Of a stretch of DNA of 64,000 nucleotides, positions 1 through 64,000 are shown in pieces; within the stretch, counting starts at the first letter, position 1, and each line of letters starts with the position of its first letter. The notes below the pieces were generated by a model. That model was not told the origin of the DNA. It saw nothing but the letters and a program-made list of their open reading frames with translations, and ran no database searches. The position numbers were made by a program, and so were the translations under genes. The stretch is taken from assembly GCF_002854065.1 (NCBI RefSeq), contig NZ_CP024147.1. The stretch is one strand, 5' to 3'. Source of the DNA: Escherichia coli (GTDB lineage Bacteria; Pseudomonadota; Gammaproteobacteria; Enterobacterales; Enterobacteriaceae).

Positions 1-193
1 TGATATTGCCATTCCCGGTCGGTAAACGCTCGATGCTTTCACTGGTGTAATGCGTGTTGCCGTTTACGGGTACAGGGACAGGAGCATAGACCGTCATCTC
101 TTCAAAAACATGCATGTACATGTTTTTGTCATCGACGGCCTGCGCCACATCAGCGCCACATAAAATGACGCCAGGAATAAGAACTCGCTTCAT
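1..193 (-). CDS. yddB: TonB-dependent outer-membrane receptor, 5' end only (continues beyond window start)
   Basis: ATG at 193..191 on minus strand opens a frame running off the window edge; N-terminus MKRVLIPGVILCGADVAQA is signal-peptide-like; position next to yddA matches recalled pqqL-yddB-yddA synteny. Confidence 0.5.
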   Translation of the reverse strand, partial: MKRVLIPGVILCGADVAQAVDDKNMYMHVFEEMTVYAPVPVPVNGNTHYTSESIERLPTGNGNI

Positions 194-230
194 TTATTTA
201 TATCTCCGTACAGCAGGGCTTTTATTGTTT

Positions 231-1916
231 TTATAAAACCGCGCTAATGTCACAAATATCATCTGCCAGGTTCCAGACACCGGGTTGATGTGTAACCATA
301 ATGACGCCGCTTGTGGGTAGTTTTTCACGCACTAAACGCAGTAAGCGGATAGCCTCTTGTTCCTCAAGATGAGAGGTAGTTTCGTCAAGAAATATCCATT
401 TCGGACGTCGTAAAATTAATCGTGCCAGGGCTATACGTTGTTTTTCGCCGCTGGAAAGAATATCTCCCCAGCGATCGTGGTCATGAATACGCGCAGCCAA
501 TTTCCCCAGACCAACCTGATGCAGTACTTCGCTCAAGGATTTATCGTCTACGGGCAGGGGAAGTGCTTTACAAATAATCTCTTTCAGTAAGCCGGTTTTG
601 ATTAACGGTGTTTGTGACACATACCAACTGTCAGCAGGAGAAGAAATATCACCTTTAAACCACGGCCAGCAGTGGGATAATGTTTTAAGCAGTGTGGTTT
701 TTCCCGCACCAGAGTAGCCTTTCAGTAATAGCCATTTGCCTGGCGAAACATGAAAGTTCAAGTTCTCTAATATGATCTTATTATCAGGCGTACGAATACT
801 CGCATCAGCCACTTGTACCGCATGTTGGCAATTTTTAGGCTTATTCGTAGGGCGATGTTCGGTGAGTTGATGGAACTCATACAAGCGATCGATAACCGCA
901 GCCAGTTCAGCAAGTTCGTCATATTTATAAATAAACCAGCTTAAATTGTTCGATACCAGCATAAAGGCCTGGCGCGATTTCATCAGTCCGCCCAGATTGA
1001 TCTGTCCGCTAATAAACTGTGGCAATAACAGTAAGTAGGGAAGAACGCTAAGCGAGCGCGAATAAATATTCTGCCAGTAATCAAGCCACCGCTGACGATT
1101 CATTAAACGATGCCAGTTCTCTTTAATGGTATGAAAATTGTCGCTCAACTCCTGGCGTTGTAGAGACTCAGCATTGCTTAGCGCAATCAGTTCTGCCTGT
1201 TTATTATGCTGCACAAGATTAGTTCGAAATGTCGCTTCGCTACGTTGTTTTTCCACATTAAGCGGACGAATACGTTTACCCACCTTATGGGTAAATAAAG
1301 TTCCACCGATCACAATGAGCACGACGGTATAGACCATATACCCCTGGATATTCCATTCTGTTCCACCAACAGTGAATGAGAGCGTACCCGCGCTTTGCCA
1401 AAGAATAATGGTAAAGGTGATCAGCATGCTAAGTGACTGGATGAAGCCAAATGAAAGACTGAGCGTTTTGCTGATCAGTAAGAGAATGTCTTCAGCGATA
1501 CGTTGGTCAGGGTTATCTGTATTTTTATGCTCGCCGTAGATCTGCGTGAAGTAGTAGTTTTTATCTGCAAACCACCGATTAAGGTAGTAATCTGTTAACC
1601 ATTCGCGCCAGCGAATAGTCAGCAGTTTAATTAACCATGTTTTGTTTACTGATATTAATACAAAGATCCCCAGCAGGGCAGGGAACCAAAGGACAAGCTG
1701 CCAAAGCTTATCGGTTTCTTTCTGGCTTAGCGCATTGAAAAAATCATTATTCCAGTCGTTTAACCAGACCTGAATTTTAACCACGCCAAGGATCATGGCG
1801 AGGATAATAATGATTAACAACACTGAAGTTTTATTATTCTTACGCAGCCAAAAGGGCTTCAGCAGACAGAGATACTTTGCTATCAACATACAAAACGTAA
1901 TGGGAATGGTTATCAT
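231..1916 (-). CDS. yddA: fused permease/ATPase ABC transporter
   Basis: 561-aa ORF; N-terminal hydrophobic domain, Walker A GYSGAGKTT, ABC signature LSSGEKQRIALARL, Walker B IFLDETTS. Confidence 0.85.
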   Translation of the reverse strand: MITIPITFCMLIAKYLCLLKPFWLRKNNKTSVLLIIIILAMILGVVKIQVWLNDWNNDFFNALSQKETDKLWQLVLWFPALLGIFVLISVNKTWLIKLLTIRWREWLTDYYLNRWFADKNYYFTQIYGEHKNTDNPDQRIAEDILLLISKTLSLSFGFIQSLSMLITFTIILWQSAGTLSFTVGGTEWNIQGYMVYTVVLIVIGGTLFTHKVGKRIRPLNVEKQRSEATFRTNLVQHNKQAELIALSNAESLQRQELSDNFHTIKENWHRLMNRQRWLDYWQNIYSRSLSVLPYLLLLPQFISGQINLGGLMKSRQAFMLVSNNLSWFIYKYDELAELAAVIDRLYEFHQLTEHRPTNKPKNCQHAVQVADASIRTPDNKIILENLNFHVSPGKWLLLKGYSGAGKTTLLKTLSHCWPWFKGDISSPADSWYVSQTPLIKTGLLKEIICKALPLPVDDKSLSEVLHQVGLGKLAARIHDHDRWGDILSSGEKQRIALARLILRRPKWIFLDETTSHLEEQEAIRLLRLVREKLPTSGVIMVTHQPGVWNLADDICDISAVL

Positions 1917-2205
1917 TAGCGAAAATTGATTGTGCCATCCAATGATTATCTATGGCAATGATTTACTGATGAAATTTATTTAAGTATCATTTAACAATAT
2001 GAAATATATAGAAATATTTAATTTTCAGTGGTTATGGTTATGCTATTGATAATCAAGGGTATTGCTAATGCCCTGACGCATACCACGTATGCCAGGATTT
2101 TCGCAAGGGAAGATGATATGACGAAACACCCAACAGGAATTTATGTCGGGTGTCTTGTTAAGGCCATAAGAAGGAGGCTAAGACTGGAGCAAAGAGGGAG
2201 CGTTA

Positions 2206-3363
2206 TTAATTATTCTCCATTTGTTTTGCAACATCCATAATGTGGTAAAGCGGTACTCTGTTCTTAGCTAACTCCACCATGGCGTTCATATAAGGTACCA
2301 TGGTTGAAAAAAGGATTTTATAACCTTCGCAAAAATAAGAAACAGTCTCATTGTTTACTTTAGTAATACGATGCTTAGGACAACCGCCATTGCAGATAGG
2401 TTTATATACACATTTCAGACATTTCGCTGAAATCCGTTTTTTTTGCGCTGTCAGTTGTACACTGTTCGTCGTTTTGAGTTCAGATTTATTAATGTTTCCA
2501 ATTTTGTACTGTGGATAGACAAAATGGTCGCATTCGTAAATGTCTCCATTACTTTCAACAACCAGATTATCCTTGCAGGACTCCTGGAAAATACAACTGG
2601 TATGCCCATTCCCCAAAAAACGGCTGACAAAGCTTTCAAACTGACGGATGAAAATTTCACCCACATCGTTTTTAACCCATTGCATAAAAATGGTTGACAT
2701 AAACTTGCCATAAGCCGTGGGAGGCACAGAAAAATCAATGATGCGGAATGTGTTCTCACTATGACCACTGAAATCAATATTCGGCGTCCCGGTTTCGAGC
2801 AATTCGATAAATTGCATATGTTTACTGCCGATAGATTTTAAAAAATGATAAACCTCAAGAGGGTAATGGACATTAACGTTATTAATGACGGTTAACGTAT
2901 TAAACTCTACTTGATATGATTTCAGACGCTCGATGGCTGCTATCACTTTTGCAAAAGTACCGTTACCTGAATTACTGCGTCTGTAACGGTCATGTAGCTC
3001 CTGGGGTCCATCGATCGAGATACCAACCAGAAACTCATGTTCTTTGAGAAAGGCACACCATTCATTATTCAATAAAATGCCATTCGTTTGTAATGCATTA
3101 AAAATACGTTTTTGGCCTGCATAGCGTTGTTGATAGTGAATAACTTTACGGAAAAAATCCAGGCCAGCCAGAGTGGGTTCACCGCCTTGCCAGGTAAAAT
3201 AGACCTGATTGCCAGACGCTGCGATATATTGTTTGATGAACTCTTTCAGAGTGCTGTCATCCATCCATTTTTCATGAGTAAACTGCGACTCTTTTTCAAG
3301 GTAAAAACAGTAATCACATTTGAGATTACATTGAAAACTGTAGGGCTTGGCTGTAACGTGCAT
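2206..3363 (-). CDS. ydeM: radical-SAM anaerobic sulfatase-maturating enzyme homologue
   Basis: ORF 2206..3378; CxxxCxxC radical-SAM motif CNLKCDYC near N-terminus and C-terminal Cys clusters; start placed at second Met to give the recalled 385 aa (alternative start 3378). Confidence 0.8.
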
Positions 3364-3414
3364 CGCTATCTCGCTCAATAAGGCGGCGGAAAAATCCGCC
3401 GCATGAAGGTTTAG

Positions 3415-5097
3415 TTATTTCGCTTCGCTTAGTGCTTTCTTGATATTGTTAAACTTCTCCTGATTTACCTCGCTAAGCGGTGGCTGGCTGCTGTCGATAA
3501 ACTCTCTTACCACGCCTTGCATCTCTTTAACGACCTGCGGATTGGCGGCGGCAAGGTTATCTTTTTGCTGTAGATCCGTCAGTTTGTAGAGACCTAACTG
3601 ATTGTTTTCTACTGTATAGACAAGCGAATAATCGTTATTTCTCACCGTATAAGAGAATTGGCTTAAGTCCTCAGTGTTGGGGTTATGCGGGTAATCGTCT
3701 GACTGATGACGGACAAATTTGTGGTAATTATCCCAGAATGGAATATTTTCCTCATCAAACCAGTGAGAATAAGAGGTTATCCAGGTCAGATTTTTATGTG
3801 GCTCGCCTTGTTTCTTATCTTGCAACCAGGGCAGCAAGGAAACGCCATCCAGCTTAAGGTCTTTTGGAATGCTGATATCGGCTGCATCAAGAGCTGTCGG
3901 GTAGAAATCCATTGCGGAAATCAGCTTGTCATAATTACCGGGTTGAAGTTTTCCTTTCCACCACATAAACATTGGGGTGTGAGTACCGCCAGGATAGGTC
4001 TGACTCTTATAGCCTTTTTGCGCCCCGTTCAGCGGCAGAGGGCCATCGATAACCGCACCATTATCGGAGGTAAAGAGAATAATTGTATTGTCATACTGTC
4101 CGTTTTTCTTCAGTTGTTCGAGAATGCGTTTTACACCCTGATCAACAGAATAAACGGAAGCGTAGTAGTTATCTGCTGTTTGACTACCGGTATTAAATTG
4201 CTTCTGATATTGCTCCGGTGCAGGATTATCATTTGGCAGGTGCGGAGCATTATAAGCCAGGTAAAGCATAAAAGGCTGGTCAAGTGTTTTGGCACGATCA
4301 ACAACGCCAATTGCCTCATCGGTTAACTGATCGCTGATATAACCTTTTGCGGGGACACGTTCACGATTTTTGAACAGTGAAGGGGAGTTGTAATATGCCG
4401 TTCCTGCAGCGTGGAATCCCATAAAGTAATCAAAGCCACGGTTTTGCGGTTGCCATTCTTCCGCAGAAAATGTGGTGAAGTTGTCATGATAGTCACGTGT
4501 TTGTTTATCTTCCGGTACCGGCACATTACTGATTTTTGACAAGTGCCATTTACCTACTGCTGCAGTGTAATAACCATGATTCTGGAATAATTCAGGCAAG
4601 AAAGTTTCTGTGAGCGGAATACCATCCTGAGCATCGGTATTGGAATAGACACCAAAGCGGGCGGGAGCTCGACCGGTCATTATTGCGGCGCGGGAGGGGC
4701 CGGAAACACCGTGTGCCACATAGCCGTTAGTAAAACGTACGCCTTCATCCATTAATGAAAGGAGCGTCGGCGTTGATTTTTGTGCAGCTTCAATGGCTTT
4801 ATCTATCCCTATTTTGTAGGTATCGACAACTTCACGATTTTCCATTGTTTTTGGGTCAAAAGATCCCTTATCAAAAGGAAGTTGTCCATAACCAAGATCA
4901 TCCATGGTCAGTACGATAATATTTGGCTTTCCTTTGGTACTGTATTCAGTCGGCGTAAAGTCTGAGAAAGCAACGTTTGTTTTGGTTGCTTTCAGCTTTA
5001 CATCATCTGCCGCATGAGCAGCAAATGCAGCCATACCAGATGCCAGTATCAAAGATATCGAGGTACTTACGACACTTTTCTTTAATGCAGACTTCAT
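3415..5097 (-). CDS. ydeN: Ser-type sulfatase (secreted)
   Basis: ORF 3415..5130; signal peptide after MKSALKK; sulfatase active-site motif SGPSR (S-x-P-x-R); start chosen at Met giving 560 aa. Confidence 0.85.
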   Translation of the reverse strand: MKSALKKSVVSTSISLILASGMAAFAAHAADDVKLKATKTNVAFSDFTPTEYSTKGKPNIIVLTMDDLGYGQLPFDKGSFDPKTMENREVVDTYKIGIDKAIEAAQKSTPTLLSLMDEGVRFTNGYVAHGVSGPSRAAIMTGRAPARFGVYSNTDAQDGIPLTETFLPELFQNHGYYTAAVGKWHLSKISNVPVPEDKQTRDYHDNFTTFSAEEWQPQNRGFDYFMGFHAAGTAYYNSPSLFKNRERVPAKGYISDQLTDEAIGVVDRAKTLDQPFMLYLAYNAPHLPNDNPAPEQYQKQFNTGSQTADNYYASVYSVDQGVKRILEQLKKNGQYDNTIILFTSDNGAVIDGPLPLNGAQKGYKSQTYPGGTHTPMFMWWKGKLQPGNYDKLISAMDFYPTALDAADISIPKDLKLDGVSLLPWLQDKKQGEPHKNLTWITSYSHWFDEENIPFWDNYHKFVRHQSDDYPHNPNTEDLSQFSYTVRNNDYSLVYTVENNQLGLYKLTDLQQKDNLAAANPQVVKEMQGVVREFIDSSQPPLSEVNQEKFNNIKKALSEAK

Positions 5098-5417
5098 AAA
5101 TGTTCCTCTTCTTATTGTACTTAATTCCAAAGTAATTTTACGAAGAGAAATAAGTGGATGTAAGTGAAGTTAGTCACATAAAGAGATAGCAGATTTAGCT
5201 AAAAAAAGGGAAATAACAGTCCATAAAGCGTTGACATTACTTTCTGTTCTACTAAGTAATTTCTCGCCGATAAACAACTAATCTATTGATATTTAATAAA
5301 TTATTGTATTTTACTGACAAAATGCCGAATTGAGATCATAAATAATCATGCAATAGGTTATGCAAATGCATAAATATGTGATGAATGTCACTTATTTATT
5401 TCAATAAATATATCGCC

Positions 5418-5450
5418 TAAAAACAACGCGGGGCAAGGAATGGCTGCCCC
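5418..5450 (-). terminator. rho-independent terminator-like hairpin (GGGGCAGCCATTCCTTGCCCC then T-run on minus strand), probably the original ydeO terminator now separated from ydeO by IS1
   Basis: GC stem 5430..5450 followed on the minus strand by a T-rich tract; lies just downstream of where ydeO would have ended before IS1 insertion. Confidence 0.4.
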
Positions 5451-5520
5451 ATTTAATTCTTACGTAGCGTGTGTGGTTGACTACCCGTTAGCAAATAATC
5501 AAATAGCTAAAGCACTCATC

Positions 5521-5529
5521 GTGTTGTCC
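5521..5529. repeat. 9-bp target-site duplication GTGTTGTCC (left copy) of IS1 copy 1
   Basis: identical 9-mer at 5521..5529 and 6298..6306 immediately flanking the IS1 ends. Confidence 0.9.
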
Positions 5530-5544
5530 GGTAATGACTCCAAC

Positions 5545-6048
5545 TTATTGATAGTGTTTTATGTTCAGATAATGCCCGATGACTTTGTCATGCAGCTCCA
5601 CCGATTTTGAGAACGACAGCGACTTCCGTCCCAGCCGTGCCAGGTGCTGCCTCAGATTCAGGTTATGCCGCTCAATTCGCTGCGTATATCGCTTGCTGAT
5701 TACGTGCAGCTTTCCCTTCAGGCGGGATTCATACAGCGGCCAGCCATCCGTCATCCATATCACCACGTCAAAGGGTGACAGCAGGCTCATAAGACGCCCC
5801 AGCGTCGCCATAGTGCGTTCACCGAATACGTGCGCAACAACCGTCTTCCGGAGCCTGTCATACGCGTAAAACAGCCAGCGCTGGCGCGATTTAGCCCCGA
5901 CGTATCCCCACTGTTCGTCCATTTCCGCGCAGACGATGACGTCACTGCCCGGCTGTATGCGCGAGGTTACCGACTGCGGCCTGAGTTTTTTAAATGGCGG
6001 AAAATCGTGTTGAGGCCAACGCCCATAATGCGGGCGGTTGCCCGGCAT
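5545..6048 (-). CDS. insB: IS1 InsB frame (transposase made as InsAB' by -1 frameshift)
   Basis: 167-aa [19 protein letters not shown]... identical in both IS1 copies; overlaps insA in the -1 frame. Confidence 0.9.
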
Positions 6049-6242
6049 CCAACGCCATTCATGGCCATATCAATGATTTTCTGGTGCGTACCGGGTTGAG
6101 AAGCGGTGTAAGTGAACTGCAGTTGCCATGTTTTACGGCAGTGAGAGCAGAGATAGCGCTGATGTCCGGCAGTGCTTTTGCCGTTACGCACCACCCCGTC
6201 AGTAGCTGAACAGGAGGGACAGCTGATAGAAACAGAAGCCAC
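5967..6242 (-). CDS. insA: IS1 InsA (zinc-finger transposition inhibitor)
   Basis: 91-aa [42 protein letters not shown] with CxxC...CxxC. Confidence 0.9.
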
Positions 6243-6275
6243 TGGAGCACCTCAAAAACACCATCATACACTAAA

Positions 6276-7037
6276 TCAGTAAGTTGGCAGCATCACCGTG
6301 TTGTCCGTGTTCATACCGGTGTGCCTTTGACAACGGTACTCCTTAGAAACTCTCTTCGGACTGTTGCCGAAATGTTTGCGGAACGCATAAATAAAATAAG
6401 ATGTACTGGCATAACCACATTGTTCGGCAATTTTATTGACTGAACCTTCTACGCGTATCAAATTTTTTGCGTGCTGCATTCTGGCATCTAAAAGAATCTG
6501 TGAGAATGTCGTTTGCTCTTGCTTAAGTTTTTTCTTCAACAGGCTTTCACTGATGTACAGGCAGTCACAAATATCTTTCAGCTTCCATGGGTGCGCCAGC
6601 TTCATGTTGACAATATTTCTCACTTTCCCGGAAACGGATAGCACACCGTTAGTTAATAGTGTAATGAAACCTTTGCATGCGGCAAAAATAGACAGGCAAG
6701 AAAAAAGCAAAAGTTCTGAAAAATTATGATGATTGCGTTCTTCCGAGTTGAGATAAGCAATCATTTCATTAAGCAATCCAGTCGGTACATTAGAAGCACG
6801 TAAAAACTTCGCAGGAACAGGCACCGTCACTGTCTGGATGTTAGTGCATTGTAGATATTTTTTAATGGTATTTTCATTAAATCCGATTTCTTTAAAATGC
6901 CGCTCATAAGGTTCAAAATGCGTACGAACAGCGTTATCTACCATCAGGATCTCGCCGTCAGAGAAGGCGTAATCTTTATCTAAAATGTTAGCGTTGAAGG
7001 CATGATGAATAAATATAACAGAACAAACGAGCGACAT
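6276..7037 (-). CDS. ydeO: AraC-family acid-resistance regulator; last 6 codons and stop supplied by the IS1 terminus
   Basis: 253-aa ORF with C-terminal AraC HTH region; reading frame crosses the IS1 junction at 6297/6298 and ends ...NTVMLPTY inside the IS1 end. Confidence 0.85.
   Translation of the reverse strand: MSLVCSVIFIHHAFNANILDKDYAFSDGEILMVDNAVRTHFEPYERHFKEIGFNENTIKKYLQCTNIQTVTVPVPAKFLRASNVPTGLLNEMIAYLNSEERNHHNFSELLLFSCLSIFAACKGFITLLTNGVLSVSGKVRNIVNMKLAHPWKLKDICDCLYISESLLKKKLKQEQTTFSQILLDARMQHAKNLIRVEGSVNKIAEQCGYASTSYFIYAFRKHFGNSPKRVSKEYRCQRHTGMNTDNTVMLPTY
6298..6306. repeat. 9-bp target-site duplication GTGTTGTCC (right copy) of IS1 copy 1, inside ydeO coding sequence
   Basis: identical to 5521..5529. 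Confidence 0.9.
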
Positions 7038-7111
7038 TTTATCTCCTTAAAACAATAAAGTTTTTATCGATACTTTTTTAACATTTCATATTTATAATTT
7101 GCTGTTTATTT

Positions 7112-7309
7112 TCAGTCTTGCAAACTATTGATAATGAAATGTGTAAGATCTCTTGCAATGCGACCCATTTCTGAAATGCCCAGCTGATCAATTGCCGAAA
7201 AAATGGCTATCAACGTAAGGGTCAGTAATAAGACAACCACAATTACAAACATGATTTCTTTATAGTTGTCTCTTTGCGTGATTTTGTTTTTCACTGTGGT
7301 CGAATGCAT
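7112..7309 (-). CDS. safA: small membrane protein connecting EvgS/EvgA to PhoQ/PhoP
   Basis: 65-aa ORF with one hydrophobic helix FVIVVVLLLTLTLIAIFSAI; immediately upstream of ydeO as in the safA-ydeO operon. Confidence 0.8.
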   Translation of the reverse strand: MHSTTVKNKITQRDNYKEIMFVIVVVLLLTLTLIAIFSAIDQLGISEMGRIARDLTHFIINSLQD

Positions 7310-7420
7310 TTCAAATATGTTTATTTAGCGGATAACGTTAAAAATCGTTAATCAGTATGCTTAATATAACAGGCTGGAGAAAAGAGGAAATAGGACTGGT
7401 GCTTCAGTACTGAGCGGAGT

Positions 7421-7438
7421 TTCTTACAGCTGTAGGCA
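7421..7438. promoter_or_regulatory. EvgA-box-like 18-bp motif TTCTTACAGCTGTAGGCA upstream of safA
   Basis: near-dyad motif, nearly identical to the one at 10080..10097 upstream of ydeP; resembles recalled EvgA box TTCPyTACA...TGTAPuGAA. Confidence 0.5.
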
Positions 7439-7556
7439 GAAGTTTATATCTTATAGTATGTAGTTTAATTTAATCCATGTGAGCAAATTGCGCGATAATA
7501 GTCAATGAGGAATTCTTCTGCTGTGCGGATGACAGCAGAAGAAATGAGAAGAGGCA

Positions 7557-9836
7557 TTAATTTGATGGTTCTAATTCAACCGGAATACTTTTATAGCCAG
7601 GAATGCCACTTAATGGATCGTGGTTATCAAGTGTTAGCATGTGATTCGATTCTGGAAAATAGGTCACCAGTGAGCGGTCAGCCATAGGGTAAATGACCAC
7701 TTTTAATCTATCCATGCGGCGTGAGCTGCGCTTACCGTCTGGCGTAAGCGCAATAAGATTAACTCTTTCGCCGTTTTTTACACGGCAAATTTTAGCTTGT
7801 TTAGCACTCATAAAGACCACATCTCGTTGACCGAATACCCCTCGATAACGATCATCCATACCATAAATCGTCGTGTTGTACTGATCGTGACTGCGTACTG
7901 TCGCCATGACCAGCTTACTGTTAAACGCTGAAGAGGGATCTTCTAACAGCCCTTTGCTGGTAATGAAATTAGCCTTACCTGACGGCGTCATCCAGCGCCT
8001 TTCAGCAGCTGCATTTATCAGGTGAAAACCTCCAGGATGTCGGATGCGCTGGTTATAATCGGCGAACTCTGGCAGCACAGCTTCAATGTCATTGCGAATG
8101 CGATCATAATCTTCCACCAGATACTCCCAGGCTACCACGCTCTGGGGTAGTGCTGCCTGCGCGATTCCCGCGACCACTGCACACTCTGATTTCAGCATTA
8201 CATCGGCGGGTTTTAACACGCCACGCGAGGCATGAATCATCGACATTGAATCCTCAACGGTTACCGCCTGCGCACCGCTTTTTTGCATGTCAATCTCGCT
8301 ACGTCCCAGAACCGGCAGAATATAGCTATGCCGTGCGGTCAGCAGATGAGAGCGGTTAAGCTTAGTGGCTACGTGTACCGCCAGATCTAATTGCGTTAAC
8401 GGTACAGCGCTCGCTTCCCGATCTGGCATTGCCAGTGCAAAGTTGCCCCCCATGCAGATCAATGCTCGAGCCTGCCCTGAACATATTGCTTGCATGCTGG
8501 CAATTGCAGCATGTCCAGGTGCTTGAGGTGGTGTGAAGCCATAGCGCTCACCCAGGCGAGCCAGAAACTCTGCAGACGGTTTCTCGGTGATACCGACGGT
8601 TCGGTCGCCCTGTACATTAGAGTGGCCACGTAGTGGGCAGATACCCGCACCAGGCTTGCCAATGTTACCTTTCATCAACAGCAGATTGACCAGTTGCTGT
8701 ACATTCTGGGTACCATGTTCGTGCTGAGTGATCCCCATTCCGTAACAGATAATGGTGCGTTCGGCAGCGGCATATGCATCAGCCAGTTCGGCGATTTGTG
8801 TCTGACTTAGTCCAGAAATACGTTCGATATCTTTCCACTCGGAATTGAGAACGTCACGGCGTAGCTCGTCAAAGCCGACGGTATGCGTTTGAATAAATTC
8901 GTCATCCAGCAATGAGGGCCGACCTGCGGCACTTGCAGCATCATCGCGCTCAATTAACAGGCGCATCATCCCCTTGAGCAACGCCATATCGCCACCAATG
9001 CGCACGTTGTAGTAGGCACTGGCCAACTGAGTCTCAGAGTTCGTCAGCATTTCAAACGGGTTTTGCGGTGCGGTAAATCGCTCCAGGCCACGTTCCTGTA
9101 GAGGATTGATGGCGATCATTTTCGCTCCCCGTTTCACTAAAGCGCGCAACGAAGTCAGCATGCGAGGGTGGTTTGTACCAGGGTTATGCCCAATGCAAAT
9201 GACTAAATCGCACTTCTCAAAGTCTTCCAGCAACACGGTCCCTTTACCTACACCGATACTCGCTGCCAAACCCACGCTTGTCGGTTCATGGCACATGTTG
9301 GAGCAGTCGGGAAAGTTATTGCTCCCGTATTCACGGGCAAAAAGCTGATAAAGAAAGGCAGCTTCATTGGAAGTGCGGCCCGAAGTATAGAATTCAACCT
9401 GATTGGGATCACTATAGCTTTGAAGGCGTGCGCCAATTTCATTGAAAGCTTGTTGCCAGCTTAATGGCTTGTAACAGTCGCTGACGGCATCATATTTCAA
9501 AGGCTGAGTGAGTCGCCCCGCAGCCTCAAGCTCGTGGTCTCCCCAGGTAAGTAATGATTGAACCGTATTCTCAGCAAAGAAAGAGGCGTTTACCTGCTTA
9601 TCCGTGACTTCCCAGGCGATTGCTTTTGCGCCGTTTTCACAAATGTCGAATGACGCACTGTGCTTAGGATCTGGCCATGCACAACCCGGACAGTCAAAGC
9701 CCTCTGGCTTATTCATGTCAAACATGGCAATAACATCCTGGCGTATATCCATCTGCTTACGTACTGCATTCGCTACGGATTTAACAGCACCCCAACCACC
9801 GGCAGCACCCTGGTAGGATTCAATTTTTTTCTTCAT
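7557..9836 (-). CDS. ydeP: molybdopterin-oxidoreductase-like acid-resistance protein
   Basis: 759-aa ORF; N-terminal Cys cluster CPGCAWPDP and formate-dehydrogenase-like composition. Confidence 0.85.
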
Positions 9837-10079
9837 CTACTTATCCTGTGTGGAAATGAATTATTAGGATTTGTAATAGCGATGATGCACAGTACATACA
9901 AAGGGATTATCGCCAACATGGATATATAAGAGTAGGGGACTACTCTCTTTCTATTTTTAATCTATTATCGTTAAACCATAGATTAAATACGATAAGGTAA
10001 GCATCATCTCTCATAGTGTTTAAATTAACATATTTTTCAATATAAAAAATAAGACTCTGGCTTCAATTGTGCGCGGATT

Positions 10080-10097
10080 TTCTTACAGGTGTAGGAT
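10080..10097. promoter_or_regulatory. EvgA-box-like 18-bp motif TTCTTACAGGTGTAGGAT upstream of ydeP
   Basis: shares TTCTTACAG-N-TGTAGG with the safA upstream motif; embedded between GCGCGGAT/ATCCGCGC inverted repeats. Confidence 0.5.
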
Positions 10098-10169
10098 AAT
10101 AGCTTTCACAAAATAATTATCCGCGCAATTTTCGTGAATGGAGCGCATAGACTAAGGTCAAAATCACAA

Positions 10170-21839: not shown

Positions 21840-21877
21840 GGGGGAACCGCAGAATTCGGAAAAAATCGTACGCTAAG
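21840..21877. repeat. left terminal inverted repeat GGGGGAACCGCAGAATTCGGAAAAAATCGTACGCTAAG
   Basis: matches the right end in inverted orientation at 35 of 38 positions; whether the first G (21840) belongs to the repeat is ambiguous. Confidence 0.8.
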
Positions 21878-22028
21878 CTAACGGTGTTCTCGTGACAGCT
21901 CTTTGACTAGGCTTTCTAAGGCCATTCTGATAGCCCTGACTTCCTGAAAAGCCATGGCTAAAATTTGTGCGGCTAAAAGGGATAACCGATGGTAAAGTAA
22001 GTTATCCCTGTCGAGATACTGAAAAGCG

Positions 22029-23606
22029 TTATCCTCGTTTTTCCCAAAACTGTTTTGCCAGTTCGCTCAGAGCGCTAGTTAACTGAGCGACAGATTTCGC
22101 ACTTTGCAAATTATTCTGCCCGGTCTGTACATTGGTATCAGCAGCATCGCGTATATTGATAATACTGCGGTTTATGTCTTCACTTACTGCTCCCTGCTGC
22201 TCGACCGCAGTCGCTATTTGCGCGTTCATGTCGGTAATTTCGTTAACGCGTTGGCCAATTCCATCAAGAGCTGTAGCTGCTTCCTCTGCGTGAGCTACAC
22301 TCGTGTGCGCTTGCCGACTACTTTGCTCCATGACTGTAACAGCGGATTGCGCTCGCTCTTGTAGAGCGCTGATCATGCTTTGAATATCCGTTGTCGATTG
22401 CTGTGTGCGAGCAGCAAGACTGCGAACCTCATCGGCGACAACAGCAAAACCACGCCCCTGCTCACCAGCACGCGCGGCCTCAATTGCTGCGTTGAGTGCC
22501 AACAAATTCGTTTGCTCGGCGATCCCTCGTATAACGTCAAGAACTTTTGATATCTCGTTACTTTGACCTTCAAGCTCATGAATAACCTGAGTGGCTTGCC
22601 TAATTTCACCTTCAAGGGCAGTGATTGACTGGCTTGTGTGGGCTACCAGACGCTGGCCAGATGCCGTCTCAGTGTCTGCTCTTCCGGCCGCATCTGCAGC
22701 ATGCTGTGCATTGCTCGCAACCTCTTGAATGCTTGCCACCATTTGGTTTACTGCCGTTGCTATTTGATCTGTCTCTGCCTGCTGCTCAACTGTAAGTACA
22801 TTGCTTGACTCAATATCCTTTAGTAGGCCTCGGGTGTGTTCGCTAAGCCGATTTGATGCATCACCTATGCGACCTACTATGGCGCCTGTTTCAGCTTGCA
22901 TCATTCGTAAAGCAAACTCTATTTGGCCAAACTCATCGGTGCGCCCAGTGTAGAGGGATTGACTTAATGGGTTATTGGAAATATTCCTGGCTCTTTCAAC
23001 CAGTCTTCCAAGAGGAGAGAGAATAGCCAAAACACTAACAGAGCTTAAGCTTCCTGACATTAAAGTGGCTAACAATAAGCTGCTTATTGATGTATCAGTA
23101 AGCATGCCGGCAGCCATTGCGCTTGATATAATACTACCCCATATGAGCAAGAGTATTTTCACGGAAAAGCTAGCAGCCAATTTCGGCCTCGCGGCCTTCC
23201 CGCTTCTCAATTGAGCATATAATTTTTCCGCAGCCAAAACCTGCTCAGGTTCAGGCTTGGTCCTTACAGACTGGTATTCAACAATCGAACCATTCTTAGC
23301 TATTGGCGTTACATAAGCACTTACCCAATAGTGGTCGCCATTTTTACAGCGATTTTTTACTAGCCCCATCCATGAGCGGCCAGATTTTAATGTACTCCAC
23401 ATATGCTCAAATGCAGCAGGCGGCATATCTGGGTGTCTTACGATGTTGTGAGGCTGGCCTAATAGTTCTTCCTCAGTGAAACCACTGATTTTAATGAAGT
23501 CAGGATTAACGTACGTGATATGGCTTTGAGGGGAGGTAGTCGAAAGAATATTGGCATCTTTTGGGAGTTCTAAGTTTCGACCCGTCACTGGTAAATTCTG
23601 GCGCAT
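22029..23606 (-). CDS. Aer-like PAS-domain / methyl-accepting-chemotaxis signalling-domain protein (transposon cargo, orfI)
   Basis: 525-aa ORF; N-terminal PAS block resembling Aer ([37 protein letters not shown]), central hydrophobic segment, C-terminal MCP signalling region [35 protein letters not shown]. Confidence 0.85.
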
Positions 23607-23915
23607 AAGAACCTCAAGGGTTGGCTGTTTTATTTTATTGTTTTCGGCATTAAGCCCAATTTCTTGAGCGTTACGATAAAGCTAGCATGGAAACGATAGG
23701 TGCAAGCAAGTTAAGGGTTGCATCGCGCATGTCAATCTAGGCTATACCCTAACTTGATGTCAGGCAGGGCCGCGCCGCTTCGTCAGAATAGAGTCTGCTT
23801 TCCCATTTTTTGACACATGCCCGCGAAGGTTATAGATTTCAGCCTGACAGAAATGGGCTTTGAGGCACAACGGAACAGAAAGTGCACTTAAGCCGCCTTC
23901 AACCAAGGAGACATC
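23607..23915. promoter_or_regulatory. res (resolution) region with divergent promoters between orfI and tnpR
   Basis: TGTCAGGC...GCCTGACA-type dyads (about 23760..23860) upstream of tnpR, typical placement for Tn21-subgroup res sites; exact subsites not resolved. Confidence 0.5.
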
Positions 23916-24476
23916 GTGCAGGGGCACCGCATCGGCTACGTCCGGGTCAGCAGCTTTGACCAGAACCCGGAACGCCAGCTGGAACAAACCCAGGTGAGCA
24001 AGGTGTTCACCGACAAGGCATCGGGCAAGGACACCCAGCGCCCCCAGCTCGAAGCGCTGCTGAGCTTCGTCCGCGAAGGCGATACAGTGGTGGTGCACAG
24101 CATGGATCGGCTGGCCCGCAACCTCGATGACCTGCGTCGCTTGGTACAGAAGCTGACTCAGCGCGGCGTGCGCATCGAGTTCCTGAAGGAGGGCCTGGTG
24201 TTCACTGGCGAGGACTCGCCGATGGCCAACCTGATGCTGTCGGTGATGGGGGCCTTCGCTGAGTTCGAGCGCGCCCTGATCCGCGAGCGGCAGCGTGAGG
24301 GCATCGCCTTGGCCAAGCAGCGTGGCGCGTACCGGGGCCGCAAGAAAGCCCTGTCCGATGAGCAGGCTGCTACCCTGCGGCAGCGAGCGACGGCCGGCGA
24401 GCCCAAGGCGCAGCTTGCCCGCGAGTTCAACATCAGCCGGGAAACCCTCTACCAGTACCTCCGCACGGACGACTGA
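23916..24476 (+). CDS. tnpR: serine resolvase TnpR
   Basis: 186 aa, GTG start with AAGGAG RBS; catalytic N-terminus IGYVRVSSFDQN and C-terminal HTH. Confidence 0.95.
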   Translation: MQGHRIGYVRVSSFDQNPERQLEQTQVSKVFTDKASGKDTQRPQLEALLSFVREGDTVVVHSMDRLARNLDDLRRLVQKLTQRGVRIEFLKEGLVFTGEDSPMANLMLSVMGAFAEFERALIRERQREGIALAKQRGAYRGRKKALSDEQAATLRQRATAGEPKAQLAREFNISRETLYQYLRTDD

Positions 24477-24479
24477 CAC

Positions 24480-27446
24480 ATGCCGCGTCGCTTGATCCTC
24501 TCGGCCACGGAGCGGGACACCCTGCTTGCGCTGCCGGAAAGCCAGGATGACCTGATCCGCTACTACACCTTCAACGACTCCGACCTGTCGCTGATCCGCC
24601 AGCGACGCGGCGACGCCAACCGCCTCGGCTTCGCCGTGCAGCTCTGCCTGCTGCGCTACCCCGGTTACGCGCTGGGAACCGACAGCGAGCTGCCCGAGCC
24701 GGTCATCCTGTGGGTGGCGAAGCAAGTCCAGGCCGAGCCGGCGAGCTGGGCAAAGTACGGCGAGCGCGACGTGACCCGTCGCGAGCATGCCCAGGAACTG
24801 CGCACCTACCTGCAACTGGCCCCGTTCGGCCTGTCCGACTTCCGCGCCCTGGTGCGCGAGCTAACCGAGCTGGCCCAGCAGACCGACAAAGGCTTGCTGC
24901 TGGCCGGTCAGGCCCTGGAGAGCCTACGGCAGAAACGACGCATCCTGCCGGCGCTGAGCGTGATTGACCGGGCCTGCTCGGAAGCCATTGCGCGAGCCAA
25001 TCGGCGGGTCTACCGCGCCCTGGTCGAACCACTCACGGACTCGCATCGGGCCAAGCTGGACGAGCTGTTGAAGCTCAAGGCCGGCAGCAGCATCACCTGG
25101 TTGACCTGGCTGCGCCAGGCACCGCTGAAACCCAACTCTCGGCACATGCTGGAACACATCGAGCGGCTGAAGACATTTCAGTTGGTGGACTTGCCCGAAG
25201 GCCTGGGCCGGCACATCCACCAGAACCGCCTGCTCAAGCTGGCCCGCGAGGGTGGGCAGATGACGCCCAAAGACCTCGGTAAGTTCGAGCCGCAGCGCCG
25301 CTACGCGACCCTGGCCGCCGTGGTGCTGGAGAGCACCGCGACCGTGATCGATGAGCTGGTCGATCTGCATGACCGCATCCTGGTCAAGCTGTTCAGCGGC
25401 GCGAAGCACAAGCATCAGCAGCAGTTCCAGAAGCAGGGCAAGGCGATCAACGACAAGGTGCGCCTGTACTCCAGGATCGGCCAGGCGCTGCTGGAAGCGA
25501 AGGAAAGCGGCAGCGACCCCTATGCCGCCATCGAGGCGGTGATTCCCTGGGACGAGTTCACCGAGAGCGTCAGCGAGGCCGAGCTGCTGGCCCGGCCGGA
25601 AGGCTTCGACCACCTGCACCTGGTCGGCGAGAACTTCGCCACCCTGCGCCGTTACACGCCGGCCTTGCTGGAGGTGCTGGAACTGCGCGCCGCGCCGGCC
25701 GCGCAAGGCGTGCTGGCAGCCGTGCAGACCCTGCGTGAGATGAACGCCGACAACCTGCGCAAGGTGCCGGCCGATGCACCCACGGCCTTCATCAAGCCGC
25801 GCTGGAAGCCGCTGGTGATCACCCCGGAAGGCCTCGACCGGAAATTCTACGAAATCTGCGCCCTGTCCGAGCTGAAGAACGCCCTGCGCTCCGGCGACAT
25901 CTGGGTCAAGGGCTCGCGGCAGTTCCGCGACTTCGACGACTACCTGCTGCCGGCCGAGAAGTTCGCCGCACTCAAGCGCGAGCAGGCCCTGCCCCTGGCG
26001 ATCAACCCGAACAGCGACCAGTACCTGGAAGAGCGTTTGCAGCTGCTGGACGAGCAGTTGGCCACCGTCACCCGCCTGGCCAAGGACAACGAGCTGCCCG
26101 ATGCCATCCTCACCGAGTCAGGGCTGAAAATCACCCCGCTGGATGCGGCGGTGCCGGATCGGGCGCAGGCGCTGATCGACCAAACCAGCCAGTTACTGCC
26201 GCGCATCAAGATCACCGAACTGCTGATGGACGTGGACGACTGGACGGGCTTCAGCCGCCACTTCACCCACTTGAAGGACGGGGCCGAGGCCAAAGACAGG
26301 ACGTTGCTGCTGTCCGCAATCCTCGGTGATGCGATCAACCTCGGGCTGACCAAGATGGCCGAGTCGAGCCCCGGCCTGACCTACGCCAAGCTGTCCTGGC
26401 TGCAAGCCTGGCACATCCGCGACGAAACCTATTCGGCGGCCTTGGCCGAGCTGGTCAACCACCAGTATCGCCACGCCTTTGCCGCCCACTGGGGCGACGG
26501 CACGACCTCATCCTCCGATGGCCAGTGCTTCCGCGCGGGTGGCCGGGGCGAGAGCACCGGGCACGTCAACCCGAAGTACGGTAGCGAGCCGGGACGGCTG
26601 TTCTATACCCATATCTCCGACCAGTACGCGCCGTTCAGCACCCGCGTGGTGAATGTCGGCGTCCGCGATTCCACCTATGTGCTCGACGGCCTGCTGTACC
26701 ACGAGTCCGACCTGCGGATCGAGGAGCACTACACCGACACGGCCGGCTTCACCGATCACGTCTTTGCCCTGATGCACCTGCTAGGCTTCCGCTTCGCGCC
26801 GCGCATCCGCGACCTCGGCGAAACCAAGCTGTACGTGCCGCAGGGCGTGCAAGCCTACCCGACGTTGCGCCCGCTGATCGGCGGCACCCTGAACATCAAG
26901 CACGTGCGTGCCCACTGGGACGACATCCTGCGCCTGGCCAGCTCGATCAAGCAGGGCACCGTCACCGCCTCGCTGATGCTGCGCAAGCTCGGCAGCTACC
27001 CGCGCCAGAACGGACTGGCCGTGGCCCTGCGCGAGCTGGGCCGGATCGAGCGCACGCTGTTCATCCTGGACTGGCTGCAAAGTGTTGAACTGCGCCGCCG
27101 CGTGCATGCCGGCCTGAACAAAGGTGAGGCGCGCAACTCGCTGGCCAGGGCGGTGTTCTTCAACCGCCTTGGGGAAATCAGGGATCGGAGCTTCGAGCAG
27201 CAGCGCTACCGGGCCAGCGGCCTCAACCTGGTGACGGCGGCTATCGTGCTGTGGAACACGGTGTACCTGGAACGCGCCACCCAGGGGTTGGTCGAGGCCG
27301 GCAAGCCGGTGGACGGCGAGCTGCTGCAATTCCTGTCGCCGCTGGGCTGGGAGCACATCAACCTAACCGGCGATTACGTCTGGCGGCAGAGCCGCAGACT
27401 GGAAGACGGGAAGTTTCGGCCCTTACGGATGCCCGGAAAACCTTAG
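24480..27446 (+). CDS. tnpA: Tn3-family DDE transposase TnpA
   Basis: 988-aa ORF starting 4 bp after the tnpR stop; length and organisation typical of Tn21-subgroup transposases. Confidence 0.95.
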
Positions 27447-27479
27447 CGTACGATTTTTTCCGAATTCTGCGGGCTCCCC
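27442..27479. repeat. right terminal inverted repeat (complement reads GGGGAGCCCGCAGAATTCGGAAAAAATCGTACGCTAAG)
   Basis: inverted copy of the left end; overlaps the last codons of tnpA. Confidence 0.85.
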
Positions 27480-27877
27480 TGTATTGAGTGTTAGTTGGAG
27501 GTGGGAAGGTGTCAATTTGGCTAATTTGCTAATACTTTCGAATTGATAGATTAAAAATTGCATAGTTCTTATTTTATTTAAAAATGAACTATGAGTTATT
27601 GTTGCTTAATAAGAAAACTGTTTCTTTCAATAGGAAAATTATCATCATCATATTTAACAAAGAATGGCACTAATTGCTAAAAATCGAAGTTTATTAAACC
27701 CCTTTTGCATCCATTAATGTCTTTAGGAATATTCGTTATAAAATAAGGGTTATGCTTAATGCTTTAAGAAAAATAGCAATTTCCCCTTGAATATATTACT
27801 GGTGATGGAAGGATGAATCTGCAAGCTGGCATTTAACAAGCCAGTTCTAAAAGAAGGGAAATAAGAATAACTATACT

Positions 27878-27916
27878 CAAAAACTAACAGCCACGGTCAT
27901 CATGATGTGGCTGTCA
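27878..27916 (-). terminator. rho-independent terminator-like hairpin downstream of lsrK
   Basis: stem ACAGCCAC...GTGGCTGT (27888..27915) followed on the minus strand by a T-run. Confidence 0.45.
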
Positions 27917-27922
27917 ATGAAA

Positions 27923-29515
27923 CTATAACCCAGGCGCTTTCCATAACGACGTCGTCAGTCCATGATCAACCAGCCCCAGCTGATCCTGATAAACTGCCTG
28001 CCACTTATCGCGTGAATCCTGATAAAGTTCATGCTTTTCCGGGTCTGGTGTGTGCGTCCGTTCCCAGCGAACCAGGCGTTCTCCGGTTTCTGCCATTGAT
28101 GAAAAAATTCCGGCACCGACGCCAGCTGCAATGGCACATCCTAATGCAGTGGCTTCTTTGACCACCGGAATATTGACGGGTAATCCCGAGACATCAGCGA
28201 GAATTTGACTCCATAATTTCCCTTTTGAACCTCCGCCTGCAAAGACTAACGATGAAGGATGAATATTCGAGAAATCAGCAATTTGCTGCAAGTTACACGC
28301 TGATACAATCGCCGCATTTTCTTCCAGCGCACGAAACAATGTCGCTTTGTTACATTTATCCGGGTCAATGGATAAGTTAATAAAGGAAGGTGCGGCGTGA
28401 TACCAGGTTTTAAAGCGCATTCTGTCGGAGAATATCGGCATTACGCCCCACGACCCAGGCGGCACCCGACTGGCCATCTCTTCCAGCAGCGTATAGGTGT
28501 CGATGCCTAAACGTTCGGCAATCAGTTTTTCTTCGGCACAGAAAGCATCGCGGAACCAGCGCATGGTGAGTCCGGTAAAAAAGCTTATAGATTCAGCTTG
28601 TACCATGCCAGGAATAACATGGGGATTAACGCGCACGTTCATTTCTGGGTCTGTCACCGGCGCGGCTAAGTTTACAACTTGCTGCCAGAATGTGCCGCCA
28701 AGAACCGCGGTTTGTGCCGGACGCACAACGCCTAACCCCAGGCAACCAAGCTGCACGTCGCCTCCTCCCACGAACACCGGAGTGCCCGCCTTCAGACCGC
28801 AGAGTTCCGCCGCTTGTGAACTTACCACGCCCAGCAATGTGCCGGTTTCTTTGACAGGAGAAAGAATATCGGCACGCAGGCCAGCCATATCCAGCAATGC
28901 AGGTTTCCAGTCACGGATGGTTAGATCAAGAAGTCCCGTGGTGCCAGCGTTAGAGGGATCCACCGCAAGTTCGCCGCTGAGCATATAGGCCAGCCAGTCG
29001 CTGATCATGGTGATGGTTGATGCCTGACGGTAAATATCGGAACGATGGTGCGCCAGCCAAAGTAATCTGGGGATGGCACTTAAAGCCAGCGTTTGTCCGG
29101 TCGCGCGATAAACTTCGTTTTCAAAGGTATTGTTGTGCAGTTCTTTAAGTTCGCTAACTTCGCGCGCCGCTCTGGCATCCACATTGGCGCAGGCCCAGAT
29201 CGGTGTTCCTTCATTGTTATATAAAACAATGCCTTCACGCATCGAACATGCCGAAACGGCAGCGATATACTCCGGGGCTATGCCGGCGTTGTGCAGCGCC
29301 TGGCGCATACACTCACACGCCAGTTGCCAGTTTTTGTTGAGATCAAATTCCATAGAACCAGGAACGTCCGGTACTGCCAGATGCCGCCACTCCGCCTGTC
29401 CCACTGCTATTTGATTGCCTTCCAGGTCGAATATCACAGCCCGAATACTTCCGGTGCCTGCATCCAGCGCCATCAGGTAATACTTTGATTCTGAAGGGGT
29501 AAAGAGTCGAGCCAT
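27923..29515 (-). CDS. lsrK: autoinducer-2 kinase (FGGY carbohydrate kinase family)
   Basis: 530-aa ORF; FGGY-family N-terminus [11 protein letters not shown]; adjacent to lsrR and divergent from the lsr operon. Confidence 0.9.
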
Positions 29516-29593
29516 TAGATTATCCTCGGCTTATGCGTTCTGTCTGTTCCTCTATACGTTCTCCATCATTCCCGGTAATAAGGTCATGCAAAT

Positions 29594-30547
29594 TTAACTA
29601 CGTAAAATCGCCGCTGCTGTGTCCTGATCGGTAACCAGTGCGTTGATATAACCGCCTTTCATTGCAGCGGCAATTGCTTCGGCTTTATTTTCTCCCCCTG
29701 CCACGCCAACCCGGACGGGTATGGTCTTCAGCGCGCTTAAAGGTAAACCAATCAGTTCGTTATGTATTTTAATATCCGTGACAGCGTCACCTTTTGCATC
29801 AAAAAAGTAGCCTAAAATGTCGCCAACCGCCCCTTTTCGGCCAATCATTAACTGTTCGCCCTGGCTGATATAACCGGAGCGAATGATCGTCGCGTCGTCT
29901 TGTTGACTCACGGCCCCAATGCCGACAATCGCCACATCCGCTGCTTGCGCGGCTAACAGAACATCTTTGACGCAATTTTCATTTTTTAGCGTACGGGCAA
30001 TGTCAGCGGAGGATGCCCGCAACGGAGCCGGAATAATATTCACACTGCACGCCGCGTTAAGCTGCCCGATACCCGTCATATAAGAACCGACGCCACCGGA
30101 GAGCGTGACCAGGCGAATTTGCTGTGACGAAATAAAACCACTTAAGCGTTGCAGCGTATTCATGGTTGCCTCGCCAAAACCAATCGCCAGCATCTGTTGT
30201 GGTTGAAGTAAACTCATCAACATATGCGCCGCGCCTATCCCCAGTCGCCCGCCGACATCAGCATCGGCAAGCCCAGGGATCACTCGGACATGTTGCAGCG
30301 AAAACTGACGACGTAATTGTGTTTCATATTCCAGACAGCCTTCAAAGCGAGAATTAATCTGCACGCGAATGATGCCGGACTGATGCCCTTTCTCCAGTAA
30401 TCGCGACACTTTCAAACGGGTCAGGCCGAGACGATCGCTGATCTCACTCTGGGTCAGCCCGTCGTGGTAGTAAAACCACGCGATCCGCGCGACCTGTTCT
30501 TCTTCACACATTCCCTGTTCTGAAATTACCGAATCGTTGATTGTCAT
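29594..30547 (-). CDS. lsrR: SorC-family repressor of the lsr operon
   Basis: 317-aa ORF with N-terminal HTH and sugar-phosphate-binding C-terminal domain. Confidence 0.9.
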
Positions 30548-30615
30548 AATTCATTCTTCACTTTGAACATATTTAAATCTTTAATGCAATTGTTCAGTTC
30601 TTGCGCATTTATATC

Positions 30616-30631
30616 TGTGATGGCAACCACA
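30616..30631. promoter_or_regulatory. candidate CRP site TGTGATGGCAACCACA in the lsrR-lsrA divergent promoter region
   Basis: TGTGA-N6-CCACA resembles the CRP consensus TGTGA-N6-TCACA; the lsr operon is known to be cAMP-CRP dependent. Confidence 0.35.
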
Positions 30632-30795
30632 GTTTGACTCTACGAGCATGAACAAACGCAACCGTGAAAATCAAAATAGCATAAATTGTGATCTATTCGT
30701 CGGAAATATGTGCAATGTCCACCTAAGGTTATGAACAAATTAAAAGCAGAAATACATTTGTTCAAAACTCACCTGCAAAACTGAACGGGGGAAAT

Positions 30796-32330
30796 ATGCA
30801 AACGAGTGATACCCGCGCGTTACCGCTACTTTGCGCCCGCTCGGTTTATAAACAGTATTCAGGGGTTAATGTCCTGAAAGGCATCGATTTTACGTTGCAC
30901 CAGGGGGAGGTCCACGCCCTGTTCGGCGGCAATGGTGCCGGTAAATCGACGTTAATGAAGATTATTGCCGGTATTACCCCTGCTGATAGCGGTACGCTGG
31001 AGATTGGGGGCAACAACTACGTCAGATTAACGCCAGTTCATGCTCATCAGCTGGGTATTTATCTCGTTCCCCAGGAACCGCTGCTTTTCCCAAGCCTGTC
31101 GATAAAAGAAAACATCCTGTTTGGGCTGGCAAAAAAACAGCTCTCCATGCAGAAAATGAAGAACTTGCTGGCGGCGCTGGGCTGCCAGTTTGATCTGCAT
31201 AGTCTGGCAGGATCGCTGGATGTCGCCGATCGCCAAATGGTGGAAATCCTCCGCGGGCTGATGCGCGACTCGCGGATTCTGATCCTCGATGAACCTACCG
31301 CCTCGCTTACCCCTGCGGAAACCGAACGCTTGTTTAGTCGCTTGCAAGAGCTGCTTGCTACTGGCGTGGGTATTGTTTTTATCTCGCATAAGCTGCCGGA
31401 AATTCGCCAGATTGCCGATCGAATTAGCGTGATGCGCGACGGAACCATCGCCTTAAGCGGCAAAACCAGCGAACTGTCTACCGACGACATTATTCAGGCC
31501 ATCACCCCAGCGGTACGGGAAAATCGCTCTCTGCCAGCCAAAAATTATGGCTGGAGTTACCTGGCAACCGCCCACAACATGCCGCAGGAACGTCGGTGCT
31601 GACACTGGAAAATCTGACTGGCGAAGGTTTCAGGAATGTCAGCCTGACGCTAAATGCCGGAGAAATTCTGGGTCTGGCTGGGCTGGTGGGTGCCGGACGC
31701 ACAGAACTGGCCGAGACGCTCTATGGTCTACGTACTTTGCGTGGCGGACGCATTATGCTGAATGATAAAGAGATCAATAGATTATCCACTGGAGAACGTT
31801 TACTGCGCGGTCTGGTTTATCTGCCGGAAGATCGCCAGTCATCCGGACTGAATCTCGATGCTTCGCTGGCCTGGAACGTCTGCGCCCTTACTCATAACCT
31901 TCGTGGATTCTGGGCGAAAACCGCGAAAGATAATGCCACCCTGGAACGTTATCGTCGGGCGCTGAATATTAAATATAACCAACCGGAACAAGCTGCACGG
32001 ACATTATCCGGTGGTAACCAGCAAAAAATCCTGATTGCCAAATGCCTGGAAGCTTCGCCGCAAGTATTGATTGTCGATGAGCCGACGCGCGGCGTGGATG
32101 TCTCGGCGCGTAATGATATCTACCAACTGTTGCGCAGCATCGCCGCACAGAATGTGGCTGTGCTGCTTATCTCCTCTGATCTGGAAGAGATCGAACTGAT
32201 GGCAGATCGTGTGTATGTGATGCATCAGGGCGAAATTACCCACTCTGCACTGACCGGGCGCGATATTAATGTCGAGACTATTATGCGCGTTGCCTTCGGC
32301 GATAGTCAGCGTCAGGAGGCGTCATGCTGA
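30796..32330 (+). pseudogene. lsrA: AI-2 ABC transporter ATPase LsrA, split by a -1 frameshift in an A-run into ORFs 30796..31602 and 31596..32330
   Basis: two ABC ATPase halves (Walker [10 protein letters not shown] and GLVGAGRTE) in different frames; adding one A to the A4 run at 31520..31523 gives a continuous ~511-aa protein. Confidence 0.8.
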
Positions 32331-33352
32331 AGTTTATTCAGAACAACCGTGAAATCACGGCACTGCTGGCGGTGGTGCTGCTGTTTGTATTACCCGGTTT
32401 TCTCGACCGCCAGTATTTAAGTGTGCAAACGCTGACCATGGTTTATAGCAGCGCGCAAATCCTGATCCTGCTGGCAATGGGCGCGACGCTGGTAATGCTT
32501 ACGCGCAATATTGATGTTTCAGTGGGTTCGATTACCGGAATGTGCGCGGTGCTGTTGGGGATGTTACTGAACGCAGGATATTCACTACCTGTTGCCTGTG
32601 TCGCGACTTTACTGCTTGGTTTGCTCGCGGGATTTTTCAACGGTGTCCTGGTCGCGTGGCTAAAGATCCCTGCCATTGTTGCCACCCTTGGCACGTTAGG
32701 GTTGTACAGAGGCATCATGTTGCTGTGGACTGGCGGTAAATGGATTGAAGGGTTACCCGCCGAACTGAAACAACTCTCCGCCCCGCTACTGTTTGGCGTT
32801 TCCGCGATTGGTTGGTTGACGATAATTCTGGTGGCATTTATTGCCTGGCTGCTGGCAAAGACGGCGTTTGGACGCAGTTTTTATGCCACAGGCGATAATT
32901 TACAGGGCGCTCGTCAACTGGGCGTTCGTACGGAAGCCATTCGCATTGTGGCATTTTCGTTGAACGGCTGCATGGCGGCACTGGCGGGAATTGTGTTTGC
33001 TTCGCAGATTGGTTTTATCCCCAACCAGACCGGTACCGGGCTGGAGATGAAAGCAATTGCAGCCTGCGTGCTGGGCGGCATTAGTTTGCTCGGCGGTTCC
33101 GGTGCGATCATCGGTGCGGTACTCGGCGCATGGTTCCTGACGCAGATCGATAGTGTACTGGTGCTGTTGCGCATTCCGGCATGGTGGAACGATTTTATCG
33201 CGGGCCTCGTGCTGCTGGCGGTGCTGGTGTTTGATGGACGCCTGCGTTGCGCGCTGGAACGTAATCTGCGGCGGCAAAAATATGCCCGCTTTATGACGCC
33301 ACCGCCATCCGTTAAACCCGCTTCGTCAGGTAAAAAACGGGAGGCTGCATAA
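32324..33352 (+). CDS. lsrC: AI-2 ABC transporter permease
   Basis: 342-aa polytopic membrane ORF overlapping the lsrA stop. Confidence 0.9.
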
Positions 33353-34344
33353 TGCGTATTCGCTACGGTTGGGAACTGGCTCTTGCCGCACTGCTCGTAA
33401 TTGAGATTGTCGCATTTGGTGCAACTAACCCGCGGATGTTAGACCTCAATATGTTGCTGTTCAGCACCAGTGATTTTATCTGCATTGGCATTGTCGCCCT
33501 ACCGTTGACGATGGTGATTGTCAGTGGCGGGATCGATATTTCGTTTGGTTCGACCATCGGCCTCTGCGCCATTGCATTGGGCGTGCTGTTTCAAAGTGGT
33601 GTGCCGATGCCGCTGGCGATTCTTCTGACCTTACTGCTCGGCGCATTGTGCGGGCTGATCAACGCCGGATTAATTATCTATACCAAAGTTAACCCGCTGG
33701 TGATTACGCTTGGCACGCTGTATCTGTTTGCCGGAAGCGCCCTGCTGCTTTCCGGGATGGCCGGAGCGACGGGGTACGAAGGTATTGGTGGATTCCCGAT
33801 GGCGTTTACAGATTTCGCTAACCTGGATGTGTTGGGGCTCCCCGTTCCGCTGATTATCTTCCTGATATGTCTCCTCGTTTTCTGGCTCTGGCTGCATAAA
33901 ACCCATGCCGGACGTAATGTGTTTTTGATTGGGCAAAGCCCGCGCGTGGCGCTTTATAGCGCGATTCCAGTTAACCGCACCTTATGTGCGCTCTATGCCA
34001 TGACGGGGCTGGCGTCTGCGGTCGCCGCTGTGCTGCTGGTGTCGTATTTTGGTTCAGCACGTTCCGATCTCGGTGCGTCGTTTCTGATGCCCGCCATCAC
34101 CGCCGTGGTGCTTGGCGGTGCCAATATTTATGGTGGTTCCGGTTCCATTATCGGCACCGCCATTGCGGTTTTATTAGTGGGATATTTGCAACAAGGTTTG
34201 CAAATGGCAGGAGTGCCAAATCAGGTGTCCAGCGCCCTTTCCGGTGCGCTACTTATCGTCGTTGTCGTAGGTCGTTCCGTTAGCCTGCATCGCCAGCAAA
34301 TTAAAGAGTGGCTGGCGCGTCGGGCCAATAACCCATTGCCATAA
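33352..34344 (+). CDS. lsrD: AI-2 ABC transporter permease
   Basis: 330-aa polytopic membrane ORF; start overlaps lsrC stop. Confidence 0.9.
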
Positions 34345-34355
34345 AGGATATCTTC

Positions 34356-35378
34356 ATGACACTTCATCGCTTTAAGAAAATCGCCTTACTTAGCGCTCTT
34401 GGCATTGCCGCAATCTCTATGAATGTGCAGGCCGCAGAGCGTATTGCATTTATTCCCAAACTGGTTGGCGTGGGATTTTTTACCAGCGGTGGCAACGGCG
34501 CACAACAAGCGGGTAAAGAGCTGGGCGTTGATGTGACCTACGACGGGCCGACAGAACCCAGTGTTTCTAGTCAGGTACAGTTGATTAATAACTTCGTCAA
34601 TCAAGGTTATAACGCCATTATCGTTTCTGCGGTTTCGCCTGATGGCTTGTGTCCGGCACTGAAACGCGCCATGCAACGTGGTGTGAGAGTGCTGACCTGG
34701 GACTCTGATACTAAACCGGAGTGCCGCTCTTACTACATTAATCAGGGAACTCCCGCCCAGTTGGGAGGTATGTTGGTGGATATGGCGGCGCGTCAGGTGA
34801 ATAAAGACAAAGCCAAAGTCGCGTTTTTCTACTCAAGCCCCACCGTTACGGACCAAAACCAGTGGGTGAAAGAAGCGAAAGCGAAAATCGCCAAAGAGCA
34901 TCCTGGCTGGGAAATTGTCACTACGCAGTTTGGCTATAACGATGCCACTAAATCGTTACAAACCGCAGAAGGAATATTAAAAGCGTATAGCGATCTCGAC
35001 GCCATTATCGCCCCCGATGCCAATGCCCTGCCCGCTGCCGCACAAGCCGCAGAAAACCTGAAAAATGACAAAGTTGCGATTGTCGGATTCAGTACGCCAA
35101 ACGTGATGCGTCCATATGTGGAACGCGGCACGGTGAAAGAATTTGGCCTGTGGGATGTGGTTCAGCAAGGCAAAATTTCAGTTTATGTCGCGGATGCATT
35201 ATTGAAAAAAGGATCAATGAAAACGGGCGACAAGCTGGATATTCAGGGCGTAGGTCAGGTGGAAGTCTCGCCAAACAGCGTCCAGGGCTATGACTACGAA
35301 GCGGATGGTAATGGCATCGTACTGTTACCGGAGCGCGTGATATTCAACAAAGAGAATATCGGCAAATACGATTTCTGA
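34356..35378 (+). CDS. lsrB: periplasmic AI-2 binding protein
   Basis: 340-aa ORF with signal peptide; periplasmic sugar-binding fold. Confidence 0.9.
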
Positions 35379-35404
35379 TGTGCATTACTTAACCGGAGTA
35401 AGTT

Positions 35405-36280
35405 ATGGCAGATTTAGACGATATTAAAGATGGTAAAGATTTTCGTACCGATCAACCGCAAAAAAATATCCCTTTTACCCTGAAAGGTTGCGGTGCGCTG
35501 GATTGGGGAATGCAGTCACGCTTATCGCGGATATTTAATCCGAAAACGGGTAAAACCGTGATGCTGGCTTTTGACCATGGTTATTTTCAGGGACCGACTA
35601 CCGGACTTGAACGCATTGATATAAATATCGCCCCGCTGTTTGAACATGCCGATGTATTAATGTGTACGCGCGGCATTTTGCGCAGCGTAGTTCCCCCTGC
35701 GACCAATAGGCCGGTGGTACTGCGGGCGTCAGGTGCGAACTCTATTCTGGCGGAATTAAGTAATGAAGCCGTGGCGTTATCGATGGATGACGCCGTGCGC
35801 CTGAACAGTTGCGCGGTGGCGGCGCAGGTTTATATCGGAAGCGAATATGAACATCAGTCGATCAAAAATATTATTCAGCTGGTCGATGCCGGAATGAAAG
35901 TGGGAATGCCGACCATGGCCGTGACAGGCGTGGGCAAAGATATGGTGCGCGATCAGCGTTATTTCTCGCTCGCGACTCGAATAGCCGCTGAAATGGGGGC
36001 GCTAATTATCAAAACCTATTATGTCGAAAAAGGTTTTGAACGGATTGTTGCCGGATGTCCGGTACCCATTGTTATTGCTGGCGGTAAAAAATTACCGGAG
36101 CGCGAGGCGCTGGAAATGTGCTGGCAGGCTATCGATCAGGGCGCTTCTGGTGTGGATATGGGGCGTAATATTTTCCAGTCTGACCATCCGGTGGCAATGA
36201 TGAAAGCCGTACAGGCGGTGGTACACCATAACGAAACGGCTGATCGGGCATATGAACTCTATCTGAGTGAAAAACAGTAA
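35405..36280 (+). CDS. lsrF: class I aldolase-like phospho-AI-2 thiolase
   Basis: 291-aa ORF in operon position after lsrB. Confidence 0.85.
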
Positions 36281-36303
36281 CTGCGGATTTAAGGAGAAGA
36301 ATT

Positions 36304-36594
36304 ATGCACGTCACACTGGTTGAAATTAACGTTCATGAAGACAAGGTTGACGAGTTTATCGAAGTTTTTCGCCAGAACCACCTGGGCTCTGTACAGGAAG
36401 AAGGCAATTTGCGCTTCGATGTCTTACAGGACCCGGAAGTGAATTCGCGCTTTTATATCTACGAAGCCTATAAAGATGAAGACGCAGTGGCATTCCATAA
36501 AACCACGCCTCACTACAAAACCTGTGTCGCGAAACTGGAATCTTTAATGACCGGGCCGCGTAAAAAACGTCTGTTCAATGGGTTGATGCCGTGA
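36304..36594 (+). CDS. lsrG: phospho-AI-2 isomerase (antibiotic-biosynthesis-monooxygenase fold)
   Basis: 96-aa ORF with RBS GGAGAA; last gene of the lsr operon. Confidence 0.85.
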
Positions 36595-36650
36595 GGCGAA
36601 TTTATCAGTTTTATCTACAATTGGGGTAACGCGCTGACGGGAGTAAATAA

Positions 36651-37409
36651 ATGTCTGACTGGAACCCCTCTTTATATCTGCACTTTGCCGCTGAACGATC
36701 GCGTCCGGCGGTGGAGCTGCTTGCCAGAGTGCCGCTGGAGAATATCGAATACGTTGCCGATCTTGGCTGTGGCCCAGGTAACAGCACCGCCCTTCTACAA
36801 CAACGTTGGCCTGCTGCCAGGATAACGGGCATCGACTCGTCTCCGGCGATGATTGCCGAAGCGCGCAGTGCTTTGCCAGACTGCCAGTTTGTGGAAGCAG
36901 ATATCCGCAACTGGCAACCGGAACAGACACTCGATCTGATTTTTGCTAATGCCTCACTGCAATGGCTGCCCGACCACTACGAATTGTTTCCTCACTTGGT
37001 TTCTTTACTTAATCCGCAGGGCGTGCTGGCAGTACAGATGCCAGATAACTGGCTGGAGCCGACCCATGTGCTCATGCGCGAAGTTGCCTGGGAACAAAAC
37101 TACCCGGATCGCGGGCGTGAGCCGTTGGCTGGCGTTCATGCTTACTACGATATTTTGAGCGAAGCCGGATGTGAGGTCGATATCTGGCGAACCACCTACT
37201 ATCACCAGATGCCGTCGCACCAGGCGATTATCGATTGGGTGACCGCCACTGGATTACGTCCGTGGTTACAGGATCTGACCGAGAGCGAACAGCAGCTTTT
37301 TCTTACGCGCTACCATCAGATGTTGGAAGAGCAGTATCCACTGCAAGAGAACGGACAGATACTGCTGGCATTTCCGCGTCTGTTTATTGTTGCCCGACGT
37401 ACGGAGTAA
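36651..37409 (+). CDS. tam: trans-aconitate 2-methyltransferase
   Basis: 252-aa ORF; SAM-binding motif [12 protein letters not shown]. Confidence 0.85.
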
Positions 37410-37412
37410 ATA

Positions 37413-38327
37413 TCACGTCAGTTGGTAATGGCGATCGGGAAGAATTTTTGCTGGAATTTCGGCTTCATCGTTCATCTGTAAGAGGTCAATTTCAATAGCG
37501 TTGCAGATGGCATCCAGTGGTAAATCATTGTTTTCAGTACCGAACGGATCTTCCAGTTCTTCCGCCAGACAATCCAGCGAAATAAAAGTGTAGGAAATCA
37601 GCACAGAGATAAAAGGCGTCATGTAATGCAGGTCCACGACCAGTGCGAACGGCAGCATGATACAAAACAGATAAACGGTACGATGCAAAATCAGGGTGTA
37701 GGCAAAGGGAATTGGCGTGTAGGCAATGCGCTCGCAGCCTGCCAGAACCGCTGAAATATCGTTAAGCCGATCGTTGAGGCTAATAAACAGGATATCTGAA
37801 AGCTGTCCATTGCGGCGCTGAACCGCCAACCATTCTCCCATTATTAACAAGATACGGTTAGCTGGAGAGTTCGAAGCCAGTACACGCTGAAGATCTTCAG
37901 TCTTGAGATAATGAGCCAGCACTTCCGCCTGTGGCTGTTTGCGTAATGTCATGCGTAAACAGTGAGCGAAGGCGATTTGCAGCCGGGCAAACTCCCTTAC
38001 ACTTGCCGAATCCGGCAATGTCGTTTTTACCTCGCGCAGTAACGACCGCGAGGCAATCATCAACTGCCCCCAAAGTTTTCGCGCTTCAACGTAACGGGCG
38101 TAACCGGCATTATTACGAAAACCAAGAAAAATGGCGATGGCGACACCGAGAATGCTGAACGGTGCGAGGGTGAATTTAATGCCCAAATGCGTGTACCAGG
38201 GCAGCATGAAAATAACAGCGATAGAAAAGAGAAAATTGAGTAGTAAGCGCGAGGATATCTTGGATAATACTGAACCGTGCCAGACAAAAATACGGCGCAG
38301 CCAGTGTTGTTGTGGACGAACAATCAT
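37413..38327 (-). CDS. yneE: bestrophin-like membrane protein
   Basis: ORF 37413..38378; start placed at internal Met (MIVRPQQHW) to give 304 aa; multiple hydrophobic segments. Confidence 0.75.
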   Translation of the reverse strand: MIVRPQQHWLRRIFVWHGSVLSKISSRLLLNFLFSIAVIFMLPWYTHLGIKFTLAPFSILGVAIAIFLGFRNNAGYARYVEARKLWGQLMIASRSLLREVKTTLPDSASVREFARLQIAFAHCLRMTLRKQPQAEVLAHYLKTEDLQRVLASNSPANRILLIMGEWLAVQRRNGQLSDILFISLNDRLNDISAVLAGCERIAYTPIPFAYTLILHRTVYLFCIMLPFALVVDLHYMTPFISVLISYTFISLDCLAEELEDPFGTENNDLPLDAICNAIEIDLLQMNDEAEIPAKILPDRHYQLT

Positions 38328-38487
38328 GGTTATCTTCAGGCGTGGAAAAGTCGCCCTATTAAACGTGATTACGATCACATTCTCAAGACGCTACTTACAA
38401 ATCACCTACAAAATTACAACATTAACAGGCGCTGCATGTGGCACCTGTTAATGATAAAGGCTCATAGGATGTTGTAACTAATATAAT

Positions 38488-38518
38488 GAAATAAGAAACC
38501 CGGTCGAAACCGGGTTCA
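38488..38518 (-). terminator. rho-independent terminator downstream of uxaB
   Basis: hairpin AACCCGGT-TTCG-ACCGGGTT (38497..38516) followed on the minus strand by TTTCTTATTT. Confidence 0.55.
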
Positions 38519-38523
38519 GAGTA

Positions 38524-39975
38524 TTAGCACAACGGACGTACAGCTTCGCGCATCCCTTTTTCAAGAATCGCATCCAGGTCATTAGCAACCTGCTCGACCA
38601 GACCAGGCACTTGCGTCAGGTCCTGCTCCCAGTGGTCTTTTTCTGCCAACACAATCGCAACCAGTTCCTGGGTACCGATAACACGGTCACGATGCTGGCT
38701 CCAGAGTTGCTGATAACGTTCCAGCCAGTGTGCATCGTCCTGTACCGGATATGTTTCTCCGTTACGCTCACCGCGATAGAACGCAATCAATGCCGCTAAT
38801 GCGAAAGTAAGGCGCGCCGGAAGTGTGCCGTTTGCCTTCTGCCCTGCCAGTAGCTGCGGCAGGATGCGGGTACGGAACTTGGTCATACCGTTGAGCGCGA
38901 TAGACAGCAGCTGATGCTTGATGTACGGGTTACGGAAACGCCCGGTGACTGCACTGGCGAAAGACTCCAGTTCATCGCGAGGCAAATCCAGAACCGGAAT
39001 AATTTCTTCGTAGATGGCTTTTTCAACGAATGCGCAAATTTCAGCATCGTTCATCGCTTCACCTACGGTATCCAGCCCTGCCTGGAACGCCACCGGCACC
39101 AACGCGGTGTGTGCACCGTTGAGTATTGCCACTTTGCGTTCTTTATACGGTTTAATATCGTCAACAATCAGCACGTTGAGCGGATATTTGTCCAGACGCA
39201 GCTCGGTCGCTAAGGATTTCGGTCCCTGAATCACAAACAGGTAAAAGTGTTCAGCGGTGTCGAGGAAACCATCGTGATAACCCAGTTCTTCTTCCAGTTT
39301 AGCCACTTCATCACGCGGATAACCGGTAACGATACGGTCCACCAGCGTAGAACAGAAGCTGTTAGCCTGATCCAGCCATTGAATAAATGCTTCTGGCAGT
39401 GCCCACTCTTGCGCATAGCGCAGCACCAGTTCACGCAACGCGTCGCCATTGTAGTCGATCAACTCACACGGGATGATGATCCAACCTTTATCCAGCGCAC
39501 CGTTGAAATGGCTAAAACGTTCGAACAGCAGACGGGTCAGTTTTGCCGGATAACTTACCGCTGGCGCGTCATCGAATTTATCGCCCGCATGGTAGCTGAT
39601 ACCCGCTTCGGTGGTGTTAGAGAAAACAAAGCGCATTTCCGGGTTGTGCGCCAGTTTCAGGAATTCATCGTATTCACTGTAGACGCTGATTTCACGATTA
39701 ACAGAGCGAATCAGACGCGCGTCGCTGACCGCTTCCCCCTTTTCATTCAGGCCACGGATAATGGTGGTGTACAGACCATCCTGCGTGCTCAGTGACGGCG
39801 GGAATGAAGTTTCAATCGGACGAACAACGACCACACCAGAATTCAGATCGGTGTGCTCATTCAGGAGATCTATTTGCCAGTCAACAAAGGCGCGCAGGAA
39901 GTTACCTTCACCAAACTGAATGATACGTTCTGGATACTGTGCACCGGGAAAATCGCGACGATTTAGTGTTTTCAC
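38524..39975 (-). CDS. uxaB: altronate oxidoreductase (mannitol dehydrogenase family)
   Basis: 483-aa ORF. Confidence 0.9.
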
Positions 39976-40201
39976 AATGGGTTCCCTTCTGATTAGTCAT
40001 ACAACCTGTTTGAATTGGTACGACAGGTTAGCAAACTTTAATACGCCGAACCCCTGTTTTGATCAACTCCTGATGATTAATGAGCAGTTTTATGAGAAAA
40101 GTGTGGCGCGGATCATGGTTTAATCGAGGAAATACGCCTTTTCCTGGATCATAAAGTGGTAGAACACATTGCATTCAAATCGCTCTGAATGAATAAAGAT
40201 G

Positions 40202-41461
40202 TCAGACAACTTCCTCACCGTAACGCATAGTGCTGGTACGGTTGCGCCCATCTTTCTTCGAGCGATACAGACACGTATCGGCTTCGACCATCAATTTATT
40301 AAAGTCATCGGTCAGCGTTCGGTACGATGCGCGACCACTACCGACGCCAATACTTACCGTGAGATAAAGCGTTTTTTGTTGCCAGGTGAATGGTTGCAGT
40401 TCAACGCCTTTACGGATTTTTTCCGCCATTAGCAGACCATCGACAGGATTCACCGACGGCACTGCAACAGCAAATTCTTCGCCGCCCATTCGCGCCACCA
40501 GCCCCTTATCACCGACAATCTTCTGGATATGCCGGGCAAACACGCTTAACACTTTATCGCCACATTCATGTCCATAGTTATCGTTAATACTTTTGAAATA
40601 GTCGATATCAAGCAGCATGACAGTCAGATGTTGTGTCTGTTTCAGCGATGGACTTTTCAGCGCCTCATAAAGACCGGACCGTGAGTAAACCTGAGTCAGA
40701 AAATCAAAGTCGGCTCGCAGCGCAACTTGCTTCATTAGCGAATTGATCGCTGCCACGCTAAAAGAAACCATAATTGGGCATATCGCCATCGTGGCAATAC
40801 CGAGACGTGCGGAGAACATTTCCGGAATGGAGAACGGCGAACCGACCGAGATATCAATCACCGAATTAGCCACCAGTACGATTTCCACCGCACCGGTGAC
40901 AAAGGTCAACAGACATGTTACCTGCGGCGTATAGCGCACTGCACACCAGATTAATGCAGGCAGCGGGAACGCCAGACTCCCCGCTCCACCAATGACTACC
41001 GAGGCAATAACCGACACAATAAGCGCGATGGCGGGCATCATCTGTTCTGCTTTAAAGCGCGGCAGCACTCCAGGAATAGCCAACGTCAGCATACAAGGCA
41101 CGATCAACACGCCCGTTGAGAATTGCTCACTGAACCAGTCCGCAAGCAAAGGCCAGAAATCCAGACTATCAATACTGACCGAACCAATCGCCCCGACAAT
41201 AGCGCATAATAATGCGGCAATCAGACAGTAATTAAATAGCCGTAAGGCACTTACTGGCTCATACTTATTTTTCCCCAGACGCTTATCCCGCACGACCAGT
41301 AAGGCGACGGTAACAATAAACATCATATTGGAGAAATTGATAGCCAGTGAAACCAGTCCCCATTCGGTGGTTATGGCATCATAAACCAGCATCGCCACAT
41401 AACTGATCGCGTAGTAATGCAGTCGATTAAGCCAGACATAGCGGGCAAACACCCCCGCCAT
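40202..41461 (-). CDS. yneF: membrane-anchored diguanylate cyclase (GGDEF)
   Basis: 419-aa ORF; N-terminal transmembrane segments, C-terminal GGDEF domain with RMGGEEF; true start uncertain (see findings). Confidence 0.7.
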   Translation of the reverse strand: MAGVFARYVWLNRLHYYAISYVAMLVYDAITTEWGLVSLAINFSNMMFIVTVALLVVRDKRLGKNKYEPVSALRLFNYCLIAALLCAIVGAIGSVSIDSLDFWPLLADWFSEQFSTGVLIVPCMLTLAIPGVLPRFKAEQMMPAIALIVSVIASVVIGGAGSLAFPLPALIWCAVRYTPQVTCLLTFVTGAVEIVLVANSVIDISVGSPFSIPEMFSARLGIATMAICPIMVSFSVAAINSLMKQVALRADFDFLTQVYSRSGLYEALKSPSLKQTQHLTVMLLDIDYFKSINDNYGHECGDKVLSVFARHIQKIVGDKGLVARMGGEEFAVAVPSVNPVDGLLMAEKIRKGVELQPFTWQQKTLYLTVSIGVGSGRASYRTLTDDFNKLMVEADTCLYRSKKDGRNRTSTMRYGEEVV

Positions 41462-41757
41462 TACGCCATTCAGGGCCAGAAAAGAGAAAGTTCGTGAACC
41501 AGCCGTAACTCTGCACCAATAAAATAGAACAGCGTGGTTAGCGCAAAAATAGCGATGCTATTACGTAGCAGATGACCTTCCTGGAACAAACGGAAAGTTG
41601 AAATGGGGTGTACATGCATTAATTATCTGTCCATACAATTGCGGGTGGCAATTATCTCAACGTAATAAGTAAATTCTCATAAAGGATAGCATGTTCGCTG
41701 ACAGCGGCGGCAAATAAAGGTACCCTGGGAATGCTATTTTATCGTTTTCCGCAATTC

Positions 41758-42117
41758 TCATAGCTGATTCATCTGTACAACCAGCCAGTGATAGATTACC
41801 GCCACGATATAACGTTGTTGTTCTTCGCTTAACGAAACACCCTGCGGAATGTTATGCCACTTAGCCAGACAACCGCGACAGCAGGTCGCGGTGGCGTGCT
41901 GAGCGATAAACACCGGATGCCCGCGCATGGGGGTTTGCTTACCGTCATTAGCCGGTAATGCCGGAGCAAGACGTTTAGCGACAAAATCCGCCGCATGTTG
42001 TTCGATGACTGGCGCGCCTTTCTCCAGACAATACTGACGCTCTTTCATGCCCAAACGAAAGCGAGATCGAAATTTTGAACGGGATAAACGCGCGAAGAGT
42101 GGATCGAGAGACTGCAT
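41758..42117 (-). CDS. yneG: uncharacterized protein
   Basis: 119-aa ORF whose start overlaps the glsB stop. Confidence 0.75.
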   Translation of the reverse strand: MQSLDPLFARLSRSKFRSRFRLGMKERQYCLEKGAPVIEQHAADFVAKRLAPALPANDGKQTPMRGHPVFIAQHATATCCRGCLAKWHNIPQGVSLSEEQQRYIVAVIYHWLVVQMNQL

Positions 42118-43043
42118 TAATAAACCGAACGCCCTAACTGTTTCGTCAATTGTTCAAGGACGGCAATGCCCGCAAGCGAGTTACCTGCATCATCCAGTTC
42201 CGGACTCCAGACTGCGATGGCCATTTCATGCGGAACAATCGCCACAATACCGCCCCCAACGCCAGATTTCGCCGGTAGTCCCACCCGCCAGGCAAACTCC
42301 CCCGCGTTCTGGTACATACCACTGGTCGCCATCAGCGCGTTAATTTGCCGCGCCTGCATTGGCGTCACCACTGGTTCATCAATATGAATAGCTTTCCCCT
42401 GATTAGCCAGAAAGACAAACGTCCGGGCCAGCTCTACACAGCTCATTTTCAGAGCGCAGTAATGAAAGTAGTTTTGCAGAACGGTTGTCACGTCATGATG
42501 GAAATTGCCAAACGACTTCATCAGCCAGGCGATAGCCGCATTTCGCGCGGAATGTTCAAATTCGGAACGCGCTACCACCGTATCGTAGGAAATATCAGAC
42601 ACACCGCTTAAGCCGCGCACGACTTCCAGCATACGTTGCCGTGGTGCGCTTAATCGCCCTTGCAACATATCGCAGACCACCAGCGCACCGGCATTAATAA
42701 ACGGATTACGCGGAATACCCTGCTCCATTTCCAGTTGCACTAAAGAATTGAACGGTGATCCAGACGGATCTTTGCCGACGCGTTGCCAGATTTCCTCTTC
42801 GGAGTAATGACGCATGGCGACAACGAGACTCAGCACTTTAGAAATAGACTGAATGGAAAAACGTTCTTGCGCGTCTCCGGCCTGAAAAAGCTGTCCGTCA
42901 ACGGTACAGATAGCAATGCCCAATCGGGAACCGTCTACCGTAGCCAGCGCTGGGATATAATCCGCGACTTTACCCTGACCAATGAGCGGCCGGACTTGCC
43001 GCAAGATGTTTTCTAAAATTGCATTATCCATGGCGACTGCCAC
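42117..43043 (-). CDS. glsB: glutaminase 2
   Basis: 308-aa ORF; serine-dependent glutaminase family. Confidence 0.85.
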
Positions 43044-43106
43044 TTTCTACTCCTGGACCGCAGGTCTGAAAAGACCTGCGAGTATATCAGAGCTGAATAT
43101 GTCGCG

Positions 43107-44495
43107 TCAGATCCGGTCTTTCCACACCGTCTGGATATTACAGAATTCGTGTAAGCCGAAATGGGAAAGCTCACGACCAAAGCCACTCTTTTTCACGCCA
43201 CCAAAGGCCACTCGCGCGTCGCTGGCACAATAACCATTGATAAACACCCCACCGCATTCCAGACGTGCCGCCATCTGTCTGGCCTGTGTTTCGTCGGTGG
43301 TAAAAATGGTCGCTGAAAGGCCGAACTCACTATCATTAGCCAGTGCCAGCGCATGTTCTGCATCTTTCGCAATGGTGATTGCCGCAACGGGGCCAAACAT
43401 TTCTTCCCGAAACGCGGTCATTTCTGGGGTAACATTCGCCAGAACCGTTGGCGGATAGTAGTTACCTGCCCCAGCCATCTTTTCCCCGCCCAGTAACAAA
43501 CGCGCACCTTGCGCCAGGGTTTTCTCCACCTGATGATGCAGCTCATCACGTAAATCGAAACGAGCCATTGGTCCGAGAGCGTTATCTTCGTCACGGGGAT
43601 CGCCCATTTTCAAGGCTGCCGCAGCTGCCACAAAACGTTCGGTAAATGCCGAAGCAATTCCCTCTTCGATAATAAAGCGTTTTGCCGCTGCACAAACCTG
43701 TCCGGTATTCTGATAACGTCCGGCTACCGCCGCTTTAACCGCCAGTTCCAGATCGGCATCGTTAAGCACAATAAATGGATCCGAACCGCCCAGTTCCAGT
43801 ACGCATTTTTTCAGTGCCGCTCCAGCCTGTGCACCAATAGCCGCTCCCGCACGAACACTTCCGGTCACCGTGACAGCAGCAATGCGCGAGTCTTTAATCA
43901 TCTGACTGACACCGTCGTTGTGGGCATTCAGCCAGCCATATACGCCTTGTGGGATTCCCGCATCTTTAAACACCTGGGCAATGAGCTGAGCACAGCCCAT
44001 CACATTCGGCGCATGTTTAAGTAAGTAACCGTTACCAGCAAGAATGATGGGAACAGCGCCACGCATCACCTGCCATAACGGAAAATTCCACGGCATAATC
44101 GCCAGAATCGTCCCCAACGGTCGATACTCAATAACTGCCTGCTGATTTTCCACCAGCGTAGGTTCCGCCTTCAGCATTGCCGGACCATGTTCTGCATACC
44201 AGTCACACAAATTCGCCGATTTCGCCACTTCAGCGCGCGCCTGGTTGATTGGTTTGCCCATTTCGCGGGTGATCATTTGCGCCATTTCTTCGCTACGGGC
44301 GCGCAGAGCCTTACCGATATCACGCAGTTTTTCAGCACGATAATCTATATTTGTCTCGCGCCAGTCACGAAAGCCTGCTGCCGCCAGCTGAAGTGCGTTT
44401 TCGATATCATCAGCGCCAGCCCACGGCAACACAGAAAGTTGTTCACCCGTGGCAGGATTTATCGAAATTGCATGAGTTGCCGGAGTAATGGTCAT
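43107..44495 (-). CDS. sad: NAD-dependent succinate-semialdehyde dehydrogenase
   Basis: ORF 43107..44519; 462 aa from [10 protein letters not shown]; aldehyde dehydrogenase catalytic Cys region [10 protein letters not shown]. Confidence 0.85.
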
Positions 44496-44595
44496 CGGGG
44501 TATCTCCTTTATGAGTCATGGTATGAAGATACGCAGATTTACTCTTGCTTTAAAATGAATAATATTAAGCCACTTATTCACGAATCGAGAATATT

Positions 44596-45477
44596 ATGGA
44601 TCTGACCCAACTGGAGATGTTCAACGCGGTTGCCGAAGCTGGCAGCATTACGCAGGCTGCAGCAATAGTGCATCGCGTGCCGTCGAATCTCACTACCCGT
44701 CTACGCCAGCTGGAAACAGAACTGGGGGTAGATCTGTTTATTCGCGAGAATCAGCGTTTACGTCTATCTCCTGCCGGGCATAACTTTTTACGCTATAGCC
44801 AACAAATTCTCGCGTTAGTGGATGAAGCGCGGAGCGTTGTCGCTGGCGATGAGCCGCAAGGTTTATTTTCTCTGGGTTCGCTGGAAAGCACCGCAGCAGT
44901 TCGCATTCCGGCCACGCTGGCGGAATTCAACCGTCGTTATCCCAAAATTCAGTTTTCACTTTCCACCGGCCCTTCCGGCACTATGCTGGAAGGTGTGCTG
45001 GAGGGAAAACTTAATGCGGCGTTTATTGATGGACCCATTAACCATACTGCCATTGACGGGATACCGGTATACCGCGAGGAGCTGATGATCGTCACGCCAC
45101 AAGGTCATGCGCCAGTAATCCGTGCCAGTCAGGTTAATGGCAGTAACATTTATGCCTTCCGCGCCAATTGTTCGTATCGTCGCCACTTCGAGAGCTGGTT
45201 TCATGCTGACGGTGCCGCTCCGGGAACTATCCATGAGATGGAGTCTTATCACGGAATGTTGGCCTGTGTGGTCGCAGGAGCAGGTATTGCGCTTATTCCG
45301 CGCTCTATGCTGGAAAGTATGCCGGGGCATCACCAGGTTGAAGCGTGGCCGTTAGCTGAGCAATGGCGTTGGCTAACAACCTGGCTGGTCTGGCGTCGTG
45401 GTGCGAAAACGCGTCCGCTCGAGGCATTTATTCAACTACTGGATGTGCCTGACTCGACAAAACAGGGTTACCAATGA
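44596..45477 (+). CDS. yneJ: LysR-family transcriptional regulator
   Basis: 293-aa ORF; N-terminal HTH; divergent from sad. Confidence 0.85.
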
Positions 45478-45554
45478 GCTATTTTTGATAGTTCTTGCGG
45501 CTAATATGCTCTATATAGTGATGTTCCGATGACTTATGACTATATGGGGCAAAT

Positions 45555-64000: not shown

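Follow-up and report, generated by a model that had tools for sequence, protein, structure and literature searches.

The open reading frames ydeN and ydeM lie side by side on the minus strand of an Escherichia coli genome (NZ_CP024147.1), at positions 2206–5097 of the 64,000-nt stretch of DNA that was analyzed (termed the window), with ydeN preceding ydeM. The pair raises the question of whether a sulfatase and the enzyme that matures it form a working unit in E. coli, and on which sulfate ester such a unit would act. Position 5097 is the first base of the ATG of the YdeN start (MKSALKK...) and position 2206 is the final base of the ydeM stop codon. The two open reading frames (3415–5097 and 2206–3363) thus confirm to the base the placement given in a previous interpretation of this DNA (termed here the sequence-only reading).

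YdeN is identical to the K-12 MG1655 protein at 559 of 560 positions, the sole difference being D295E, and YdeM is identical at 379 of 385 positions. The gene order, yddA-ydeM-ydeN-ydeO-safA-ydeP, is also that of K-12 MG1655, where the RefSeq names at the same locus are “sulfatase-like hydrolase/transferase” and “anaerobic sulfatase maturase”. This strain differs from K-12 by an IS1 element that lies within the final codons of ydeO, at a distance of 433 bp upstream from ydeN, and by an uncommon ydeM allele that has five substitutions near C315/C318. The 432-bp spacer upstream of ydeN shows 13 differences from K-12, and both CRP-like sites described below are retained. E. coli genomes carry this locus annotated as a sulfatase and an anaerobic sulfatase maturase; with the annotation present across thousands of genomes, the pair is not new. 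It is the already annotated ydeN-ydeM gene pair, the sequence-only reading of it was correct but ordinary, and its identification adds little to the existing annotation of a long-annotated K-12 operon.

The ydeN sequence (positions 3415–5097, minus strand) encodes a 560 amino acid precursor of a Ser-type S1, i.e. formylglycine-dependent, sulfatase, as assigned from the open reading frame, Pfam, an AlphaFold2 (AF2) model and Foldseek. YdeN matches the Pfam Sulfatase profile PF00884 with 238.6 bits (E = 1.3e-70; the gathering score is 25), and the match spans residues 58–408 and the entire profile (1–301). The sulfatase signature S-x-P-x-R, on which a Ser-type assignment had been based, is present as SGPSR at residues 132–136 (codons at 4704–4690) and extends into the full 12-residue sulfatase motif SGPSRAAIMTGR (codons 132–143, positions 4669–4704, minus strand), in which Ser132 is the residue to be oxidized. 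The Ser-type assignment is therefore borne out. The YdeN sequence has zero cysteines, and thus only Ser132 can become formylglycine. The pattern [VM]SGPSRAAI[ML]T[GA]R is found in 10 of the 10 orthologs fetched, with the motif Ser kept in all ten.

An alignment of 34 sequences, reaching down to 30% identity, shows invariant D66, D67, P134, R136, H185, H286, D345, N346 and K364; K183 is nearly invariant (at least 90% conserved). The catalytic and metal-ligand roles of these residues are assigned from arylsulfatase A and the Pseudomonas arylsulfatase. The searchable literature reports no structure of YdeN; its AF2 model has a pLDDT of 89.5 and a pTM of 0.89. When compared with the PDB by Foldseek it gives 426 matches at E ≤ 0.001, and the best 50 of the 426 are all S1 sulfatases; TM scores with S1 sulfatase structures, normalized to the target, are 0.80–0.82.

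Residues 1–48 of YdeN are disordered in the AF2 model (pLDDT < 50). Inspection of the N-terminus shows a predicted Sec-type signal peptide, MKSALKKSVVSTSISLILASGMAAFAAHA (codons 1–29, positions 5011–5097, minus strand), followed by ADD. It displays a basic n-region (K2, K6, K7), a 19-residue hydrophobic core and an A-x-A site (AHA|A, residues 27–30), with cleavage predicted before A30. The signal peptide previously proposed for YdeN is in accord with these features, and Ser-type sulfatases are in general Sec-dependent enzymes of the periplasm. Neither a lipobox Cys nor a twin-Arg is found at this N-terminus. The word “secreted”, applied earlier to this protein, holds as far as an export signal is concerned; with a Sec signal and no lipobox, “exported to the periplasm” is the proper wording.

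The ydeM sequence (positions 2206–3363, minus strand) encodes a 385 amino acid radical-SAM/SPASM anaerobic sulfatase-maturating enzyme (anSME), based on matches to the NCBIfam model TIGR03942 and to PDB structure 4K36. YdeM passes the cut-off of the TIGR03942 “anaerobic sulfatase maturase” equivalog (498.3 bits vs. 349.45, E = 1.3e-149), and residues 2–364 align with profile positions 1–362 of 363. It is under the cut-off of the second-best sulfatase-maturase model, NF010321 (253 bits vs. 441). The radical-SAM [4Fe-4S] ligands are C12-NLK-C16-DY-C19 (codons 12–19, positions 3307–3330, minus strand). This is the CxxxCxxC motif; it aligns with C15/C19/C22 of the Clostridium perfringens enzyme anSMEcpe (4K36) and is invariant in seven orthologs. 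The motif and the anaerobic maturase assignment made from it by the sequence-only reading thus stand. Chance does not account for the matches of YdeM to TIGR03942 and 4K36, or for that of YdeN to PF00884.

The SPASM region of YdeM (codons 257–345, positions 2329–2595, minus strand), identified by a Pfam SPASM match and the 4K36 alignment, contains the predicted ligands of two auxiliary [4Fe-4S] clusters. Residues C257, C263, C278, D279, C315, C318, C324, C328 and C345 correspond one-to-one with anSMEcpe and are invariant in the seven orthologs. The roles of the cluster ligands, and of the Asp as the proposed catalytic base, are those of the anSMEcpe structure. All orthologs begin with MH[IVF]T.KP, which places the ydeM start at the ATG at position 3363; a TTG at 3378 was rejected as the start on these grounds. 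Mutants of aslB and ydeM were reportedly the subject of a 2007 FEBS Letters paper by Benjdia. In another account aslB and ydeM are no more than putative, and sulfatase maturation in E. coli is “still not completely understood” (PMC8379841).

The order of sulfatase followed by maturase is found in six other taxa: Yersinia pestis, Aeromonas veronii, an Anaerobiospirillum-like metagenome-assembled genome (MAG), Iodobacter, Salmonella and a further Enterobacterales lineage. The sequences that flank the pair in these six taxa are unrelated to one another and mostly mobile (IS elements, integrases, resolvases). The YdeN clade is tight, with orthologs of at least 70% identity in Escherichia, Salmonella, Yersinia, Proteus, Aeromonas, Shewanella, Iodobacter and Anaerobiospirillum. 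In this clade the sulfatase and its own maturase move together as a mobile cassette of two genes. The same gene order within unrelated flanks supports the description of the maturase as “dedicated”. The pair may be a self-contained system. A second YdeN-like gene in E. coli, P0066 (locus L004; 77% identical), has no maturase within 13.5 kb, and thus adjacency of sulfatase and maturase is not obligatory. Small open reading frames downstream of P0066 were considered as a fragmented maturase and rejected, as a tblastn search with YdeM matches nothing there.

It is unlikely, but of all the rival explanations the least so, that YdeM is not specific for YdeN and is instead either a general maturase, with the other E. 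coli sulfatases among its substrates or as its main ones, or a SPASM enzyme that modifies peptides and has a different target. The P0066 sulfatase, having no maturase of its own, would need one in trans, anSMEs accept both Cys and Ser substrates, and YdeM gives sizeable sub-threshold scores with peptide maturase models (DynA 215 bits, DarW 162, YhhB 151). These peptide-maturase models are however all far under their cut-offs, and the only model passed is the sulfatase-maturase equivalog. In addition, ydeM is strictly adjacent to a YdeN ortholog in the six other taxa with nothing else conserved nearby, and there is no conserved small peptide gene alongside it.

The ydeN and ydeM coding sequences are separated by a 51-nt spacer, with ydeM downstream. 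Between the ydeN stop codon (3415–3417) and the ydeM ATG (3361–3363) there is a hairpin, GCGGCGGA-UUUU-UCCGCCGC (positions 3383–3402, minus strand). The spacer folded alone has a minimum free energy of −18.7 kcal/mol with z = −3.10, and none of 200 shuffled sequences folds as well; the z-score depends on the span, being significant solely for the spacer alone and only −1.1 with 76 nt of flanking sequence. At every locus checked, a GC-rich hairpin separates sulfatase gene from maturase gene. The hairpins at this place in Y. pestis, A. veronii and Iodobacter differ in sequence (z = −3.1 to −4.9), and the one in Salmonella is weaker (z = −1.7). The hairpin was considered as an intrinsic terminator, but a terminator scan gives it no score because no T-run (U-run) follows the stem. 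Nothing at or above the gathering score was found in an Rfam search of positions 1900–5600; an isrK-like match on the opposite strand over the hairpin (20 bits vs. 50, E = 0.25) is taken as chance. The two genes also display different translation signals. A strong Shine-Dalgarno sequence, AAGAGG, is read from the sequence ahead of ydeN (positions 5105–5110, minus strand), and that of ydeM is weak, with only GAGCGAG ahead of the ATG.

Two sequences resembling CRP sites are present upstream of ydeN, each with one mismatch from the consensus (TGTGAN6TCACA). The distal site, TGTGATGAATGTCACT (positions 5377–5392), is centered ~287 bp upstream of the ydeN ATG. The K-12/ETEC version of this site, TGTGATGGATGTCACT, was found by ChIP-seq as a CRP peak and assigned to ydeN (PMC4287617); it is also a Footprint-seq CRP site with a Kd of ~1.8 nM (PMC12871828), and ydeN appears in a CRP genomic-SELEX list (PMC3105977). 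The proximal site, TGTGACTAACTTCACT (positions 5163–5178), is a prediction only, and no experimental report of it was found in the literature. It overlaps a candidate −35 sequence, CTTACA (5159–5164), which is accompanied by a candidate −10 sequence, TAAAAT (5135–5140); the hexamer count in the promoter scan equals chance. Two of the five one-mismatch matches to the CRP consensus in the 64-kb window fall within the 433-bp spacer upstream of ydeN. No CRP site at one mismatch or fewer is found upstream of the orthologous sulfatases of Yersinia, Aeromonas, Iodobacter, Salmonella and the MAG, and matches at two mismatches are at chance level; CRP control thus looks specific to E. coli.

AraC binding upstream of ydeN requires arabinose (PMC3738151), and the binding itself is taken from ChIP statements in that paper and in PMC10878103. 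A search for the AraC half-site TAGCN7TCCATA with up to three mismatches gives 419 matches where 429 are expected by chance, and thus the AraC site cannot be located from the sequence. ydeM is co-transcribed with ydeN, and an araC mutant shows raised ydeMN expression (PMC10878103). Translation of ydeN occurs at neutral pH and is ~40-fold lower at pH 4.4 (PMC10746267), and YdeN protein has been seen in an anaerobic O157 proteome (PMC3936929). The sulfatase had been called “cryptic”. This is apt for its substrate but not for its expression: ydeN is translated, its protein is detected, a CRP site is mapped, and in the literature the gene is regulated by CRP and AraC. Cryptic is therefore not equivalent to silent.

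The ydeN-ydeM operon is very probably a two-gene module that yields an active periplasmic sulfatase with no need for oxygen. Transcription would begin upstream of ydeN under the control of CRP, with arabinose-bound AraC as a repressor according to the literature, and a single transcript would carry both genes. The stable hairpin and the weak ydeM ribosome-binding site probably hold the maturase below the level of the sulfatase. YdeM would act in the cytoplasm, where C12/C16/C19 would bind a single radical-SAM [4Fe-4S] cluster and the SPASM domain two auxiliary ones. By analogy with AtsB and anSMEcpe, from which the mechanism is transferred, it would cleave S-adenosylmethionine and take a C-beta hydrogen from Ser132 in the motif SGPSRAAIMTGR of unfolded pre-YdeN; with D279 as the base, Ser132 would be oxidized to C-alpha-formylglycine. 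Pre-YdeN may then be exported via Sec, cleaved after Ala29, and fold around a divalent metal that has D66, D67, D345 and N346 as its ligands. The hydrated formylglycine would attack the sulfate ester, aided by R136, K183, H185, H286 and K364.

The pair might instead be a decaying horizontal acquisition, in which YdeN is made but Ser132 stays unmodified and no active enzyme results. Several properties are in keeping with this. The G+C content is low (ydeN 44%, ydeM 39%, window 48%), and mobility of the cassette is seen in other taxa; the weak ribosome-binding site of ydeM lies behind a hairpin; ydeM is split by IS2 in at least one strain (H7); and the searchable literature reports no sulfatase activity or formylglycine for YdeN and no activity or assay for YdeM. 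The ydeM sequence of this lineage differs from K-12 by six nonsynonymous and six synonymous changes, an elevated nonsynonymous share, and ydeM may thus be less constrained than ydeN. However, the ydeM substitutions are confined to columns that vary among orthologs, and ydeN, with eight synonymous changes to one conservative change relative to K-12, is under strong purifying selection. Both reading frames are intact and the catalytic and cluster residues are all kept. A ydeM fragment is found in 5342 of 5426 complete E. coli genomes (98%), regulation by CRP and AraC is specific, and the protein is detectable. Decay is accordingly improbable, and a functional two-gene module is the preferred reading.

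The substrate of this module, as previously noted for the locus, cannot be read from the sequence. One proposal is that YdeN is a mucin-type N-acetylglucosamine-6-O-sulfatase. It was made from a 33% similarity to Bacteroides thetaiotaomicron BT4656, in a study where E. coli adapted to the mouse gut showed increased expression of ydeM alongside nagABE and galP (PMC10878103). The S1_11 enzymes BT4656 (5g2v) and BT3177 (7p24) are indeed detectable homologs of YdeN (E = 3e-30 and 7e-33). A closer relation of YdeN to S1_11 than to other subfamilies is not what is found: S1_16 (5e-39) and the S1_19 galactose-4-sulfatases (3e-52) score better by sequence, and the S1_11 structures rank 37–39 among the best 50 of 426 Foldseek matches, behind S1_19, S1_16 and several others. 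In addition, the closest non-orthologous relatives of YdeN are in chondroitin-sulfate loci rather than GlcNAc or mucin loci. The proposal is thus hardly probable.

Another alternative is that YdeN, while dependent on formylglycine, is not a carbohydrate sulfatase and hydrolyzes a different class of ester, related to phosphonate monoesters, phosphodiesters or aryl-sulfonates. Weak matches to Pfam Phosphodiest (E = 1e-7) and PehA (67 bits) speak for this, as does the observation that FD&C Red 40, a sulfonated azo dye, induced ydeN and no other gene (PMC10653809). It is nevertheless very improbable: the PehA cut-off is 900, dye depletion was unchanged in a ydeN deletion (PMC10653809), and the structural neighbors at ranks 1–16 are all carbohydrate sulfatases where the PDB entry names a substrate.

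The best PDB matches to YdeN, by sequence (E = 3e-52 to 1e-42) and by structure (E = 1e-35, TM 0.80–0.82), are the S1_19 carrageenan galactose-4-sulfate sulfatases PsS1_19A/B of Pseudoalteromonas (6B0J, 6BIA, 6PSM) and ZgCgsA of Zobellia (9HH2). The S-subsite residues are common to both. The S1_19 enzymes however are Cys-type, are ~100 residues shorter than YdeN and lack its insertion at residues 82–108. Whole-structure identity is 26%–28% and the C-terminal subdomain aligns weakly (1.4 bits). The −1 subsite aromatic shelf of S1_19B (F103, Y455, Y458; PMC6923384) is in regions that align poorly with YdeN. The YdeN match to S1_19 is 181 bits, compared with 380–450 bits to uncharacterized relatives. 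Furthermore, marine carrageenan loci are the source of the S1_19 enzymes, whereas no genes for glycan degradation adjoin ydeNM.

The closest non-orthologous relatives, both uncharacterized, are P0122 of Plesiomonas shigelloides (43% identity) and P0125 of a metagenome-assembled genome (45% identity), each aligned with YdeN over almost its whole length. Both have the N-terminal insertion of YdeN and, unlike YdeN, both are Cys-type. Next to P0122 are genes for an anSME and for an outer-membrane channel. Its locus also contains genes of the GalNAc PTS and the tagatose pathway and encodes a KdgM porin, a DUF2264 protein similar to glucuronate dehydratase, and an ortholog of the chondroitin/dermatan 4-O-endosulfatase 6J66 (E = 2e-289). 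P0125 has a chondroitinase ABC homolog (2Q1F, E = 2e-148) on one side and another PL8 lyase on the other. Thus both are in chondroitin-sulfate loci, whereas ydeNM has no such neighbors.

These relatives give a weak lead to a sulfated Gal or GalNAc substrate. A tentative guess is a galactose or N-acetylgalactosamine residue that is O-sulfated and belongs to a glycan fragment, of host or dietary origin, reaching the periplasm. The relatives on which this guess rests have only 43%–45% identity to YdeN. It is possible, though doubtful, that the YdeN clade represents an uncharacterized periplasmic sulfatase for the O-sulfated GalNAc/Gal that other gut microbes free from chondroitin sulfate or mucin, turned on via CRP when preferred sugars are absent and turned off by the plant sugar arabinose through AraC. 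If this were so, E. coli and other enteric Proteobacteria would share directly in scavenging sulfated host glycans. The mobile cassette, the conserved hairpin and the chondroitin-locus relatives make the list of candidates shorter than “any sulfate ester”. Finding the substrate would fill one remaining functional gap in the E. coli genome and would tell whether E. coli itself can remove sulfate from host glycans in the gut, as Bacteroides is usually held to do.

Among known maturases, anSMEcpe (PDB 4K36–4K39) aligns with YdeM from end to end (residues 4–359, E = 1e-62). The two have in common the CxxxCxxC motif, the eight auxiliary-cluster cysteines and the Asp after the third SPASM cysteine. 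The partner sulfatase of anSMEcpe is Cys-type, whereas YdeN is Ser-type.

The AtsA/AtsB pair of Klebsiella pneumoniae resembles YdeN/YdeM: in each, the Ser-type formylglycine sulfatase bears a Sec signal peptide and is paired with a cytoplasmic radical-SAM/SPASM maturase encoded by the adjacent gene, and the modification, which for YdeM is a prediction, precedes export and is independent of oxygen. YdeN however is far under the cut-off of the best NCBIfam arylsulfatase model, NF010322 (124 bits vs. 481). The gene order also differs: atsB precedes atsA in Klebsiella, whereas the sulfatase gene is first in ydeN-ydeM. Finally, ats is under sulfur-starvation control, and ydeNM instead is under the control of CRP and AraC.

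Two adjacent open reading frames are found on the minus strand, with longest frames at positions 3415–5130 and 2206–3378 in an ORF scan of the window. When biologically sensible starts are chosen, these become ydeN (3415–5097, minus strand, 560 aa, start MKSALKK) and ydeM (2206–3363, minus strand, 385 aa, start MHVTAKP), in exact agreement with the limits 2206–5097 proposed in the sequence-only reading. The ydeM start is placed at 3363 because every orthologue begins MH[IVF]T.KP. ydeM is 3′ of ydeN on the same strand, at a spacing of 51 nt. The K-12 MG1655 record displays the identical gene order, yddA-ydeM-ydeN-ydeO-safA-ydeP, and annotates the two as “sulfatase-like hydrolase/transferase” and “anaerobic sulfatase maturase”. 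YdeN differs from its K-12 counterpart by one conservative change (D295E) and YdeM by six residues, and a 101-nt fragment of ydeM is present in 5342 of 5426 complete E. coli genomes. The locus is E. coli ydeN-ydeM. Given this gene order, near-identity and prevalence, the sequence-only reading is correct and describes a known pair that had already been annotated.

The YdeN amino acid sequence has a Pfam Sulfatase match far above chance (E = 1.3e-70). The SGPSR signature that had been pointed out is at residues 132–136 and extends to the full sulfatase motif SGPSRAAIMTGR. There are no cysteines in YdeN; therefore formylglycine could come from Ser132 alone. An alignment of 34 sequences (10 of the YdeN clade at 70%–100% identity and 24 relatives at 30%–40%) shows invariant columns at D66 and D67 (MDDLGYG motif), P134, R136, H185 (GKWH), H286 (APHLP), D345 and N346 (SDNG) and K364, and K183 is almost invariant. 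By comparison with arylsulfatase A and the Pseudomonas arylsulfatase, these residues bind the metal and the sulfate group and act in acid/base catalysis in S1 sulfatases. The AlphaFold2 model built from this alignment is confident (pLDDT 89.5, pTM 0.89), with disorder limited to residues 1–48, i.e. the signal peptide and linker, and a structure search with the model gave 426 PDB matches at E ≤ 0.001, of which the 50 listed are S1 sulfatases without exception. The signal peptide is of typical Sec type with a predicted A-H-A cleavage site ahead of residue 30. The export signal previously noted is present, but the enzyme should be termed periplasmic rather than secreted.

YdeM scores 498 bits against the equivalog-level NCBIfam model TIGR03942, “anaerobic sulfatase maturase” (cut-off 349), and residues 4–359 match the crystal structure of the Clostridium perfringens anaerobic sulfatase-maturating enzyme, anSMEcpe (4K36; E = 1e-62). 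It has twelve cysteines. The CxxxCxxC motif is formed by C12, C16 and C19, as had been described, and these correspond in the alignment to the ligands of the radical-SAM cluster in anSMEcpe. Its eight auxiliary-cluster ligands are matched by C257, C263, C278, C315, C318, C324, C328 and C345, and D279 aligns with the Asp just after the third auxiliary-cluster cysteine. All of these residues are unchanged across seven orthologues, the most distant at 53% identity. Matches to the peptide-modifying SPASM models DynA, DarW and YhhB are sub-threshold, none near its cut-off, and are attributed to the common fold. As judged from sequence, the pair displays every testable property of S1 Ser-type sulfatases and of anaerobic sulfatase-maturating enzymes.

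The differences from K-12 are distributed unevenly. ydeN has eight synonymous differences and one conservative change, and codons 299–319 of ydeM (2408–2468) have five nonsynonymous and no synonymous differences within 61 nt. This cluster surrounds the SPASM ligands C315 and C318. Across 101 nt that include the patch (2390–2490), only two of 5426 complete E. coli genomes match at 100%, with 95%–96% identity in most; the exact YdeM protein is nevertheless common among public assemblies. The patch may represent relaxed constraint or adaptation. A 40-codon open reading frame on the plus strand (2118–2240; MTKHPTGIYVGCLV...) encodes what is annotated as the small protein YneP; it is antisense to ydeM and overlaps its final 35 nt.

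YdeN orthologues with 70%–84% identity have a patchy distribution in Leminorella, Salmonella, Citrobacter, Yersinia, Proteus, Aeromonas, Shewanella, Iodobacter and Anaerobiospirillum-like gut bacteria, and all ten retrieved are Ser-type. Six contexts were compared (Y. pestis, A. veronii, an Anaerobiospirillum-like MAG, Iodobacter, Salmonella and a multi-species Enterobacterales protein). Each of the six has a radical-SAM gene of 386–392 aa immediately after the sulfatase gene and on the same strand, while the remaining flanks differ and are often mobile, with IS elements, a Y1 transposase, integrases, resolvases and phage-like genes. On this evidence the pair behaves like a mobile cassette of two genes, and the comparison gives good support for functional coupling of YdeN and YdeM. 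The low G+C content (ydeN 44%, ydeM 39%, window 48%) fits a horizontal origin. In two Enterobacterales contigs (L017 and L019; region 7563–12877 of L017–L019) the cassette adjoins a phage-type integrase and a small phage-like gene block, and in a third (L018) resolvase and recombinase genes; these surroundings suggest carriage on integrative elements.

The one exception to this pairing is P0066, a second YdeN-like Ser-type sulfatase of E. coli (565 aa, 77% identical, 303 member sequences). Its gene is directly behind an OmpC-type porin gene (E. coli contigs L004, positions 2615–5544, and L005), and a tblastn search with YdeM shows no maturase gene within 13.5 kb. The P0066 gene adjoins an IS110-family transposase. 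The Aeromonas cassette also has a porin gene upstream, with a small ORF and an IS transposase gene in between.

A GC-rich hairpin is present between the ydeN stop and the ydeM start (3383–3402; −18.7 kcal/mol, z = −3.1 with the spacer folded alone). Hairpins of unrelated sequence are found at the equivalent position in Yersinia (z = −3.1), Aeromonas (z = −4.9) and Iodobacter (z = −4.5), and a weaker one in Salmonella (z = −1.7). The ydeN-ydeM hairpin was not scored in the terminator scan and is without a U-run. The Shine-Dalgarno sequence of ydeN is strong (AAGAGG) and that of ydeM is poor. Together, the hairpin and the weak ydeM ribosome-binding site may give a high sulfatase-to-maturase ratio, possibly by partial termination or by protecting the upstream message at its 3′ end.

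The description of the system as cryptic holds for its substrate but not for its expression, as the operon is not silent according to the literature. ydeM is co-transcribed with ydeN, and ydeMN is over-expressed in an araC mutant (PMC10878103); AraC is bound upstream of ydeN only with arabinose present (PMC3738151). At pH 4.4, ydeN shows one of the strongest decreases in expression, alongside mal, xyl and tre genes, at the mRNA and ribosome-footprint levels alike (PMC10746267). In O157 grown anaerobically, the YdeN protein has been detected (PMC3936929). The sulfonated dye FD&C Red 40 induces ydeN and no other gene, but deletion of ydeN is without effect on depletion of the dye (PMC10653809). 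With “secreted” and “cryptic” adjusted in this way, the earlier interpretation is supported.

The CRP consensus with one mismatch has five matches in the 64-kb window, and two of these are inside the 433-bp spacer upstream of ydeN. The distal site (5377–5392, one mismatch) is the same site as that published by ChIP-seq in ETEC (PMC4287617) and by Footprint-seq, with a Kd of about 1.8 nM (PMC12871828); ydeN is also on a CRP SELEX list (PMC3105977). The proximal site (5163–5178, one mismatch) is a prediction that overlaps a candidate −35 hexamer, and no experimental report of it was found in the literature. CRP-like sites with one mismatch or less are absent upstream of the orthologous sulfatases of Yersinia, Aeromonas, Iodobacter, Salmonella and the MAG.

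A complete 768-bp IS1 (5530–6297) is inserted in the final codons of ydeO, with a 9-bp target duplication, GTGTTGTCC, as flanking repeats at 5521–5529 and 6298–6306. The YdeO C-terminus reads ...DNTVMLPTY in place of ...GNTMNALAI, and the protein still has 253 aa. On the ydeN side, the ydeO terminator (5429–5451) and the entire ydeN upstream spacer are intact. One E. coli genome, strain 6EVA, matches the ydeN-IS1-ydeO junction and apparently has IS1 at the identical place. A further copy is at 20454–21221, which, with the 98.7% identity to K-12, suggests an IS1-rich lineage that may be Shigella and has no member among the E. coli genomes of the collection.

With respect to substrate, a sequence search of solved structures gave carrageenan galactose-4-sulfate sulfatases of SulfAtlas subfamily S1_19 first (E = 3e-52 to 1e-42), followed by a kappa-carrageenan sulfatase of S1_16 (9fo1, E = 5e-39) and GlcNAc-6-sulfatases of S1_11 (E = 7e-33 to 3e-30). 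The last include BT4656 of Bacteroides thetaiotaomicron, the comparison partner of YdeN in the literature (PMC10878103). The structure search agrees in subfamily order (S1_19 at ranks 1–15, S1_16 at 16 and 30, the latter being BT3796 from gut Bacteroides, and S1_11 at 37–39).

Among 1.8 billion cluster representatives searched, the YdeN clade is compact, with very few 50% clusters and a gap to the next relatives at 35%–45% identity; these are mostly Cys-type and have an N-terminal insertion in common with YdeN. Genomic contexts were taken for the four closest. P0122 of Plesiomonas shigelloides (43% identity) adjoins an orthologue of the chondroitin/dermatan sulfate 4-O-endosulfatase 6J66 (E = 2e-289), a KdgM-type porin, an anSME gene, GalNAc PTS and tagatose-pathway genes, and a DUF2264 protein similar to the recently solved glucuronate dehydratases 9O4U and 9NWF. 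This region (contig L012, 4115–14348), with an Aga-type PTS, tagatose-bisphosphate pathway genes and P0122 as second sulfatase, appears to be a locus for the use of chondroitin sulfate and GalNAc. P0125 (45%) is flanked on one side by a chondroitinase ABC homologue (2Q1F, E = 2e-148) and on the other by a further PL8 lyase, P0123 (41%) adjoins a GH29 fucosidase, and the contig of P0124 (42%) is too short for an informative context. Two of the three informative neighbourhoods therefore indicate chondroitin sulfate. These loci, with the Gal-4-sulfatase structural neighbours, make an O-sulfated GalNAc or Gal residue the best guess for the substrate of YdeN; confidence in it is low, since the relatives are only 43%–45% identical and ydeNM is without the chondroitin-type neighbours seen around P0122 and P0125. 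Modest additions to the known picture are the mobile cassette, the conserved hairpin and the nesting of a Ser-type clade within Cys-type relatives from chondroitin loci; their main use is in designing a decisive biochemical experiment.

YdeN is not a typical S1_19 enzyme. Unlike members of that subfamily it is Ser-type, is about 100 residues longer, and has an additional conserved segment at residues 82–108. In its predicted mode of action, ydeN-ydeM resembles Klebsiella AtsA/AtsB, i.e. a Ser-type sulfatase with a cytoplasmic iron-sulfur maturase, and by analogy with that system the modification of YdeN would occur before Sec export.

Follow-up and report, generated by a model that had tools for sequence, protein, structure and literature searches.

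In the window (the whole stretch of 64,000 nucleotides of Escherichia coli DNA that was analyzed here) an IS1 element lies within the last six codons of ydeO, the gene of a regulator of acid resistance, oriented as the gene itself, and stands between ydeO and a hairpin with a T-run that is the predicted intrinsic terminator of the safA-ydeO operon. The best explanation overall, to which we give a probability of about 0.7, is that a conserved safA-ydeO terminator has been displaced by the insertion and now ends a host-IS1 hybrid transcript.

The genes ydeM, ydeN, ydeO, safA and ydeP form a run in the window, all of them on the minus strand. From the open reading frame and the RefSeq annotation of orthologous loci, safA (7112..7309, minus strand) is the first gene of the safA-ydeO operon, which EvgA activates when the pH falls (PMC5619816). 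It is preceded by ydeP (7557-9836, minus strand, from the annotation of matching RefSeq loci). The next gene downstream of ydeO is the sulfatase-like ydeN (3415..5097, minus strand, from the open reading frame and the annotation of orthologous loci), and the intergenic region between ydeN and ydeO comprises 400 nt and is A+T-rich (27-34% G+C).

The IS1 element was delimited by its inverted repeats, open reading frames and direct repeat to 5530..6297 on the minus strand. Its length of 768 bp and its imperfect terminal inverted repeats of about 23 bp, IRR (GGTAATGACTCCAACTTATTGAT, 5530-5552) and IRL (GGTGATGCTGCCAACTTACTGAT, 6275-6297), are those of IS1, and matching elements are annotated in RefSeq as transposases of the IS1A/IS1B family. 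On the minus strand it harbors insA (5967-6242, an open reading frame of 91 amino acids), the insB' frame (5545-6048, 167 amino acids) and, at IS1 position 307, the A6C motif AAAAAAC for −1 frameshifting (5985-5991), an arrangement that matches the anatomy of IS1 given in PMC12903888. The element is flanked by a 9-bp target-site duplication, GTGTTGTCC, of which the copy on the IRR side is found at 5521..5529 and the copy on the IRL side, still within the reading frame of ydeO, at 6298..6306.

A second IS1 (20454-21221), 100% identical to the copy in ydeO, in the same orientation and with an intact 9-bp duplication (AACCGTCCC), splits the gene of a type V autotransporter into an N-terminal piece with the ESPR signal peptide (21195-21746) and a C-terminal piece with the PATR, pertactin, autochaperone and beta-barrel domains (15549-20420). 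The identity of the two copies fits recent activity of the element but proves nothing. Being direct repeats 15 kb apart that bracket ydeO-safA-ydeP and neighboring genes, they could allow deletion of this segment. A promoter scan found CTGCCA-16-TATGAT on the minus strand within the IRL of both copies (6263-6290 and 21187-21214). This promoter-like site fits the weak, InsA-repressed promoter of IS1 itself, which partly overlaps IRL (PMC12903888), and incoming ydeO transcription would cross it. A hybrid outward promoter at the IRR junction was also considered and was rejected, inspection by eye having revealed no convincing −10 hexamer at the right spacing; a transcript from any promoter at this junction would reach the hairpin within about 80 nt.

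The insertion has made ydeO (6276..7037, minus strand, from the open reading frame and the reconstruction) a chimeric gene. Its residues 248-253, VMLPTY, and its stop codon TGA (6276-6278) are encoded by IRL, so that the present stop codon is situated 20 nt within IS1. The tail of the protein has changed from ...NTDNTMSALAI to ...NTDNTVMLPTY and its length has remained at 253 amino acids. The AraC-type helix-turn-helix domain of YdeO ends near residue 231; judged from the sequence, the DNA-binding part is untouched. The original 3' end of the gene is still present on the other side of the element, where the stretch 5499..5529 (minus strand) comprises the second copy of the duplication, the last six original codons (MSALAI) and their stop codon TGA (5499-5501). 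Deletion in silico of IS1 and of one copy of the repeat restores a YdeO of 253 amino acids, the exact sequence of which is found on at least 1000 public contigs, and in the genomes with an empty site the annotated end of ydeO coincides exactly with the reconstructed stop. The hairpin starts 47 nt past this ancestral stop and is displaced from ydeO by 777 bp, the sum of the 768 bp of IS1 and the 9-bp duplication, in good agreement with the distance of about 0.8 kb given in the preliminary description. In that description IS1 was placed between ydeO and the hairpin and beyond the end of the gene. The separation holds; the location has to be corrected, the element having entered the last six codons.

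The hairpin and T-run had been described at 5418-5450 of the minus strand, and both were found there, the coordinates agreeing within one base. From the terminator scan and from folding the G+C-rich stem-loop extends from 5451 to 5429 (5429..5451, minus strand) and has the sequence TGGGGCAG-CCATTCC-TTGCCCCG, which forms 8 pairs (5 G-C and 2 G.U) around a loop of 7 nt. Directly 3' of it follows the T-run CGTTGTTTTT (5419..5428, minus strand). In the RNA the U-tract, UUGUUUUU, has 7 U per 8 nt, begins 2 nt past the stem and is interrupted by one G; it satisfies the scan rule for an intrinsic terminator and is not ideal (CG-UUGUUUUU). The core hairpin alone has a moderate stability of −11.7 kcal/mol in the form present in the window, as compared to −13.7 kcal/mol in the common E. 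coli form. In its context of 71 nt it folds with −19.7 kcal/mol (z = −2.2 vs. shuffled sequences), and in this fold an A-rich run upstream of the hairpin pairs with the U-tract. An open reading frame of 56 amino acids on the plus strand (5440-5610), which runs across the hairpin and the end of IS1, was treated as spurious.

A loosely defined terminator motif is not rare, 63 matches per 60 kb being found vs. about 66 in shuffled sequences. Since the loose rule does not discriminate, a stricter class, to which the hairpin belongs, was scanned; it is defined by at least 7 pairs, at least 5 of them G-C, a loop of 3-8 nt and, no more than 2 nt from the stem, a stretch of 8 nt with 5 T or more. Of this class the 64-kb window contains 10 sites, compared with 3.25 ± 1.7 in dinucleotide shuffles, which is an enrichment of about threefold. 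At the shuffle rate the chance that such a site starts on the right strand no more than 100 nt past a given stop codon is about 0.003. When both strands from 3000 to 9000 were scanned, the hairpin at 5451-5429 was the sole terminator-like match.

The 46-nt core of hairpin and T-run is found in 5346 of 5426 complete E. coli genomes. Exact copies of its K-12 form occur in 1918 records, and three or more mismatches in only 17 records. The hairpin has the same position relative to the ydeO stop in genomes with an empty site, and the 200-nt segment of hairpin and ydeO 3' end is disrupted in about 30 of 5381 genomes. At stem position 5437 the window has T where most E. coli have C. Pairing is kept by this change, a G.U replacing the G-C, and the stem becomes 2 kcal/mol weaker than the common E. 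coli form. The exact 46-nt form of the window is present in 23 of the 5426 complete genomes, none of which has IS1 at this site. A change of G to A in one contig opens the top pair of the stem.

In a scan with the back-translated YdeO peptide of one genome per species only three loci were found, one of them in the E. coli representative, in which the hairpin region was not located by the pattern used, and two with E. coli-type sequence. ydeO thus seems to be confined to E. coli. The latter two, USHE01000194.1 ('uncultured bacterium UMGS1713') and JARKOR010000108.1 (a metagenome-assembled genome of 'Candidatus Nanosynbacter'), both carry an E. coli-type ydeO 3' end together with the hairpin, and probably are contaminations with E. 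coli or misbinned contigs in metagenome-assembled genomes.

It had been claimed that transcripts of safA-ydeO must read into IS1, and the position of the stop codon bears this out. Because the stop is located 20 nt inside the element, no complete ydeO mRNA can avoid entering IS1; an mRNA that fell short of the junction would lack a stop codon. Because IS1 is oriented as ydeO, read-through transcripts are in the sense direction with respect to insA and insB'; the start codon of insA follows the ydeO stop at a distance of 33 nt. A terminator between ydeO and the old hairpin was not found by the scan. When the scan was relaxed within IS1, one weak candidate was obtained (5911-5874, minus strand), a hairpin of −10.2 kcal/mol followed by TGTTTTAC. 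It lies in insB', and no other site within the element is a candidate at which read-through transcripts might pause or end in a factor-independent manner.

We propose the following sequence of events. In the ancestor a conserved Rho-independent terminator would have ended the safA-ydeO transcript 47 nt past the ydeO stop and upstream of the ydeN promoter region. IS1 then inserted near the end of ydeO, within its last six codons and oriented like the gene, duplicating 9 bp of target; YdeO has kept its length and its DNA-binding domain and has gained a six-residue tail and a stop codon from IRL. The transcript induced by acid via EvgA now necessarily enters IS1, its long 3' extension leading through IRL, insA and insB', and polymerases that have crossed IS1 would reach the old terminator with a delay of 777 bp and end the safA-ydeO'-insA-insB' transcript there. 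The old terminator may still insulate ydeN. Most likely, part of the safA-ydeO'-insA-insB' transcript reaches the old hairpin and ends there, which would lengthen ydeO mRNA by about 860 nt at its 3' end. The anatomy of the locus, the insertion, the ancestral state and the conservation of the hairpin are established by the sequences, whereas termination at the hairpin, the share of transcripts that cross IS1 and any effect on the stability of ydeO mRNA or on the transposition of IS1 are inferred.

Among the other explanations, the one that survives best accepts the hairpin as a genuine terminator and considers it orphaned, most safA-ydeO transcripts ending within IS1 through the action of Rho or through a roadblock formed by InsA at IRL. 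Such transcripts would lack the protection of a 3' hairpin, and the stability of ydeO mRNA would be lowered. IS1 insertions are known from classical genetics to be strongly polar in a Rho-dependent manner, which is in favor of this explanation; a literature search on Rho-dependent polarity of IS1 yielded nothing usable. Beyond the end of insA (5967), translation of about 420 nt of insB' depends on a frameshift that is rare on IS1 (less than 2% of the mRNAs, PMC12903888), so that this part would be exposed to Rho as naked RNA; the weak hairpin with TGTTTTAC at 5911-5874 also points in this direction. However, the untranslated insB' RNA is G-rich and C-poor (C/G 0.62-0.83), which is unfavorable for Rho loading, and the only stretch with more C than G falls into the translated insA. 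Furthermore, lacZ placed after insAB' reports transcription from upstream genes (PMC12428005), which indicates that at least some polymerases traverse IS1. We consider termination of most transcripts within IS1 to be possible, though clearly less probable than that the displaced hairpin ends the hybrid transcript.

The second explanation denies the hairpin an effective role in termination. It would be a conserved but neutral palindrome or only a stem-loop stabilizing 3' ends, and safA-ydeO would end otherwise, for example via Rho. The 2-nt spacer, the G within the U-tract and the moderate stability of the hairpin are consistent with this, and the offset and interrupted U-tract together with the stability may mean that the efficiency of termination is modest even if the hairpin does function. 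Compensatory double changes in the stem are absent from the variation within E. coli, so that the structure is not proven by covariation, and the 200-nt region is 94-100% identical within the species, the conservation of the hairpin not exceeding this ordinary identity. The loose motif is, as already mentioned, equally common in shuffled sequence. A search for an experimentally mapped 3' end of ydeO found none, neither Adams 2021 nor TERMITe 2025 listing ydeO or safA in its supplements; under the standard conditions of Term-seq experiments the safA-ydeO operon is silent. Against an ineffective hairpin stand the threefold excess of strict-class motifs over shuffles and the finding that this one is located 47 nt past the reconstructed stop, at the end of the operon and on the transcribed strand. 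It is also the only such site in 6 kb, has the G+C-rich stem and short loop of an intrinsic terminator and, like many natural terminators, is preceded by an A-rich run that pairs with the U-tract. On balance an ineffective hairpin is unlikely, and the hairpin probably works as the predicted terminator of safA-ydeO, a function which we regard as a well-founded prediction.

That the hairpin serves the regulation of ydeN instead, as a leader attenuator or a protein-binding palindrome, is very improbable, for although it lies within the A+T-rich ydeN-ydeO intergenic region, 322-354 nt upstream of the ydeN start, the minus-strand promoter-like sites in this spacer (5436-5407, 5328-5300 and 5164-5135) are all located at or downstream of the hairpin, the 47 nt from the ydeO stop to the hairpin leave little space for an upstream ydeN promoter, and no relevant family was matched at the hairpin when 4900-7600 was scanned against Rfam 15 at a permissive E-value. 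The single match in that scan was to a plastid model (5305-5399, E = 0.67), far under the gathering score and at chance level.

Among the 5426 complete RefSeq E. coli genomes none has the ydeO-IS1 junction of the window. Entries for the chimeric protein are AUJ96036.1 and WP_101969398.1, on record for two contigs; one of the two belongs to a separate draft assembly and ends just past ydeO, where IS1 would start. No paper on IS1 at ydeO was found in a literature search. WP_101969398.1 is listed as an ordinary YdeO, annotation at the protein level hiding the last six residues and the stop derived from IS1.

Independent insertions of IS1 at other sites of the locus are found in four strains at no more than about 300 bp from the hairpin, and in a fifth strain inside ydeO. 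In window-equivalent positions, IS1 follows 5230 in strain AR_0086 and 5235 in strain 6EVA, both in the ydeN promoter region beyond the hairpin; it follows 5481 in S1-INA-02-B and 5487 in PI24, both between the ydeO stop and the hairpin; and it follows 6389 in LR-33, inside ydeO, which in this strain is annotated as a pseudogene. The IS1 insertions in complete E. coli genomes thus cluster in the A+T-rich ydeN-ydeO spacer and in the 3' part of ydeO, and separation of ydeO from the hairpin by IS1 has arisen at least 4 times (window, S1-INA-02-B, PI24 and LR-33). An apparent orientation bias, six of the six mapped copies being oriented alike, was rejected as an artefact, because BLAST joins only pieces on the same strand and oppositely oriented copies would go unlisted.

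Transcription entering IS1 from outside has been studied in other contexts. For IS1 copies in K-12, read-through from upstream genes raises the transcription of insAB' and transposition, and an upstream rrnB terminator lowers both (PMC12428005). By analogy with this precedent, effects of read-through on mRNA stability and transposase expression are plausible in the window. The title of Machida et al. 1983 (Cell 34:135), which is listed in PMC12428005, states that read-through from flanking DNA represses cointegration by IS1, and whether transposition is raised or lowered may therefore depend on the assay. Because the terminator no longer stands between the safA-ydeO promoter and IS1, mild acid stress might switch up the transcription of insA and insAB' and hence the transposition of IS1 in this lineage, which we consider doubtful. 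If true, stress-coupled expression of a transposase would here have arisen naturally, through displacement of a terminator, and if acid-induced read-through did raise transposition, the allele would offer a natural test case for the effects of genomic context on IS1 that were measured in K-12.

The insertion in ydeO is an ordinary allele next to a probable intrinsic terminator and matters little outside this strain. It illustrates cleanly how the 3' end of an operon for a stress regulator can be rewired by an insertion sequence while the gene survives: ydeO mRNA would gain a long 3' extension carrying transposase genes, and the old terminator would become that of a host-IS hybrid transcript. 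Both an intrinsic terminator and an IS1 with a 9-bp duplication are textbook items, which makes the locus a new instance and not a new kind.

Compared with the Rho-independent terminators of E. coli, the hairpin is alike in its G+C-rich stem (7 Watson-Crick or wobble pairs plus a closing U.G), its loop of 7 nt, its U-rich tail, the A-rich run upstream and its original position shortly past the last stop codon of an operon. It differs in that the U-tract is offset by 2 nt and contains a G, in that the stem of this strain is weakened by the G.U pair and in that it is now separated by 857 nt (6276 to 5419) from the stop of the gene that it served. The element shares with IS1 (IS1A-type) of enterobacteria its size, inverted repeats, reading frames, A6C motif, 9-bp duplication and A+T-rich surroundings and is in itself ordinary, whereas the site, in frame within the last six codons of ydeO, is particular. 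Among specific precedents IS1E in yrhA of K-12 (PMC12428005) comes closest; there IS1 is likewise arranged in tandem to host promoters with no terminator in between; in the window, by contrast, the upstream promoter is the EvgA- and acid-inducible promoter of safA-ydeO, so that any effect on IS1 would be conditional.

Follow-up and report, generated by a model that had tools for sequence, protein, structure and literature searches.

An intact IS1 element sits in the last codons of ydeO in this Escherichia coli chromosome and gives the encoded regulator six new C-terminal residues at unchanged length. The window analyzed here is one stretch of 64,000 nucleotides (contig NZ_CP024147.1, assembly GCF_002854065.1), and all coordinates are positions in it. 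The explanation we favor, with a probability of about 0.8, combines a recent IS1 transposition, a YdeO protein with the tail VMLPTY that probably still works, and an altered 3' end of the ydeO RNA. The event is an ordinary, strain-specific IS1 insertion; only its placement, at the end of the gene and in this frame, is unusual.

The insertion

The element and its flanks comprise the following features.

5530–6297, minus strand: IS1 copy 1, intact, 768 bp, with terminal repeats; its left inverted repeat (IRL) faces ydeO
6275–6297, minus strand: IRL, GGTGATGCTGCCAACTTACTGAT; the plus strand carries its reverse complement
5530–5552, minus strand: right inverted repeat, GGTAATGACTCCAACTTATTGAT in plus-strand reading
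5521–5529: ydeN-side copy of the 9-bp target-site duplication, GTGTTGTCC
6298–6306: ydeO-side copy of the duplication, GTGTTGTCC; the coding strand reads GGACAACAC
5967–6242, minus strand: insA, 91 aa, GTG start; IS1 repressor and N-terminal part of the transposase
5545–6048, minus strand: insB reading frame, 167 aa, predicted to yield the InsAB' transposase together with insA through a -1 frameshift
5985–5993, minus strand: TTAAAAAAC, the A6C slippery motif for programmed -1 frameshifting, at IS1 position 305 from the IRL
6263–6290, minus strand: promoter-like site (CTGCCA, 16 nt, TATGAT) at the insA promoter position, partly inside and partly next to the IRL; a consensus match only
20454–21221, minus strand: second IS1, identical to copy 1 at 768/768 positions, with its own 9-bp duplication, AACCGTCCC

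Copy 1 has the length of IS1 (about 768 bp), points in the same direction as ydeO and is bounded by the imperfect IS1 terminal repeats (inverted, about 23 bp), both of which were matched exactly. The products of insA and insB match the NCBIfam family NF033558 (IS1 family transposase). The insA/insB' arrangement with its A6C motif is present in the sequence and the frameshift itself is predicted; PGAP annotates identical IS1 copies with 'programmed frameshift'. The IS1 promoter lies partly within the IRL, which is where the promoter-like site falls. Many E. coli chromosomes and plasmids have copies annotated 'IS1-like element IS1B family transposase' that match copy 1 at all 768 positions.

IS1 typically duplicates 9 bp of its target. 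A script check found that the two copies of GTGTTGTCC abut the element exactly on both sides as a perfect 9-bp match, for which the chance probability at two fixed positions is about 4e-6, and the empty site holds one copy. On the ydeO side, GGACAACAC runs from the third base of codon 244 through codons 245 and 246 to the second base of codon 247. The original prediction placed a 9-bp duplication inside the ydeO reading frame and the element in the last ydeO codons; both statements hold, with the repeats at 5521–5529 and 6298–6306 and the insertion within codons 244–247. It also named misassembly as a way in which it could fail, and here the perfect duplication and an independent draft assembly with the same junction indicate that the insertion is genuine.

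That draft is GCA_035821435.1, whose contig JAPQBK010000098.1 has the identical ydeO–IS1 junction. It matches the window at 6223–10037 over 3815 identical nucleotides and breaks off inside IS1, as short-read contigs do. Among complete genomes the picture is one of an empty site: the reconstructed 300-nt sequence is 100% identical in at least 19 E. coli chromosomes, the site is one uninterrupted piece in 5348 of the 5426 complete E. coli genomes, and a 120-nt probe centered on the junction found it in 0/5426. Two nominal full-length matches to the junction were rejected; they had joined separate fragments, with IS1 at other sites. The 32-mer GGCAGCATCACCGTGTTGTCCGTGTTCATACC can serve as a marker sequence for the allele.

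An assembly artefact, in which IS1 was misplaced at a repeat boundary and the true genome has an intact ydeO, is extremely improbable. IS copies are the usual places for assembly errors, the junction is missing from all 5426 complete genomes, and there may be sequence errors elsewhere in the window, for example at a frame break near 31596 in an lsrA-like gene. Against this, assemblers do not create a perfect 9-bp duplication at both junctions, removal of the element gives back the natural sequence exactly, and the independent draft agrees with the window at 100% identity across 3815 nt. The insertion is not an artefact, given the perfect target duplication and the independent assembly. It is derived and clean.

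The two IS1 copies of the window are identical and each has its own duplication, so both are simple and probably recent insertions. An identical second copy, together with an intact insA, A6C motif and insB, suggests that the element is recent and active. Recombination between the copies, which lie 14.9 kb apart, was considered and rejected since each is flanked by its own matching 9-bp duplication; comparison of the duplications shows no inversion or deletion between them. The insertion in ydeO is thus probably a recent, simple transposition of an intact IS1, in a lineage of E. coli with few representatives in public data.

Three further observations concern the elements. A very large autotransporter-like ORF on the minus strand is interrupted by the second IS1, which leaves parts at 15549–20420 and 21195–21746. 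As direct repeats 14.9 kb apart, the two copies could mediate deletion of the ydeP–fimbrial–hipBA segment between them. A plus-strand ORF of 56 aa at 5440–5610 spans the ydeN-side junction into the right end of IS1 and is most likely spurious.

The chimeric reading frame

The reading frame of ydeO continues across the junction and ends within the element.

6276–7037, minus strand: chimeric ydeO ORF, 253 aa plus stop; residues 1–247 native, the rest encoded by IS1
6279–6296, minus strand: VMLPTY codons (residues 248–253), inside the IRL
6276–6278, minus strand: TGA stop of the chimeric ydeO, inside the IRL
5499–5520, minus strand: orphaned native ydeO 3' end, namely the third base of codon 247, ATG AGT GCT TTA GCT ATT (MSALAI) and TGA

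The ydeO frame enters the IRL one base out of phase (G/GTG ATG CTG CCA ACT TAC TGA) and extends 18 nt into it before reaching TGA. The IRL therefore contributes the third base of the Thr247 codon, the V-M-L-P-T-Y codons and the stop. Translation of the minus-strand ORF ends in GMNTDNTVMLPTY followed by the stop. When IS1 and one repeat copy are removed in silico by joining 5529 to 6307, the protein is again 253 aa and ends in GMNTDNTMSALAI. Native ydeO has six codons after Thr247, and the IS1-end frame likewise reads six codons ahead of its TGA. The 253-aa length is kept because the stop in the IS1 end happens to fall where the native six codons would end; the equal length of the two forms is a coincidence of stop placement.

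These results bear out the original prediction, made from the letters alone, that the ORF ends NTDNT-VMLPTY within the IS1 terminus (translation of 6276–7037), that the pre-insertion gene ended NTDNT-MSALAI (in silico removal of IS1), and that six residues are swapped at unchanged length (253 aa in both forms). Alignment with YdeO from strains lacking the insertion agrees: natural proteins end in MSALAI or MNALAI, never in VMLPTY. Residues 1–247 of the chimera are identical to a natural allele.

Read inward from the IRL, the three frames close after 0, 6 (VMLPTY) and 8 (GDAANLLI) codons. With stops in all three frames, host ORFs that enter this IS1 end are quickly terminated, and no YdeO–InsA fusion protein would form.

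The chimeric protein is on record as WP_101969398.1 / AUJ96036.1 under the plain RefSeq name "YdeO", and was found on one 4.64-Mb chromosome and one draft contig. Since its length equals that of the native protein and the new tail lies outside the conserved domain, the chimera passes as an intact YdeO in annotation (WP_101969398.1). An IS can in this way rewrite the end of a regulator at its native length, after which profile-based annotation calls the protein intact. Only a look at the surrounding DNA reveals chimeric alleles of this kind.

Consequences for the protein

The gene is ydeO by both score and position. Against the YdeO equivalog model NF007407 (cut-off 348), the chimera scores 596.3 bits with a match over residues 1–248, and the restored protein 606.2 bits over 1–253. 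The double helix-turn-helix domain is intact, and comparison of the window ORFs with annotated loci gives the gene order ydeN–ydeO–safA–ydeP.

The swapped residues begin at 248, at least 17 positions past the AraC-type DNA-binding domain. Pfam HTH_18 spans residues 157–231, and HTH_AraC matches at 147–182 and 199–229. Among solved homologues, the DNA-binding domain of GadX (3mkl) aligns to YdeO 138–238. Full-length Rns and CsvR align as far as residue 230, and their own ends follow 5–7 residues further on.

Conservation of the tail depends on how far one looks. Almost all full-length E. coli YdeO alleles end in M(S/N)ALAI, and the tail is polymorphic within the species at residues 238 (S/R), 245 (G/D) and 249 (S/N). 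Its uniformity in E. coli could reflect constraint or merely recent common ancestry. A YdeO-like protein of 79% identity has an unrelated and longer tail, and relatives at 36–43% identity end about 10–20 residues earlier. In an AlphaFold model, pLDDT is below 50 at residues 237–253 and 72–87 in the helix-turn-helix region, and 241–253 have no secondary structure; the model is mediocre (mean pLDDT 62, from an alignment of 8 sequences), so that the low tail scores point only weakly to disorder. From the domain matches and the model together, the swapped tail is probably a variable, disordered extension outside the AraC-type DNA-binding domain.

Yamanaka et al. (2014) found by ChIP-chip that YdeO with a C-terminal 3xFLAG bound the gadE promoter and other targets (PMC4222967). 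That fusion is an extension on an over-expressed protein; a chromosomal ydeO-3xflag strain yielded too little protein (PMC4222967). The protein of the window differs in having its tail replaced, at native level, rather than extended. Binding by the fusion shows that an altered YdeO C-terminus is compatible with DNA binding in vivo. By this analogy, and from the domain layout and the model, YdeO with the VMLPTY tail probably retains function, that is, it would fold, bind DNA and activate gadE and its other targets. The original prediction of a regulator that is altered but probably functional is consistent with all of these computed results.

In the literature searched, we found no description of this IS1–ydeO allele. 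The C-terminal extension is also altered in a natural allele from other isolates, a 241-aa YdeO variant (P0020; change at about window 6345), in which a frameshifted tail ending in SPKRVLRSIVVKGTRV replaces everything after residue ~230.

Consequences for the transcript

ydeO is the distal gene of the safA–ydeO acid-response operon, and the insertion changes what follows it.

5429–5451, minus strand: intrinsic-terminator-like G+C-rich hairpin followed by a U-tract; found in a consensus scan and present in both the minimum-free-energy and centroid folds

This hairpin lies about 50 nt past the native stop (5499–5501) and is now about 0.8 kb past the new one. Its position and structure suggest that it is likely the native ydeO terminator. 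If so, the ydeO message would no longer end at its own hairpin and would continue into IS1, which safA–ydeO transcription would enter in the sense direction with no terminator between. The transcript might then be terminated by Rho within IS1 or extend about 0.8 kb as far as the old hairpin. Either way, carrying the whole of IS1 as a 3' UTR or terminating inside it could change mRNA stability and YdeO dosage. Judged from the sequence, effects at the RNA level, through the displaced terminator and the joining of ydeO to IS1 in sense, seem more plausible as a source of phenotype than the tail swap. An Rfam search of the whole window gave no match at or near the insertion.

The main challenge to a working YdeO is an effective knock-out, in which the new tail or the new mRNA 3' end destabilizes the protein or the mRNA, and ydeO is a cryptic pseudogene annotated as intact. 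The chimera scores so far above the NF007407 cut-off that such a defect would escape notice. IS1 insertions are classically polar and Rho-sensitive, about 0.8 kb now separates the new stop from the hairpin that would shield the 3' end of the message, and nearly all full-length E. coli alleles retain the M(S/N)ALAI tail. Loss of ydeO is also tolerated in nature, as there are other strains in which IS1 insertions and deletions plainly disrupt ydeO. However, the conserved fold, residues 1–231, is wholly untouched, conservation of the tail is absent beyond E. coli, and the C-terminal 3xFLAG fusion still binds its targets (PMC4222967). Polarity, moreover, would have no target, since no gene of the operon lies downstream of ydeO. 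We consider a knock-out unlikely and retain the reading in which YdeO probably works and its RNA 3' end is altered.

Transcription into IS1 could also affect the element. A 2025 study (PMC12428005) reported more insAB' transcription and more IS1 transposition when host transcription came in from upstream, and less of both with an rrnB terminator in the upstream position. Machida et al. (1983), as cited in that study, report that read-through represses IS1 cointegration. As these reports disagree on read-through, the sign of any effect on the present IS1 is uncertain. A more far-reaching proposal is that this IS1 has been wired to EvgAS acid stress by read-through from safA–ydeO, with a parallel shift in YdeO level and in the acid-resistance set-point; we hold this to be quite doubtful. 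If it were true, acid-induced transcripts would change transposase or InsA output and IS1 activity would be stress-responsive in this lineage, and the new tail and lost 3' hairpin could move YdeO levels and, with them, the set-point for glutamate-dependent acid resistance.

This allele offers a natural way to ask whether the EvgAS–YdeO–GadE circuit depends on the C-terminal extension of YdeO and on the gene's own terminator, and whether the activity of IS1 changes when host transcription enters it.

Target choice and neighborhood

IS1 prefers AT-rich targets, and the ydeO region fits this preference: G+C is 33% in the ydeN–ydeO spacer and 40% in ydeO, compared with 48% in the window. IS1 occurs within 1–2 kb of ydeO in 13 of the 5426 complete genomes, at at least 9 other sites, which fall in ydeN, in the ydeN–ydeO spacer, inside ydeO and upstream of safA. 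Insertions inside ydeO have left clear pseudogenes in LR-33 and SFE8. A hotspot for IS1 at ydeO was rejected, as 13/5426 is about the number expected by chance when a genome has IS1 at about 11 places (median). An apparent shared orientation of these IS1 copies was also rejected; it arises from the search, which joins pieces on one strand.

The insertion might instead have been selected, either because the new C-terminus alters the stability or activity of YdeO or because disturbed H-NS silencing alters expression of the ydeN–ydeM sulfatase genes. The AT-richness of the spacer and of ydeO relative to the window would suit the second route. For the first, the native hydrophobic -ALAI ending is, we presume, loosely like C-terminal degradation tags. 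Silenced operons such as bgl can be activated by IS1 insertions (PMC11043490). Several results speak against selection: the allele is present in only two assemblies; a consensus scan found no outward promoter-like site at the right end of IS1 facing ydeN; and same-orientation IS1 near ydeO in about 13/5426 genomes resembles random scatter, with no signal of recurrence. Our literature search also found no work on YdeO turnover through its C-terminus by Lon or ClpXP. Selection is thus very improbable, and a recent transposition that left YdeO probably functional remains our preferred reading.

The surroundings of ydeO vary in other ways. In the nearest E. coli genomes (99.2–99.4% identity), window 6298–15500 aligns in three pieces and corresponds to about 12.96 kb, compared with 9.2 kb here; this strain thus appears to lack about 3.7 kb of the ydeQRST fimbrial (usher) region. 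Clean in-frame deletions in other isolates have joined ydeO to one of three partners: ydeP (GCA_012880655.1), a fimbrial chaperone gene (SRR6108609) or the FimH-like ydeQ (P0018). These three fusions share a ydeO endpoint at codon 18 (the sequence after the junction is ILDKDY; position 3059 in L013 and 3071 in L014, equivalent to window 6986); upstream, the endpoints are different (window 9278 and 13056). At the two junctions that were examined (L013 and L014), the shared sequence is at most about 3 bp and there is no IS.

Farther away, an lsrA-like ABC ATPase gene is split into overlapping ORFs at 30796–31602 and 31596–32330, with the frame break near 31596. Either the gene (window 30796–32330) is a pseudogene with a frameshift or the break stems from a sequencing error. 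The sole Rfam match above its gathering score in the window is STnc560 (RF01407), at 52553–52766 on the minus strand, full length with 281.9 bits. STnc560 is an Hfq-binding sRNA.

Comparison with known systems

The element itself does not differ from known IS1 (IS1B copies): length, terminal repeats, insA, A6C site, insB and 9-bp duplication are all the same. What sets it apart from other IS1 copies is only its insertion site, seen in 0 of 5426 complete E. coli genomes. As in other IS insertions that truncate or replace C-termini, the host frame enters the IS end and stops within a few codons. Unlike typical replacements of this kind, the new tail has the same length as the lost one and lies outside the conserved domain.

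Compared with the YdeO of the EvgAS–YdeO–GadE acid-resistance circuit, a member of the AraC/XylS family, the protein of the window ends in VMLPTY in place of M(S/N)ALAI. Compared with native ydeO, the gene is now separated from its putative terminator by an IS. The closest parallel for this arrangement is IS1E in yrhA of K-12 (PMC12428005), which likewise lies in the same orientation as the upstream host gene with no terminator between. The upstream transcript differs: here it is the acid- and EvgA-inducible safA–ydeO message, which may reach insA.

Follow-up and report, generated by a model that had tools for sequence, protein, structure and literature searches.

The locus between ydeP and safA raises the question of whether an 18-bp imperfect inverted repeat in front of safA is the operator through which EvgA directly switches on the safA-ydeO operon of Escherichia coli, and how the promoter that follows the repeat is laid out. 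If so, the repeat is the entry point of the cascade running from EvgA through YdeO to GadE, as well as of the connection from EvgS to PhoQ via SafA. In PMC9496106 (citing Itou et al. 2009), EvgA is reported to bind the safA-ydeO promoter region directly and to induce its expression, and according to PMC3720670 (citing Masuda & Church 2003), EvgA recognises inverted repeats at the targets that it controls directly. All directly regulated genes are reported to carry an EvgA site (PMC4283999), and an evgA mutant fails to induce ydeO (PMC4222967). Furthermore, a PsafA-gfp fusion serves as a reporter of EvgS/EvgA activity, and the safA promoter is described as subject to repression by PhoP and feedback by YdeO (bioRxiv 10.64898/2026.05.06.723403). 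EvgA binding and induction at this promoter were taken from this literature; the site itself and its surroundings were analysed here in a window of 64,000 nucleotides, which is the whole stretch of DNA under study.

The box at safA and its match to the EvgA motif

The earlier note had located the motif TTCTTACAGCTGTAGGCA at 7421–7438 on the plus strand, and it was found there exactly. Read on the minus strand, i.e. in the sense of safA, the sequence is TGCCTACAGCTGTAAGAA, an 18-bp imperfect inverted repeat inside the 247-bp ydeP-safA intergenic region, between a terminator-like hairpin that follows ydeP and the safA gene. It lies 111 nt 5' of the safA ATG (120.5 nt when measured from its centre). 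The promoter-proximal half is a perfect TGTAAGAA, and the distal half, TGCCTACA, is weaker and imperfect. The box departs at one of 16 specified positions from TTCYTACA-NN-TGTARGAA, the inverted repeat that is also present upstream of other EvgA-activated operons, in keeping with the resemblance to the EvgA box that the earlier note had proposed. Identity with K-12 is 100% from 15 bp 5' of the box through the safA ATG.

The regions of K-12 reported as EvgA-activated were searched with the consensus TTCYTACANNTGTARGAA; the EvgA-box consensus is an inverted repeat of TTCPyTACA. Matches were obtained in the intergenic 5' DNA of emrK/evgA (TTCTTACGCCTGTAGGAT), frc (TTCTTACAACTGTAAGAA, a perfect match), yfdX (two sites) and yegR (TTCCTACATAAGTAGGAA). 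Two other matches, one inside mdtE near gadE and one with three mismatches inside ydeO, were treated as chance occurrences. A palindromised weight matrix was then computed from the five sites at emrK/evgA, frc, yfdX (two) and yegR, with no site taken from the ydeP-safA locus, and the matrix scan that the earlier note had put forward as a check was run over the window. The first and second ranks in 64 kb went to the boxes of ydeP (22.5 bits) and safA (21.0 bits) and the next-best site reached 11.4 bits, under a matrix that is partly circular in that its training sites were chosen with the consensus; the independent evidence is that these training sites sit upstream of exactly the reported EvgA targets. 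A score of 21.0 bits was reached in none of 150 Markov-1 simulated 64-kb sequences. The 18-mer itself, with up to three mismatches allowed, matched twice in 64 kb against an expectation of 0.03, and two matches were reached in 0 of 100 shuffles. A literature text search on the consensus string and on "EvgA box" found no paper giving the EvgA-box sequence. The equation of the published footprint with exactly these 18 bases rests on secondary citations, the consensus and the present analysis.

The second motif copy, TTCTTACAGGTGTAGGAT, is located at 10080–10097, 243 nt 5' of the ydeP ATG; read on the minus strand, in the sense of the gene, it is ATCCTACACCTGTAAGAA. It constitutes the EvgA box for ydeP and is positioned as at safA. 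It had been claimed that the two motifs agree at 16 of 18 positions. The second copy is real, but the count in that register is 15 of 18, with three differences. Sixteen agreements are obtained once both 18-mers are moved one base to the left (TTTCTTACAG...), as well as with the K-12 ydeP allele TTCTTACAGGTGTAGGCT, and the higher count may reflect that allele. The slip leaves the substance of the claim intact. At window position 10096, the ydeP box ends in TGTAGGAT instead of the TGTAGGCT of K-12 (...GGAT versus ...GGCT). This A allele is one base nearer to the palindromic consensus than that of K-12, and it is shared by the divergent strain SCPM-O-B-8794.

Conservation and promoter architecture

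The ydeP-safA intergenic region was found in 5373 of 5426 complete E. coli genomes at 80–100% identity, and the 36 nt around the safA box were present as a single copy in 5370 of the 5426. For a closer view, an alignment of eight strains was used, which included SCPM-O-B-8794, a lineage with only 76% identity across safA and the intergenic region. Within the box, 16 of 18 columns were invariant. The other two fell at the outer end of the weaker half-site and at a single position in the central spacer, where a dimeric operator ought to allow change. Among the 5370 genomes, the copies that diverged most were altered only at box positions 1–2 (gene sense), in the spacer and in the flanks. Judged from these alignments, the safA box is under visible purifying selection. 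Further islands invariant in the eight strains were ACTCCGCTCAG (the 11 nt that follow the box), GTCCTATTTC, CCTGnTATATTAAG and ACTGATTAACGAT, together with both arms of the hairpin after ydeP. In contigs representing one genome per species, no relatives of SafA were found and a search for YdeO returned only three E. coli-like contigs, so footprinting was confined to E. coli. SafA has likewise been reported as confined to E. coli and Shigella, in which it co-occurs with EvgS/EvgA (PMC9496106).

Six EvgA-dependent promoters, namely those of safA, ydeP, emrK, frc, the proximal yfdX site and yegR, were aligned on the box in gene sense. A −10-like hexamer lay 52–53 nt 3' of the box in all six, with TAnnnT beginning at nt 53–54; every other offset gave fewer than five of six, and six of six was reached in none of 5000 shuffles. 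At safA, this element is a predicted extended −10, TGtTATATT, at 7363..7371 on the minus strand (TG at 7371–7370, hexamer at 7368–7363). Its counterpart at ydeP is TGtTAATTT at 10030–10022 on the same strand, with a predicted start at about 10015. In the 76%-identical lineage, the "n" of TGn is the sole change in the −10 elements of both safA and ydeP, a pattern typical of extended −10 elements. An alternative ydeP −10, TATATT, 35 nt 3' of the box, was discarded because the divergent lineage preserves TGnTAATTT and not this hexamer.

From this geometry we infer that safA transcription would start at about 7356 (A), which would give a 5' UTR of some 47 nt and place the box centre at about −73.5. 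The earlier note had regarded a motif far from the transcription start as an argument against its reading, and on the predicted geometry the box is not far from the start. A literature search retrieved no mapped safA start site. A simple −35/−10 scan of 7250–7600 found no consensus sigma-70 promoter, which is no evidence against a promoter because the scan demands a −35 match; the missing consensus promoter and the poor −35 fit an activator-dependent promoter.

The DNA between the box and the −10 carries further position-locked elements. One of them, AGTCCTATT (7389..7397, minus strand), lies 24–32 nt 3' of the box, at about −41 to −33 on the predicted numbering, where a −35 hexamer would be expected. 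It is unlike TTGACA and invariant in the eight strains. The same offset is occupied by AGTCTTATT at ydeP, AATCCTATT at yegR and AGTCCTCTG at emrK, and TC..ATT is register-locked 26–32 nt 3' of the box in the box-aligned promoters. Nearer to the box, a CAnAA element (7408..7412, minus strand) is found 9–13 nt 3' of it, at about −56 to −52, within the ACTCCGCTCAG block that is invariant in the eight strains. Its C9 and A10 are present in six of the six aligned promoters and its A12 and A13 in five of the six, and it is possibly a contact for the alpha-CTD of RNA polymerase. The AGTCCTATT element was also considered as a third EvgA half-site and rejected, with a score of 1.7 bits (range 1–2) compared with 5.8–12.4 for real half-sites. 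When the half-site score was summed across promoters, the offset of this element was the best yet negative (p ~0.01).

As a tentative proposal, for which we would claim no great likelihood, the box might be no more than the upstream anchor in a rigid ~85-bp module, common to EvgA-dependent promoters, that comprises the box, CAnAA, TC(C/T)TATT in place of the −35, and the −10 hexamer. A module locked in register in this way suggests extra contacts between operator and core promoter, e.g. by additional weakly bound EvgA, as with BvgA at Pfha, or through a fixed docking site for the alpha-CTD. No description of such additional contacts at EvgA promoters was found in the literature searched. The quantified, register-locked geometry common to six EvgA promoters is a modest added value of this analysis.

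Genes and insertion sequences around the box

The safA gene (7112..7309, minus strand; 65 aa) is the first of the operon according to the open-reading-frame map and the RefSeq annotation of matching genomes, and it is followed by ydeO (6276..7037, minus strand), whose last six codons have been replaced by IS1 sequence. Upstream, ydeP spans 7557–9836 on the minus strand (open-reading-frame map and annotation of matching E. coli genomes). The evgAS genes are ~0.9 Mb away in K-12 and lie outside the 64-kb window. SafA differs from its K-12 counterpart at five of 65 residues (A3S, S21F, A22V, S44G and G65D); since the promoter is 100% identical to that of K-12, the coding region has diverged more than the control region. 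Identification of the box confirms that the locus has the regulatory wiring of E. coli K-12.

Directly 3' of the ydeP stop codon, a hairpin with a perfect 12-bp stem and a weak U tract is found at 7513..7543 (minus strand). Its stem is part of the centroid fold, with a minimum free energy of −20.7 kcal/mol and z = −2.8, and a terminator scan did not call it, the T run being too short. It probably serves as a leaky terminator for ydeP and delimits the safA promoter region on the upstream side. Leakiness would explain why the locus is named "ydeP-safA-ydeO operon" in PMC11052181 and "safA-ydeO operon" in PMC9496106. The stems are invariant, while the loop (7525–7531) differs in the divergent strain: it reads CATCCGC in most strains (gene sense) and ACGGATG in the divergent one, with identical 12-bp arms. 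As ACGGATG is nearly the reverse complement of CATCCGC, the loop seems to have been inverted between its two arms.

Several smaller features were observed in the intergenic region. A TATAGT hexamer is present at 7452–7457 on the plus strand, opposite to safA and 13 nt beyond the box, and a cTTATAGT stands at an equal offset from the box on the evgA side of the emrK-evgA intergenic region. The hexamer could belong to an EvgA-linked promoter that points away from safA and runs antisense into the 3' end of ydeP, but divergent strains do not conserve it. The safA 5' UTR, as predicted, contains the direct repeat TTAACG-N4-TTAACG (gene sense, ~7351–7336). In addition, it has TGTTTA at 7318–7323 on the plus strand, which matches one PhoP half-site. 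Either element may be the site of the reported repression by PhoP (bioRxiv 10.64898/2026.05.06.723403).

A complete 768-bp IS1 is located at 5530–6297, inserted into the 3' end of ydeO and flanked by a 9-bp target duplication, GTGTTGTCC (direct repeats at 5521–5529 and 6298–6306). The insertion swaps the last six residues of YdeO from MNALAI to VMLPTY and leaves the length at 253 aa; the displaced tail of ydeO is still visible at 5501–5520. The ydeO-IS1 junction was found in 0 of 5426 complete E. coli genomes, so that the strain falls outside that set; it may be a Shigella. A second IS1 copy, at 20454–21221, was recognised from its terminal inverted repeats. The alteration of the last six codons of ydeO, which encodes a regulator driven by the safA-ydeO promoter in this strain, is a further addition of this work.

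Competing readings and comparison with known systems

The safA box might in principle be a relic, i.e. a sequence that resembles the ydeP box solely as a result of promoter duplication and is not a working operator, and we consider this highly improbable. The similarity between the safA and ydeP promoters (7363–7420 versus 10022–10079) does extend well past the box, with 40 of 65 positions identical 3' of it, gap-free and strictly in register (mean 17.4 and maximum 32 in 20,000 shuffles; 11–24 in shifted registers). On the basis of these identities, the two promoters are probably duplicates of one EvgA promoter module, so that part of the similarity between the boxes could reflect common descent. 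However, descent and function are compatible, and the core of the box is invariant across the aligned E. coli, including the 76%-identical lineage, while neighbouring bases vary. Moreover, the unrelated promoters of emrK, frc, yfdX and yegR have the box at an equal distance from a −10-like element, and direct binding and EvgA-dependent induction have been reported (PMC9496106, PMC4222967).

It is just as hard to credit that the palindrome is the site of another NarL/FixJ-type regulator, e.g. one of the RcsB or GadE type, with EvgA control being indirect. Members of this family can have similar half-sites, since the core TTC(C/T)TA is common to the related BvgA, whose optimal site is TAAGAAATTTCCTA (PMC7250471). 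At safA, however, the T-rich ends face away from each other and the TTCTTA and TAGG hexamers are 6 bp apart, whereas those of BvgA abut centrally. The 8-2-8 arrangement is also found again at exactly those operons that are said to be direct targets of EvgA, and direct binding of EvgA at the safA-ydeO promoter is described in PMC9496106. Lastly, a functionless chance palindrome in AT-rich intergenic DNA, to which the loose consensus would lend itself (0.57 matches with up to three mismatches expected per 64 kb, and at least two in 13 of 100 shuffles), is effectively refuted by the absence of 21-bit scores from the simulated windows, by strong conservation and fixed promoter geometry, by the single mismatch, not three, in each of the safA and ydeP boxes, and by their placement in front of both EvgA-induced transcription units at the locus.

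The best explanation is therefore that 7421–7438 is the EvgA operator of the safA-ydeO promoter, and we hold this reading with high confidence. Motif match, conservation, fixed distance to the −10 and published direct binding agree on direct EvgA control of safA-ydeO, as the earlier note had proposed. The role of the box as an EvgA operator is already known, and its identification here adds no new biology.

Under this reading, mild acid causes EvgS to phosphorylate EvgA, the NarL/FixJ-type response regulator of the acid-sensing EvgS/EvgA two-component system. An EvgA dimer would then bind both inverted half-sites (TTCYTACA, with a 2-bp spacer), centred ~73.5 bp 5' of the predicted start, and the bound protein would recruit RNA polymerase, presumably in a class-I-like manner, to an extended −10 (TGtTATATT) promoter without a usable −35 hexamer. 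Of the two proteins made from the safA-ydeO transcript, SafA activates PhoQ, and YdeO activates gadE and the acid-resistance cascade.

In K-12, EvgA boxes have reportedly been described by Masuda & Church in 2003 and by Itou et al. in 2009 at ydeP, b1500 (safA)-ydeO, emrKY/evgAS, yegR, yfdX and frc (cited in PMC3720670, PMC9496106 and PMC4283999). The safA box shares the 8-2-8 inverted repeat and the distance to the −10-like element with the other five K-12 promoters. It does not differ from K-12 itself; the differences concern the allele of the ydeP box and the IS1 insertion in ydeO. NarL-type "7-2-7" operators consist of two inverted half-sites separated by a 2-bp gap, to which a phosphorylated FixJ/NarL-type regulator binds as a dimer. 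The two inverted half-sites and the 2-bp spacer are alike, whereas the half-site sequence and the regulon differ.

The BvgA promoters of Bordetella (Pfha and Pptx) share the half-site core TTC(C/T)TA with the box, and BvgA is the response regulator of the BvgS family, to which EvgS is related. They likewise have a high-affinity inverted repeat well 5' of a core promoter whose −35 is poor, and the primary site at Pfha is said to be centred further upstream, at −88.5. That primary site is TAAGAAATTTCCTA (PMC7250471), in which the half-sites abut as TAAGAAA/TTTCCTA, whereas at safA they are reversed and spaced as TTCTTA-N6-TAGGAA, an arrangement that sets the box apart from BvgA-type operators. 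The DNA between operator and core promoter is conserved and register-locked at the EvgA promoter, which would be compatible with additional weak contacts such as those of the weakly bound BvgA dimers at Pfha, but the best downstream element for additional EvgA dimers scores only 1–2 bits as a half-site here.

Follow-up and report, generated by a model that had tools for sequence, protein, structure and literature searches.

The EvgA operator of the ydeP promoter in Escherichia coli and a probably incidental inverted repeat around it

The stretch of DNA analysed here, 64,000 nucleotides long and referred to as the window, carries an EvgA box in the intergenic segment between ydeQ and the regulated gene ydeP, with safA and ydeO further along on the same strand (Table 1). 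The ydeQ-ydeP intergenic segment (9837-10169, 333 bp) is 100% identical to that of E. coli O157:H7 strain TR01, and it has matches in 5327 of 5426 complete E. coli genomes, almost all of them at an identity of at least 90%. The fimbrial operon upstream of ydeQ is degraded in comparison with strain TR01 (window 11648-15129): ydeR is followed only by a 363-aa N-terminal usher fragment, a 237-aa chaperone and then a HipA-like kinase, and ydeS and most of the usher are absent. At the other end of the locus, the ydeP terminator hairpin (7513-7543, minus strand) reads TTCTTCTGCTGT-CATCCGC-ACAGCAGAAGAA. In L003, a diverged Escherichia lineage with 88% nucleotide identity in ydeP, the stems of this terminator (5290-5325 of L003) are identical to those of the window and the loop is ACGGATG, nearly the reverse complement, a difference that looks like an inversion of the hairpin loop. 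The ydeP 5' untranslated region further holds a conserved stem-loop (9929-9946, minus strand; 7-bp stem and 4-nt loop, AGAGTAGtcccCTACTCT), located at about +69 to +86 from the inferred start site and showing a terminator-like score on the antisense strand.

Table 1. Genes and sequence features of the ydeQ-ydeP-safA-ydeO region, in window coordinates.
Feature	Position	Strand	Basis or relation
ydeO	6276-7037	minus	RefSeq annotation of O157:H7 strain TR01 mapped onto the window
safA	7112-7309	minus	RefSeq annotation of O157:H7 strain TR01 mapped onto the window
ydeP coding sequence, 759 aa, regulated gene	7557-9836	minus	ORF list and RefSeq annotation of TR01
ydeQ, FimH-like fimbrial adhesin, upstream gene	10170-11084	minus	ORF list and RefSeq annotation of TR01
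EvgA box, ydeP promoter	10080-10097	minus	1 mismatch to TTCYTACANNTGTARGAA
EvgA box, safA-ydeO promoter	7421-7438	minus	pattern match; sole other consensus-grade site in the window, internal comparison
Module between EvgA box and core promoter, 33 nt	10047-10079	minus	in register with safA promoter 7388-7420
Extended -10 element TGtTAATTT (candidate)	10022-10030	minus	in register with safA TGtTATATT at 7363-7371
Sigma-70-like promoter TTGAAG-N16-TATATT (candidate)	10039-10066	minus	promoter scan
Promoter-proximal arm of outer repeat, ATCCGCGCA on ydeP sense strand	10070-10078		1 nt downstream of box
Distal arm of outer repeat, TGCGCGGAT on ydeP sense strand	10119-10127		21 nt upstream of box
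Distal conserved block TCCATTCACGAAAATTGCGCGGATAAT, includes distal arm	10116-10142	minus	conservation with L003 and L069
Inner inverted repeat, competing, GGATAAT 10116-10122 / ATTATCC 10094-10100, 15 nt apart	10094-10122		repeat search

The EvgA box of the E. coli EvgAS regulon is an 18-bp inverted repeat, TTCYTACA-N2-TGTARGAA, and such boxes precede ydeP, safA-ydeO, emrKY/evgAS, yfdX, frc, yegR and gadE; fusions to the ydeP promoter are a standard reporter of EvgS activity. The consensus used here is reportedly that of Masuda and Church 2002, and we regard it as validated since, in the 20 kb around evgAS of K-12, the same pattern matched exclusively the emrK/evgA spacer, the frc upstream region and two sites upstream of yfdX. 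When up to three mismatches were allowed, the pattern occurred in exactly two places in the 64 kb of the window, each with a single mismatch (two matches at one mismatch or fewer, vs 0.00 expected from 100 shuffles), and both stand upstream of EvgA-activated genes, namely ydeP and safA. The ydeP box, TTCTTACAGGTGTAGGAT, is located 244-261 nt upstream of the ydeP start codon (ATG) and reads ATCCTACA-CC-TGTAAGAA on the ydeP sense strand, with the promoter-proximal half-site being a perfect match to the consensus. It obtained the top position weight matrix (PWM) dimer score of the window, a ranking that is partly circular as the box itself was fed into the PWM, and it was kept in all Escherichia copies examined. 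Its O157-type allele ends in ...GGAT and the K-12 allele in ...GGCT; apart from this allelic difference, 10080-10097 and the EvgA box of the EvgAS regulon are the same site. At the safA promoter, a weaker EvgA-like site was observed at 7448-7466 (minus strand), reading AAACTACA-tac-TATAAGAT with a 3-nt spacer; its centre lies 27.5 nt upstream of the main safA box, and its PWM score was 10, compared to a 99.9th percentile of 0.15 in the window.

Published work places ydeP under direct EvgA control (PMC7174508, PMC11210196), outside the regulation by GadE, GadW, GadX and RpoS (PMC7174508), and binding of EvgA to its promoter is described at the level of the promoter fragment (review, PMC8147483). 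All directly EvgA-regulated genes have the site (PMC4283999), EvgA binds inverted repeats in targets of the evgAS region (PMC3720670), and the safA-ydeO promoter is likewise bound by EvgA (PMC9496106). A text search of the literature with the motif strings returned unrelated papers only. Matching the consensus and being followed by a gene that published work places under direct EvgA control, the 18-mer at 10080-10097 is, as judged from its sequence, the non-random and already described EvgA operator of ydeP. Thus, the preliminary description, which had spoken of an EvgA-box-like motif upstream of ydeP at this position, was right about its position and identity, but the site was an established one.

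We then considered the DNA between the box and the core promoter, which is shared to a large extent with the safA promoter. An ungapped local alignment of box and module found 38 of 49 positions identical between ydeP and safA (score 48 vs 19.3 +/- 2.2 in shuffles, z of about 13), while only 15 of 60 positions matched in the 60 nt upstream of the two boxes. The 33-nt module includes the proximal arm of the outer repeat, TTGAAG and AGTCTT; it is kept at both promoters in the L003 lineage, and AGTCYT occurs at a common offset in the ydeP, safA and K-12 emrK promoters. The distance from the box to the extended -10 element is equal at ydeP and safA in the same ungapped alignment, this element is retained as TGnTAAnTT in divergent lineages, and -10-like hexamers could be read at an equal offset, within 1 nt, in the sequences of the emrK, frc and yfdX promoters. 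Taken from box to extended -10, ydeP 10022-10097 and safA 7363-7438 are colinear without gaps over ~75 nt, which suggests either a duplicated promoter or a shared constraint.

From the extended -10 element we infer a transcription start at the A at position 10014, which would place the centre of the box at -74.5 and the two arms of the outer repeat near -60 and -109. An earlier study worked with a ydeP leader whose -178 end coincides with this position, and reported binding of CsrA to the leader as negative (PMC11210196). The promoter scan yielded a second candidate, TTGAAG-N16-TATATT; if used, transcription would start at ~10032 and the box would be centred at ~-56.5. A genomic SELEX study predicts the ydeP promoter at this hexamer pair and flags it for H-NS (PMC3946193). 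Reading of the safA promoter sequence revealed no in-register counterpart of TTGAAG-N16-TATATT, and since it lacks this counterpart, the extended -10 promoter appears to be the better candidate for EvgA-dependent transcription.

The outer repeat consists of a perfect 9-nt pair, TGCGCGGAT at 10070-10078 and ATCCGCGCA at 10119-10127, with 40 nt between the arms. It had been presented as an 8-bp inverted repeat with the box embedded in it; a repeat does exist, but it extends to nine nucleotides and the box sits in it asymmetrically. The left arm, GCGCGGAT, lies at 10071-10078 as claimed, whereas the sequence at 10129-10136, given for the right arm, reads TTTTCGTG, and the actual partner, ATCCGCGC, is found 10 nt away at 10119-10126. 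As the box is 1 nt from the proximal arm and 21 nt from the distal one, the dyad of the repeat (10098.5) and that of the box (10088.5) are 10 bp apart. Within the window, the arm 9-mer occurs at the two arms only. A competing inner repeat shares its GGAT with the distal arm and its ATCC with the box; it displayed no covariation, and K-12-type alleles disrupt its pairing.

When the 45-nt flanks of the box were shuffled, 0.96% of the shuffles produced a perfect 9-mer inverted repeat around it. For the 333-bp intergenic region, 11% of shuffles held some 9-mer inverted repeat with arms 3-60 nt apart, and across the window as a whole 46 such pairs were counted, vs ~18 expected. Considering these figures, and that the feature was chosen after the fact, the bracketing repeat is locally unusual but not compelling. 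No bracket of at least 8 nt was found at the five other EvgA boxes inspected (safA, emrK/evgA, frc and the two of yfdX), where the best was 6-7 nt or absent.

Natural variation offered a further view of the repeat. Homologues of YdeP turned up in a species-level genome scan in Edwardsiella (85% amino acid identity), Yersinia rohdei (67%) and others, all of them without an upstream EvgA box, and the useful comparison was therefore restricted to Escherichia. The 85% protein identity in Edwardsiella anguillarum, E. piscicida and E. hoshinae is far above that of the other enterobacteria found, a distribution that suggests that ydeP was transferred horizontally and that the EvgA-dependent promoter is specific to Escherichia. 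The sample was made up of 14 E. coli alleles from complete genomes, L003 and 90 metagenomic copies, and yielded 104 Escherichia sequences in 22 haplotypes. The pattern used to retrieve the metagenomic copies fixed TGTAAGAAAAT and part of the downstream module, leaving 7 of the 9 bases of the proximal arm and the entire distal side free to vary.

Both arms proved nearly invariant in E. coli. The proximal arm was invariant in all copies of E. coli sensu stricto and reads ATTCGCGCA in L003, and the distal arm showed three independent one-sided variants (TGTGCGGAT, TACGCGGAT and TGCGCGGAA), with no matching change opposite. Four one-sided changes were thus seen in the arms. Two of them break the pairing, namely G2 to A in the distal arm of L069 and T9 to A in the distal arm of two sequences; the other two, C3 to T in the distal arm of six sequences (a wobble in the sense RNA only) and C3 to T in the proximal arm of L003, are C-to-T changes that keep a G-U pair in the sense-strand RNA. 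None of the nine pairs had changed on both sides in the 21-haplotype alignment, a count equal to that in shuffles and obtained at low diversity and hence low power. In L003, moreover, 12 nt are inserted between box and distal arm, which extends the spacer to 52 nt, compared to 40 nt in E. coli. At the safA promoter, 7 of the 9 positions of the proximal arm are identical in register (CTCCGCTCA), and there is no partner arm.

Two E. coli strains carry insertion sequences at this locus. In strain BKQ37E (~1550-1620 of its sequence, corresponding to window ~10096-10100), an IS5-like element has entered at TTAG, with an overlap of two bases at the beginning of a K-12-type box (AGCCTACA...); box, proximal arm and core promoter are intact, while the distal arm is displaced from the neighbourhood and ydeQ is lost. 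IS5 insertions can activate H-NS-silenced promoters. In strain Z503, an IS1 element located 89 bp upstream of the ydeP start codon has removed the entire EvgA-dependent promoter together with ydeQ.

Taken together, we favour the reading that the ydeP promoter consists of a known operator for phosphorylated EvgA with a core promoter downstream, and that the outer repeat is not a working unit, the complementarity of its arms being most likely a coincidence; we assign this joint reading a probability of roughly 0.7. The repeat is real and unique to the ydeP promoter among the six EvgA boxes, but it is probably incidental and unlikely to function as a pair. The proximal arm would owe its conservation to its membership in the module that leads from the box to the core promoter, not to pairing with the distal arm. 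The proposal that the outer repeat forms a secondary structure or a second, paired protein-binding site found no support, given the zero compensatory changes, a bracket unique to this promoter, a variable spacer, a folding z of only about -2, and the lack of a terminator or an Rfam match.

A different possibility is that the arms do serve the promoter, as separate cis-elements and not as partners. BvgA of Bordetella is the closest characterised homologue of EvgA. The BvgA-activated promoters Pfha, Pptx and Pfim3 share three traits with that of ydeP: a primary inverted-repeat site of high affinity lies upstream, the -35 region is poor, and the DNA linking this site to the core promoter is conserved. 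At Pfha, additional BvgA dimers follow at 22-bp intervals along one face of the helix until the poor -35 is reached (PMC7250471). By analogy, the module at 10047-10079 (with ATCCGCGCA, TGAAG and AGTCYT) might be a region of secondary contacts for phosphorylated EvgA or the polymerase alpha subunit in the ydeP, safA and, partly, emrK promoters, and the block at 10116-10142 might exert control of its own, for instance in silencing by H-NS or in relieving it. A scan with a PWM derived from 12 EvgA half-sites detected no recognisable secondary site at a distance of 21-22 bp from the box on its downstream side, be it at ydeP, safA, emrK, frc or yfdX. In the region of the proximal arm, too, the PWM gave no match; weak sites, however, are not predictable from sequence, as the authors of the BvgA work state for their own (PMC7250471). 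The conserved 33-nt module is compatible with secondary sites of the BvgA type but does not demonstrate them, so that secondary EvgA binding in the module stays a conjecture by analogy, and we consider this whole arrangement doubtful.

Rather less probable, in our estimate, is that the arms or the distal block bind a second protein that modulates activation by EvgA, whether H-NS, acting here as a silencer, or a dimeric regulator that bridges the arms. In its favour, the ydeP promoter fragment is a preferred target of H-NS in vitro (PMC2984483) and the ydeQ-ydeP spacer was flagged for H-NS in genomic SELEX (PMC3946193). The distal block is also conserved in the diverged lineages, with the conservation with L003 and L069 beginning at TCCATT and the sequence upstream of it diverging, and it has a reversed near-copy upstream of safA (7474-7499, plus strand; score 28 vs 15.9 +/- 2.5, p of ~0.002). 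The insertion in L003, furthermore, shifts the spacing of the arms by roughly one helical turn. Against this, inverted half-sites 49 bp apart would be atypical, the natural variants alter one arm only, and nothing comparable is present at other EvgA promoters. The near-copy upstream of safA is not conserved in L003 and was set aside as support. Regarding candidate proteins, GadE, GadW, GadX and RpoS do not regulate the ydeP promoter according to the study already cited (PMC7174508), and YdeO was rejected, its box being ATTTCA and its ChIP-chip having given seven operons, with neither ydeP nor safA in the text of the paper (PMC4222967). DicC raises ydeP expression, and no binding to ydeP is described for it. 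An RcsB-like reading of TAAGAAAATCCGC and an H-NS nucleation motif in CGGATAATT were both poor fits, as assessed by eye only. The distal block as the site of a second protein is thus possible but unsupported. The distal block and its near-copy share the form TCCAT..AAATTGCGCG(G)ATAAT over ~27 nt and precede the two EvgA boxes of the window in opposite orientations.

The repeat could also act at the level of RNA: in read-through transcripts of ydeQ, a stem of 9 bp closing a loop of 40 nt might stabilise the 3' end of the fimbrial mRNA or shield ydeP from the read-through. Since ydeQ lies upstream on the same strand, such read-through would be the only source of any RNA containing the repeat, and no intrinsic terminator was detected between the two genes. 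Folding of the 78-nt sense RNA predicts the stem as its minimum-energy feature (-16.3 kcal/mol, z = -2.0), and two of the four arm variants, being C-to-U in the RNA, keep a wobble pair on the sense strand. However, folding within a 146-nt context gives a z of only -0.84, the antisense strand is predicted to fold just as well, as holds for any inverted repeat, and the inner repeat competes for the same GGAU. The G-to-A and U-to-A variants break pairs with no compensatory change, and a search of Rfam gave no match at E <= 1. Nor does the repeat have the form of a terminator. Like intrinsic terminators and REP or BIME units, it is a GC-rich, intergenic inverted repeat downstream of a gene (ydeQ), but a scan for intrinsic terminators, defined by a GC-rich stem and a loop of 3-8 nt followed by a T/U run, detected none on the ydeQ/ydeP strand: the loop is, at 40 nt, far beyond the terminator range, and the stem is followed by CACAATTGAAGCC, with no T tract. 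The sole detection of the scan was the hairpin of the 5' untranslated region, scoring on the antisense strand. In contrast to REP and BIME units, the repeat bears no resemblance to REP sequences and is single-copy in each genome; a 98-nt query found a median of 1 and a maximum of 2 places per genome in 5322 genomes, ruling out a repeated palindromic or mobile element (REP, BIME or MITE). We therefore regard a role of the repeat in RNA as improbable.

Least credible is a DNA cruciform extruded under negative supercoiling that would change the presentation of the EvgA box, for although the arms are perfect, 9 bp long and GC-rich (single-strand DNA fold of -9.9 kcal/mol, z = -1.85), cruciforms need short spacers and longer arms, a spacer of 40 nt (52 nt in L003) makes extrusion very unfavourable, one-sided arm variants persist naturally, and the box would end up in a single-stranded loop, destroying the duplex site that EvgA needs.

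Returning to the favoured reading, that of a known operator within an incidental repeat, the promoter would work as follows. The site at 10080-10097 would be the primary operator for phosphorylated EvgA, a response regulator of the NarL family that binds as a dimer to an inverted pair of TTCYTACA half-sites. From there, as we infer, EvgA would bring in RNA polymerase or stabilise it on a weak core promoter located downstream; the extended -10 element TGtTAATTT is the most likely one, with transcription starting near position 10014. The proximal arm would belong to the conserved 33-nt spacer module that is common to ydeP and safA, which probably serves the interface of EvgA and the polymerase or secondary EvgA contacts, and the distal arm would belong to a separate upstream block.

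The significance of these findings beyond annotation is small, as the EvgAS acid-resistance cascade is known from textbooks to enter ydeP through this site. For users of ydeP reporters, they indicate a conserved promoter reaching from ~10142 to the extended -10 element, colinear with the safA promoter over ~75 nt and offering two candidate core promoters. If the module is indeed a region of secondary EvgA contacts, the promoter model established for BvgA would be extended to E. coli.

Follow-up and report, generated by a model that had tools for sequence, protein, structure and literature searches.

Tn1722 has been described as a cryptic element of 5.6 kb that forms the 'basic transposon' of Tn1721 (Allmeier et al. 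1992, as cited in PMC5052281). The order mcp-res-tnpR-tnpA has been published for its module (PMC7319535), and the structure is also given in PMC5052281. For Tn1721, Tang et al. 2024 (PMC11417375) showed an interaction of the transposase with DnaN, reported that a beta-clamp binding motif is required for transposition (mutants Q54A/L55A/R59A), located all 3 of their experimental insertions in the chromosome within ~25 kb near terC, and called a 5-bp target duplication 'characteristic'. Insertions of another member of the Tn3 family, Tn917, are said to concentrate at the terminus, in a citation in PMC11417375 and in bioRxiv 10.64898/2026.05.30.728999.

We examined a block of 5,640 bp at positions 21840-27479 of a 64,000-nt stretch of an Escherichia coli genome (contig NZ_CP024147.1, assembly GCF_002854065.1), which we call the window. 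The block has the same length, 38-bp inverted repeats (IRs) and order (IR-mcp-res-tnpR-tnpA-IR) as Tn1722, from which it differs by one private base (TnpA R683C), a target duplication of 6 bp and not 5 bp, and an insertion site that was unrecorded before. Tn1721, a tetracycline-resistance transposon of 11 kb that belongs to the Tn21 subgroup of the Tn3 family, carries at its head a transposition module identical to the element of the window; the third IR of Tn1721 and its tetR(A)-tet(A)-pecM-delta-tnpA module are missing from that element. Tn4430, also of the Tn3 family, is a distant relative from a Gram-positive host and relies on resolution by a tyrosine recombinase (TnpI/irs), not on a serine resolvase and res. 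Its transposase (structures 7QD4/7QD8) is nevertheless homologous to the one studied here over the full length, and the SSSDG catalytic motif is common to both.

We are highly confident that the block is a complete copy of Tn1722 that entered the chromosome through replicative transposition; a plasmid was presumably its source, and the behaviour of the Tn1721 TnpA would most simply account for its location in the terminus region. The element is in itself an ordinary textbook cryptic transposon, already known.

Identity and gene content of the element

The initial annotation had delimited a transposon with 38-bp IRs, a divergent Aer-like gene, tnpR (186 aa) and tnpA (988 aa). We found IRs exactly at both proposed ends, with arms of 38 nt each that are complementary at 35 of 38 positions (92%), and all of the genes between them:

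21840..21877, + strand: terminal inverted repeat by mcp, 38 bp, GGGGGAACCGCAGAATTCGGAAAAAATCGTACGCTAAG (IRR in PMC5052281 naming)
22029..23606, - strand: mcp (orfI of Tn1721), passenger gene, 525 aa, with PAS, HAMP and MCP domains
23607..23915, no strand: mcp-tnpR spacer, 309 bp, expected res (cointegrate resolution) region and divergent promoters, from position and published module order
23916..24476, + strand: tnpR, serine resolvase, 186 aa, GTG start (Pfam Resolvase 2.9e-39, HTH_7 1.4e-13)
24480..27446, + strand: tnpA, Tn3-family DDE transposase, 988 aa (NCBIfam NF033527)
27442..27479, - strand: terminal inverted repeat by tnpA, 38 bp, own-strand sequence GGGGAGCCCGCAGAATTCGGAAAAAATCGTACGCTAAG (IRL in PMC5052281 naming)

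Every structural element of Tn1722 is present and intact, with res as a putative one, and the interpretation given in the initial annotation is supported. The stop codon of tnpA sits within the IR at 27442..27479.

The mcp product has an Aer-like architecture according to Pfam, with an N-terminal PAS_3 domain (4.3e-17), HAMP (4.5e-07) and MCPsignal (6.9e-44). NCBIfam returned MCP-type families only, every score being under the equivalog cut-off, and the DNA is identical to copies annotated as WP_001323889.1. TnpR contains YVRVSS in its N-terminus and equals in length the RefSeq CDS for WP_001161490.1. TnpA scored 1286.6 bits against NF033527 (cut-off 500), covering profile positions 2-954 of 954, and its residues 5-984 align with the Tn4430 transposase structure 7QD8 (E = 6.6e-229).

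The 309-bp spacer is identical in sequence to that of other copies, and we assign it to res because of this identity to known copies and of its position. Scattered TGTCA/TGACA motifs were read in it by eye, and a search of the spacer for short inverted repeats, as candidates for the three res subsites, returned none. Promoter-like hexamers were located at 23810-23838 (+) and 23763-23734 (-), with 3 hits against 2.6 expected, which is not above chance.

We looked for end-to-end similarity to copies of the Tn1721 family. Several hundred copies, from plasmids and from chromosomes, aligned over the full 5,640 bp with a printed identity of 100.0%, and 100% coverage of the element was reached in 365 records of plasmids and 369 of E. 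coli. Among 21 natural copies that were fetched, the identity was 5,639/5,640 to each of 20 and 5,638/5,640 to the remaining one. The earlier wording, 'Tn1722-like', named the right type of transposon but was too weak, as the element is Tn1722 itself (5,639/5,640 identical). In fetched records of full Tn1721 the same 5,640-bp module stands at the head, with tetR(A)-tet(A)-pecM (DMT) behind it, in agreement with the structure given in PMC7319535 and PMC5052281.

The base composition had been described as GC-rich against AT-rich flanks, which holds for tnpR (65.6% GC) and tnpA (65.9%), next to flanking intergenic DNA of 31-32%, but not for the IR-mcp-res part (21840-23915), which at 47.3% is chromosome-like (47.4% in the rest of the window). 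The GC contrast is confined to tnpR and tnpA, about two-thirds of the whole transposon. The spurious antisense ORFs that had been pointed out were found again, five of them, of at least 100 aa, being antisense to tnpR/tnpA.

Tn1722 is found in thousands of plasmids, and the copy in the window can serve as a sign that plasmids have entered this strain in the past. As a portable patch of homology and a transposition module of the Tn1721 family, it could also recruit resistance genes; Tn1722-based blaKPC-2 units have been described (PMC4541600).

The private substitution in TnpA

One base separates the window copy from all 21 fetched copies:

26526, + strand: T here and C elsewhere, CGC to TGC, TnpA R683C

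The substitution lies 3 residues past D680 of the catalytic motif, in the nearly invariant SSSDGQ-F motif, and it might be read as a private mutation next to the catalytic Asp that disables the transposase and leaves the element as a fixed relic. The change is non-conservative, the aligned residue of Tn4430 is Arg as well, and the exact R683C protein was absent from a very large gene index. We nonetheless consider a crippled copy unlikely: the tnpA reading frame is intact, the base at 26526 could be a sequencing error, and position 683 varies across the family (R in 57, F in 38, N in 15, H in 9 and Y in 9 of 143 sequences, with S also occurring), while D680 is kept in 139 of the 143. Position 683 was considered as an invariant position of the catalytic motif and rejected, since its neighbours are nearly invariant but 683 itself is variable; because of this variability we make no claim of transposase inactivation.

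Target site and position in the terminus region

The complete Tn1722 copy is flanked by a direct repeat of 6 bp, which corresponds to a single TGTATT at the empty site:

21834..21839, no strand: target-site duplication, left copy, TGTATT
27480..27485, no strand: target-site duplication, right copy, TGTATT

At the uninterrupted locus of K-12 MG1655 and PD4 the flanks are contiguous (GGTC-TGTATT-GAGT) and the block is absent, and mapping of the two flanks onto four reference loci (K-12, PD4, 13P460A and S1-CAM-01-A) gave an overlap of 6 bp. The empty site in reference strains and the target duplication confirm the insertion between lsrK and the autotransporter gene that had been proposed. The 6-bp duplication departs from the 5-bp length given as characteristic. 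Among 13 other distinct natural sites with both junctions seen, the duplication was 5 bp in 10, 6 bp in 2 and 4 bp in 1; 5 bp is the majority behaviour, and we therefore do not take 6 bp as a reason for exclusion.

The transposition mechanism is established for the Tn3 family, and we infer the same course for the window copy. TnpA would bind the 38-bp terminal repeats, cut the target in a staggered fashion, in this case with 6 bp between the cuts, and join the 3' ends of the element to it; replication through the element would then give a cointegrate, which TnpR would resolve at res in the mcp-tnpR spacer, leaving one copy of the element with TGTATT duplicated at its flanks. The choice of target may involve the following stretch of TnpA:

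24639..24656, + strand: TnpA codons 54-59, QLCLLR, beta-clamp (DnaN) binding motif, from the translation and Tang et al. 2024 (PMC11417375)

The residues mutated in PMC11417375 belong to this stretch, which forms a predicted clamp-binding motif. Through QLCLLR, TnpA would bind the DnaN sliding clamp, and the region of replication termination would be favoured.

Two landmarks of this region bracket the insertion:

13639..13666, - strand: dif, chromosome dimer resolution site, exact 28-bp match, 8.2 kb left of the insertion
38467..38481, + strand: Ter-type replication-termination site, GGATGTTGTAACTAA, 11.0 kb right of the insertion

The first was identified by its match to the dif sequence, and the second presumably occupies the K-12 TerC position. 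The Ter-type site and terB, in the form given in PMC6315707, have the core ATGTTGTAACTAA in common.

We went through the top 60 matches of the element search for chromosomal copies, which gave 16 distinct sites in other E. coli; their flanking genes were placed on presumed K-12 coordinates. Of the 16 sites, 13 fell inside the K-12-equivalent ydcF-aroH interval (~300 kb, 6.5% of the genome; binomial P ~2e-13), an enrichment that is possibly inflated by a non-random order of tied BLAST hits. Six independent insertions, with the window's copy included, were located within ~5 kb of lsrK-yneO. The element had been noted as not expected at this locus; it is indeed absent from K-12, but the locus belongs to a recurrent landing zone for Tn1722/Tn1721. 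It is probable, in our judgement, that there is a strong natural landing zone for these elements round dif/TerC, and that the ~5 kb of lsrK-yneO form a micro-hot-spot within it, with six or more independent insertions.

The simplest explanation for the insertion site in the window would be the DnaN/terminus targeting that has been published for the Tn1721 TnpA. Concentration in the terminus region is common to Tn917 and the natural Tn1722/Tn1721 copies surveyed here, although Tn917 is a different element from a different host (Firmicutes) and its data come from mutant libraries, whereas ours come from natural isolates. Together with the other natural insertions, the window copy supports the recent claim that transposases of the Tn1721 type target the terminus via the sliding clamp. 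If true, the landing zone would provide population-scale support for a DnaN/replication-termination model that now stands on three mapped experimental chromosomal insertions, and the lsrK-yneO hot spot would single out one locus at which TnpA can reach terminating forks.

The element could also be real and its location a matter of chance or tolerance, with dispensable terminus genes accumulating insertions and no targeting linked to replication. All the targets seen were AT-rich and were non-essential genes or spacers, with duplications such as ATCAA, TATCA, TATTA, TAAAA and ATTAA, and the Tn3 family prefers AT-rich DNA. We also found no clear orientation bias relative to replication among the terminus-region insertions (9 vs 6) and no switch across dif. 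This explanation is nevertheless quite improbable, as the chromosome has dispensable, AT-rich DNA in all its parts but 13 of the 16 sites fall in 6.5% of it, and in an independent experiment all three Tn1721 insertions in the chromosome lay near terC and transposition was linked to the binding of DnaN.

Junctions and extent of the insertion

The junctions of the insertion might be an assembly artefact, in which a contig with a plasmid-borne Tn1722 was misjoined into the chromosome. The element is far commoner on plasmids (5,083 places) than on chromosomes (743 places), and the exact junction was seen in no other genome: the same left junction was sought in 5,426 complete E. coli genomes and a 34-nt junction string in the GTDB representative genomes, with none found in either set, so that no independent assembly confirms the insertion. 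However, both flanks are contiguous chromosomal DNA that abuts in K-12 and PD4; the target is repeated on both sides over exactly 6 bp, a transposition signature that a chimeric join would not create; and many finished genomes have similar insertions in the chromosome, every one with a duplication of its own. A misjoin is therefore very improbable. The single left-junction match in the genome searches, at 90% in S1-CAM-01-A, was considered as the same insertion and rejected, as it is a distinct insertion 111 bp away. A literature search found no paper treating Tn1721 together with lsrK.

The window contains two copies of the inverted repeat, with none expected by chance; a third 38-bp IR was sought across the whole window and not found, and no tet or other resistance ORFs adjoining the element were seen in it. 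With two IRs only and the tet module absent, the element is Tn1722 and not a full Tn1721. The chance that the block is a piece of a larger resistance element (a full Tn1721 or a multidrug-resistance island) is practically negligible, for although full Tn1721 with tet(A) accounts for many of the chromosomal copies in other genomes and some are embedded in IS26/IS903 islands, here the native lsrK-yneO spacer lies directly outside both IRs, starting immediately beyond the tnpA-proximal one.

Finally, the Tn1722 copy lies in this AT-rich spacer, ~440 bp downstream of lsrK and upstream of the autotransporter gene (yneO/ECSE_1600 family), with 88 bp to the start of that gene. An IS1 independently splits the autotransporter gene, and because of this prior split no host gene has been newly inactivated; nothing still intact was disrupted here, and the element itself is a minor one.

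A complete Tn1722 between lsrK and the autotransporter gene

The element at 21840-27479 (5,640 bp) is a complete Tn1722, an already known and very common transposon. Full-length matches printed as 100.0% identical were found in at least 365 PLSDB plasmids spanning Klebsiella, Escherichia, Salmonella, Pseudomonas and further genera, and complete E. coli genomes contributed 369 records from 336 genomes with a full match, on plasmids and chromosomes both. Compared base by base with 21 distinct fetched copies of Tn1722/Tn1721, the element showed one difference to 20 of the 21, and the remaining copy had one extra of its own. The published order of Tn1721 is IR-mcp-res-tnpR-tnpA-IR-tetR(A)-tetA(A)-pecM-delta-tnpA-IR (PMC7319535), and the passage of PMC5052281 that cites Allmeier et al. 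(1992) describes Tn1722 as the cryptic "basic transposon" making up its first part. At several fetched loci the same 5,640-bp module leads into tetR(A) and tet(A), with a gene for a DMT (pecM-like) transporter behind them, which is the published Tn1721 structure. We found no third inverted repeat (IR) and no tet genes across the window; thus, the element is Tn1722. The full-length matches and the module order bear out the initial annotation, which had proposed a complete Tn1722-like transposon of the Tn3 family. The parts of the element are:

21840-21877: left IR, 38 bp, reading GGGGGAACCGCAGAATTCGGAAAAAATCGTACGCTAAG
22029-23606, minus strand: mcp, 525 aa
23916-24476, plus strand: tnpR, 186 aa, GTG start
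24480-27446, plus strand: tnpA, 988 aa
27442-27479: right IR, complementary to the left IR at 35 of 38 positions

The bounding repeats, the three genes and the lengths first given for tnpR and tnpA were all recovered as described. The conserved 31-nt part of the IR occurred exactly twice in the 64-kb window (none expected by chance), and a 309-bp spacer separated the mcp and tnpR ORFs. The tnpA product matched the whole NCBIfam profile NF033527, "Tn3 family transposase" (1286.6 bits; cut-off, 500), and its residues 5-984 aligned with the solved Tn4430 transposase (E = 6.6e-229). The tnpR product contained the Pfam domains Resolvase (2.9e-39) and HTH_7 (1.4e-13), with the serine motif YVRVSS at its N-terminus. 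The mcp product combined a PAS fold (31-114), a HAMP domain (194-239) and an MCP signalling domain (325-486), an architecture for which "Aer-like" is a fair description; it reached no equivalog cut-off in NCBIfam, and the identical protein is listed in RefSeq as "PAS domain-containing methyl-accepting chemotaxis protein".

The block had also been described as GC-rich. This holds for tnpR (65.6%) and tnpA (65.9%), and the contrast with the directly flanking intergenic DNA (31-32%) is real, but the IR-mcp-res third (47.3%) was indistinguishable from the remaining window (47.4%). The spurious antisense ORFs were present as well: five of at least 100 aa lie opposite tnpR and tnpA, as 66% GC coding DNA tends to yield.

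Insertion site, target duplication and neighbouring genes

K-12 MG1655 and strain PD4 carry the uninterrupted empty site, ...GTCAGAGGTC TGTATT GAGTGTTAG..., which confirms that the insertion is absent from K-12. When the 60-nt left and right flanks were placed on four reference loci they overlapped by 6 nt at each, so TGTATT stands once to the left and once to the right of the element (21834-21839 and 27480-27485), a 6-bp duplication. The site corresponds to 1,598,174-1,598,179 in K-12 NC_000913.3, 88 bp upstream of the start codon of yneO, the autotransporter gene, and about 440 bp past the lsrK stop codon. The precise duplication and the native DNA on both sides argue strongly against a chimeric assembly, although formal proof would take reads. 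Genuine transposition is what placed Tn1722 in this spacer.

Target duplications of 5 bp are described for the Tn3 family (PMC11417375). A 5-bp duplication with a chance matching base was ruled out, as the length of the element (5,640 bp) agrees exactly with that of the other copies. At 13 other distinct natural sites with both junctions seen, the duplication was 5 bp at 10, 6 bp at 2 (FORC_042, and a site common to 13C1079T and EC71) and 4 bp at 1 (CUPF12); those of CUPF12 and FORC_042 were checked against uninterrupted yneO. A length of 6 bp is therefore the less frequent outcome, but no anomaly.

Two IS1 copies, identical in sequence and each with its own 9-bp duplication, are present in the window:

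5530-6297: IS1, 768 bp, duplication GTGTTGTCC
20454-21221: IS1 in the autotransporter gene, 768 bp, duplication AACCGTCCC

The second of these divides the yneO/ECSE_1600-family gene into 15549-20420 and 21195-21746; as this gene is also interrupted by IS1, the Tn1722 insertion inactivates nothing new. On the other side, lsrK (27923-29515) is intact. Further on, lsrA (30796-32330) shows up as a pair of overlapping ORFs, 268 aa and 244 aa long, where a single gene of ~511 aa would be expected, which suggests a frameshift, and the lsr AI-2 uptake operon may for that reason be defective in this strain.

A private substitution in TnpA

Position 26526 is T in the window and C in all 21 other fetched copies, so that tnpA codon 683 reads TGC (Cys) here and CGC (Arg) in the others. 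Residue 683 lies three positions past the Asp (D680) of the family catalytic motif, and the Tn4430 transposase has Arg at the aligned position. No gene for the exact 988-aa R683C protein was found in an index of 153 billion genes, and a base-calling error instead of a true change is possible. We searched residues 600-779 against 1.84 billion representative proteins and tabulated 143 relatives: D680 was present in 139, and S678, S679, Q682 and F684 were nearly invariant, while position 683 was variable (R 57, F 38, N 15, H 9, Y 9, S 4). Judging from this variability, TnpA may well tolerate R683C.

Natural insertions around the replication terminus

The element lies between two sites of the replication terminus, with dif at a distance of 8.2 kb and a Ter-type site at 11.0 kb:

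13639-13666: dif, exact match
38467-38487: Ter-type site, GGATGTTGTAACTAATAT, presumably TerC of the K-12 map

With dif and the presumed TerC both inside it, the whole window is the replication-termination centre of the chromosome. The two sites are 24.8 kb apart (~18.4 kb if Tn1722 and IS1 are left out), and the core of the Ter-type site is common to terB as printed in PMC6315707. The Tn1721 transposase binds the DnaN sliding clamp via QLxxLR at residues 54-59, and this interaction is required for transposition (Tang et al., NAR 2024, PMC11417375); in the window TnpA these very residues (54-59) read QLCLLR. In their mating-in assay only three chromosomal insertions were obtained, all within ~25 kb where clockwise forks terminate, three events being few, as the authors caution (PMC11417375).

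The same transposon was seen nearby in other strains during the empty-site search, which prompted a survey of natural insertions. From the 60 top-listed matches, all tied on score, we took all chromosomal records, read their flanking annotation and merged strains with the same junction into 16 distinct sites.

Distinct chromosomal insertion sites of Tn1722/Tn1721 among the 60 top-listed matches
Inside the interval ydcF to aroH
ydcF: BE2-5
trg: 63-2 and T28R
ydcK: 2017.04.03CC
yddE, first position: EC21Z-063
yddE, different position: S171-1
yddA/yddB: EC42405
fimbrial usher adjoining hipA: 19SZHZ869Rt
island between ydeT and hipA: T16R and YY76-1
yneO: FORC_042
lsrK-yneO spacer: ST540
lsrK: 13P460A
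Qin prophage tail-fibre gene: DSM 103246
hemP-aroH: 13C1079T and EC71
Outside the interval
IS1 near mnmE: strain 127
IS-rich region adjoining IS26 and IS903B: ZF34/ZF31
IS-rich region adjoining IS1, full Tn1721 copy: LHM10-1

Among these best 60 matches, 13 of the 16 sites fell inside the K-12-equivalent interval ydcF to aroH, roughly 1.49-1.79 Mb on the K-12 map. This is 6.5% of the chromosome (roughly 300 kb around dif/TerC; binomial P ~2e-13, with the caveat that the order of tied matches may be non-random). The IS-rich regions of ZF34/ZF31 and LHM10-1 look like resistance islands. Together with S1-CAM-01-A and CUPF12, which were found by a locus-specific query and left out of the binomial test, six independent insertions lie in ~5 kb of lsrK-yneO (the window, S1-CAM-01-A, CUPF12, FORC_042, ST540 and 13P460A), in window coordinates at ~16431, 18896, 21723, 21834, 27702 and 28096; four of the six are within ~0.7 kb around the AT-rich spacer. 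There was no clear orientation bias among the surveyed insertions (9 vs 6).

Tolerance of insertions in the gene-poor, accessory-rich terminus region could contribute to this clustering. Even so, the pattern of natural copies agrees with the published Tn1721 experiment and with the terminus preference long known for Tn917 (cited in PMC11417375 and in bioRxiv 10.64898/2026.05.30.728999). The element looks to be inside a natural terminus landing zone for Tn1722/Tn1721, a pattern that corroborates the published targeting model and reveals no new one; we found no paper naming both Tn1721 and lsrK. The 6-bp duplication, the private R683C and the location in this apparent landing zone are modest additions to a known element.

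At the trg insertion (locus positions ~2996-3000 in 63-2 and ~2496-2500 in T28R), the 5 bp left of Tn1721 are TATCT, and in all full Tn1721 copies examined the internal IR is followed by the same 5 bp (TATCTCATCTGC...), which may be a coincidence or a trace of the copy's origin. Finally, T16R carries an island of ~25 kb (locus ~10500-36000) between ydeT/yneL and hipA, adjoining dif. This island encodes a type I restriction-modification system and two site-specific integrases, along with repeated pairs of HTH and hypothetical genes, and was itself the target of a Tn1722 insertion.

What the first reader, a model, noticed from the sequence alone, without database searches (positions are those of the whole stretch)
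22029..23606. Transposon cargo is an Aer-like PAS/MCP signal transducer
The 525-aa orfI product has an N-terminal PAS block closely resembling the FAD-binding PAS of the aerotaxis receptor Aer, a hydrophobic membrane anchor, and a C-terminal methyl-accepting-chemotaxis signalling domain. A mobile element carrying a chemoreceptor-like gene could plug into the host Che pathway, and its ligand and function are not obvious from sequence.
Basis: partly seen in the sequence, partly recalled or inferred. Interest (0 to 1): 0.5.

Follow-up and report, generated by a model that had tools for sequence, protein, structure and literature searches.

The report
Tn1722 transposon's known Aer-like chemoreceptor gene

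Summary
Confirmed and already known. Window 22029..23606 (minus strand) is an intact 525-aa ORF with PAS_3, a two-helix membrane hairpin, HAMP and MCPsignal domains. The protein is identical to WP_001323889.1, the orfI/MCP product of Tn1722, the 5.6-kb core of Tn1721 (Allmeier et al. 1992, Gene 111:11). The whole element is here: 38-bp inverted repeats, orfI, res, tnpR and tnpA (21840-27479), no tet module, flanked by TGTATT repeats, in an E. coli chromosome beside the lsr operon.

The PAS domain aligns without gaps to E. coli Aer, and every FAD-contact residue checked from the Aer PAS crystal structure is identical. The signalling domain is the 40-heptad Pseudomonas type, not the 36-heptad enterobacterial type.

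- A sigma-28 (FliA)-type promoter motif sits upstream of the gene and is conserved in diverged relatives.
- The gene is under strong purifying selection (dN/dS about 0.05), stronger than on tnpR or tnpA.
- Related Aer-family genes are cargo of a second, unrelated Tn3-family lineage.

The most likely function is FAD-based energy taxis through the host CheA/CheW. This probably works best in polar-flagellate hosts, weakly in E. coli, and not at all in non-motile Klebsiella. Interest is low.

The parts
21834..21839 (.). Left copy of the flanking direct repeat TGTATT (target-site duplication; the boundary is ambiguous by 1 nt)
   Evidence: Read directly from the sequence
21840..21877 (+). Left 38-bp terminal inverted repeat (IRL) of Tn1722
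   Evidence: Matches the IRR with 3 mismatches; 0 matches in 100 shuffles
22029..23606 (-). orfI / mcp: 525-aa Aer-type PAS-HAMP-MCP receptor, identical to WP_001323889.1
23247..23606 (-). N-terminal cap plus PAS domain (residues 1-120) with a conserved FAD pocket
   Evidence: Pfam PAS_3. Gapless alignment to Aer and 8DIK. H53, R57, M69, W70, N85 and R115 identical. dN/dS 0.03
23016..23162 (-). Hydrophobic membrane hairpin (residues about 149-197; two helices, 3-4-residue loop)
   Evidence: Hydropathy scan
22872..23027 (-). HAMP domain (residues about 194-245)
   Evidence: Pfam HAMP, E 4.5e-7
22032..22871 (-). Kinase-control (MCP signalling) hairpin, residues 246-525, tip Glu382, 40-heptad length class
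   Evidence: Pfam MCPsignal, 7e-44. Aligns to the 40H receptor PcaY with only one compensating 1-residue indel pair. Symmetric 14-residue extras on both arms relative to Aer
23612..23615 (-). Shine-Dalgarno GAGG, 5 nt before the ATG
   Evidence: Read directly from the sequence
23641..23667 (-). Sigma-28 (FliA)-type promoter motif TCAAGAAA-N11-GCCGAAAA, 34 nt upstream of the orfI ATG
   Evidence: Background for this pattern is 0.0055 per 100 nt. The motif is conserved in L002-L005 and in L007/L009
23607..23915 (.). orfI-tnpR intergenic region holding res and the divergent promoters
   Evidence: Sigma-70-like hexamers in both directions, not above chance. The block TTAGGGTATAGC is shared with the diverged element L002. 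That it holds res follows from the published Tn1721 organisation (knowledge)
23916..24476 (+). tnpR, serine resolvase, 186 aa
   Evidence: Annotated as WP_001161490.1 in a near-identical copy
24480..27446 (+). tnpA, Tn3-family DDE transposase, 988 aa
   Evidence: Annotated as WP_001138014.1 'Tn3-like element TnAs1 family transposase' in a copy that differs by 1 nt in 5640
27442..27479 (-). Right 38-bp terminal inverted repeat (IRR)
   Evidence: Exact match to the Tn1721 IR
27480..27485 (.). Right copy of the direct repeat TGTATT

Best explanation
The ORF is orfI (mcp) of Tn1722, the 5.6-kb basic transposon that forms the core of the tetracycline-resistance transposon Tn1721. Here it sits in an E. 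coli chromosome without the tet module. Its product is an Aer-type energy-taxis transducer. Shown: a cytoplasmic N-terminal PAS domain with the complete FAD pocket of E. coli Aer, a membrane hairpin without a periplasmic sensor, a HAMP domain, and a 40-heptad kinase-control hairpin with a highly conserved CheA/CheW-binding tip. Inferred: the PAS-bound FAD reports the redox state of the respiratory chain, and the signal passes sideways to HAMP and then to the tip, where it modulates the host's CheA through CheW. Also inferred: the gene is transcribed from a FliA (sigma-28) class-3-type promoter. On that reading the transposon needs no regulator of its own, and the receptor is made only in cells that are already building flagella and Che proteins. 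The receptor lineage comes from Pseudomonas-like gammaproteobacteria. It should fit natively into 40H arrays (Pseudomonas, Aeromonas, Vibrio, Shewanella). In 36H E. coli arrays it should couple only weakly or interfere. In non-motile hosts such as Klebsiella it is inert cargo.
For: Identity:
- 100% aa identity to WP_001323889.1.
- Megablast at about 99.9% to more than 5000 plasmid records, with the same MCP-recombinase-transposase features under the listed hits.
- Inverted repeats and flanking repeats are present.
- The literature names Tn1722's MCP and Allmeier 1992.

Aer type:
- Domain hits and matches to Aer structures at 2.8e-65 and 9e-41.
- Gapless PAS alignment with all FAD contacts conserved.
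- Hydrophobic hairpin.

40H class:
- PcaY, stated to be type 40H, aligns over residues 193-519 with only one compensating 1-residue indel pair.
- Relative to Aer there are 14 extra residues per arm, and the C-arm is 144 vs 126 residues.

Functional constraint:
- dN/dS is 0.05 against an 89%-identical copy in a diverged Tn1722-like element, at dS of about 1.2.
- It is lowest in the PAS domain (0.03) and the signalling domain (0.05), compared with tnpR 0.13 and tnpA 0.24-0.39.

FliA promoter:
- The motif lies at the same position in three diverged upstream regions, and the E. coli aer control also scores.
- Background for the pattern is 0.0055 per 100 nt.

Coupling to the E. coli Che system:
- The tip segment [39 protein letters not shown] is 32/39 identical to Aer, counted by hand from the alignment.
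- Overexpression interferes with chemotaxis, as reported of Allmeier 1992 in PMC5756416.
- The 40H receptors McpT and PcaY work weakly in E. coli.

Origin:
- The closest non-transposon relatives, at 60-83% identity, are annotated by their source records as Pseudomonas, Marinomonas and Hahella receptors.
Against: - No experiment shows FAD binding or aerotaxis for this protein. The only reported phenotype is interference on overexpression, and I have it second-hand.
- The sigma-28 motif has one mismatch in each element and is untested. The generic sigma-70 scan was not above chance.
- The 40H/36H mismatch predicts poor integration in E. coli.
- Of 818 complete E. coli genomes with some of the gene, only 511 have at least 80% of it.
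- The commonest plasmid host genus is Klebsiella (962 of 1869 records). From knowledge, Klebsiella lacks flagella. So in enterics the gene is clearly not maintained for function.
- Canonical Glx-Glx methylation motifs are degenerate, so the mode of adaptation is unknown.
Confidence: 0.7

Rival explanations
1. It is a pure hitch-hiker. The receptor has no function in the hosts where it is now found. It persists only because it lies between IRL and res, inside a very successful transposon spread by tetracycline and multidrug selection.
For: - Copies are nearly clonal: 946 of 968 E. coli records are at least 99% identical, and there is 1 nt difference in 5640 bp between two chromosomal copies. 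Spread is therefore recent and cannot show selection.
- About 40% of E. coli records carry only truncated copies.
- Klebsiella is the main plasmid host.
- The length class is foreign to enterobacteria.
Against: Across older divergence, with dS around 1.2, the gene is the most constrained part of the element (dN/dS 0.05). Its FliA-type promoter motif is also kept. So it was functional in the hosts where the lineage evolved. 'No function in this E. coli' and 'functional receptor elsewhere' are compatible.
Confidence: 0.2
2. It is a chemotaxis modulator or interferer. The receptor does not provide useful taxis. Instead it perturbs host arrays, locking CheA on or off or titrating CheW. That would change swimming bias or promote settling, which could favour plasmid or transposon transfer.
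For: - Overexpression was reported to interfere with chemotaxis (citing Allmeier 1992).
- A 40H receptor in 36H arrays is expected to fit poorly.
Against: - Overexpression of many native receptors also jams chemotaxis (knowledge), so the phenotype is not specific.
- The intact FAD pocket is under the strongest constraint of any region (PAS dN/dS 0.03), which argues for real sensing rather than mere titration.
Confidence: 0.07
3. It signals to a non-flagellar output, such as a c-di-GMP or Wsp/Che2-like pathway, rather than to flagellar chemotaxis.
For: Chromosomal relatives sit next to GGDEF-EAL proteins (L006, L013) or a hybrid kinase plus an HD-GYP response regulator (L016, L019). One transposon copy carries an HD-GYP gene behind the receptor (L014).
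Against: - Tn1722 carries the receptor alone.
- The motif upstream is a flagellar sigma-28-type promoter.
- From knowledge, Aer homologues of this architecture in P. aeruginosa and P. putida mediate flagellar energy taxis. The Pseudomonas Aer survey points the same way.
Confidence: 0.03

Closest known systems
orfI / MCP of Tn1721-Tn1722 (Allmeier, Cresnar, Greck & Schmitt 1992, Gene 111:11-20; RefSeq WP_001323889.1)
   Same: Identical protein. Same element organisation, IRL-orfI-res-tnpR-tnpA-IRR, and the same 38-bp inverted repeats.
   Different: Nothing in the gene differs. This copy is the bare Tn1722 without the tetR/tetA module of Tn1721, and it is chromosomal, lying 94 nt upstream of an ESPR autotransporter gene.
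E. coli aerotaxis receptor Aer (b3072; PDB 8DIK for the PAS domain, 31cj for full length)
   Same: The same PAS / membrane hairpin / HAMP / kinase-control architecture. The PAS domains align without gaps (63/119 identical) and the FAD contacts are identical. The hairpin tip is about 82% identical. A sigma-28-type motif lies upstream of both genes.
   Different: - Overall similarity is low outside the PAS domain and the tip: F1, TM and HAMP are 3-9 identities per segment.
- The signalling domain is 40H rather than 36H, with 14 extra residues per arm.
- It is carried on a mobile element rather than in the core genome.
Pseudomonas Aer family (Aer.g1-g5 of Booth & Turner, bioRxiv 10.1101/081455; P. 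aeruginosa and P. putida Aer)
   Same: These are the closest non-transposon relatives, at 60-83% identity over the full length and the same size of about 525 aa. That survey already noted horizontal transfer and neighbouring mobile elements for some aer homologues. The length class matches that of the Pseudomonas receptor PcaY.
   Different: The Tn1722 gene has been cut loose from its native neighbours (GGDEF-EAL or HK/HD-GYP genes). It travels inside a Tn3-family element into enterobacteria.
Other transposon- or plasmid-borne chemoreceptors: McpT of TOL-type plasmids in Tn4653-like elements, and the plasmid-borne receptors of E. coli/Shigella (Borziak et al. 2013, J Bacteriol 195:3596)
   Same: These are chemoreceptor genes moved by Tn3-family elements or plasmids. 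McpT is also 40H and works only weakly in E. coli.
   Different: McpT is described as the receptor for toluene, whereas orfI has a cytoplasmic FAD-type PAS domain. The Borziak paper could not be read here, so I could not verify whether it treats this exact gene.

Membership tests
Aer-type energy-taxis transducers | N-terminal cytoplasmic PAS domain homologous to Aer PAS | tested here: met
   PAS_3, E 4e-17. 8DIK, E 9e-41. Gapless alignment, 63/119 identical.
Aer-type energy-taxis transducers | FAD-pocket residues (Aer H53, R57, M69, W70, N85, R115) conserved | tested here: met
   All are identical at the same positions. The residue list comes from PMC9668731.
Aer-type energy-taxis transducers | No periplasmic ligand-binding domain; central hydrophobic hairpin anchors the protein | tested here: met
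   Only two hydrophobic segments, about 149-171 and 175-197, separated by TDTS.
Aer-type energy-taxis transducers | HAMP domain followed by an MCP signalling hairpin with a conserved tip | tested here: met
   HAMP 4.5e-7 and MCPsignal 7e-44. Tip motif [16 protein letters not shown].
Aer-type energy-taxis transducers | Binds FAD and mediates aerotaxis or energy taxis | not testable with these tools
   This needs biochemistry and behavioural assays. The only reported phenotype is chemotaxis interference on overexpression.
Enterobacterial 36H receptor class (E. coli Aer orthologue) | 36-heptad signalling domain | tested here: not met
   C-arm of 144 vs 126 residues, and 14-residue extras on each arm. 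The domain aligns to 40H PcaY with only one compensating 1-residue indel pair. It is therefore not an orthologue of E. coli aer, only a family relative.
Tn3-family transposon Tn1722 (core of Tn1721) | 38-bp terminal inverted repeats of the Tn1721 type | tested here: met
   21840-21877 (3 mismatches) and 27442-27479 (exact).
Tn3-family transposon Tn1722 (core of Tn1721) | tnpR resolvase and tnpA DDE transposase, with res between orfI and tnpR | tested here: met
   ORFs of 186 and 988 aa. The copy in L012, which differs by 1 nt, is annotated WP_001161490.1 / WP_001138014.1. The res subsites were not mapped.
Tn3-family transposon Tn1722 (core of Tn1721) | Short target-site duplication | tested here: met
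   TGTATT on both sides. This is 6 bp rather than the usual 5, within a 1-nt boundary ambiguity.
Tn1721 (composite tetracycline-resistance form) | tetR-tetA module and a third IR beyond tnpA | tested here: not met
   Only two IR copies are in the window. Host sequence (lsrK side) starts at 27480.

The most novel reading that the evidence does not exclude
Aer-type energy-taxis receptors may be a repeatedly recruited, self-sufficient 'behavioural' cargo of Tn3-family transposons rather than a one-off accident in Tn1721.

- In the Tn1722 lineage the receptor co-diverged with tnpR and tnpA and is the most constrained gene (dN/dS 0.05).
- A second, unrelated lineage has the layout tnpR / RHH_6-PIN_3 toxin-antitoxin / tnpA / mcp. 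Its TnpA is only 30% identical to that of Tn1722, and it has 117-nt inverted repeats.
- Copies of this second lineage whose TnpA are 91% identical carry two different Aer-family genes, 72.5% identical to each other. Each gene is closer to a different non-transposon aer.
- The element occurs with four different right flanks and, in one case, a clean 5-bp target duplication.
- A FliA-type promoter motif lies upstream of the receptor in the Tn1722 lineage and in one of the two cargo variants of the second lineage (L007/L009, not L014). This would make the receptor plug-and-play in any flagellated host.

If real, it means selection favours transposons that alter where their host swims.
Probability: 0.3. 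Interest if true: 0.45.

Novelty: already known. Interest (0 to 1): 0.15.

Why it matters
As a finding it matters little. The gene was sequenced and recognised as a chemotaxis-type protein in 1992, is routinely annotated, and sits in roughly 15% of complete E. coli genomes and about 2.6% of PLSDB plasmids as baggage of a resistance transposon.

Its residual value is as an unexploited natural experiment. A redox-sensing receptor of foreign length class, apparently wired to the host flagellar sigma factor, has been introduced into thousands of enteric strains. Nobody appears to have tested whether it binds FAD, supports energy taxis, or changes gut or biofilm behaviour at native expression. The recurrent capture of Aer-family genes by unrelated Tn3-family transposons hints at selection for behaviour-modifying cargo, which would be a modest but real addition to how transposon passenger genes are viewed.

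Tried and rejected
- **Primary papers.** Allmeier 1992 (by DOI) and Borziak 2013 (PMC3754581) are not held. I relied on citing papers.
- **Literature on Aer and Tn1721.** Searches linking Tn1721 with Aer, aerotaxis, PAS, TnAs1 or Tn1722 found no functional study of this receptor. The 2026 aerotaxis review does not mention transposons, plasmids or heptad classes.
- **Tn4651/Tn5041 orfQ.** I recalled that this might be another PAS-MCP. The searches gave nothing to verify it, so I do not use it.
- **Sigma-70 scan.** The generic promoter and terminator scan of 21800-24000 was not above the shuffled expectation. I do not claim the sigma-70-like hexamers as promoters.
- **Methylation sites.** A strict Glx-Glx-x-x-A-S/T search gave only EEAATA at residue 441 and an irrelevant hit at 121. 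EEAATA lies about 60 residues from the tip, which is not the usual methylation-helix position. The result is inconclusive.
- **P0050 in plasmids.** A tblastn of P0050 against PLSDB, meant to find named copies of the second transposon, returned only Tn1721-type genes at 77% identity. That lineage is therefore absent from the collection.
- **TnAs1 label.** I rejected filing the element as TnAs1. TnAs1 proper is a chimera that lacks the MCP, and PGAP's 'TnAs1 family transposase' is only a family label.
- **E. coli aer orthology.** I rejected calling the gene an E. coli aer orthologue or duplicate, because the length class differs and similarity outside the PAS domain and the tip is low.
- **Not run.** I did not run structure prediction or a genome-contig scan. 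The sequence-level evidence was already decisive for the question asked.

Full report
**Observation.**
- The window holds an uninterrupted ATG-initiated ORF at 22029..23606 on the minus strand, 525 aa with the stop codon included.
- Pfam detects PAS_3 at residues 31-114 (E 4e-17), HAMP at 194-239 (4.5e-7) and MCPsignal at 325-486 (7e-44).
- NCBIfam gives only sub-threshold hits to named receptors. The best is the signalling half of the P. aeruginosa receptor CtpM. The generic PAS 'sensory_box' domain model scores above its cut-off.
- A hydropathy scan finds just two hydrophobic stretches, about 149-171 and 175-197, separated by TDTS. This is a membrane hairpin with no periplasmic domain.

**What the element is.**
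- The 38-bp Tn1721-type terminal repeats occur exactly twice in the window, at 21840-21877 (3 mismatches) and 27442-27479 (exact). None are expected by chance.
- Between them lie orfI (minus strand), a 309-bp intergenic region, tnpR (23916-24476) and tnpA (24480-27446).
- The 5640-bp unit is flanked by TGTATT on both sides. There is no tet module and no third IR. This is the basic transposon Tn1722, not the composite Tn1721.
- Megablast finds the region at about 99.9% identity in more than 5000 plasmid records. The features under the listed hits are 'PAS domain-containing methyl-accepting chemotaxis protein', 'recombinase family protein' and 'Tn3-like element TnAs1 family transposase'. One record calls the gene 'aer: aerotaxis receptor'.
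- The window protein is identical to WP_001323889.1. The whole element differs by one nucleotide from a chromosomal copy in E. coli CUPF12.
- The host context is an E. coli chromosome. The IRL lies 94 nt upstream of the start codon (21746) of an ESPR/ECSE_1600 autotransporter gene that IS1 also splits (about 20454-21221). The IRR faces lsrK and the lsr operon.

**Known status.**
[quoted passage not shown] It also notes that TnAs1 proper is a chimera lacking the MCP.
- A Pseudomonas Aer survey cites Borziak et al. 2013 for horizontally transferred chemoreceptors on E. coli/Shigella plasmids.
- I could read neither primary paper.
- The finding is thus a rediscovery of a long-annotated gene.

**How Aer-like it is.**
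- phmmer against PDB sequences gives full-length E. coli Aer at 2.8e-65 and the Aer PAS crystal structure 8DIK at 9e-41.
- A pairwise alignment with MG1655 Aer (fetched) is gapless over residues 1-135, with 63/119 identities in the PAS domain.
- The 8DIK paper names the flavin contacts:
  - N85 hydrogen-bonds to O4 and N3.
  - H53 pi-stacks on the isoalloxazine ring.
  - R115 lies near N5.
  - R57 makes a salt bridge to the pyrophosphate.
  - W70 and M69 pack against the adenine.
  - S28 lies nearby.
- All are identical at the same numbering in the Tn1722 protein. So are H58, D60, Y93 and Y111.
- FAD-based redox sensing is therefore the most likely input. This is inferred, not shown.

**Length class and origin.**
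- Outside the PAS domain and the hairpin tip, similarity to E. coli Aer is poor.
- The alignment needs 14 extra residues on each arm of the signalling hairpin. The tip Glu is at 382 and the C-arm is 144 residues against 126 in Aer.
- The domain aligns over residues 193-519 to P. putida PcaY with only one compensating 1-residue indel pair. PcaY is described as a type 40H receptor.
- Enterobacterial receptors are 36H, with a few 24H.
- The closest relatives outside transposons are 60-83% identical 525-aa proteins that their source records assign to Pseudomonas, Marinomonas, Hahella and related genera.
- The gene is therefore a Pseudomonas-like Aer homologue, not an orthologue of E. coli aer.
- Heterologous 40H receptors do signal in E. 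coli, but weakly. The CheA/CheW-binding tip is about 82% identical to Aer (counted by hand from the alignment).

**Expression.**
- A GAGG Shine-Dalgarno sequence precedes the ATG.
- At 23667..23641 on the minus strand, 34 nt before the ATG, lies TCAAGAAA-N11-GCCGAAAA. This is close to the sigma-28 consensus TAAAGTTT-N11-GCCGATAA (consensus from knowledge).
- The same motif occurs at the equivalent place in a diverged Tn1722-like element (TAAAGAAA-N11-GCCGATAT, 29 nt from the ATG).
- It also occurs in an unrelated Tn3-subgroup element that carries a related receptor (TTAAGAAA..GCCGATTA, 36 nt).
- The surrounding sequence has diverged in all three. The E. coli aer upstream region, used as a positive control, also scores.
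- The pattern occurs 7 times in 128 kb of window sequence, which is 0.0055 per 100 nt.
- I infer FliA-dependent transcription, which would tie the cargo to the host flagellar regulon. This is untested.

**Selection and distribution.**
- Against the 89%-identical gene in a Tn1722-like element (TnpR 86% and TnpA 73% identical; same mcp-res-tnpR-tnpA layout), orfI has dS 1.17, dN 0.061 and dN/dS 0.05.
- By region, dN/dS is 0.03 in the PAS domain and 0.05 in the signalling domain. It is 0.13 for tnpR and 0.24-0.39 for tnpA.
- The receptor was therefore functional while the lineage diverged.
- In present-day enterics the picture is one of hitch-hiking:
  - 818 of 5426 complete E. coli genomes contain some of the gene, but only 511 have at least 80% of it.
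  - Copies are almost clonal, and 834 of 1063 places are on plasmids.
  - Among 1869 PLSDB plasmids with the gene, Klebsiella leads with 962, ahead of Escherichia with 571. From knowledge, Klebsiella is non-motile.

**Beyond the finding.**
- A 77%-identical receptor (P0050) lies downstream of tnpA in a different Tn3-family element. Its layout is long resolvase, RHH_6/PIN_3 toxin-antitoxin, then a 997-aa TnpA only 30% identical to the Tn1722 TnpA. It has 117-nt inverted repeats at L007 3037-3153 and 9803-9919.
- That organisation matches the Tn5563/Tn5046 group described for TA-bearing Tn3 transposons.
- The element has four different right-hand flanks (L007-L010) and a clean 5-bp duplication, GGCTT, in L007.
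- A sister copy (L014) has TnpA 91% identical, but its receptor (P0058) is only 72.5% identical to P0050. P0058 is 83-90% identical to receptors that their sources label P. aeruginosa, one of them (P0069) on a 2.3-Mb contig. An HD-GYP gene follows P0058 inside the IR.
- An unsupported NJ tree places the three transposon receptors in different sub-clades.
- Native contexts of relatives include GGDEF-EAL or hybrid-kinase/HD-GYP neighbours.
- This suggests at least three captures of Aer-family genes by Tn3-family transposons. I treat that as a lead, not a result.

**Verdict.** The best-supported mechanism is an FAD-PAS energy-taxis receptor that borrows the host's FliA and CheA/CheW. It would be native to 40H arrays, marginal in E. 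coli, and inert in non-motile hosts. Interest is low at 0.15. The only modestly novel angle is the recurrent, promoter-equipped recruitment of such receptors by transposons.

Noticed in passing
window 23641-23667 (minus strand); L002 about 7945-7972; L007 about 7938-7965: A sigma-28 (FliA)-type promoter motif is conserved 29-36 nt upstream of the receptor ATG in Tn1722, in a diverged Tn1722-like element and in an unrelated Tn3-subgroup element. Background for the pattern is 0.0055 per 100 nt.
   Followed up: partly
L007 3037-9919 (also L008, L009, L010, L014): A second Tn3-family lineage (long resolvase, RHH_6/PIN_3 toxin-antitoxin, TnpA 30% identical to the Tn1722 TnpA, 117-nt inverted repeats) carries Aer-family receptors downstream of tnpA. 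Copies with 91%-identical TnpA carry receptors only 72.5% identical to each other. L007 has a 5-bp target duplication, GGCTT. L014 also carries an HD-GYP gene as cargo.
   Followed up: partly
window 20454-21221 and 15549-21746: An IS1 copy splits a large ESPR/ECSE_1600-family autotransporter gene (N-terminal fragment 21746..21222, remainder 20420..15549). Tn1722 sits 94 nt upstream of its start codon. Another E. coli strain (CUPF12, L012) has Tn1722 inside the same gene at a different site.
   Followed up: partly
window 21834-21839 / 27480-27485; L012 flanks of 1508-7147: The direct repeat flanking Tn1722 is 6 bp (TGTATT) here and only 4 bp (TAAT) in the CUPF12 copy, instead of the canonical 5 bp for Tn3-family elements. 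A 1-nt ambiguity at the IR ends may explain the 6-bp case, but it does not explain the 4-bp one.
   Followed up: no
L002 4209-7175: The tnpA of the diverged Tn1722-like element in metagenome contig SRR29709805_7690 is split into two ORFs, with 2 stops in the single-frame translation of the span. Its receptor gene and tnpR remain intact.
   Followed up: no
L006 1074-4825; L013 4631-8575; L016 and L019 7001-13400: Chromosomal relatives of the receptor are consistently adjacent to c-di-GMP turnover genes: GGDEF-EAL or protoglobin-PAS-GGDEF-EAL upstream, or a hybrid histidine kinase plus an HD-GYP response regulator downstream. This hints at a link between this Aer clade and c-di-GMP signalling.
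   Followed up: no
window 27923-36280: The complete lsr (autoinducer-2 uptake) locus, lsrK-lsrR and lsrACDBFG-like ORFs, lies immediately to the right of the transposon. It looks ordinary for E. coli.
   Followed up: no

Follow-up and report, generated by a model that had tools for sequence, protein, structure and literature searches.

An lsrA frameshift in an Escherichia coli clone is very probably a genuine, vertically inherited loss-of-function mutation

The lsrA gene in the window, the 64,000-nucleotide stretch of E. coli DNA analysed here, is interrupted by the loss of one adenine from a short A-run, and this is very probably a genuine, vertically inherited loss-of-function frameshift. 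The parts of the gene are as follows.

30796..32330, plus strand: lsrA (interrupted), 1535 nt, the intact form being expected to have 1536 nt
31520..31523, plus strand: A4 homopolymer, one base short of the A5 of intact lsrA through the 1-bp deletion; codon 243 (K to N) is the first altered codon
30796..31602, plus strand: lsrA N-terminal fragment, 268 codons; residues 1-242 native, followed by 26 out-of-frame residues and a TGA at 31600-31602
31596..32330, plus strand: lsrA C-terminal fragment, 244 codons from a GTG, corresponding to residues 268-511
31522..31599, plus strand: mistranslated part of the inter-domain linker (native residues approximately 243-267), which holds a second A5 run at 31540-31544

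The original prediction described the C-terminal end of the first ABC half, and the ORF recovered from the sequence at 30796..31602 (268 aa) ends in just this way; the second half begins, as had been stated, with GTG 31596 in a different frame and, according to the ORF map, ends at 32330 (244 aa). It had also been proposed that the second frame, read upstream of this GTG, gives a string continuous with the first half. The second frame does read through, while the string as written is a composite, the residues 'AVRE' belonging to the first frame. The addition in silico of one A at 31520-31523 yields an uninterrupted LsrA of 511 aa, which scores 953.9 bits with the LsrA family profile and bears out the claim that an A5 at this position would join the two halves. 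The native part of the N-terminal fragment includes the complete first nucleotide-binding domain (NBD) and the C-terminal fragment corresponds to the complete second (degenerate) one, so that the linker of approximately 25 residues is the only part of LsrA that is mistranslated and both domains persist as separate ORFs. GTG 31596 specifies the V in VLTLENL, where NBD2 begins, and overlaps the stop codon of the N-terminal half (GTGCTGA), while an AGGA is found at 31586-31589, 6 nt upstream. The duplex predicted between this start and the anti-Shine-Dalgarno (SD) sequence has an energy of -4.3 kcal/mol and is the weakest among the lsr starts, the others ranging from -5.4 to -10.3. The gene also holds an A7 run at 31131-31137 and an A6 run at 32023.

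LsrA, which binds ATP for the LsrACDB ABC importer of the quorum-sensing signal autoinducer-2 (AI-2), is represented by E. coli K-12 b1513, a 511 aa tandem-NBD ATPase of the CUT2/ribose type (NCBIfam NF011967). The repaired protein aligns with the NF011967 equivalog profile from end to end (profile positions 1-510), far above its cut-off of 586 bits, whereas the N-terminal ORF (448.7 bits, profile 1-258) and the C-terminal ORF (453.3 bits, profile 268-510) both remain under it. In the repaired protein, Pfam places its two ABC_tran domains at residues 27-169 and 280-431, which in the window are split over two ORFs, and the alignments of single-domain or generic ABC families to LsrA stop at approximately residue 236-238 and resume at approximately 268-280. 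The repaired gene is therefore like LsrA in its end-to-end profile match, its two ABC_tran domains and its location in a canonical lsrRK-lsrACDBFG locus. The gene as found in the window differs from LsrA in that its frame is broken at codon 243 and that the two tandem ABC NBDs no longer lie on one polypeptide. Since each ORF falls under the family cut-off and only the repaired protein passes it, lsrA is here a pseudogene and not an intact member of the family.

The genomic context is that of LsrA, the ORF map showing lsrRK divergent from lsrACDBFG, and the locus is identical over 9.5 kb to the annotated lsr locus of strain CUWW06.

27923..36594, no strand assigned: whole lsr locus, in which all genes but lsrA are full length
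27923..29515, minus strand: lsrK
29594..30547, minus strand: lsrR
32324..33352: lsrC
33352..34344: lsrD
34356..35378: lsrB
35405..36280: lsrF
36304..36594: lsrG
30922..30922, plus strand: clade-specific T in place of the ancestral C; the resulting LsrA L43F lies one residue ahead of the Walker A glycines and is among the nonsynonymous changes fixed on the clade's stem branch

Around the locus, an IS1 sits within the neighbouring autotransporter gene and a Tn3-family element of 5.6 kb is found 445 bp past lsrK; the window is without the IS1 that CUWW06 has in ydeE.

In order to see how rare the A4 allele is, the 221-bp stretch around it was compared with 5,426 complete E. coli genomes, and 4181 of them have a match. 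Only two genomes match without a gap at 100% identity; among the matches listed, the others span one extra base, consistent with an A5. Exact searches agree with this, the 60-mer centred on A4 being found in 2 of the 4139 complete E. coli genomes that have the stretch and a 60-mer carrying T at 30922 in 2 of 4115. The two RefSeq complete genomes are CUWW06, from wastewater in Thailand, and 100416, from human stool in The Gambia, and in both of them lsrA is flagged "frameshifted" by PGAP. Between the window and CUWW06 there are 6 SNPs in 24.6 kb, and between the window and 100416 there are 15 SNPs, along with a few indels, in 30 kb; IS1 positions, prophages and a Tn3-family insertion set them apart as well. 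Going by these sequence differences, the window is a third, distinct genome of the frameshift lineage. Beyond complete genomes, the exact 268-aa product occurs in approximately 208 contigs (approximately 292 blocks) of the NCBI, ENA, JGI and Logan assemblies, which come from many unrelated sequencing runs, and the exact 244-aa C-terminal half occurs in 163 contigs. Throughout, the A4 allele is linked to the SNP at 30922 and to four more fixed SNPs, and its spread is strictly clonal. The repaired haplotype with F43, which a revertant would carry, had zero matches among approximately 15 billion proteins.

Intact relatives of the clade could be identified as well. The best among the RefSeq complete genomes has 99.1% identity over 9.5 kb; the true sisters are not among these genomes and were located through an exact-protein look-up with the repaired protein in its L43 form (511 aa), which is present in 31 blocks. 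Five sister loci (L024-L028) have the extra A at the 31520-31523 column. Over 9487 bp, only 8 SNPs and the single-base indel separate two of these, L027 and L028, from the window, and both read A5 in a context that is identical for hundreds of bases on either side. The intact sister lineage, of which GCA_038070995.1 is an example, is thus approximately 0.1% diverged from the frameshift clade. Altogether, what we find is a 1-bp deletion (A5 to A4), shared by descent within a clade that has intact close relatives, with further decay of the locus, as is characteristic of an inherited small-indel pseudogene.

This further decay is seen in the pattern of substitutions, for which 12 members of the frameshift clade were aligned over 20.8 kb. 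Within the clade the lsr genes have 17 nonsynonymous and 4 synonymous changes (17N:4S), as compared with 14N:13S in the genes that flank the locus in these genomes (hipA, hipB, the autotransporter gene, tam, yneE and uxaB) and 5N:6S in the lsr genes of the intact sister genomes; the SNP density within the clade is similar, with 2.6 per kb for lsr and 2.8 per kb for the flanking genes. On the stem branch of the clade the lsr genes show 5N:0S, the substitutions being LsrK V248F, LsrR V255A, LsrA L43F, LsrD I25T and LsrB G72S. Taken together, the lsr genes of the frameshift lineage have 22N:4S against 19N:19S in the pooled controls (Fisher two-sided p=0.007); few SNPs underlie each contrast, and the individual N:S contrasts lie at p=0.02-0.07, only the pooled one reaching 0.007. 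The corresponding dN/dS-like ratio is approximately 1.8 (range approximately 1.4-1.8) for lsr in the frameshift lineage versus 0.27-0.33 in the controls, and it is not significantly greater than 1 (binomial p=0.20). Recent polymorphism always inflates dN/dS, an inflation that is addressed by the flanking-gene and sister controls, while the exact-protein look-up fixes the N-terminal half as invariant in most loci, a bias that runs against the claim of relaxed selection. Among the 17 nonsynonymous changes are the loss of the lsrR start codon in 100416 (ATG to AGG) and of the lsrB start codon in SRR26276524 (ATG to ATT). In addition, lsrK of 100416 has lost 138 bp in frame, with an IS1 directly adjacent. 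Given the excess of nonsynonymous changes and the losses of start codons, the locus therefore behaves as unconstrained sequence. As judged from these counts, lsr in the frameshift lineage looks like a locus under relaxed selection, as would be expected had the transporter truly been knocked out, and not if a split ATPase were still at work.

The clade is not alone in carrying a frameshifted lsrA. Other truncated forms of LsrA, drawn from the same 90%-identity protein cluster, include P0003 (322 aa, in at least 1000 contigs) and P0005 (316 aa), both disrupted inside NBD2, and two forms that end at the same TGA as the N-terminal half of the window, after the same out-of-frame linker. One of the latter, P0014 (GDN59169.1, 268 aa), reads ...REKSLSASQNYGWSY... 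and has lost one A in the neighbouring A5 run (equivalent to 31540-31544) on another haplotype. The other, P0046 (268 aa), has the same A4 and retains Leu43. It was considered as an intermediate in which the frameshift preceded L43F, and this was dropped when its DNA (L029) proved to be a different haplotype with 118 SNPs relative to that of the window. The A4 of P0046 may have arisen a second time, independently, or have been brought in by a short tract of recombination. Judging from these alleles, lsrA is repeatedly frameshifted, at sites that include both A5 runs of the linker.

The original prediction had left open whether the lesion is a genuine mutation or a homopolymer sequencing error, and these data favour the former. 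A change of a single base in homopolymer length is the commonest class of error in long-read and in 454 or Ion data, and a genome that is truly A5 could be miscalled as A4 in this way during sequencing or assembly. Yet the run is just 4-5 bases long, two RefSeq complete genomes and some 200 further contigs from independent projects and pipelines share the allele together with its fixed SNPs, and near-identical sisters with the same flanks assemble as A5. This clonal pattern across multiple projects is beyond the reach of a homopolymer miscall, and the allele is therefore genuine and inherited; we regard an artefact as extremely improbable. We give just as little credence to the idea that full-length LsrA is still made from the A4 allele, through -1 ribosomal frameshifting or transcriptional slippage, or that the A-run acts as a reversible ON/OFF tract. 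The lesion does lie in an A-run, with the second A5 run 20 nt downstream inside the shifted stretch, and the frame would be regained by a -1 shift at any point within 31522-31599. However, an X XXY YYZ heptamer is absent from the shifted frame over 31500-31602, and the frameshift is not a conserved signal, the ORF being uninterrupted in nearly all E. coli. Runs of 4-5 A are also far too short for appreciable RNA-polymerase slippage or phase variation. A phase-variable contingency locus has a long tract (typically at least 7 bases) and ON and OFF versions segregating within the clone; the window departs from this, and the ON version would be the very F43 form that was absent from the protein search. 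The relaxed selection on lsr likewise argues against retained expression.

There is a caveat to the loss of function in that two half-proteins could be made from the interrupted gene, as suggested by the complete NBD ORFs, the overlapping stop and start and the well-spaced AGGA. The lesion might then represent a functional gene fission, in which NBD1 with its 26-aa junk tail and a translationally coupled C-terminal half reassemble on LsrCD as an ATPase. What speaks for this is the position of the lesion, which touches residues 243-267 only, between the ABC-domain alignments; the position of GTG 31596 at the very start of NBD2; the fact that gene callers call both halves in all members of the clade; and the independent linker frameshifts in other backgrounds, namely P0014 in the second A5 run and P0046/L029 in the same run. 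Besides, for some eukaryotic ABC transporters activity is reconstituted when the two half-molecules are expressed together. Nevertheless, the two A5 runs offer a purely mutational cause for the hits in the linker, and truncations are not limited to the linker, as the common P0003 frameshift lies in NBD2. The GTG has the weakest SD duplex of the operon, the dN/dS-like ratio of lsr in the lineage exceeds that of the controls severalfold, and the losses of the lsrR and lsrB start codons and of part of lsrK in some members would be unexpected were transport still useful. No split CUT2-type ATPase, solved or described, was found: a search of solved structures returned generic ABC transporters only, with no ribose/CUT2-type ATPase, no split precedent and no precise boundaries. 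Overall, we consider a functional fission unlikely. Slightly less likely again is the more specific proposal that a natural fission of a CUT2-type tandem-NBD ATPase powers LsrCD, with the linker recurrence (this clade, P0046/L029 and P0014) reflecting a tolerance of splits beyond mutational bias. It is also doubtful, to a greater degree than for fission though less so than for an artefact, that the frameshift is real but secondary, Lsr having first been disabled by another change such as LsrK V248F, LsrR V255A, LsrA L43F, LsrD I25T or LsrB G72S. The indel and these five fixed substitutions all fall on one stem branch, and LsrK V248F or LsrA L43F, for example, could have been the first inactivating hit; moreover, the trigger of lsr pseudogenisation is often unidentifiable, as pointed out by Brito et al. 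(PMC3595036). Against this, the lsrA frameshift is the only unambiguous null lesion common to all clade members, and the five substitutions are mostly conservative with none known as inactivating. Further, 5N:0S is itself the pattern expected from neutral drift once an earlier knock-out has occurred.

A genuine inherited frameshift in lsrA thus remains the preferred explanation, and we infer the following sequence of events. Replication slippage would have removed one A from the A5 run within the sequence for the inter-domain linker of LsrA. Translation would then lose the frame at codon 243 and stop at 31600-31602, so that no full-length tandem ATPase is produced. The LsrACDB importer, presumably left without its ATPase, would no longer provide high-affinity, AI-2-induced uptake in the clone. 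This frameshift, and not an amino-acid change on the stem, is probably the inactivating event, and the remaining lsr genes, intact in the window, would no longer be kept by selection and would be decaying.

The original prediction had spoken of an inactivation of AI-2 uptake. The loss of the Lsr transporter ATPase stands, while the wording is too broad, since K-12 mutants in the transporter genes, including lsrA, are merely less efficient in the removal of AI-2 (PMC3595036) and uptake of AI-2 that is independent of Lsr exists, with lsr being widely absent in phylogroup B2 (PMC12263705). Brito, Rocha, Xavier & Gordo (2013, PMC3595036) reported that E. coli keeps luxS and repeatedly loses lsr, inactivation having arisen independently at least 8 times among 44 genomes. 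In the same study, small indels of 1-2 bp were behind 6 of the 34 lsr pseudogenes in E. coli and Shigella, and insertion sequences were found to flank decaying lsr operons. The window resembles these pseudogenes in the locus, the small-indel class, the mobile elements near lsrK (IS1 and Tn3-family) and the later decay. It differs from them in that the allele and its clade lie outside the 44 genomes and that the decay is at an early stage, with the other lsr genes full length. The data fit neutral decay, and as far as the substitution patterns go selection for the loss would not be required.

ABC importers with separately encoded NBD subunits do exist, such as OppD/OppF and DppD/DppF, which are anciently separate, co-adapted and under purifying selection. 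If both halves of LsrA were expressed, the window would share with them two NBD polypeptides per permease pair, which would be no more than a resemblance. The split in the window differs from that of OppD/OppF in being a recent accident, with a junk tail, a weak start and relaxed selection.

For annotation, lsrA in this genome should be entered as a frameshifted pseudogene, with no extra A supplied on the assumption of a sequencing error. Both the phenomenon of lsr pseudogenisation and this very allele are already in the public record and annotation, and the case is an ordinary one. It provides an early-stage example, with a single null lesion while the rest of the locus in the window is intact, a close intact sister and a measurable relaxation of selection. 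The clade and its sister are a handy natural pair for the fitness effect of Lsr loss, with no new question opened. The clone joins the many E. coli lineages that would produce AI-2 without taking it up through Lsr, in line with the "conserved production, labile reception" of Brito et al. 2013.

Among the haplotypes that carry an intact lsrA and are sisters to the frameshifted clade (L024-L028), L026 (ERZ28535814) displays clustered SNP blocks which it has in common with L029, the distant haplotype. The blocks are equivalent to the following window positions:

30266-30900, clustered SNPs of L026
32575-32890, clustered SNPs of L026
33585-35709, clustered SNPs of L026

Their sharing with L029 points to recombination tracts inside the lsr locus.

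Independent lsrA frameshifts are also present in other lineages. The truncated LsrA protein P0014 results from the loss of one A in the second A5 run of the inter-domain linker (window 31540-31544). P0046, encoded by L029, has an A4 identical to that of the window in a haplotype that is 118 SNPs distant, through either an independent recurrence or a short recombination tract. A third truncated LsrA, the 322-aa P0003, was found on at least 1000 contigs. Besides, further lsr lesions were observed in single members of the lsrA-frameshift clade. In strain 100416 (L005), lsrK has lost 138 bp in frame (equivalent to window 28617-28754), and the lsrR start codon is changed from ATG to AGG (30546); in SRR26276524 (L011/L020), the lsrB start is changed from ATG to ATT (34358).

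The surroundings of the locus carry mobile elements. A Tn3-family element of about 5.6 kb (21841-27478), inserted 445 bp past the lsrK stop, contains:

22029-23606, minus strand, PAS-domain methyl-accepting chemotaxis protein
24480-27446, plus strand, Tn3-family transposase

This element is missing from the clade mates CUWW06 and 100416, but it occupies the same site in other E. coli, for example FORC_042. Two IS1 copies were also found in the window. The copy at 20437-21221 disrupts the ECSE_1600-family autotransporter gene adjoining lsrK, whose ORF (15549-20420) is shortened when compared to the 1806-aa protein of the clade mates; the other (5530-6297) lies between a ydeN-like sulfatase gene and ydeO. 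IS1 positions differ in the clade mates, being within ydeE in CUWW06 and abutting lsrK in 100416. Damage to ydeE itself differs between these two RefSeq genomes: in CUWW06 the gene carries the IS1, in 100416 it has an internal stop. The window ydeE has neither lesion. The window positions concerned are:

51400-51411, 12 bp of the window that are missing from strain 100416
52098-52106, second site of this comparison

Finally, the uxaB-yneG interval contains a GGDEF diguanylate cyclase gene (40202-41619, minus strand) that is likewise split in the window:

41470-41619, minus strand, 49-aa ORF, gene fragment
40202-41461, minus strand, 419-aa ORF, gene fragment

The gene is annotated as frameshifted in CUWW06 and 100416, and it is called as a single unbroken ORF in the clade member ERR7450849 (L022). 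Thus, this second pseudogene is polymorphic inside the lsrA-frameshift clade.

Follow-up and report, generated by a model that had tools for sequence, protein, structure and literature searches.

The diguanylate cyclase gene dgcF (yneF) in the analysed Escherichia coli sequence, a stretch of 64,000 nucleotides of contig NZ_CP024147.1 referred to here as the window, is interrupted by a single-base deletion in codon 49. With a probability of about 0.92, this deletion is genuine and inherited within a lineage, and the gene is an ordinary, recent pseudogene whose function is most likely lost. The loss of a G from a CCG codon shifts the reading frame by one, and translation from position 41619 stops at a TGA after 49 residues, which comprise the first transmembrane helix (TM1) and a part of the conserved WPxN loop. 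The remaining 419 codons, with the GGEEF domain intact, are left in the -1 frame without a Shine-Dalgarno (SD) sequence of their own. The function of DgcF would most likely be lost in this way, leaving the lineage without one weakly expressed source of c-di-GMP, and we infer that no functional protein is made from the frameshifted gene.

On the minus strand, the gene is flanked by uxaB (38524-39975) and by yneG (41758-42117), the latter followed by glsB (42117-43043), and the order uxaB-dgcF-yneG-glsB is also annotated in five other genomes. As described in the original prediction, which was made from the same sequence, two open reading frames (ORFs) of 49 and 419 aa are present in different frames (Table 1), and the sequence of the shorter one is exactly as quoted there. 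With respect to the 49-aa ORF, the 419-aa ORF is read in the -1 frame. The two ORFs had been thought to abut exactly, but they are separated by 8 nt: at the junction, which reads CTT TTC TGG CCC TGA ATG GCG TAA TGG CGG, the TGA is followed by an accidental mini-ORF, whose TAA shares its final A with the ATG at 41461 (TAATG overlap). A terminator scan between the ORFs found nothing.

Table 1. Features of the dgcF locus in the window, and small dgcF lesions in other public assemblies.
Feature	Position	Strand	Remarks
Whole dgcF (yneF) pseudogene	40202..41619	-	1418 nt here, 1419 nt in intact alleles
5' fragment of dgcF	41470..41619	-	49-aa ORF: ancestral ATG 41619-41617, codons 1-49, premature TGA 41472-41470
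1-bp deletion site	41473..41474	-	G of CCG (Pro49) gone from TGG CCG CTG
Accidental mini-ORF ATG GCG TAA	41461..41469	-	Read from the sequence; directly 3' of the TGA and in its frame
3' fragment of dgcF	40202..41461	-	419-codon ORF, equal to DgcF residues 54-472
GGDEF catalytic domain	40238..40714	-	Residues 250-408 of the 419-aa ORF; GGEEF intact
Two overlapping sigma-70-like promoter matches	41622..41680	-	Putative, from a consensus scan; 5' of the ancestral start
W48 TGG>TAG (other assembly)	dgcF codon 48		47-aa stub (P0284)
10-bp deletion CTGGCCGCTG (other assembly)	within dgcF codons 47-57		49-aa stub ending LLMA
+G in G5 run (other assembly)	41456-41452		64-aa stub

The 5' fragment encodes TM1 (residues 17-37) and the loop as far as W48-P49, and the 3' fragment holds the remaining MASE1-like membrane domain, the linker helix and the GGDEF domain. 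The assignment to the GGDEF family (PF00990) is based on a significant Pfam match of the 419-aa ORF (E 1.9e-40) together with the catalytic motif, which is present in the translation as RMGGEEF. The promoter matches have the form TTGCCA-18-GATAAT and ATGAGA-18-TG-GATAAT, from a consensus scan that returned 5 sites in this region compared with 2.9 expected by chance. The second predicted match is the more plausible one, because the -10 hexamer of the first ends 3 nt before the ATG.

Both ORFs are collinear with a single 1419-nt gene of other E. coli. In the strains GON1437, W and O157:H7 NE1169-1, this gene encodes a protein of 472 aa annotated as "sensor domain-containing diguanylate cyclase", its annotated start is the ATG equivalent to window position 41619, and alignment with the window resulted in a single gap column with the ATG shared. 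Intact alleles read TGG CCG CTG AAT GGC GTA ATG GCG, the window reads TGG CC-CTG A; the missing G falls between 41474 and 41473, and the TGA stop then follows codon 49. The break in dgcF is a frameshift and not a chance adjacency of two ORFs, because both pieces align collinearly with one gene across a single-base gap. This corresponds to one of the two options offered in the original prediction, and PGAP likewise annotates the sequence, identical to that of the window, as a 'frameshifted' diguanylate cyclase pseudogene in both complete genomes that carry it (100416 and CUWW06). The deletion is not located in a homopolymer (context GGCCGCTG). A nearby T-run, CTCTTTTCTGG (41490-41476), had been taken as a clue to the frameshift; as a slip site it was rejected, since intact alleles have the same run and the indel lies at the CCG.

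Restoring the G yields a protein of 472 aa, composed of the 49 codons, LNGV and the 419 codons; a joined length of about 468 aa had been expected. The restored protein differs at two residues from P0003 and at one (residue 81) from P0006, the representative of the main E. coli DgcF cluster with 9487 member sequences, and it is because of this single difference to P0006 that we regard the event as recent. Compared with the intact 472-aa DgcF of pathogenic and commensal E. coli and of Shigella (WP_001551135.1, WP_000558032.1, WP_000558061.1), the window copy shares the locus, the start codon and, apart from the deletion, the sequence, with near-identity across the full length. In contrast to these proteins, it lacks an uninterrupted reading frame (1418 nt, TGA after codon 49), is out of frame beyond this codon and gives no full-length product by standard decoding.

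A search with the N-terminal 306 residues retrieved full-length orthologues of 472-484 aa from Escherichia fergusonii, Citrobacter, Enterobacter and Lelliottia with the N-terminus covered. All of them start at the same Met as in window 41619, and when eleven orthologues were aligned, the sequence across the lesion, LSLFWPLNGV, showed no variation. This alignment was the check named in the original prediction, according to which a uniform start of the orthologues at the Met at 41461 would have spoken against an upstream extension; instead, the upstream segment is conserved. Searching 1.84 billion cluster representatives resulted in 414 relatives of DgcF; those of full length, with identities as low as about 25%, mostly measure 460-490 aa and have the same architecture. 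In an alignment of 80 homologous sequences, TM1 was aligned in 78, and G35, R39, L44, W48, P49, N51, G56 and R60 are each conserved to at least 90%. On these alignments, the 49-codon upstream piece is to be taken as ancestral coding sequence.

To the membrane part of the protein, direct domain searches assigned no family: the N-terminal 300 residues of E. coli DgcF had no Pfam or NCBIfam match, with hits to GGDEF models only, and the intact 472-aa protein did not match MASE1 (PF05231) even at E values up to 10. A relationship to MASE1 emerged by way of intermediates and profiles. The Pfam model matched 57 of the 80 homologues (best E 3.2e-11), although the scores of those inspected individually were below the curated cut-off. 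In addition, a profile of the DgcF-family N-domain aligned in register with residues 1-249 of K-12 DgcE (37 bits), a protein with a clear MASE1 domain at residues 19-294 (E 6.7e-37). UhpB, used as a second MASE1 comparator, showed no significant match. From the links through the homologues and DgcE we conclude that the DgcF N-domain (~300 aa) is a divergent relative of MASE1.

An AlphaFold2 model based on the 80-sequence alignment reached a mean pLDDT of 91 and a pTM of 0.84. It places helices at residues 17-37, 49-60, 67-84, 89-111, 122-151, 155-179, 191-210, 213-229 and 232-251, and a long helix (265-304) that runs into the GGDEF fold. The extra membrane segment anticipated for the joined protein is thus found again as helix 17-37 of this high-confidence model. 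According to the model, the frameshift separates TM1, along with the first half of the WPxN motif, from the rest of the protein, and the product of the 419-aa ORF would start within the second helix (49-60).

The distribution of the allele was analysed in 5426 complete E. coli genomes. A 351-nt junction query matched 4194 of them, and among the matches listed for this query nearly all intervals were 1 base longer than the query itself. The intact-junction probe was found in 4182 genomes and a 40-nt probe centred on the deletion in two, namely CUWW06 (wastewater, Thailand) and 100416 (human stool, Gambia). Across 24 kb, the identity to the window is 100.0% for CUWW06 and 99.9% for 100416, compared with 99.0% for the next best genome. 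The state of ydeE (MFS efflux transporter, window 51126-52337, plus strand) distinguishes the three: it is an intact ORF of 403 aa in the window, interrupted by IS1 in CUWW06 and disrupted by an internal stop in 100416. By this measure, the window represents a third genome of the lineage, in which independent losses of genes seem to be building up in this region.

Outside the complete genomes, records of the exact 49-aa peptide come from 195 contigs (311 index blocks) and those of the exact 419-aa sequence from 139 contigs. Searches for the exact sequence pattern at the deletion site told carriers and intact alleles apart. All six contigs that were fetched (three from NCBI, two from ENA and one Logan assembly), some of them metagenome and SRA-run assemblies, have the identical junction. 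Each of these contigs and of the two RefSeq genomes shows 1-3 mismatches to the window, the length compared being 4.15 kb in seven of the eight cases, whereas strains with an intact allele show 31-35 mismatches over 3.35 kb. The deletion allele is one haplotype inherited by descent, which has been found by many laboratories and methods. In one carrier of the same deletion, locus L015 of assembly GCA_900449015.1 (2159-3420), the dgcF ORF downstream of the lesion is interrupted a second time, which leaves pieces of 141 and 279 aa, and a shortened glsB of 284 aa is present as well; these extra breaks could be further decay or an error of long-read assembly.

The window deletion is one of several ways in which dgcF has been lost in E. 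coli, beside the K-12-type deletion and at least three other small lesions. K-12 dgcF (b1522) has a 497-bp deletion that corresponds to window 41188-41684, DNA which the window retains. Gone with it are the promoter-proximal region, the start codon and codons 1-144, and the yneG-proximal spacer is joined to codon 145; the start of the K-12 gene has been misannotated and its expression is not detectable (PMC4287979; PMC5635695). The K-12-type junction occurs in 1216 of the 5426 complete genomes (about 22%). It is not peculiar to laboratory strains, being found in isolates from humans, dog, calf and vegetables. In K-12 and in the window, the same gene is inactivated at its 5' end and the GGDEF-coding part is left intact, but the former has lost 497 bp in a common allele and the latter a single base pair at codon 49 in an allele found in 2 of 5426 genomes. 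The two lesions are independent events. A K-12 origin of the window was rejected, as K-12 has the 497-bp deletion instead.

Three further lesions in dgcF codons 47-57 (window ~41450-41480) were identified in other public assemblies (loci L018, L021 and L024; Table 1). They are different mutations on other backgrounds, and they were found as stubs clustering with the 49-aa peptide, a biased sample that gives no evidence of a hotspot. For the 47-aa stub, a 7-bp deletion between CTG repeats was considered and rejected in favour of the TGG>TAG nonsense mutation.

A comparable situation has been described in Shigella flexneri, in which dgcE, dgcQ and dgcN have a premature stop or frameshift 5' of an intact GGDEF domain. 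Several protein species arise from the pseudogenes with premature stops, and it has been suggested that the downstream part is translated from internal starts or by translational coupling (PMC11327459). These are different genes from dgcF, and their residual c-di-GMP synthesis has been demonstrated by experiment; dgcF itself is counted as intact in S. flexneri 2457T (PMC11327459). A literature search for dgcF pseudogenes and truncations found the K-12 deletion and the Shigella work, and the window deletion is not described there. The allele is, nevertheless, already known through its RefSeq frameshift annotation, and the decay of GGDEF genes within E. coli lineages is familiar.

Besides a pseudogene, several other explanations of the two ORFs have to be considered. 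A sequencing or assembly error in the window, with a truly intact dgcF, would fit the fact that single-base indels are the commonest assembly error, and another single-base deletion lies 10 kb away in the A5 run of lsrA. However, the missing G lies outside any homopolymer, the same junction is found in two RefSeq complete genomes and six contigs of one haplotype, and the lsrA frameshift too is common to both close relatives; we regard an assembly artefact as very unlikely. Still further down in probability, and close to negligible, is a mis-set start, the second option of the original prediction, in which the 419-aa ORF would be the true gene and the 49-aa ORF a product of chance or a separate small gene. 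Gene callers indeed annotate the 419-aa ORF in several assemblies (BBP30534.1, BEC10053.1 and others), and for a long time the annotated start of K-12 dgcF gave a still shorter protein (315 aa). Against this, the 49 codons match residues 1-49 of the intact 472-aa protein, as encoded in 4182 genomes, collinearly and without a difference. They have been conserved in other genera and in distant homologues, and in the model they supply TM1 of a helical bundle predicted with high confidence (pLDDT 91). The alignment of orthologues already refutes a mis-set start: the upstream segment is present in the orthologues of all four enterobacterial groups named above and in 78 of 80 homologues, and no orthologue beginning at M54 was found among the full-length matches. 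Hardly any weight can likewise be given to programmed -1 ribosomal frameshifting or another kind of recoding that restores the full-length protein. In favour of it, the downstream ORF occupies the -1 frame and the site of the shift is just 5' of the stop codon, but the 0-frame codons TCT CTT TTC TGG CCC TGA contain no X XXY YYZ slippery heptamer, and a +1 slip on CCC-U enters the third frame, where a stop follows after 15 codons (30-aa ORF). Nor is the out-of-frame arrangement conserved: the gene is in frame in 4182 genomes and out of frame in two, the latter state being limited to one haplotype, and all orthologues from other genera have a single-frame gene.

The rival with the most in its favour, though an improbable one, is that the split gene is still active. 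Ribosomes that stop at the TGA would reinitiate at ATG 41461, directly or through the ATG-GCG-TAA mini-ORF, and produce a cyclase of 419 aa, devoid of TM1 and of the WP motif, which might escape sensor control and still add c-di-GMP. Stop and restart are only 8 nt apart in a TGA-ATG-GCG-TAATG arrangement, the GGEEF motif and the entire GGDEF domain are intact, most carriers show no decay of dgcF beyond the deletion, and Shigella diguanylate cyclase pseudogenes with premature stops still yield c-di-GMP (PMC11327459). On the other hand, ATG 41461 is not preceded by an SD sequence (predicted anti-SD pairing of -1.5 kcal/mol compared with an already weak -3.0 at the native start), no internal start has an SD stronger than that of the native start, and the native gene is itself very weakly expressed (PMC4287979). 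The product would moreover begin inside helix 49-60 and lack six of the most conserved residues of the membrane domain, and for these two reasons it is likely to be misfolded or mis-inserted. The second break of the downstream ORF in GCA_900449015.1 looks as if selection were gone, with the reservation of a possible assembly error. Somewhat less probable again is a two-piece working gene, in which the reinitiated 419-aa cyclase is no longer gated by the MASE1-like sensor and the lesions in codons 47-57 result from selection for truncation; if this were true, the loss of G, the 10-bp deletion, the additional G and the stop at W48 would reflect selection for the truncated enzyme and not simple loss.

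If dgcF is a pseudogene, as we favour, the consequences can be estimated from the intact protein. Full-size YneF has a hydrophobic N-terminal domain of ~300 aa and an active-site GGEEF motif but no I-site, and expression of the intact gene is very weak and depends mainly on RpoS (PMC4287979). The protein is also listed with GGEEF in a table for strain CFT073, in which deletion of yneF led to less biofilm on glycerol and less adherence to bladder cells (PMC3484386). In S. flexneri, DgcF synthesises c-di-GMP and affects acid resistance, invasion and plaque formation (PMC11327459). Carriers of the deletion are probably without this minor, RpoS-dependent source of c-di-GMP, to which roles in biofilm formation, adherence and acid resistance have been ascribed in other strains. 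For annotation, the locus should be given as a single dgcF pseudogene with a frameshift; in several public records it is instead entered as two proteins, one hypothetical (49 aa) and one named "GGDEF domain-containing protein" (419 aa). The deletion is also a clean marker of the lineage, and beyond correct annotation its significance is small.

A second gene of the window shows a similar lesion. The AI-2 ABC transporter ATPase gene lsrA (30796-32330, plus strand) is split into ORFs of 268 and 244 aa, with one A fewer than K-12 in the A5 run at ~31520 (GGGAAAAAT changed to GGGAAAAT). PGAP annotates lsrA as 'frameshifted' in both CUWW06 and 100416, and it looks like a second pseudogene common to the lineage; the frameshift probably abolishes the uptake of AI-2.
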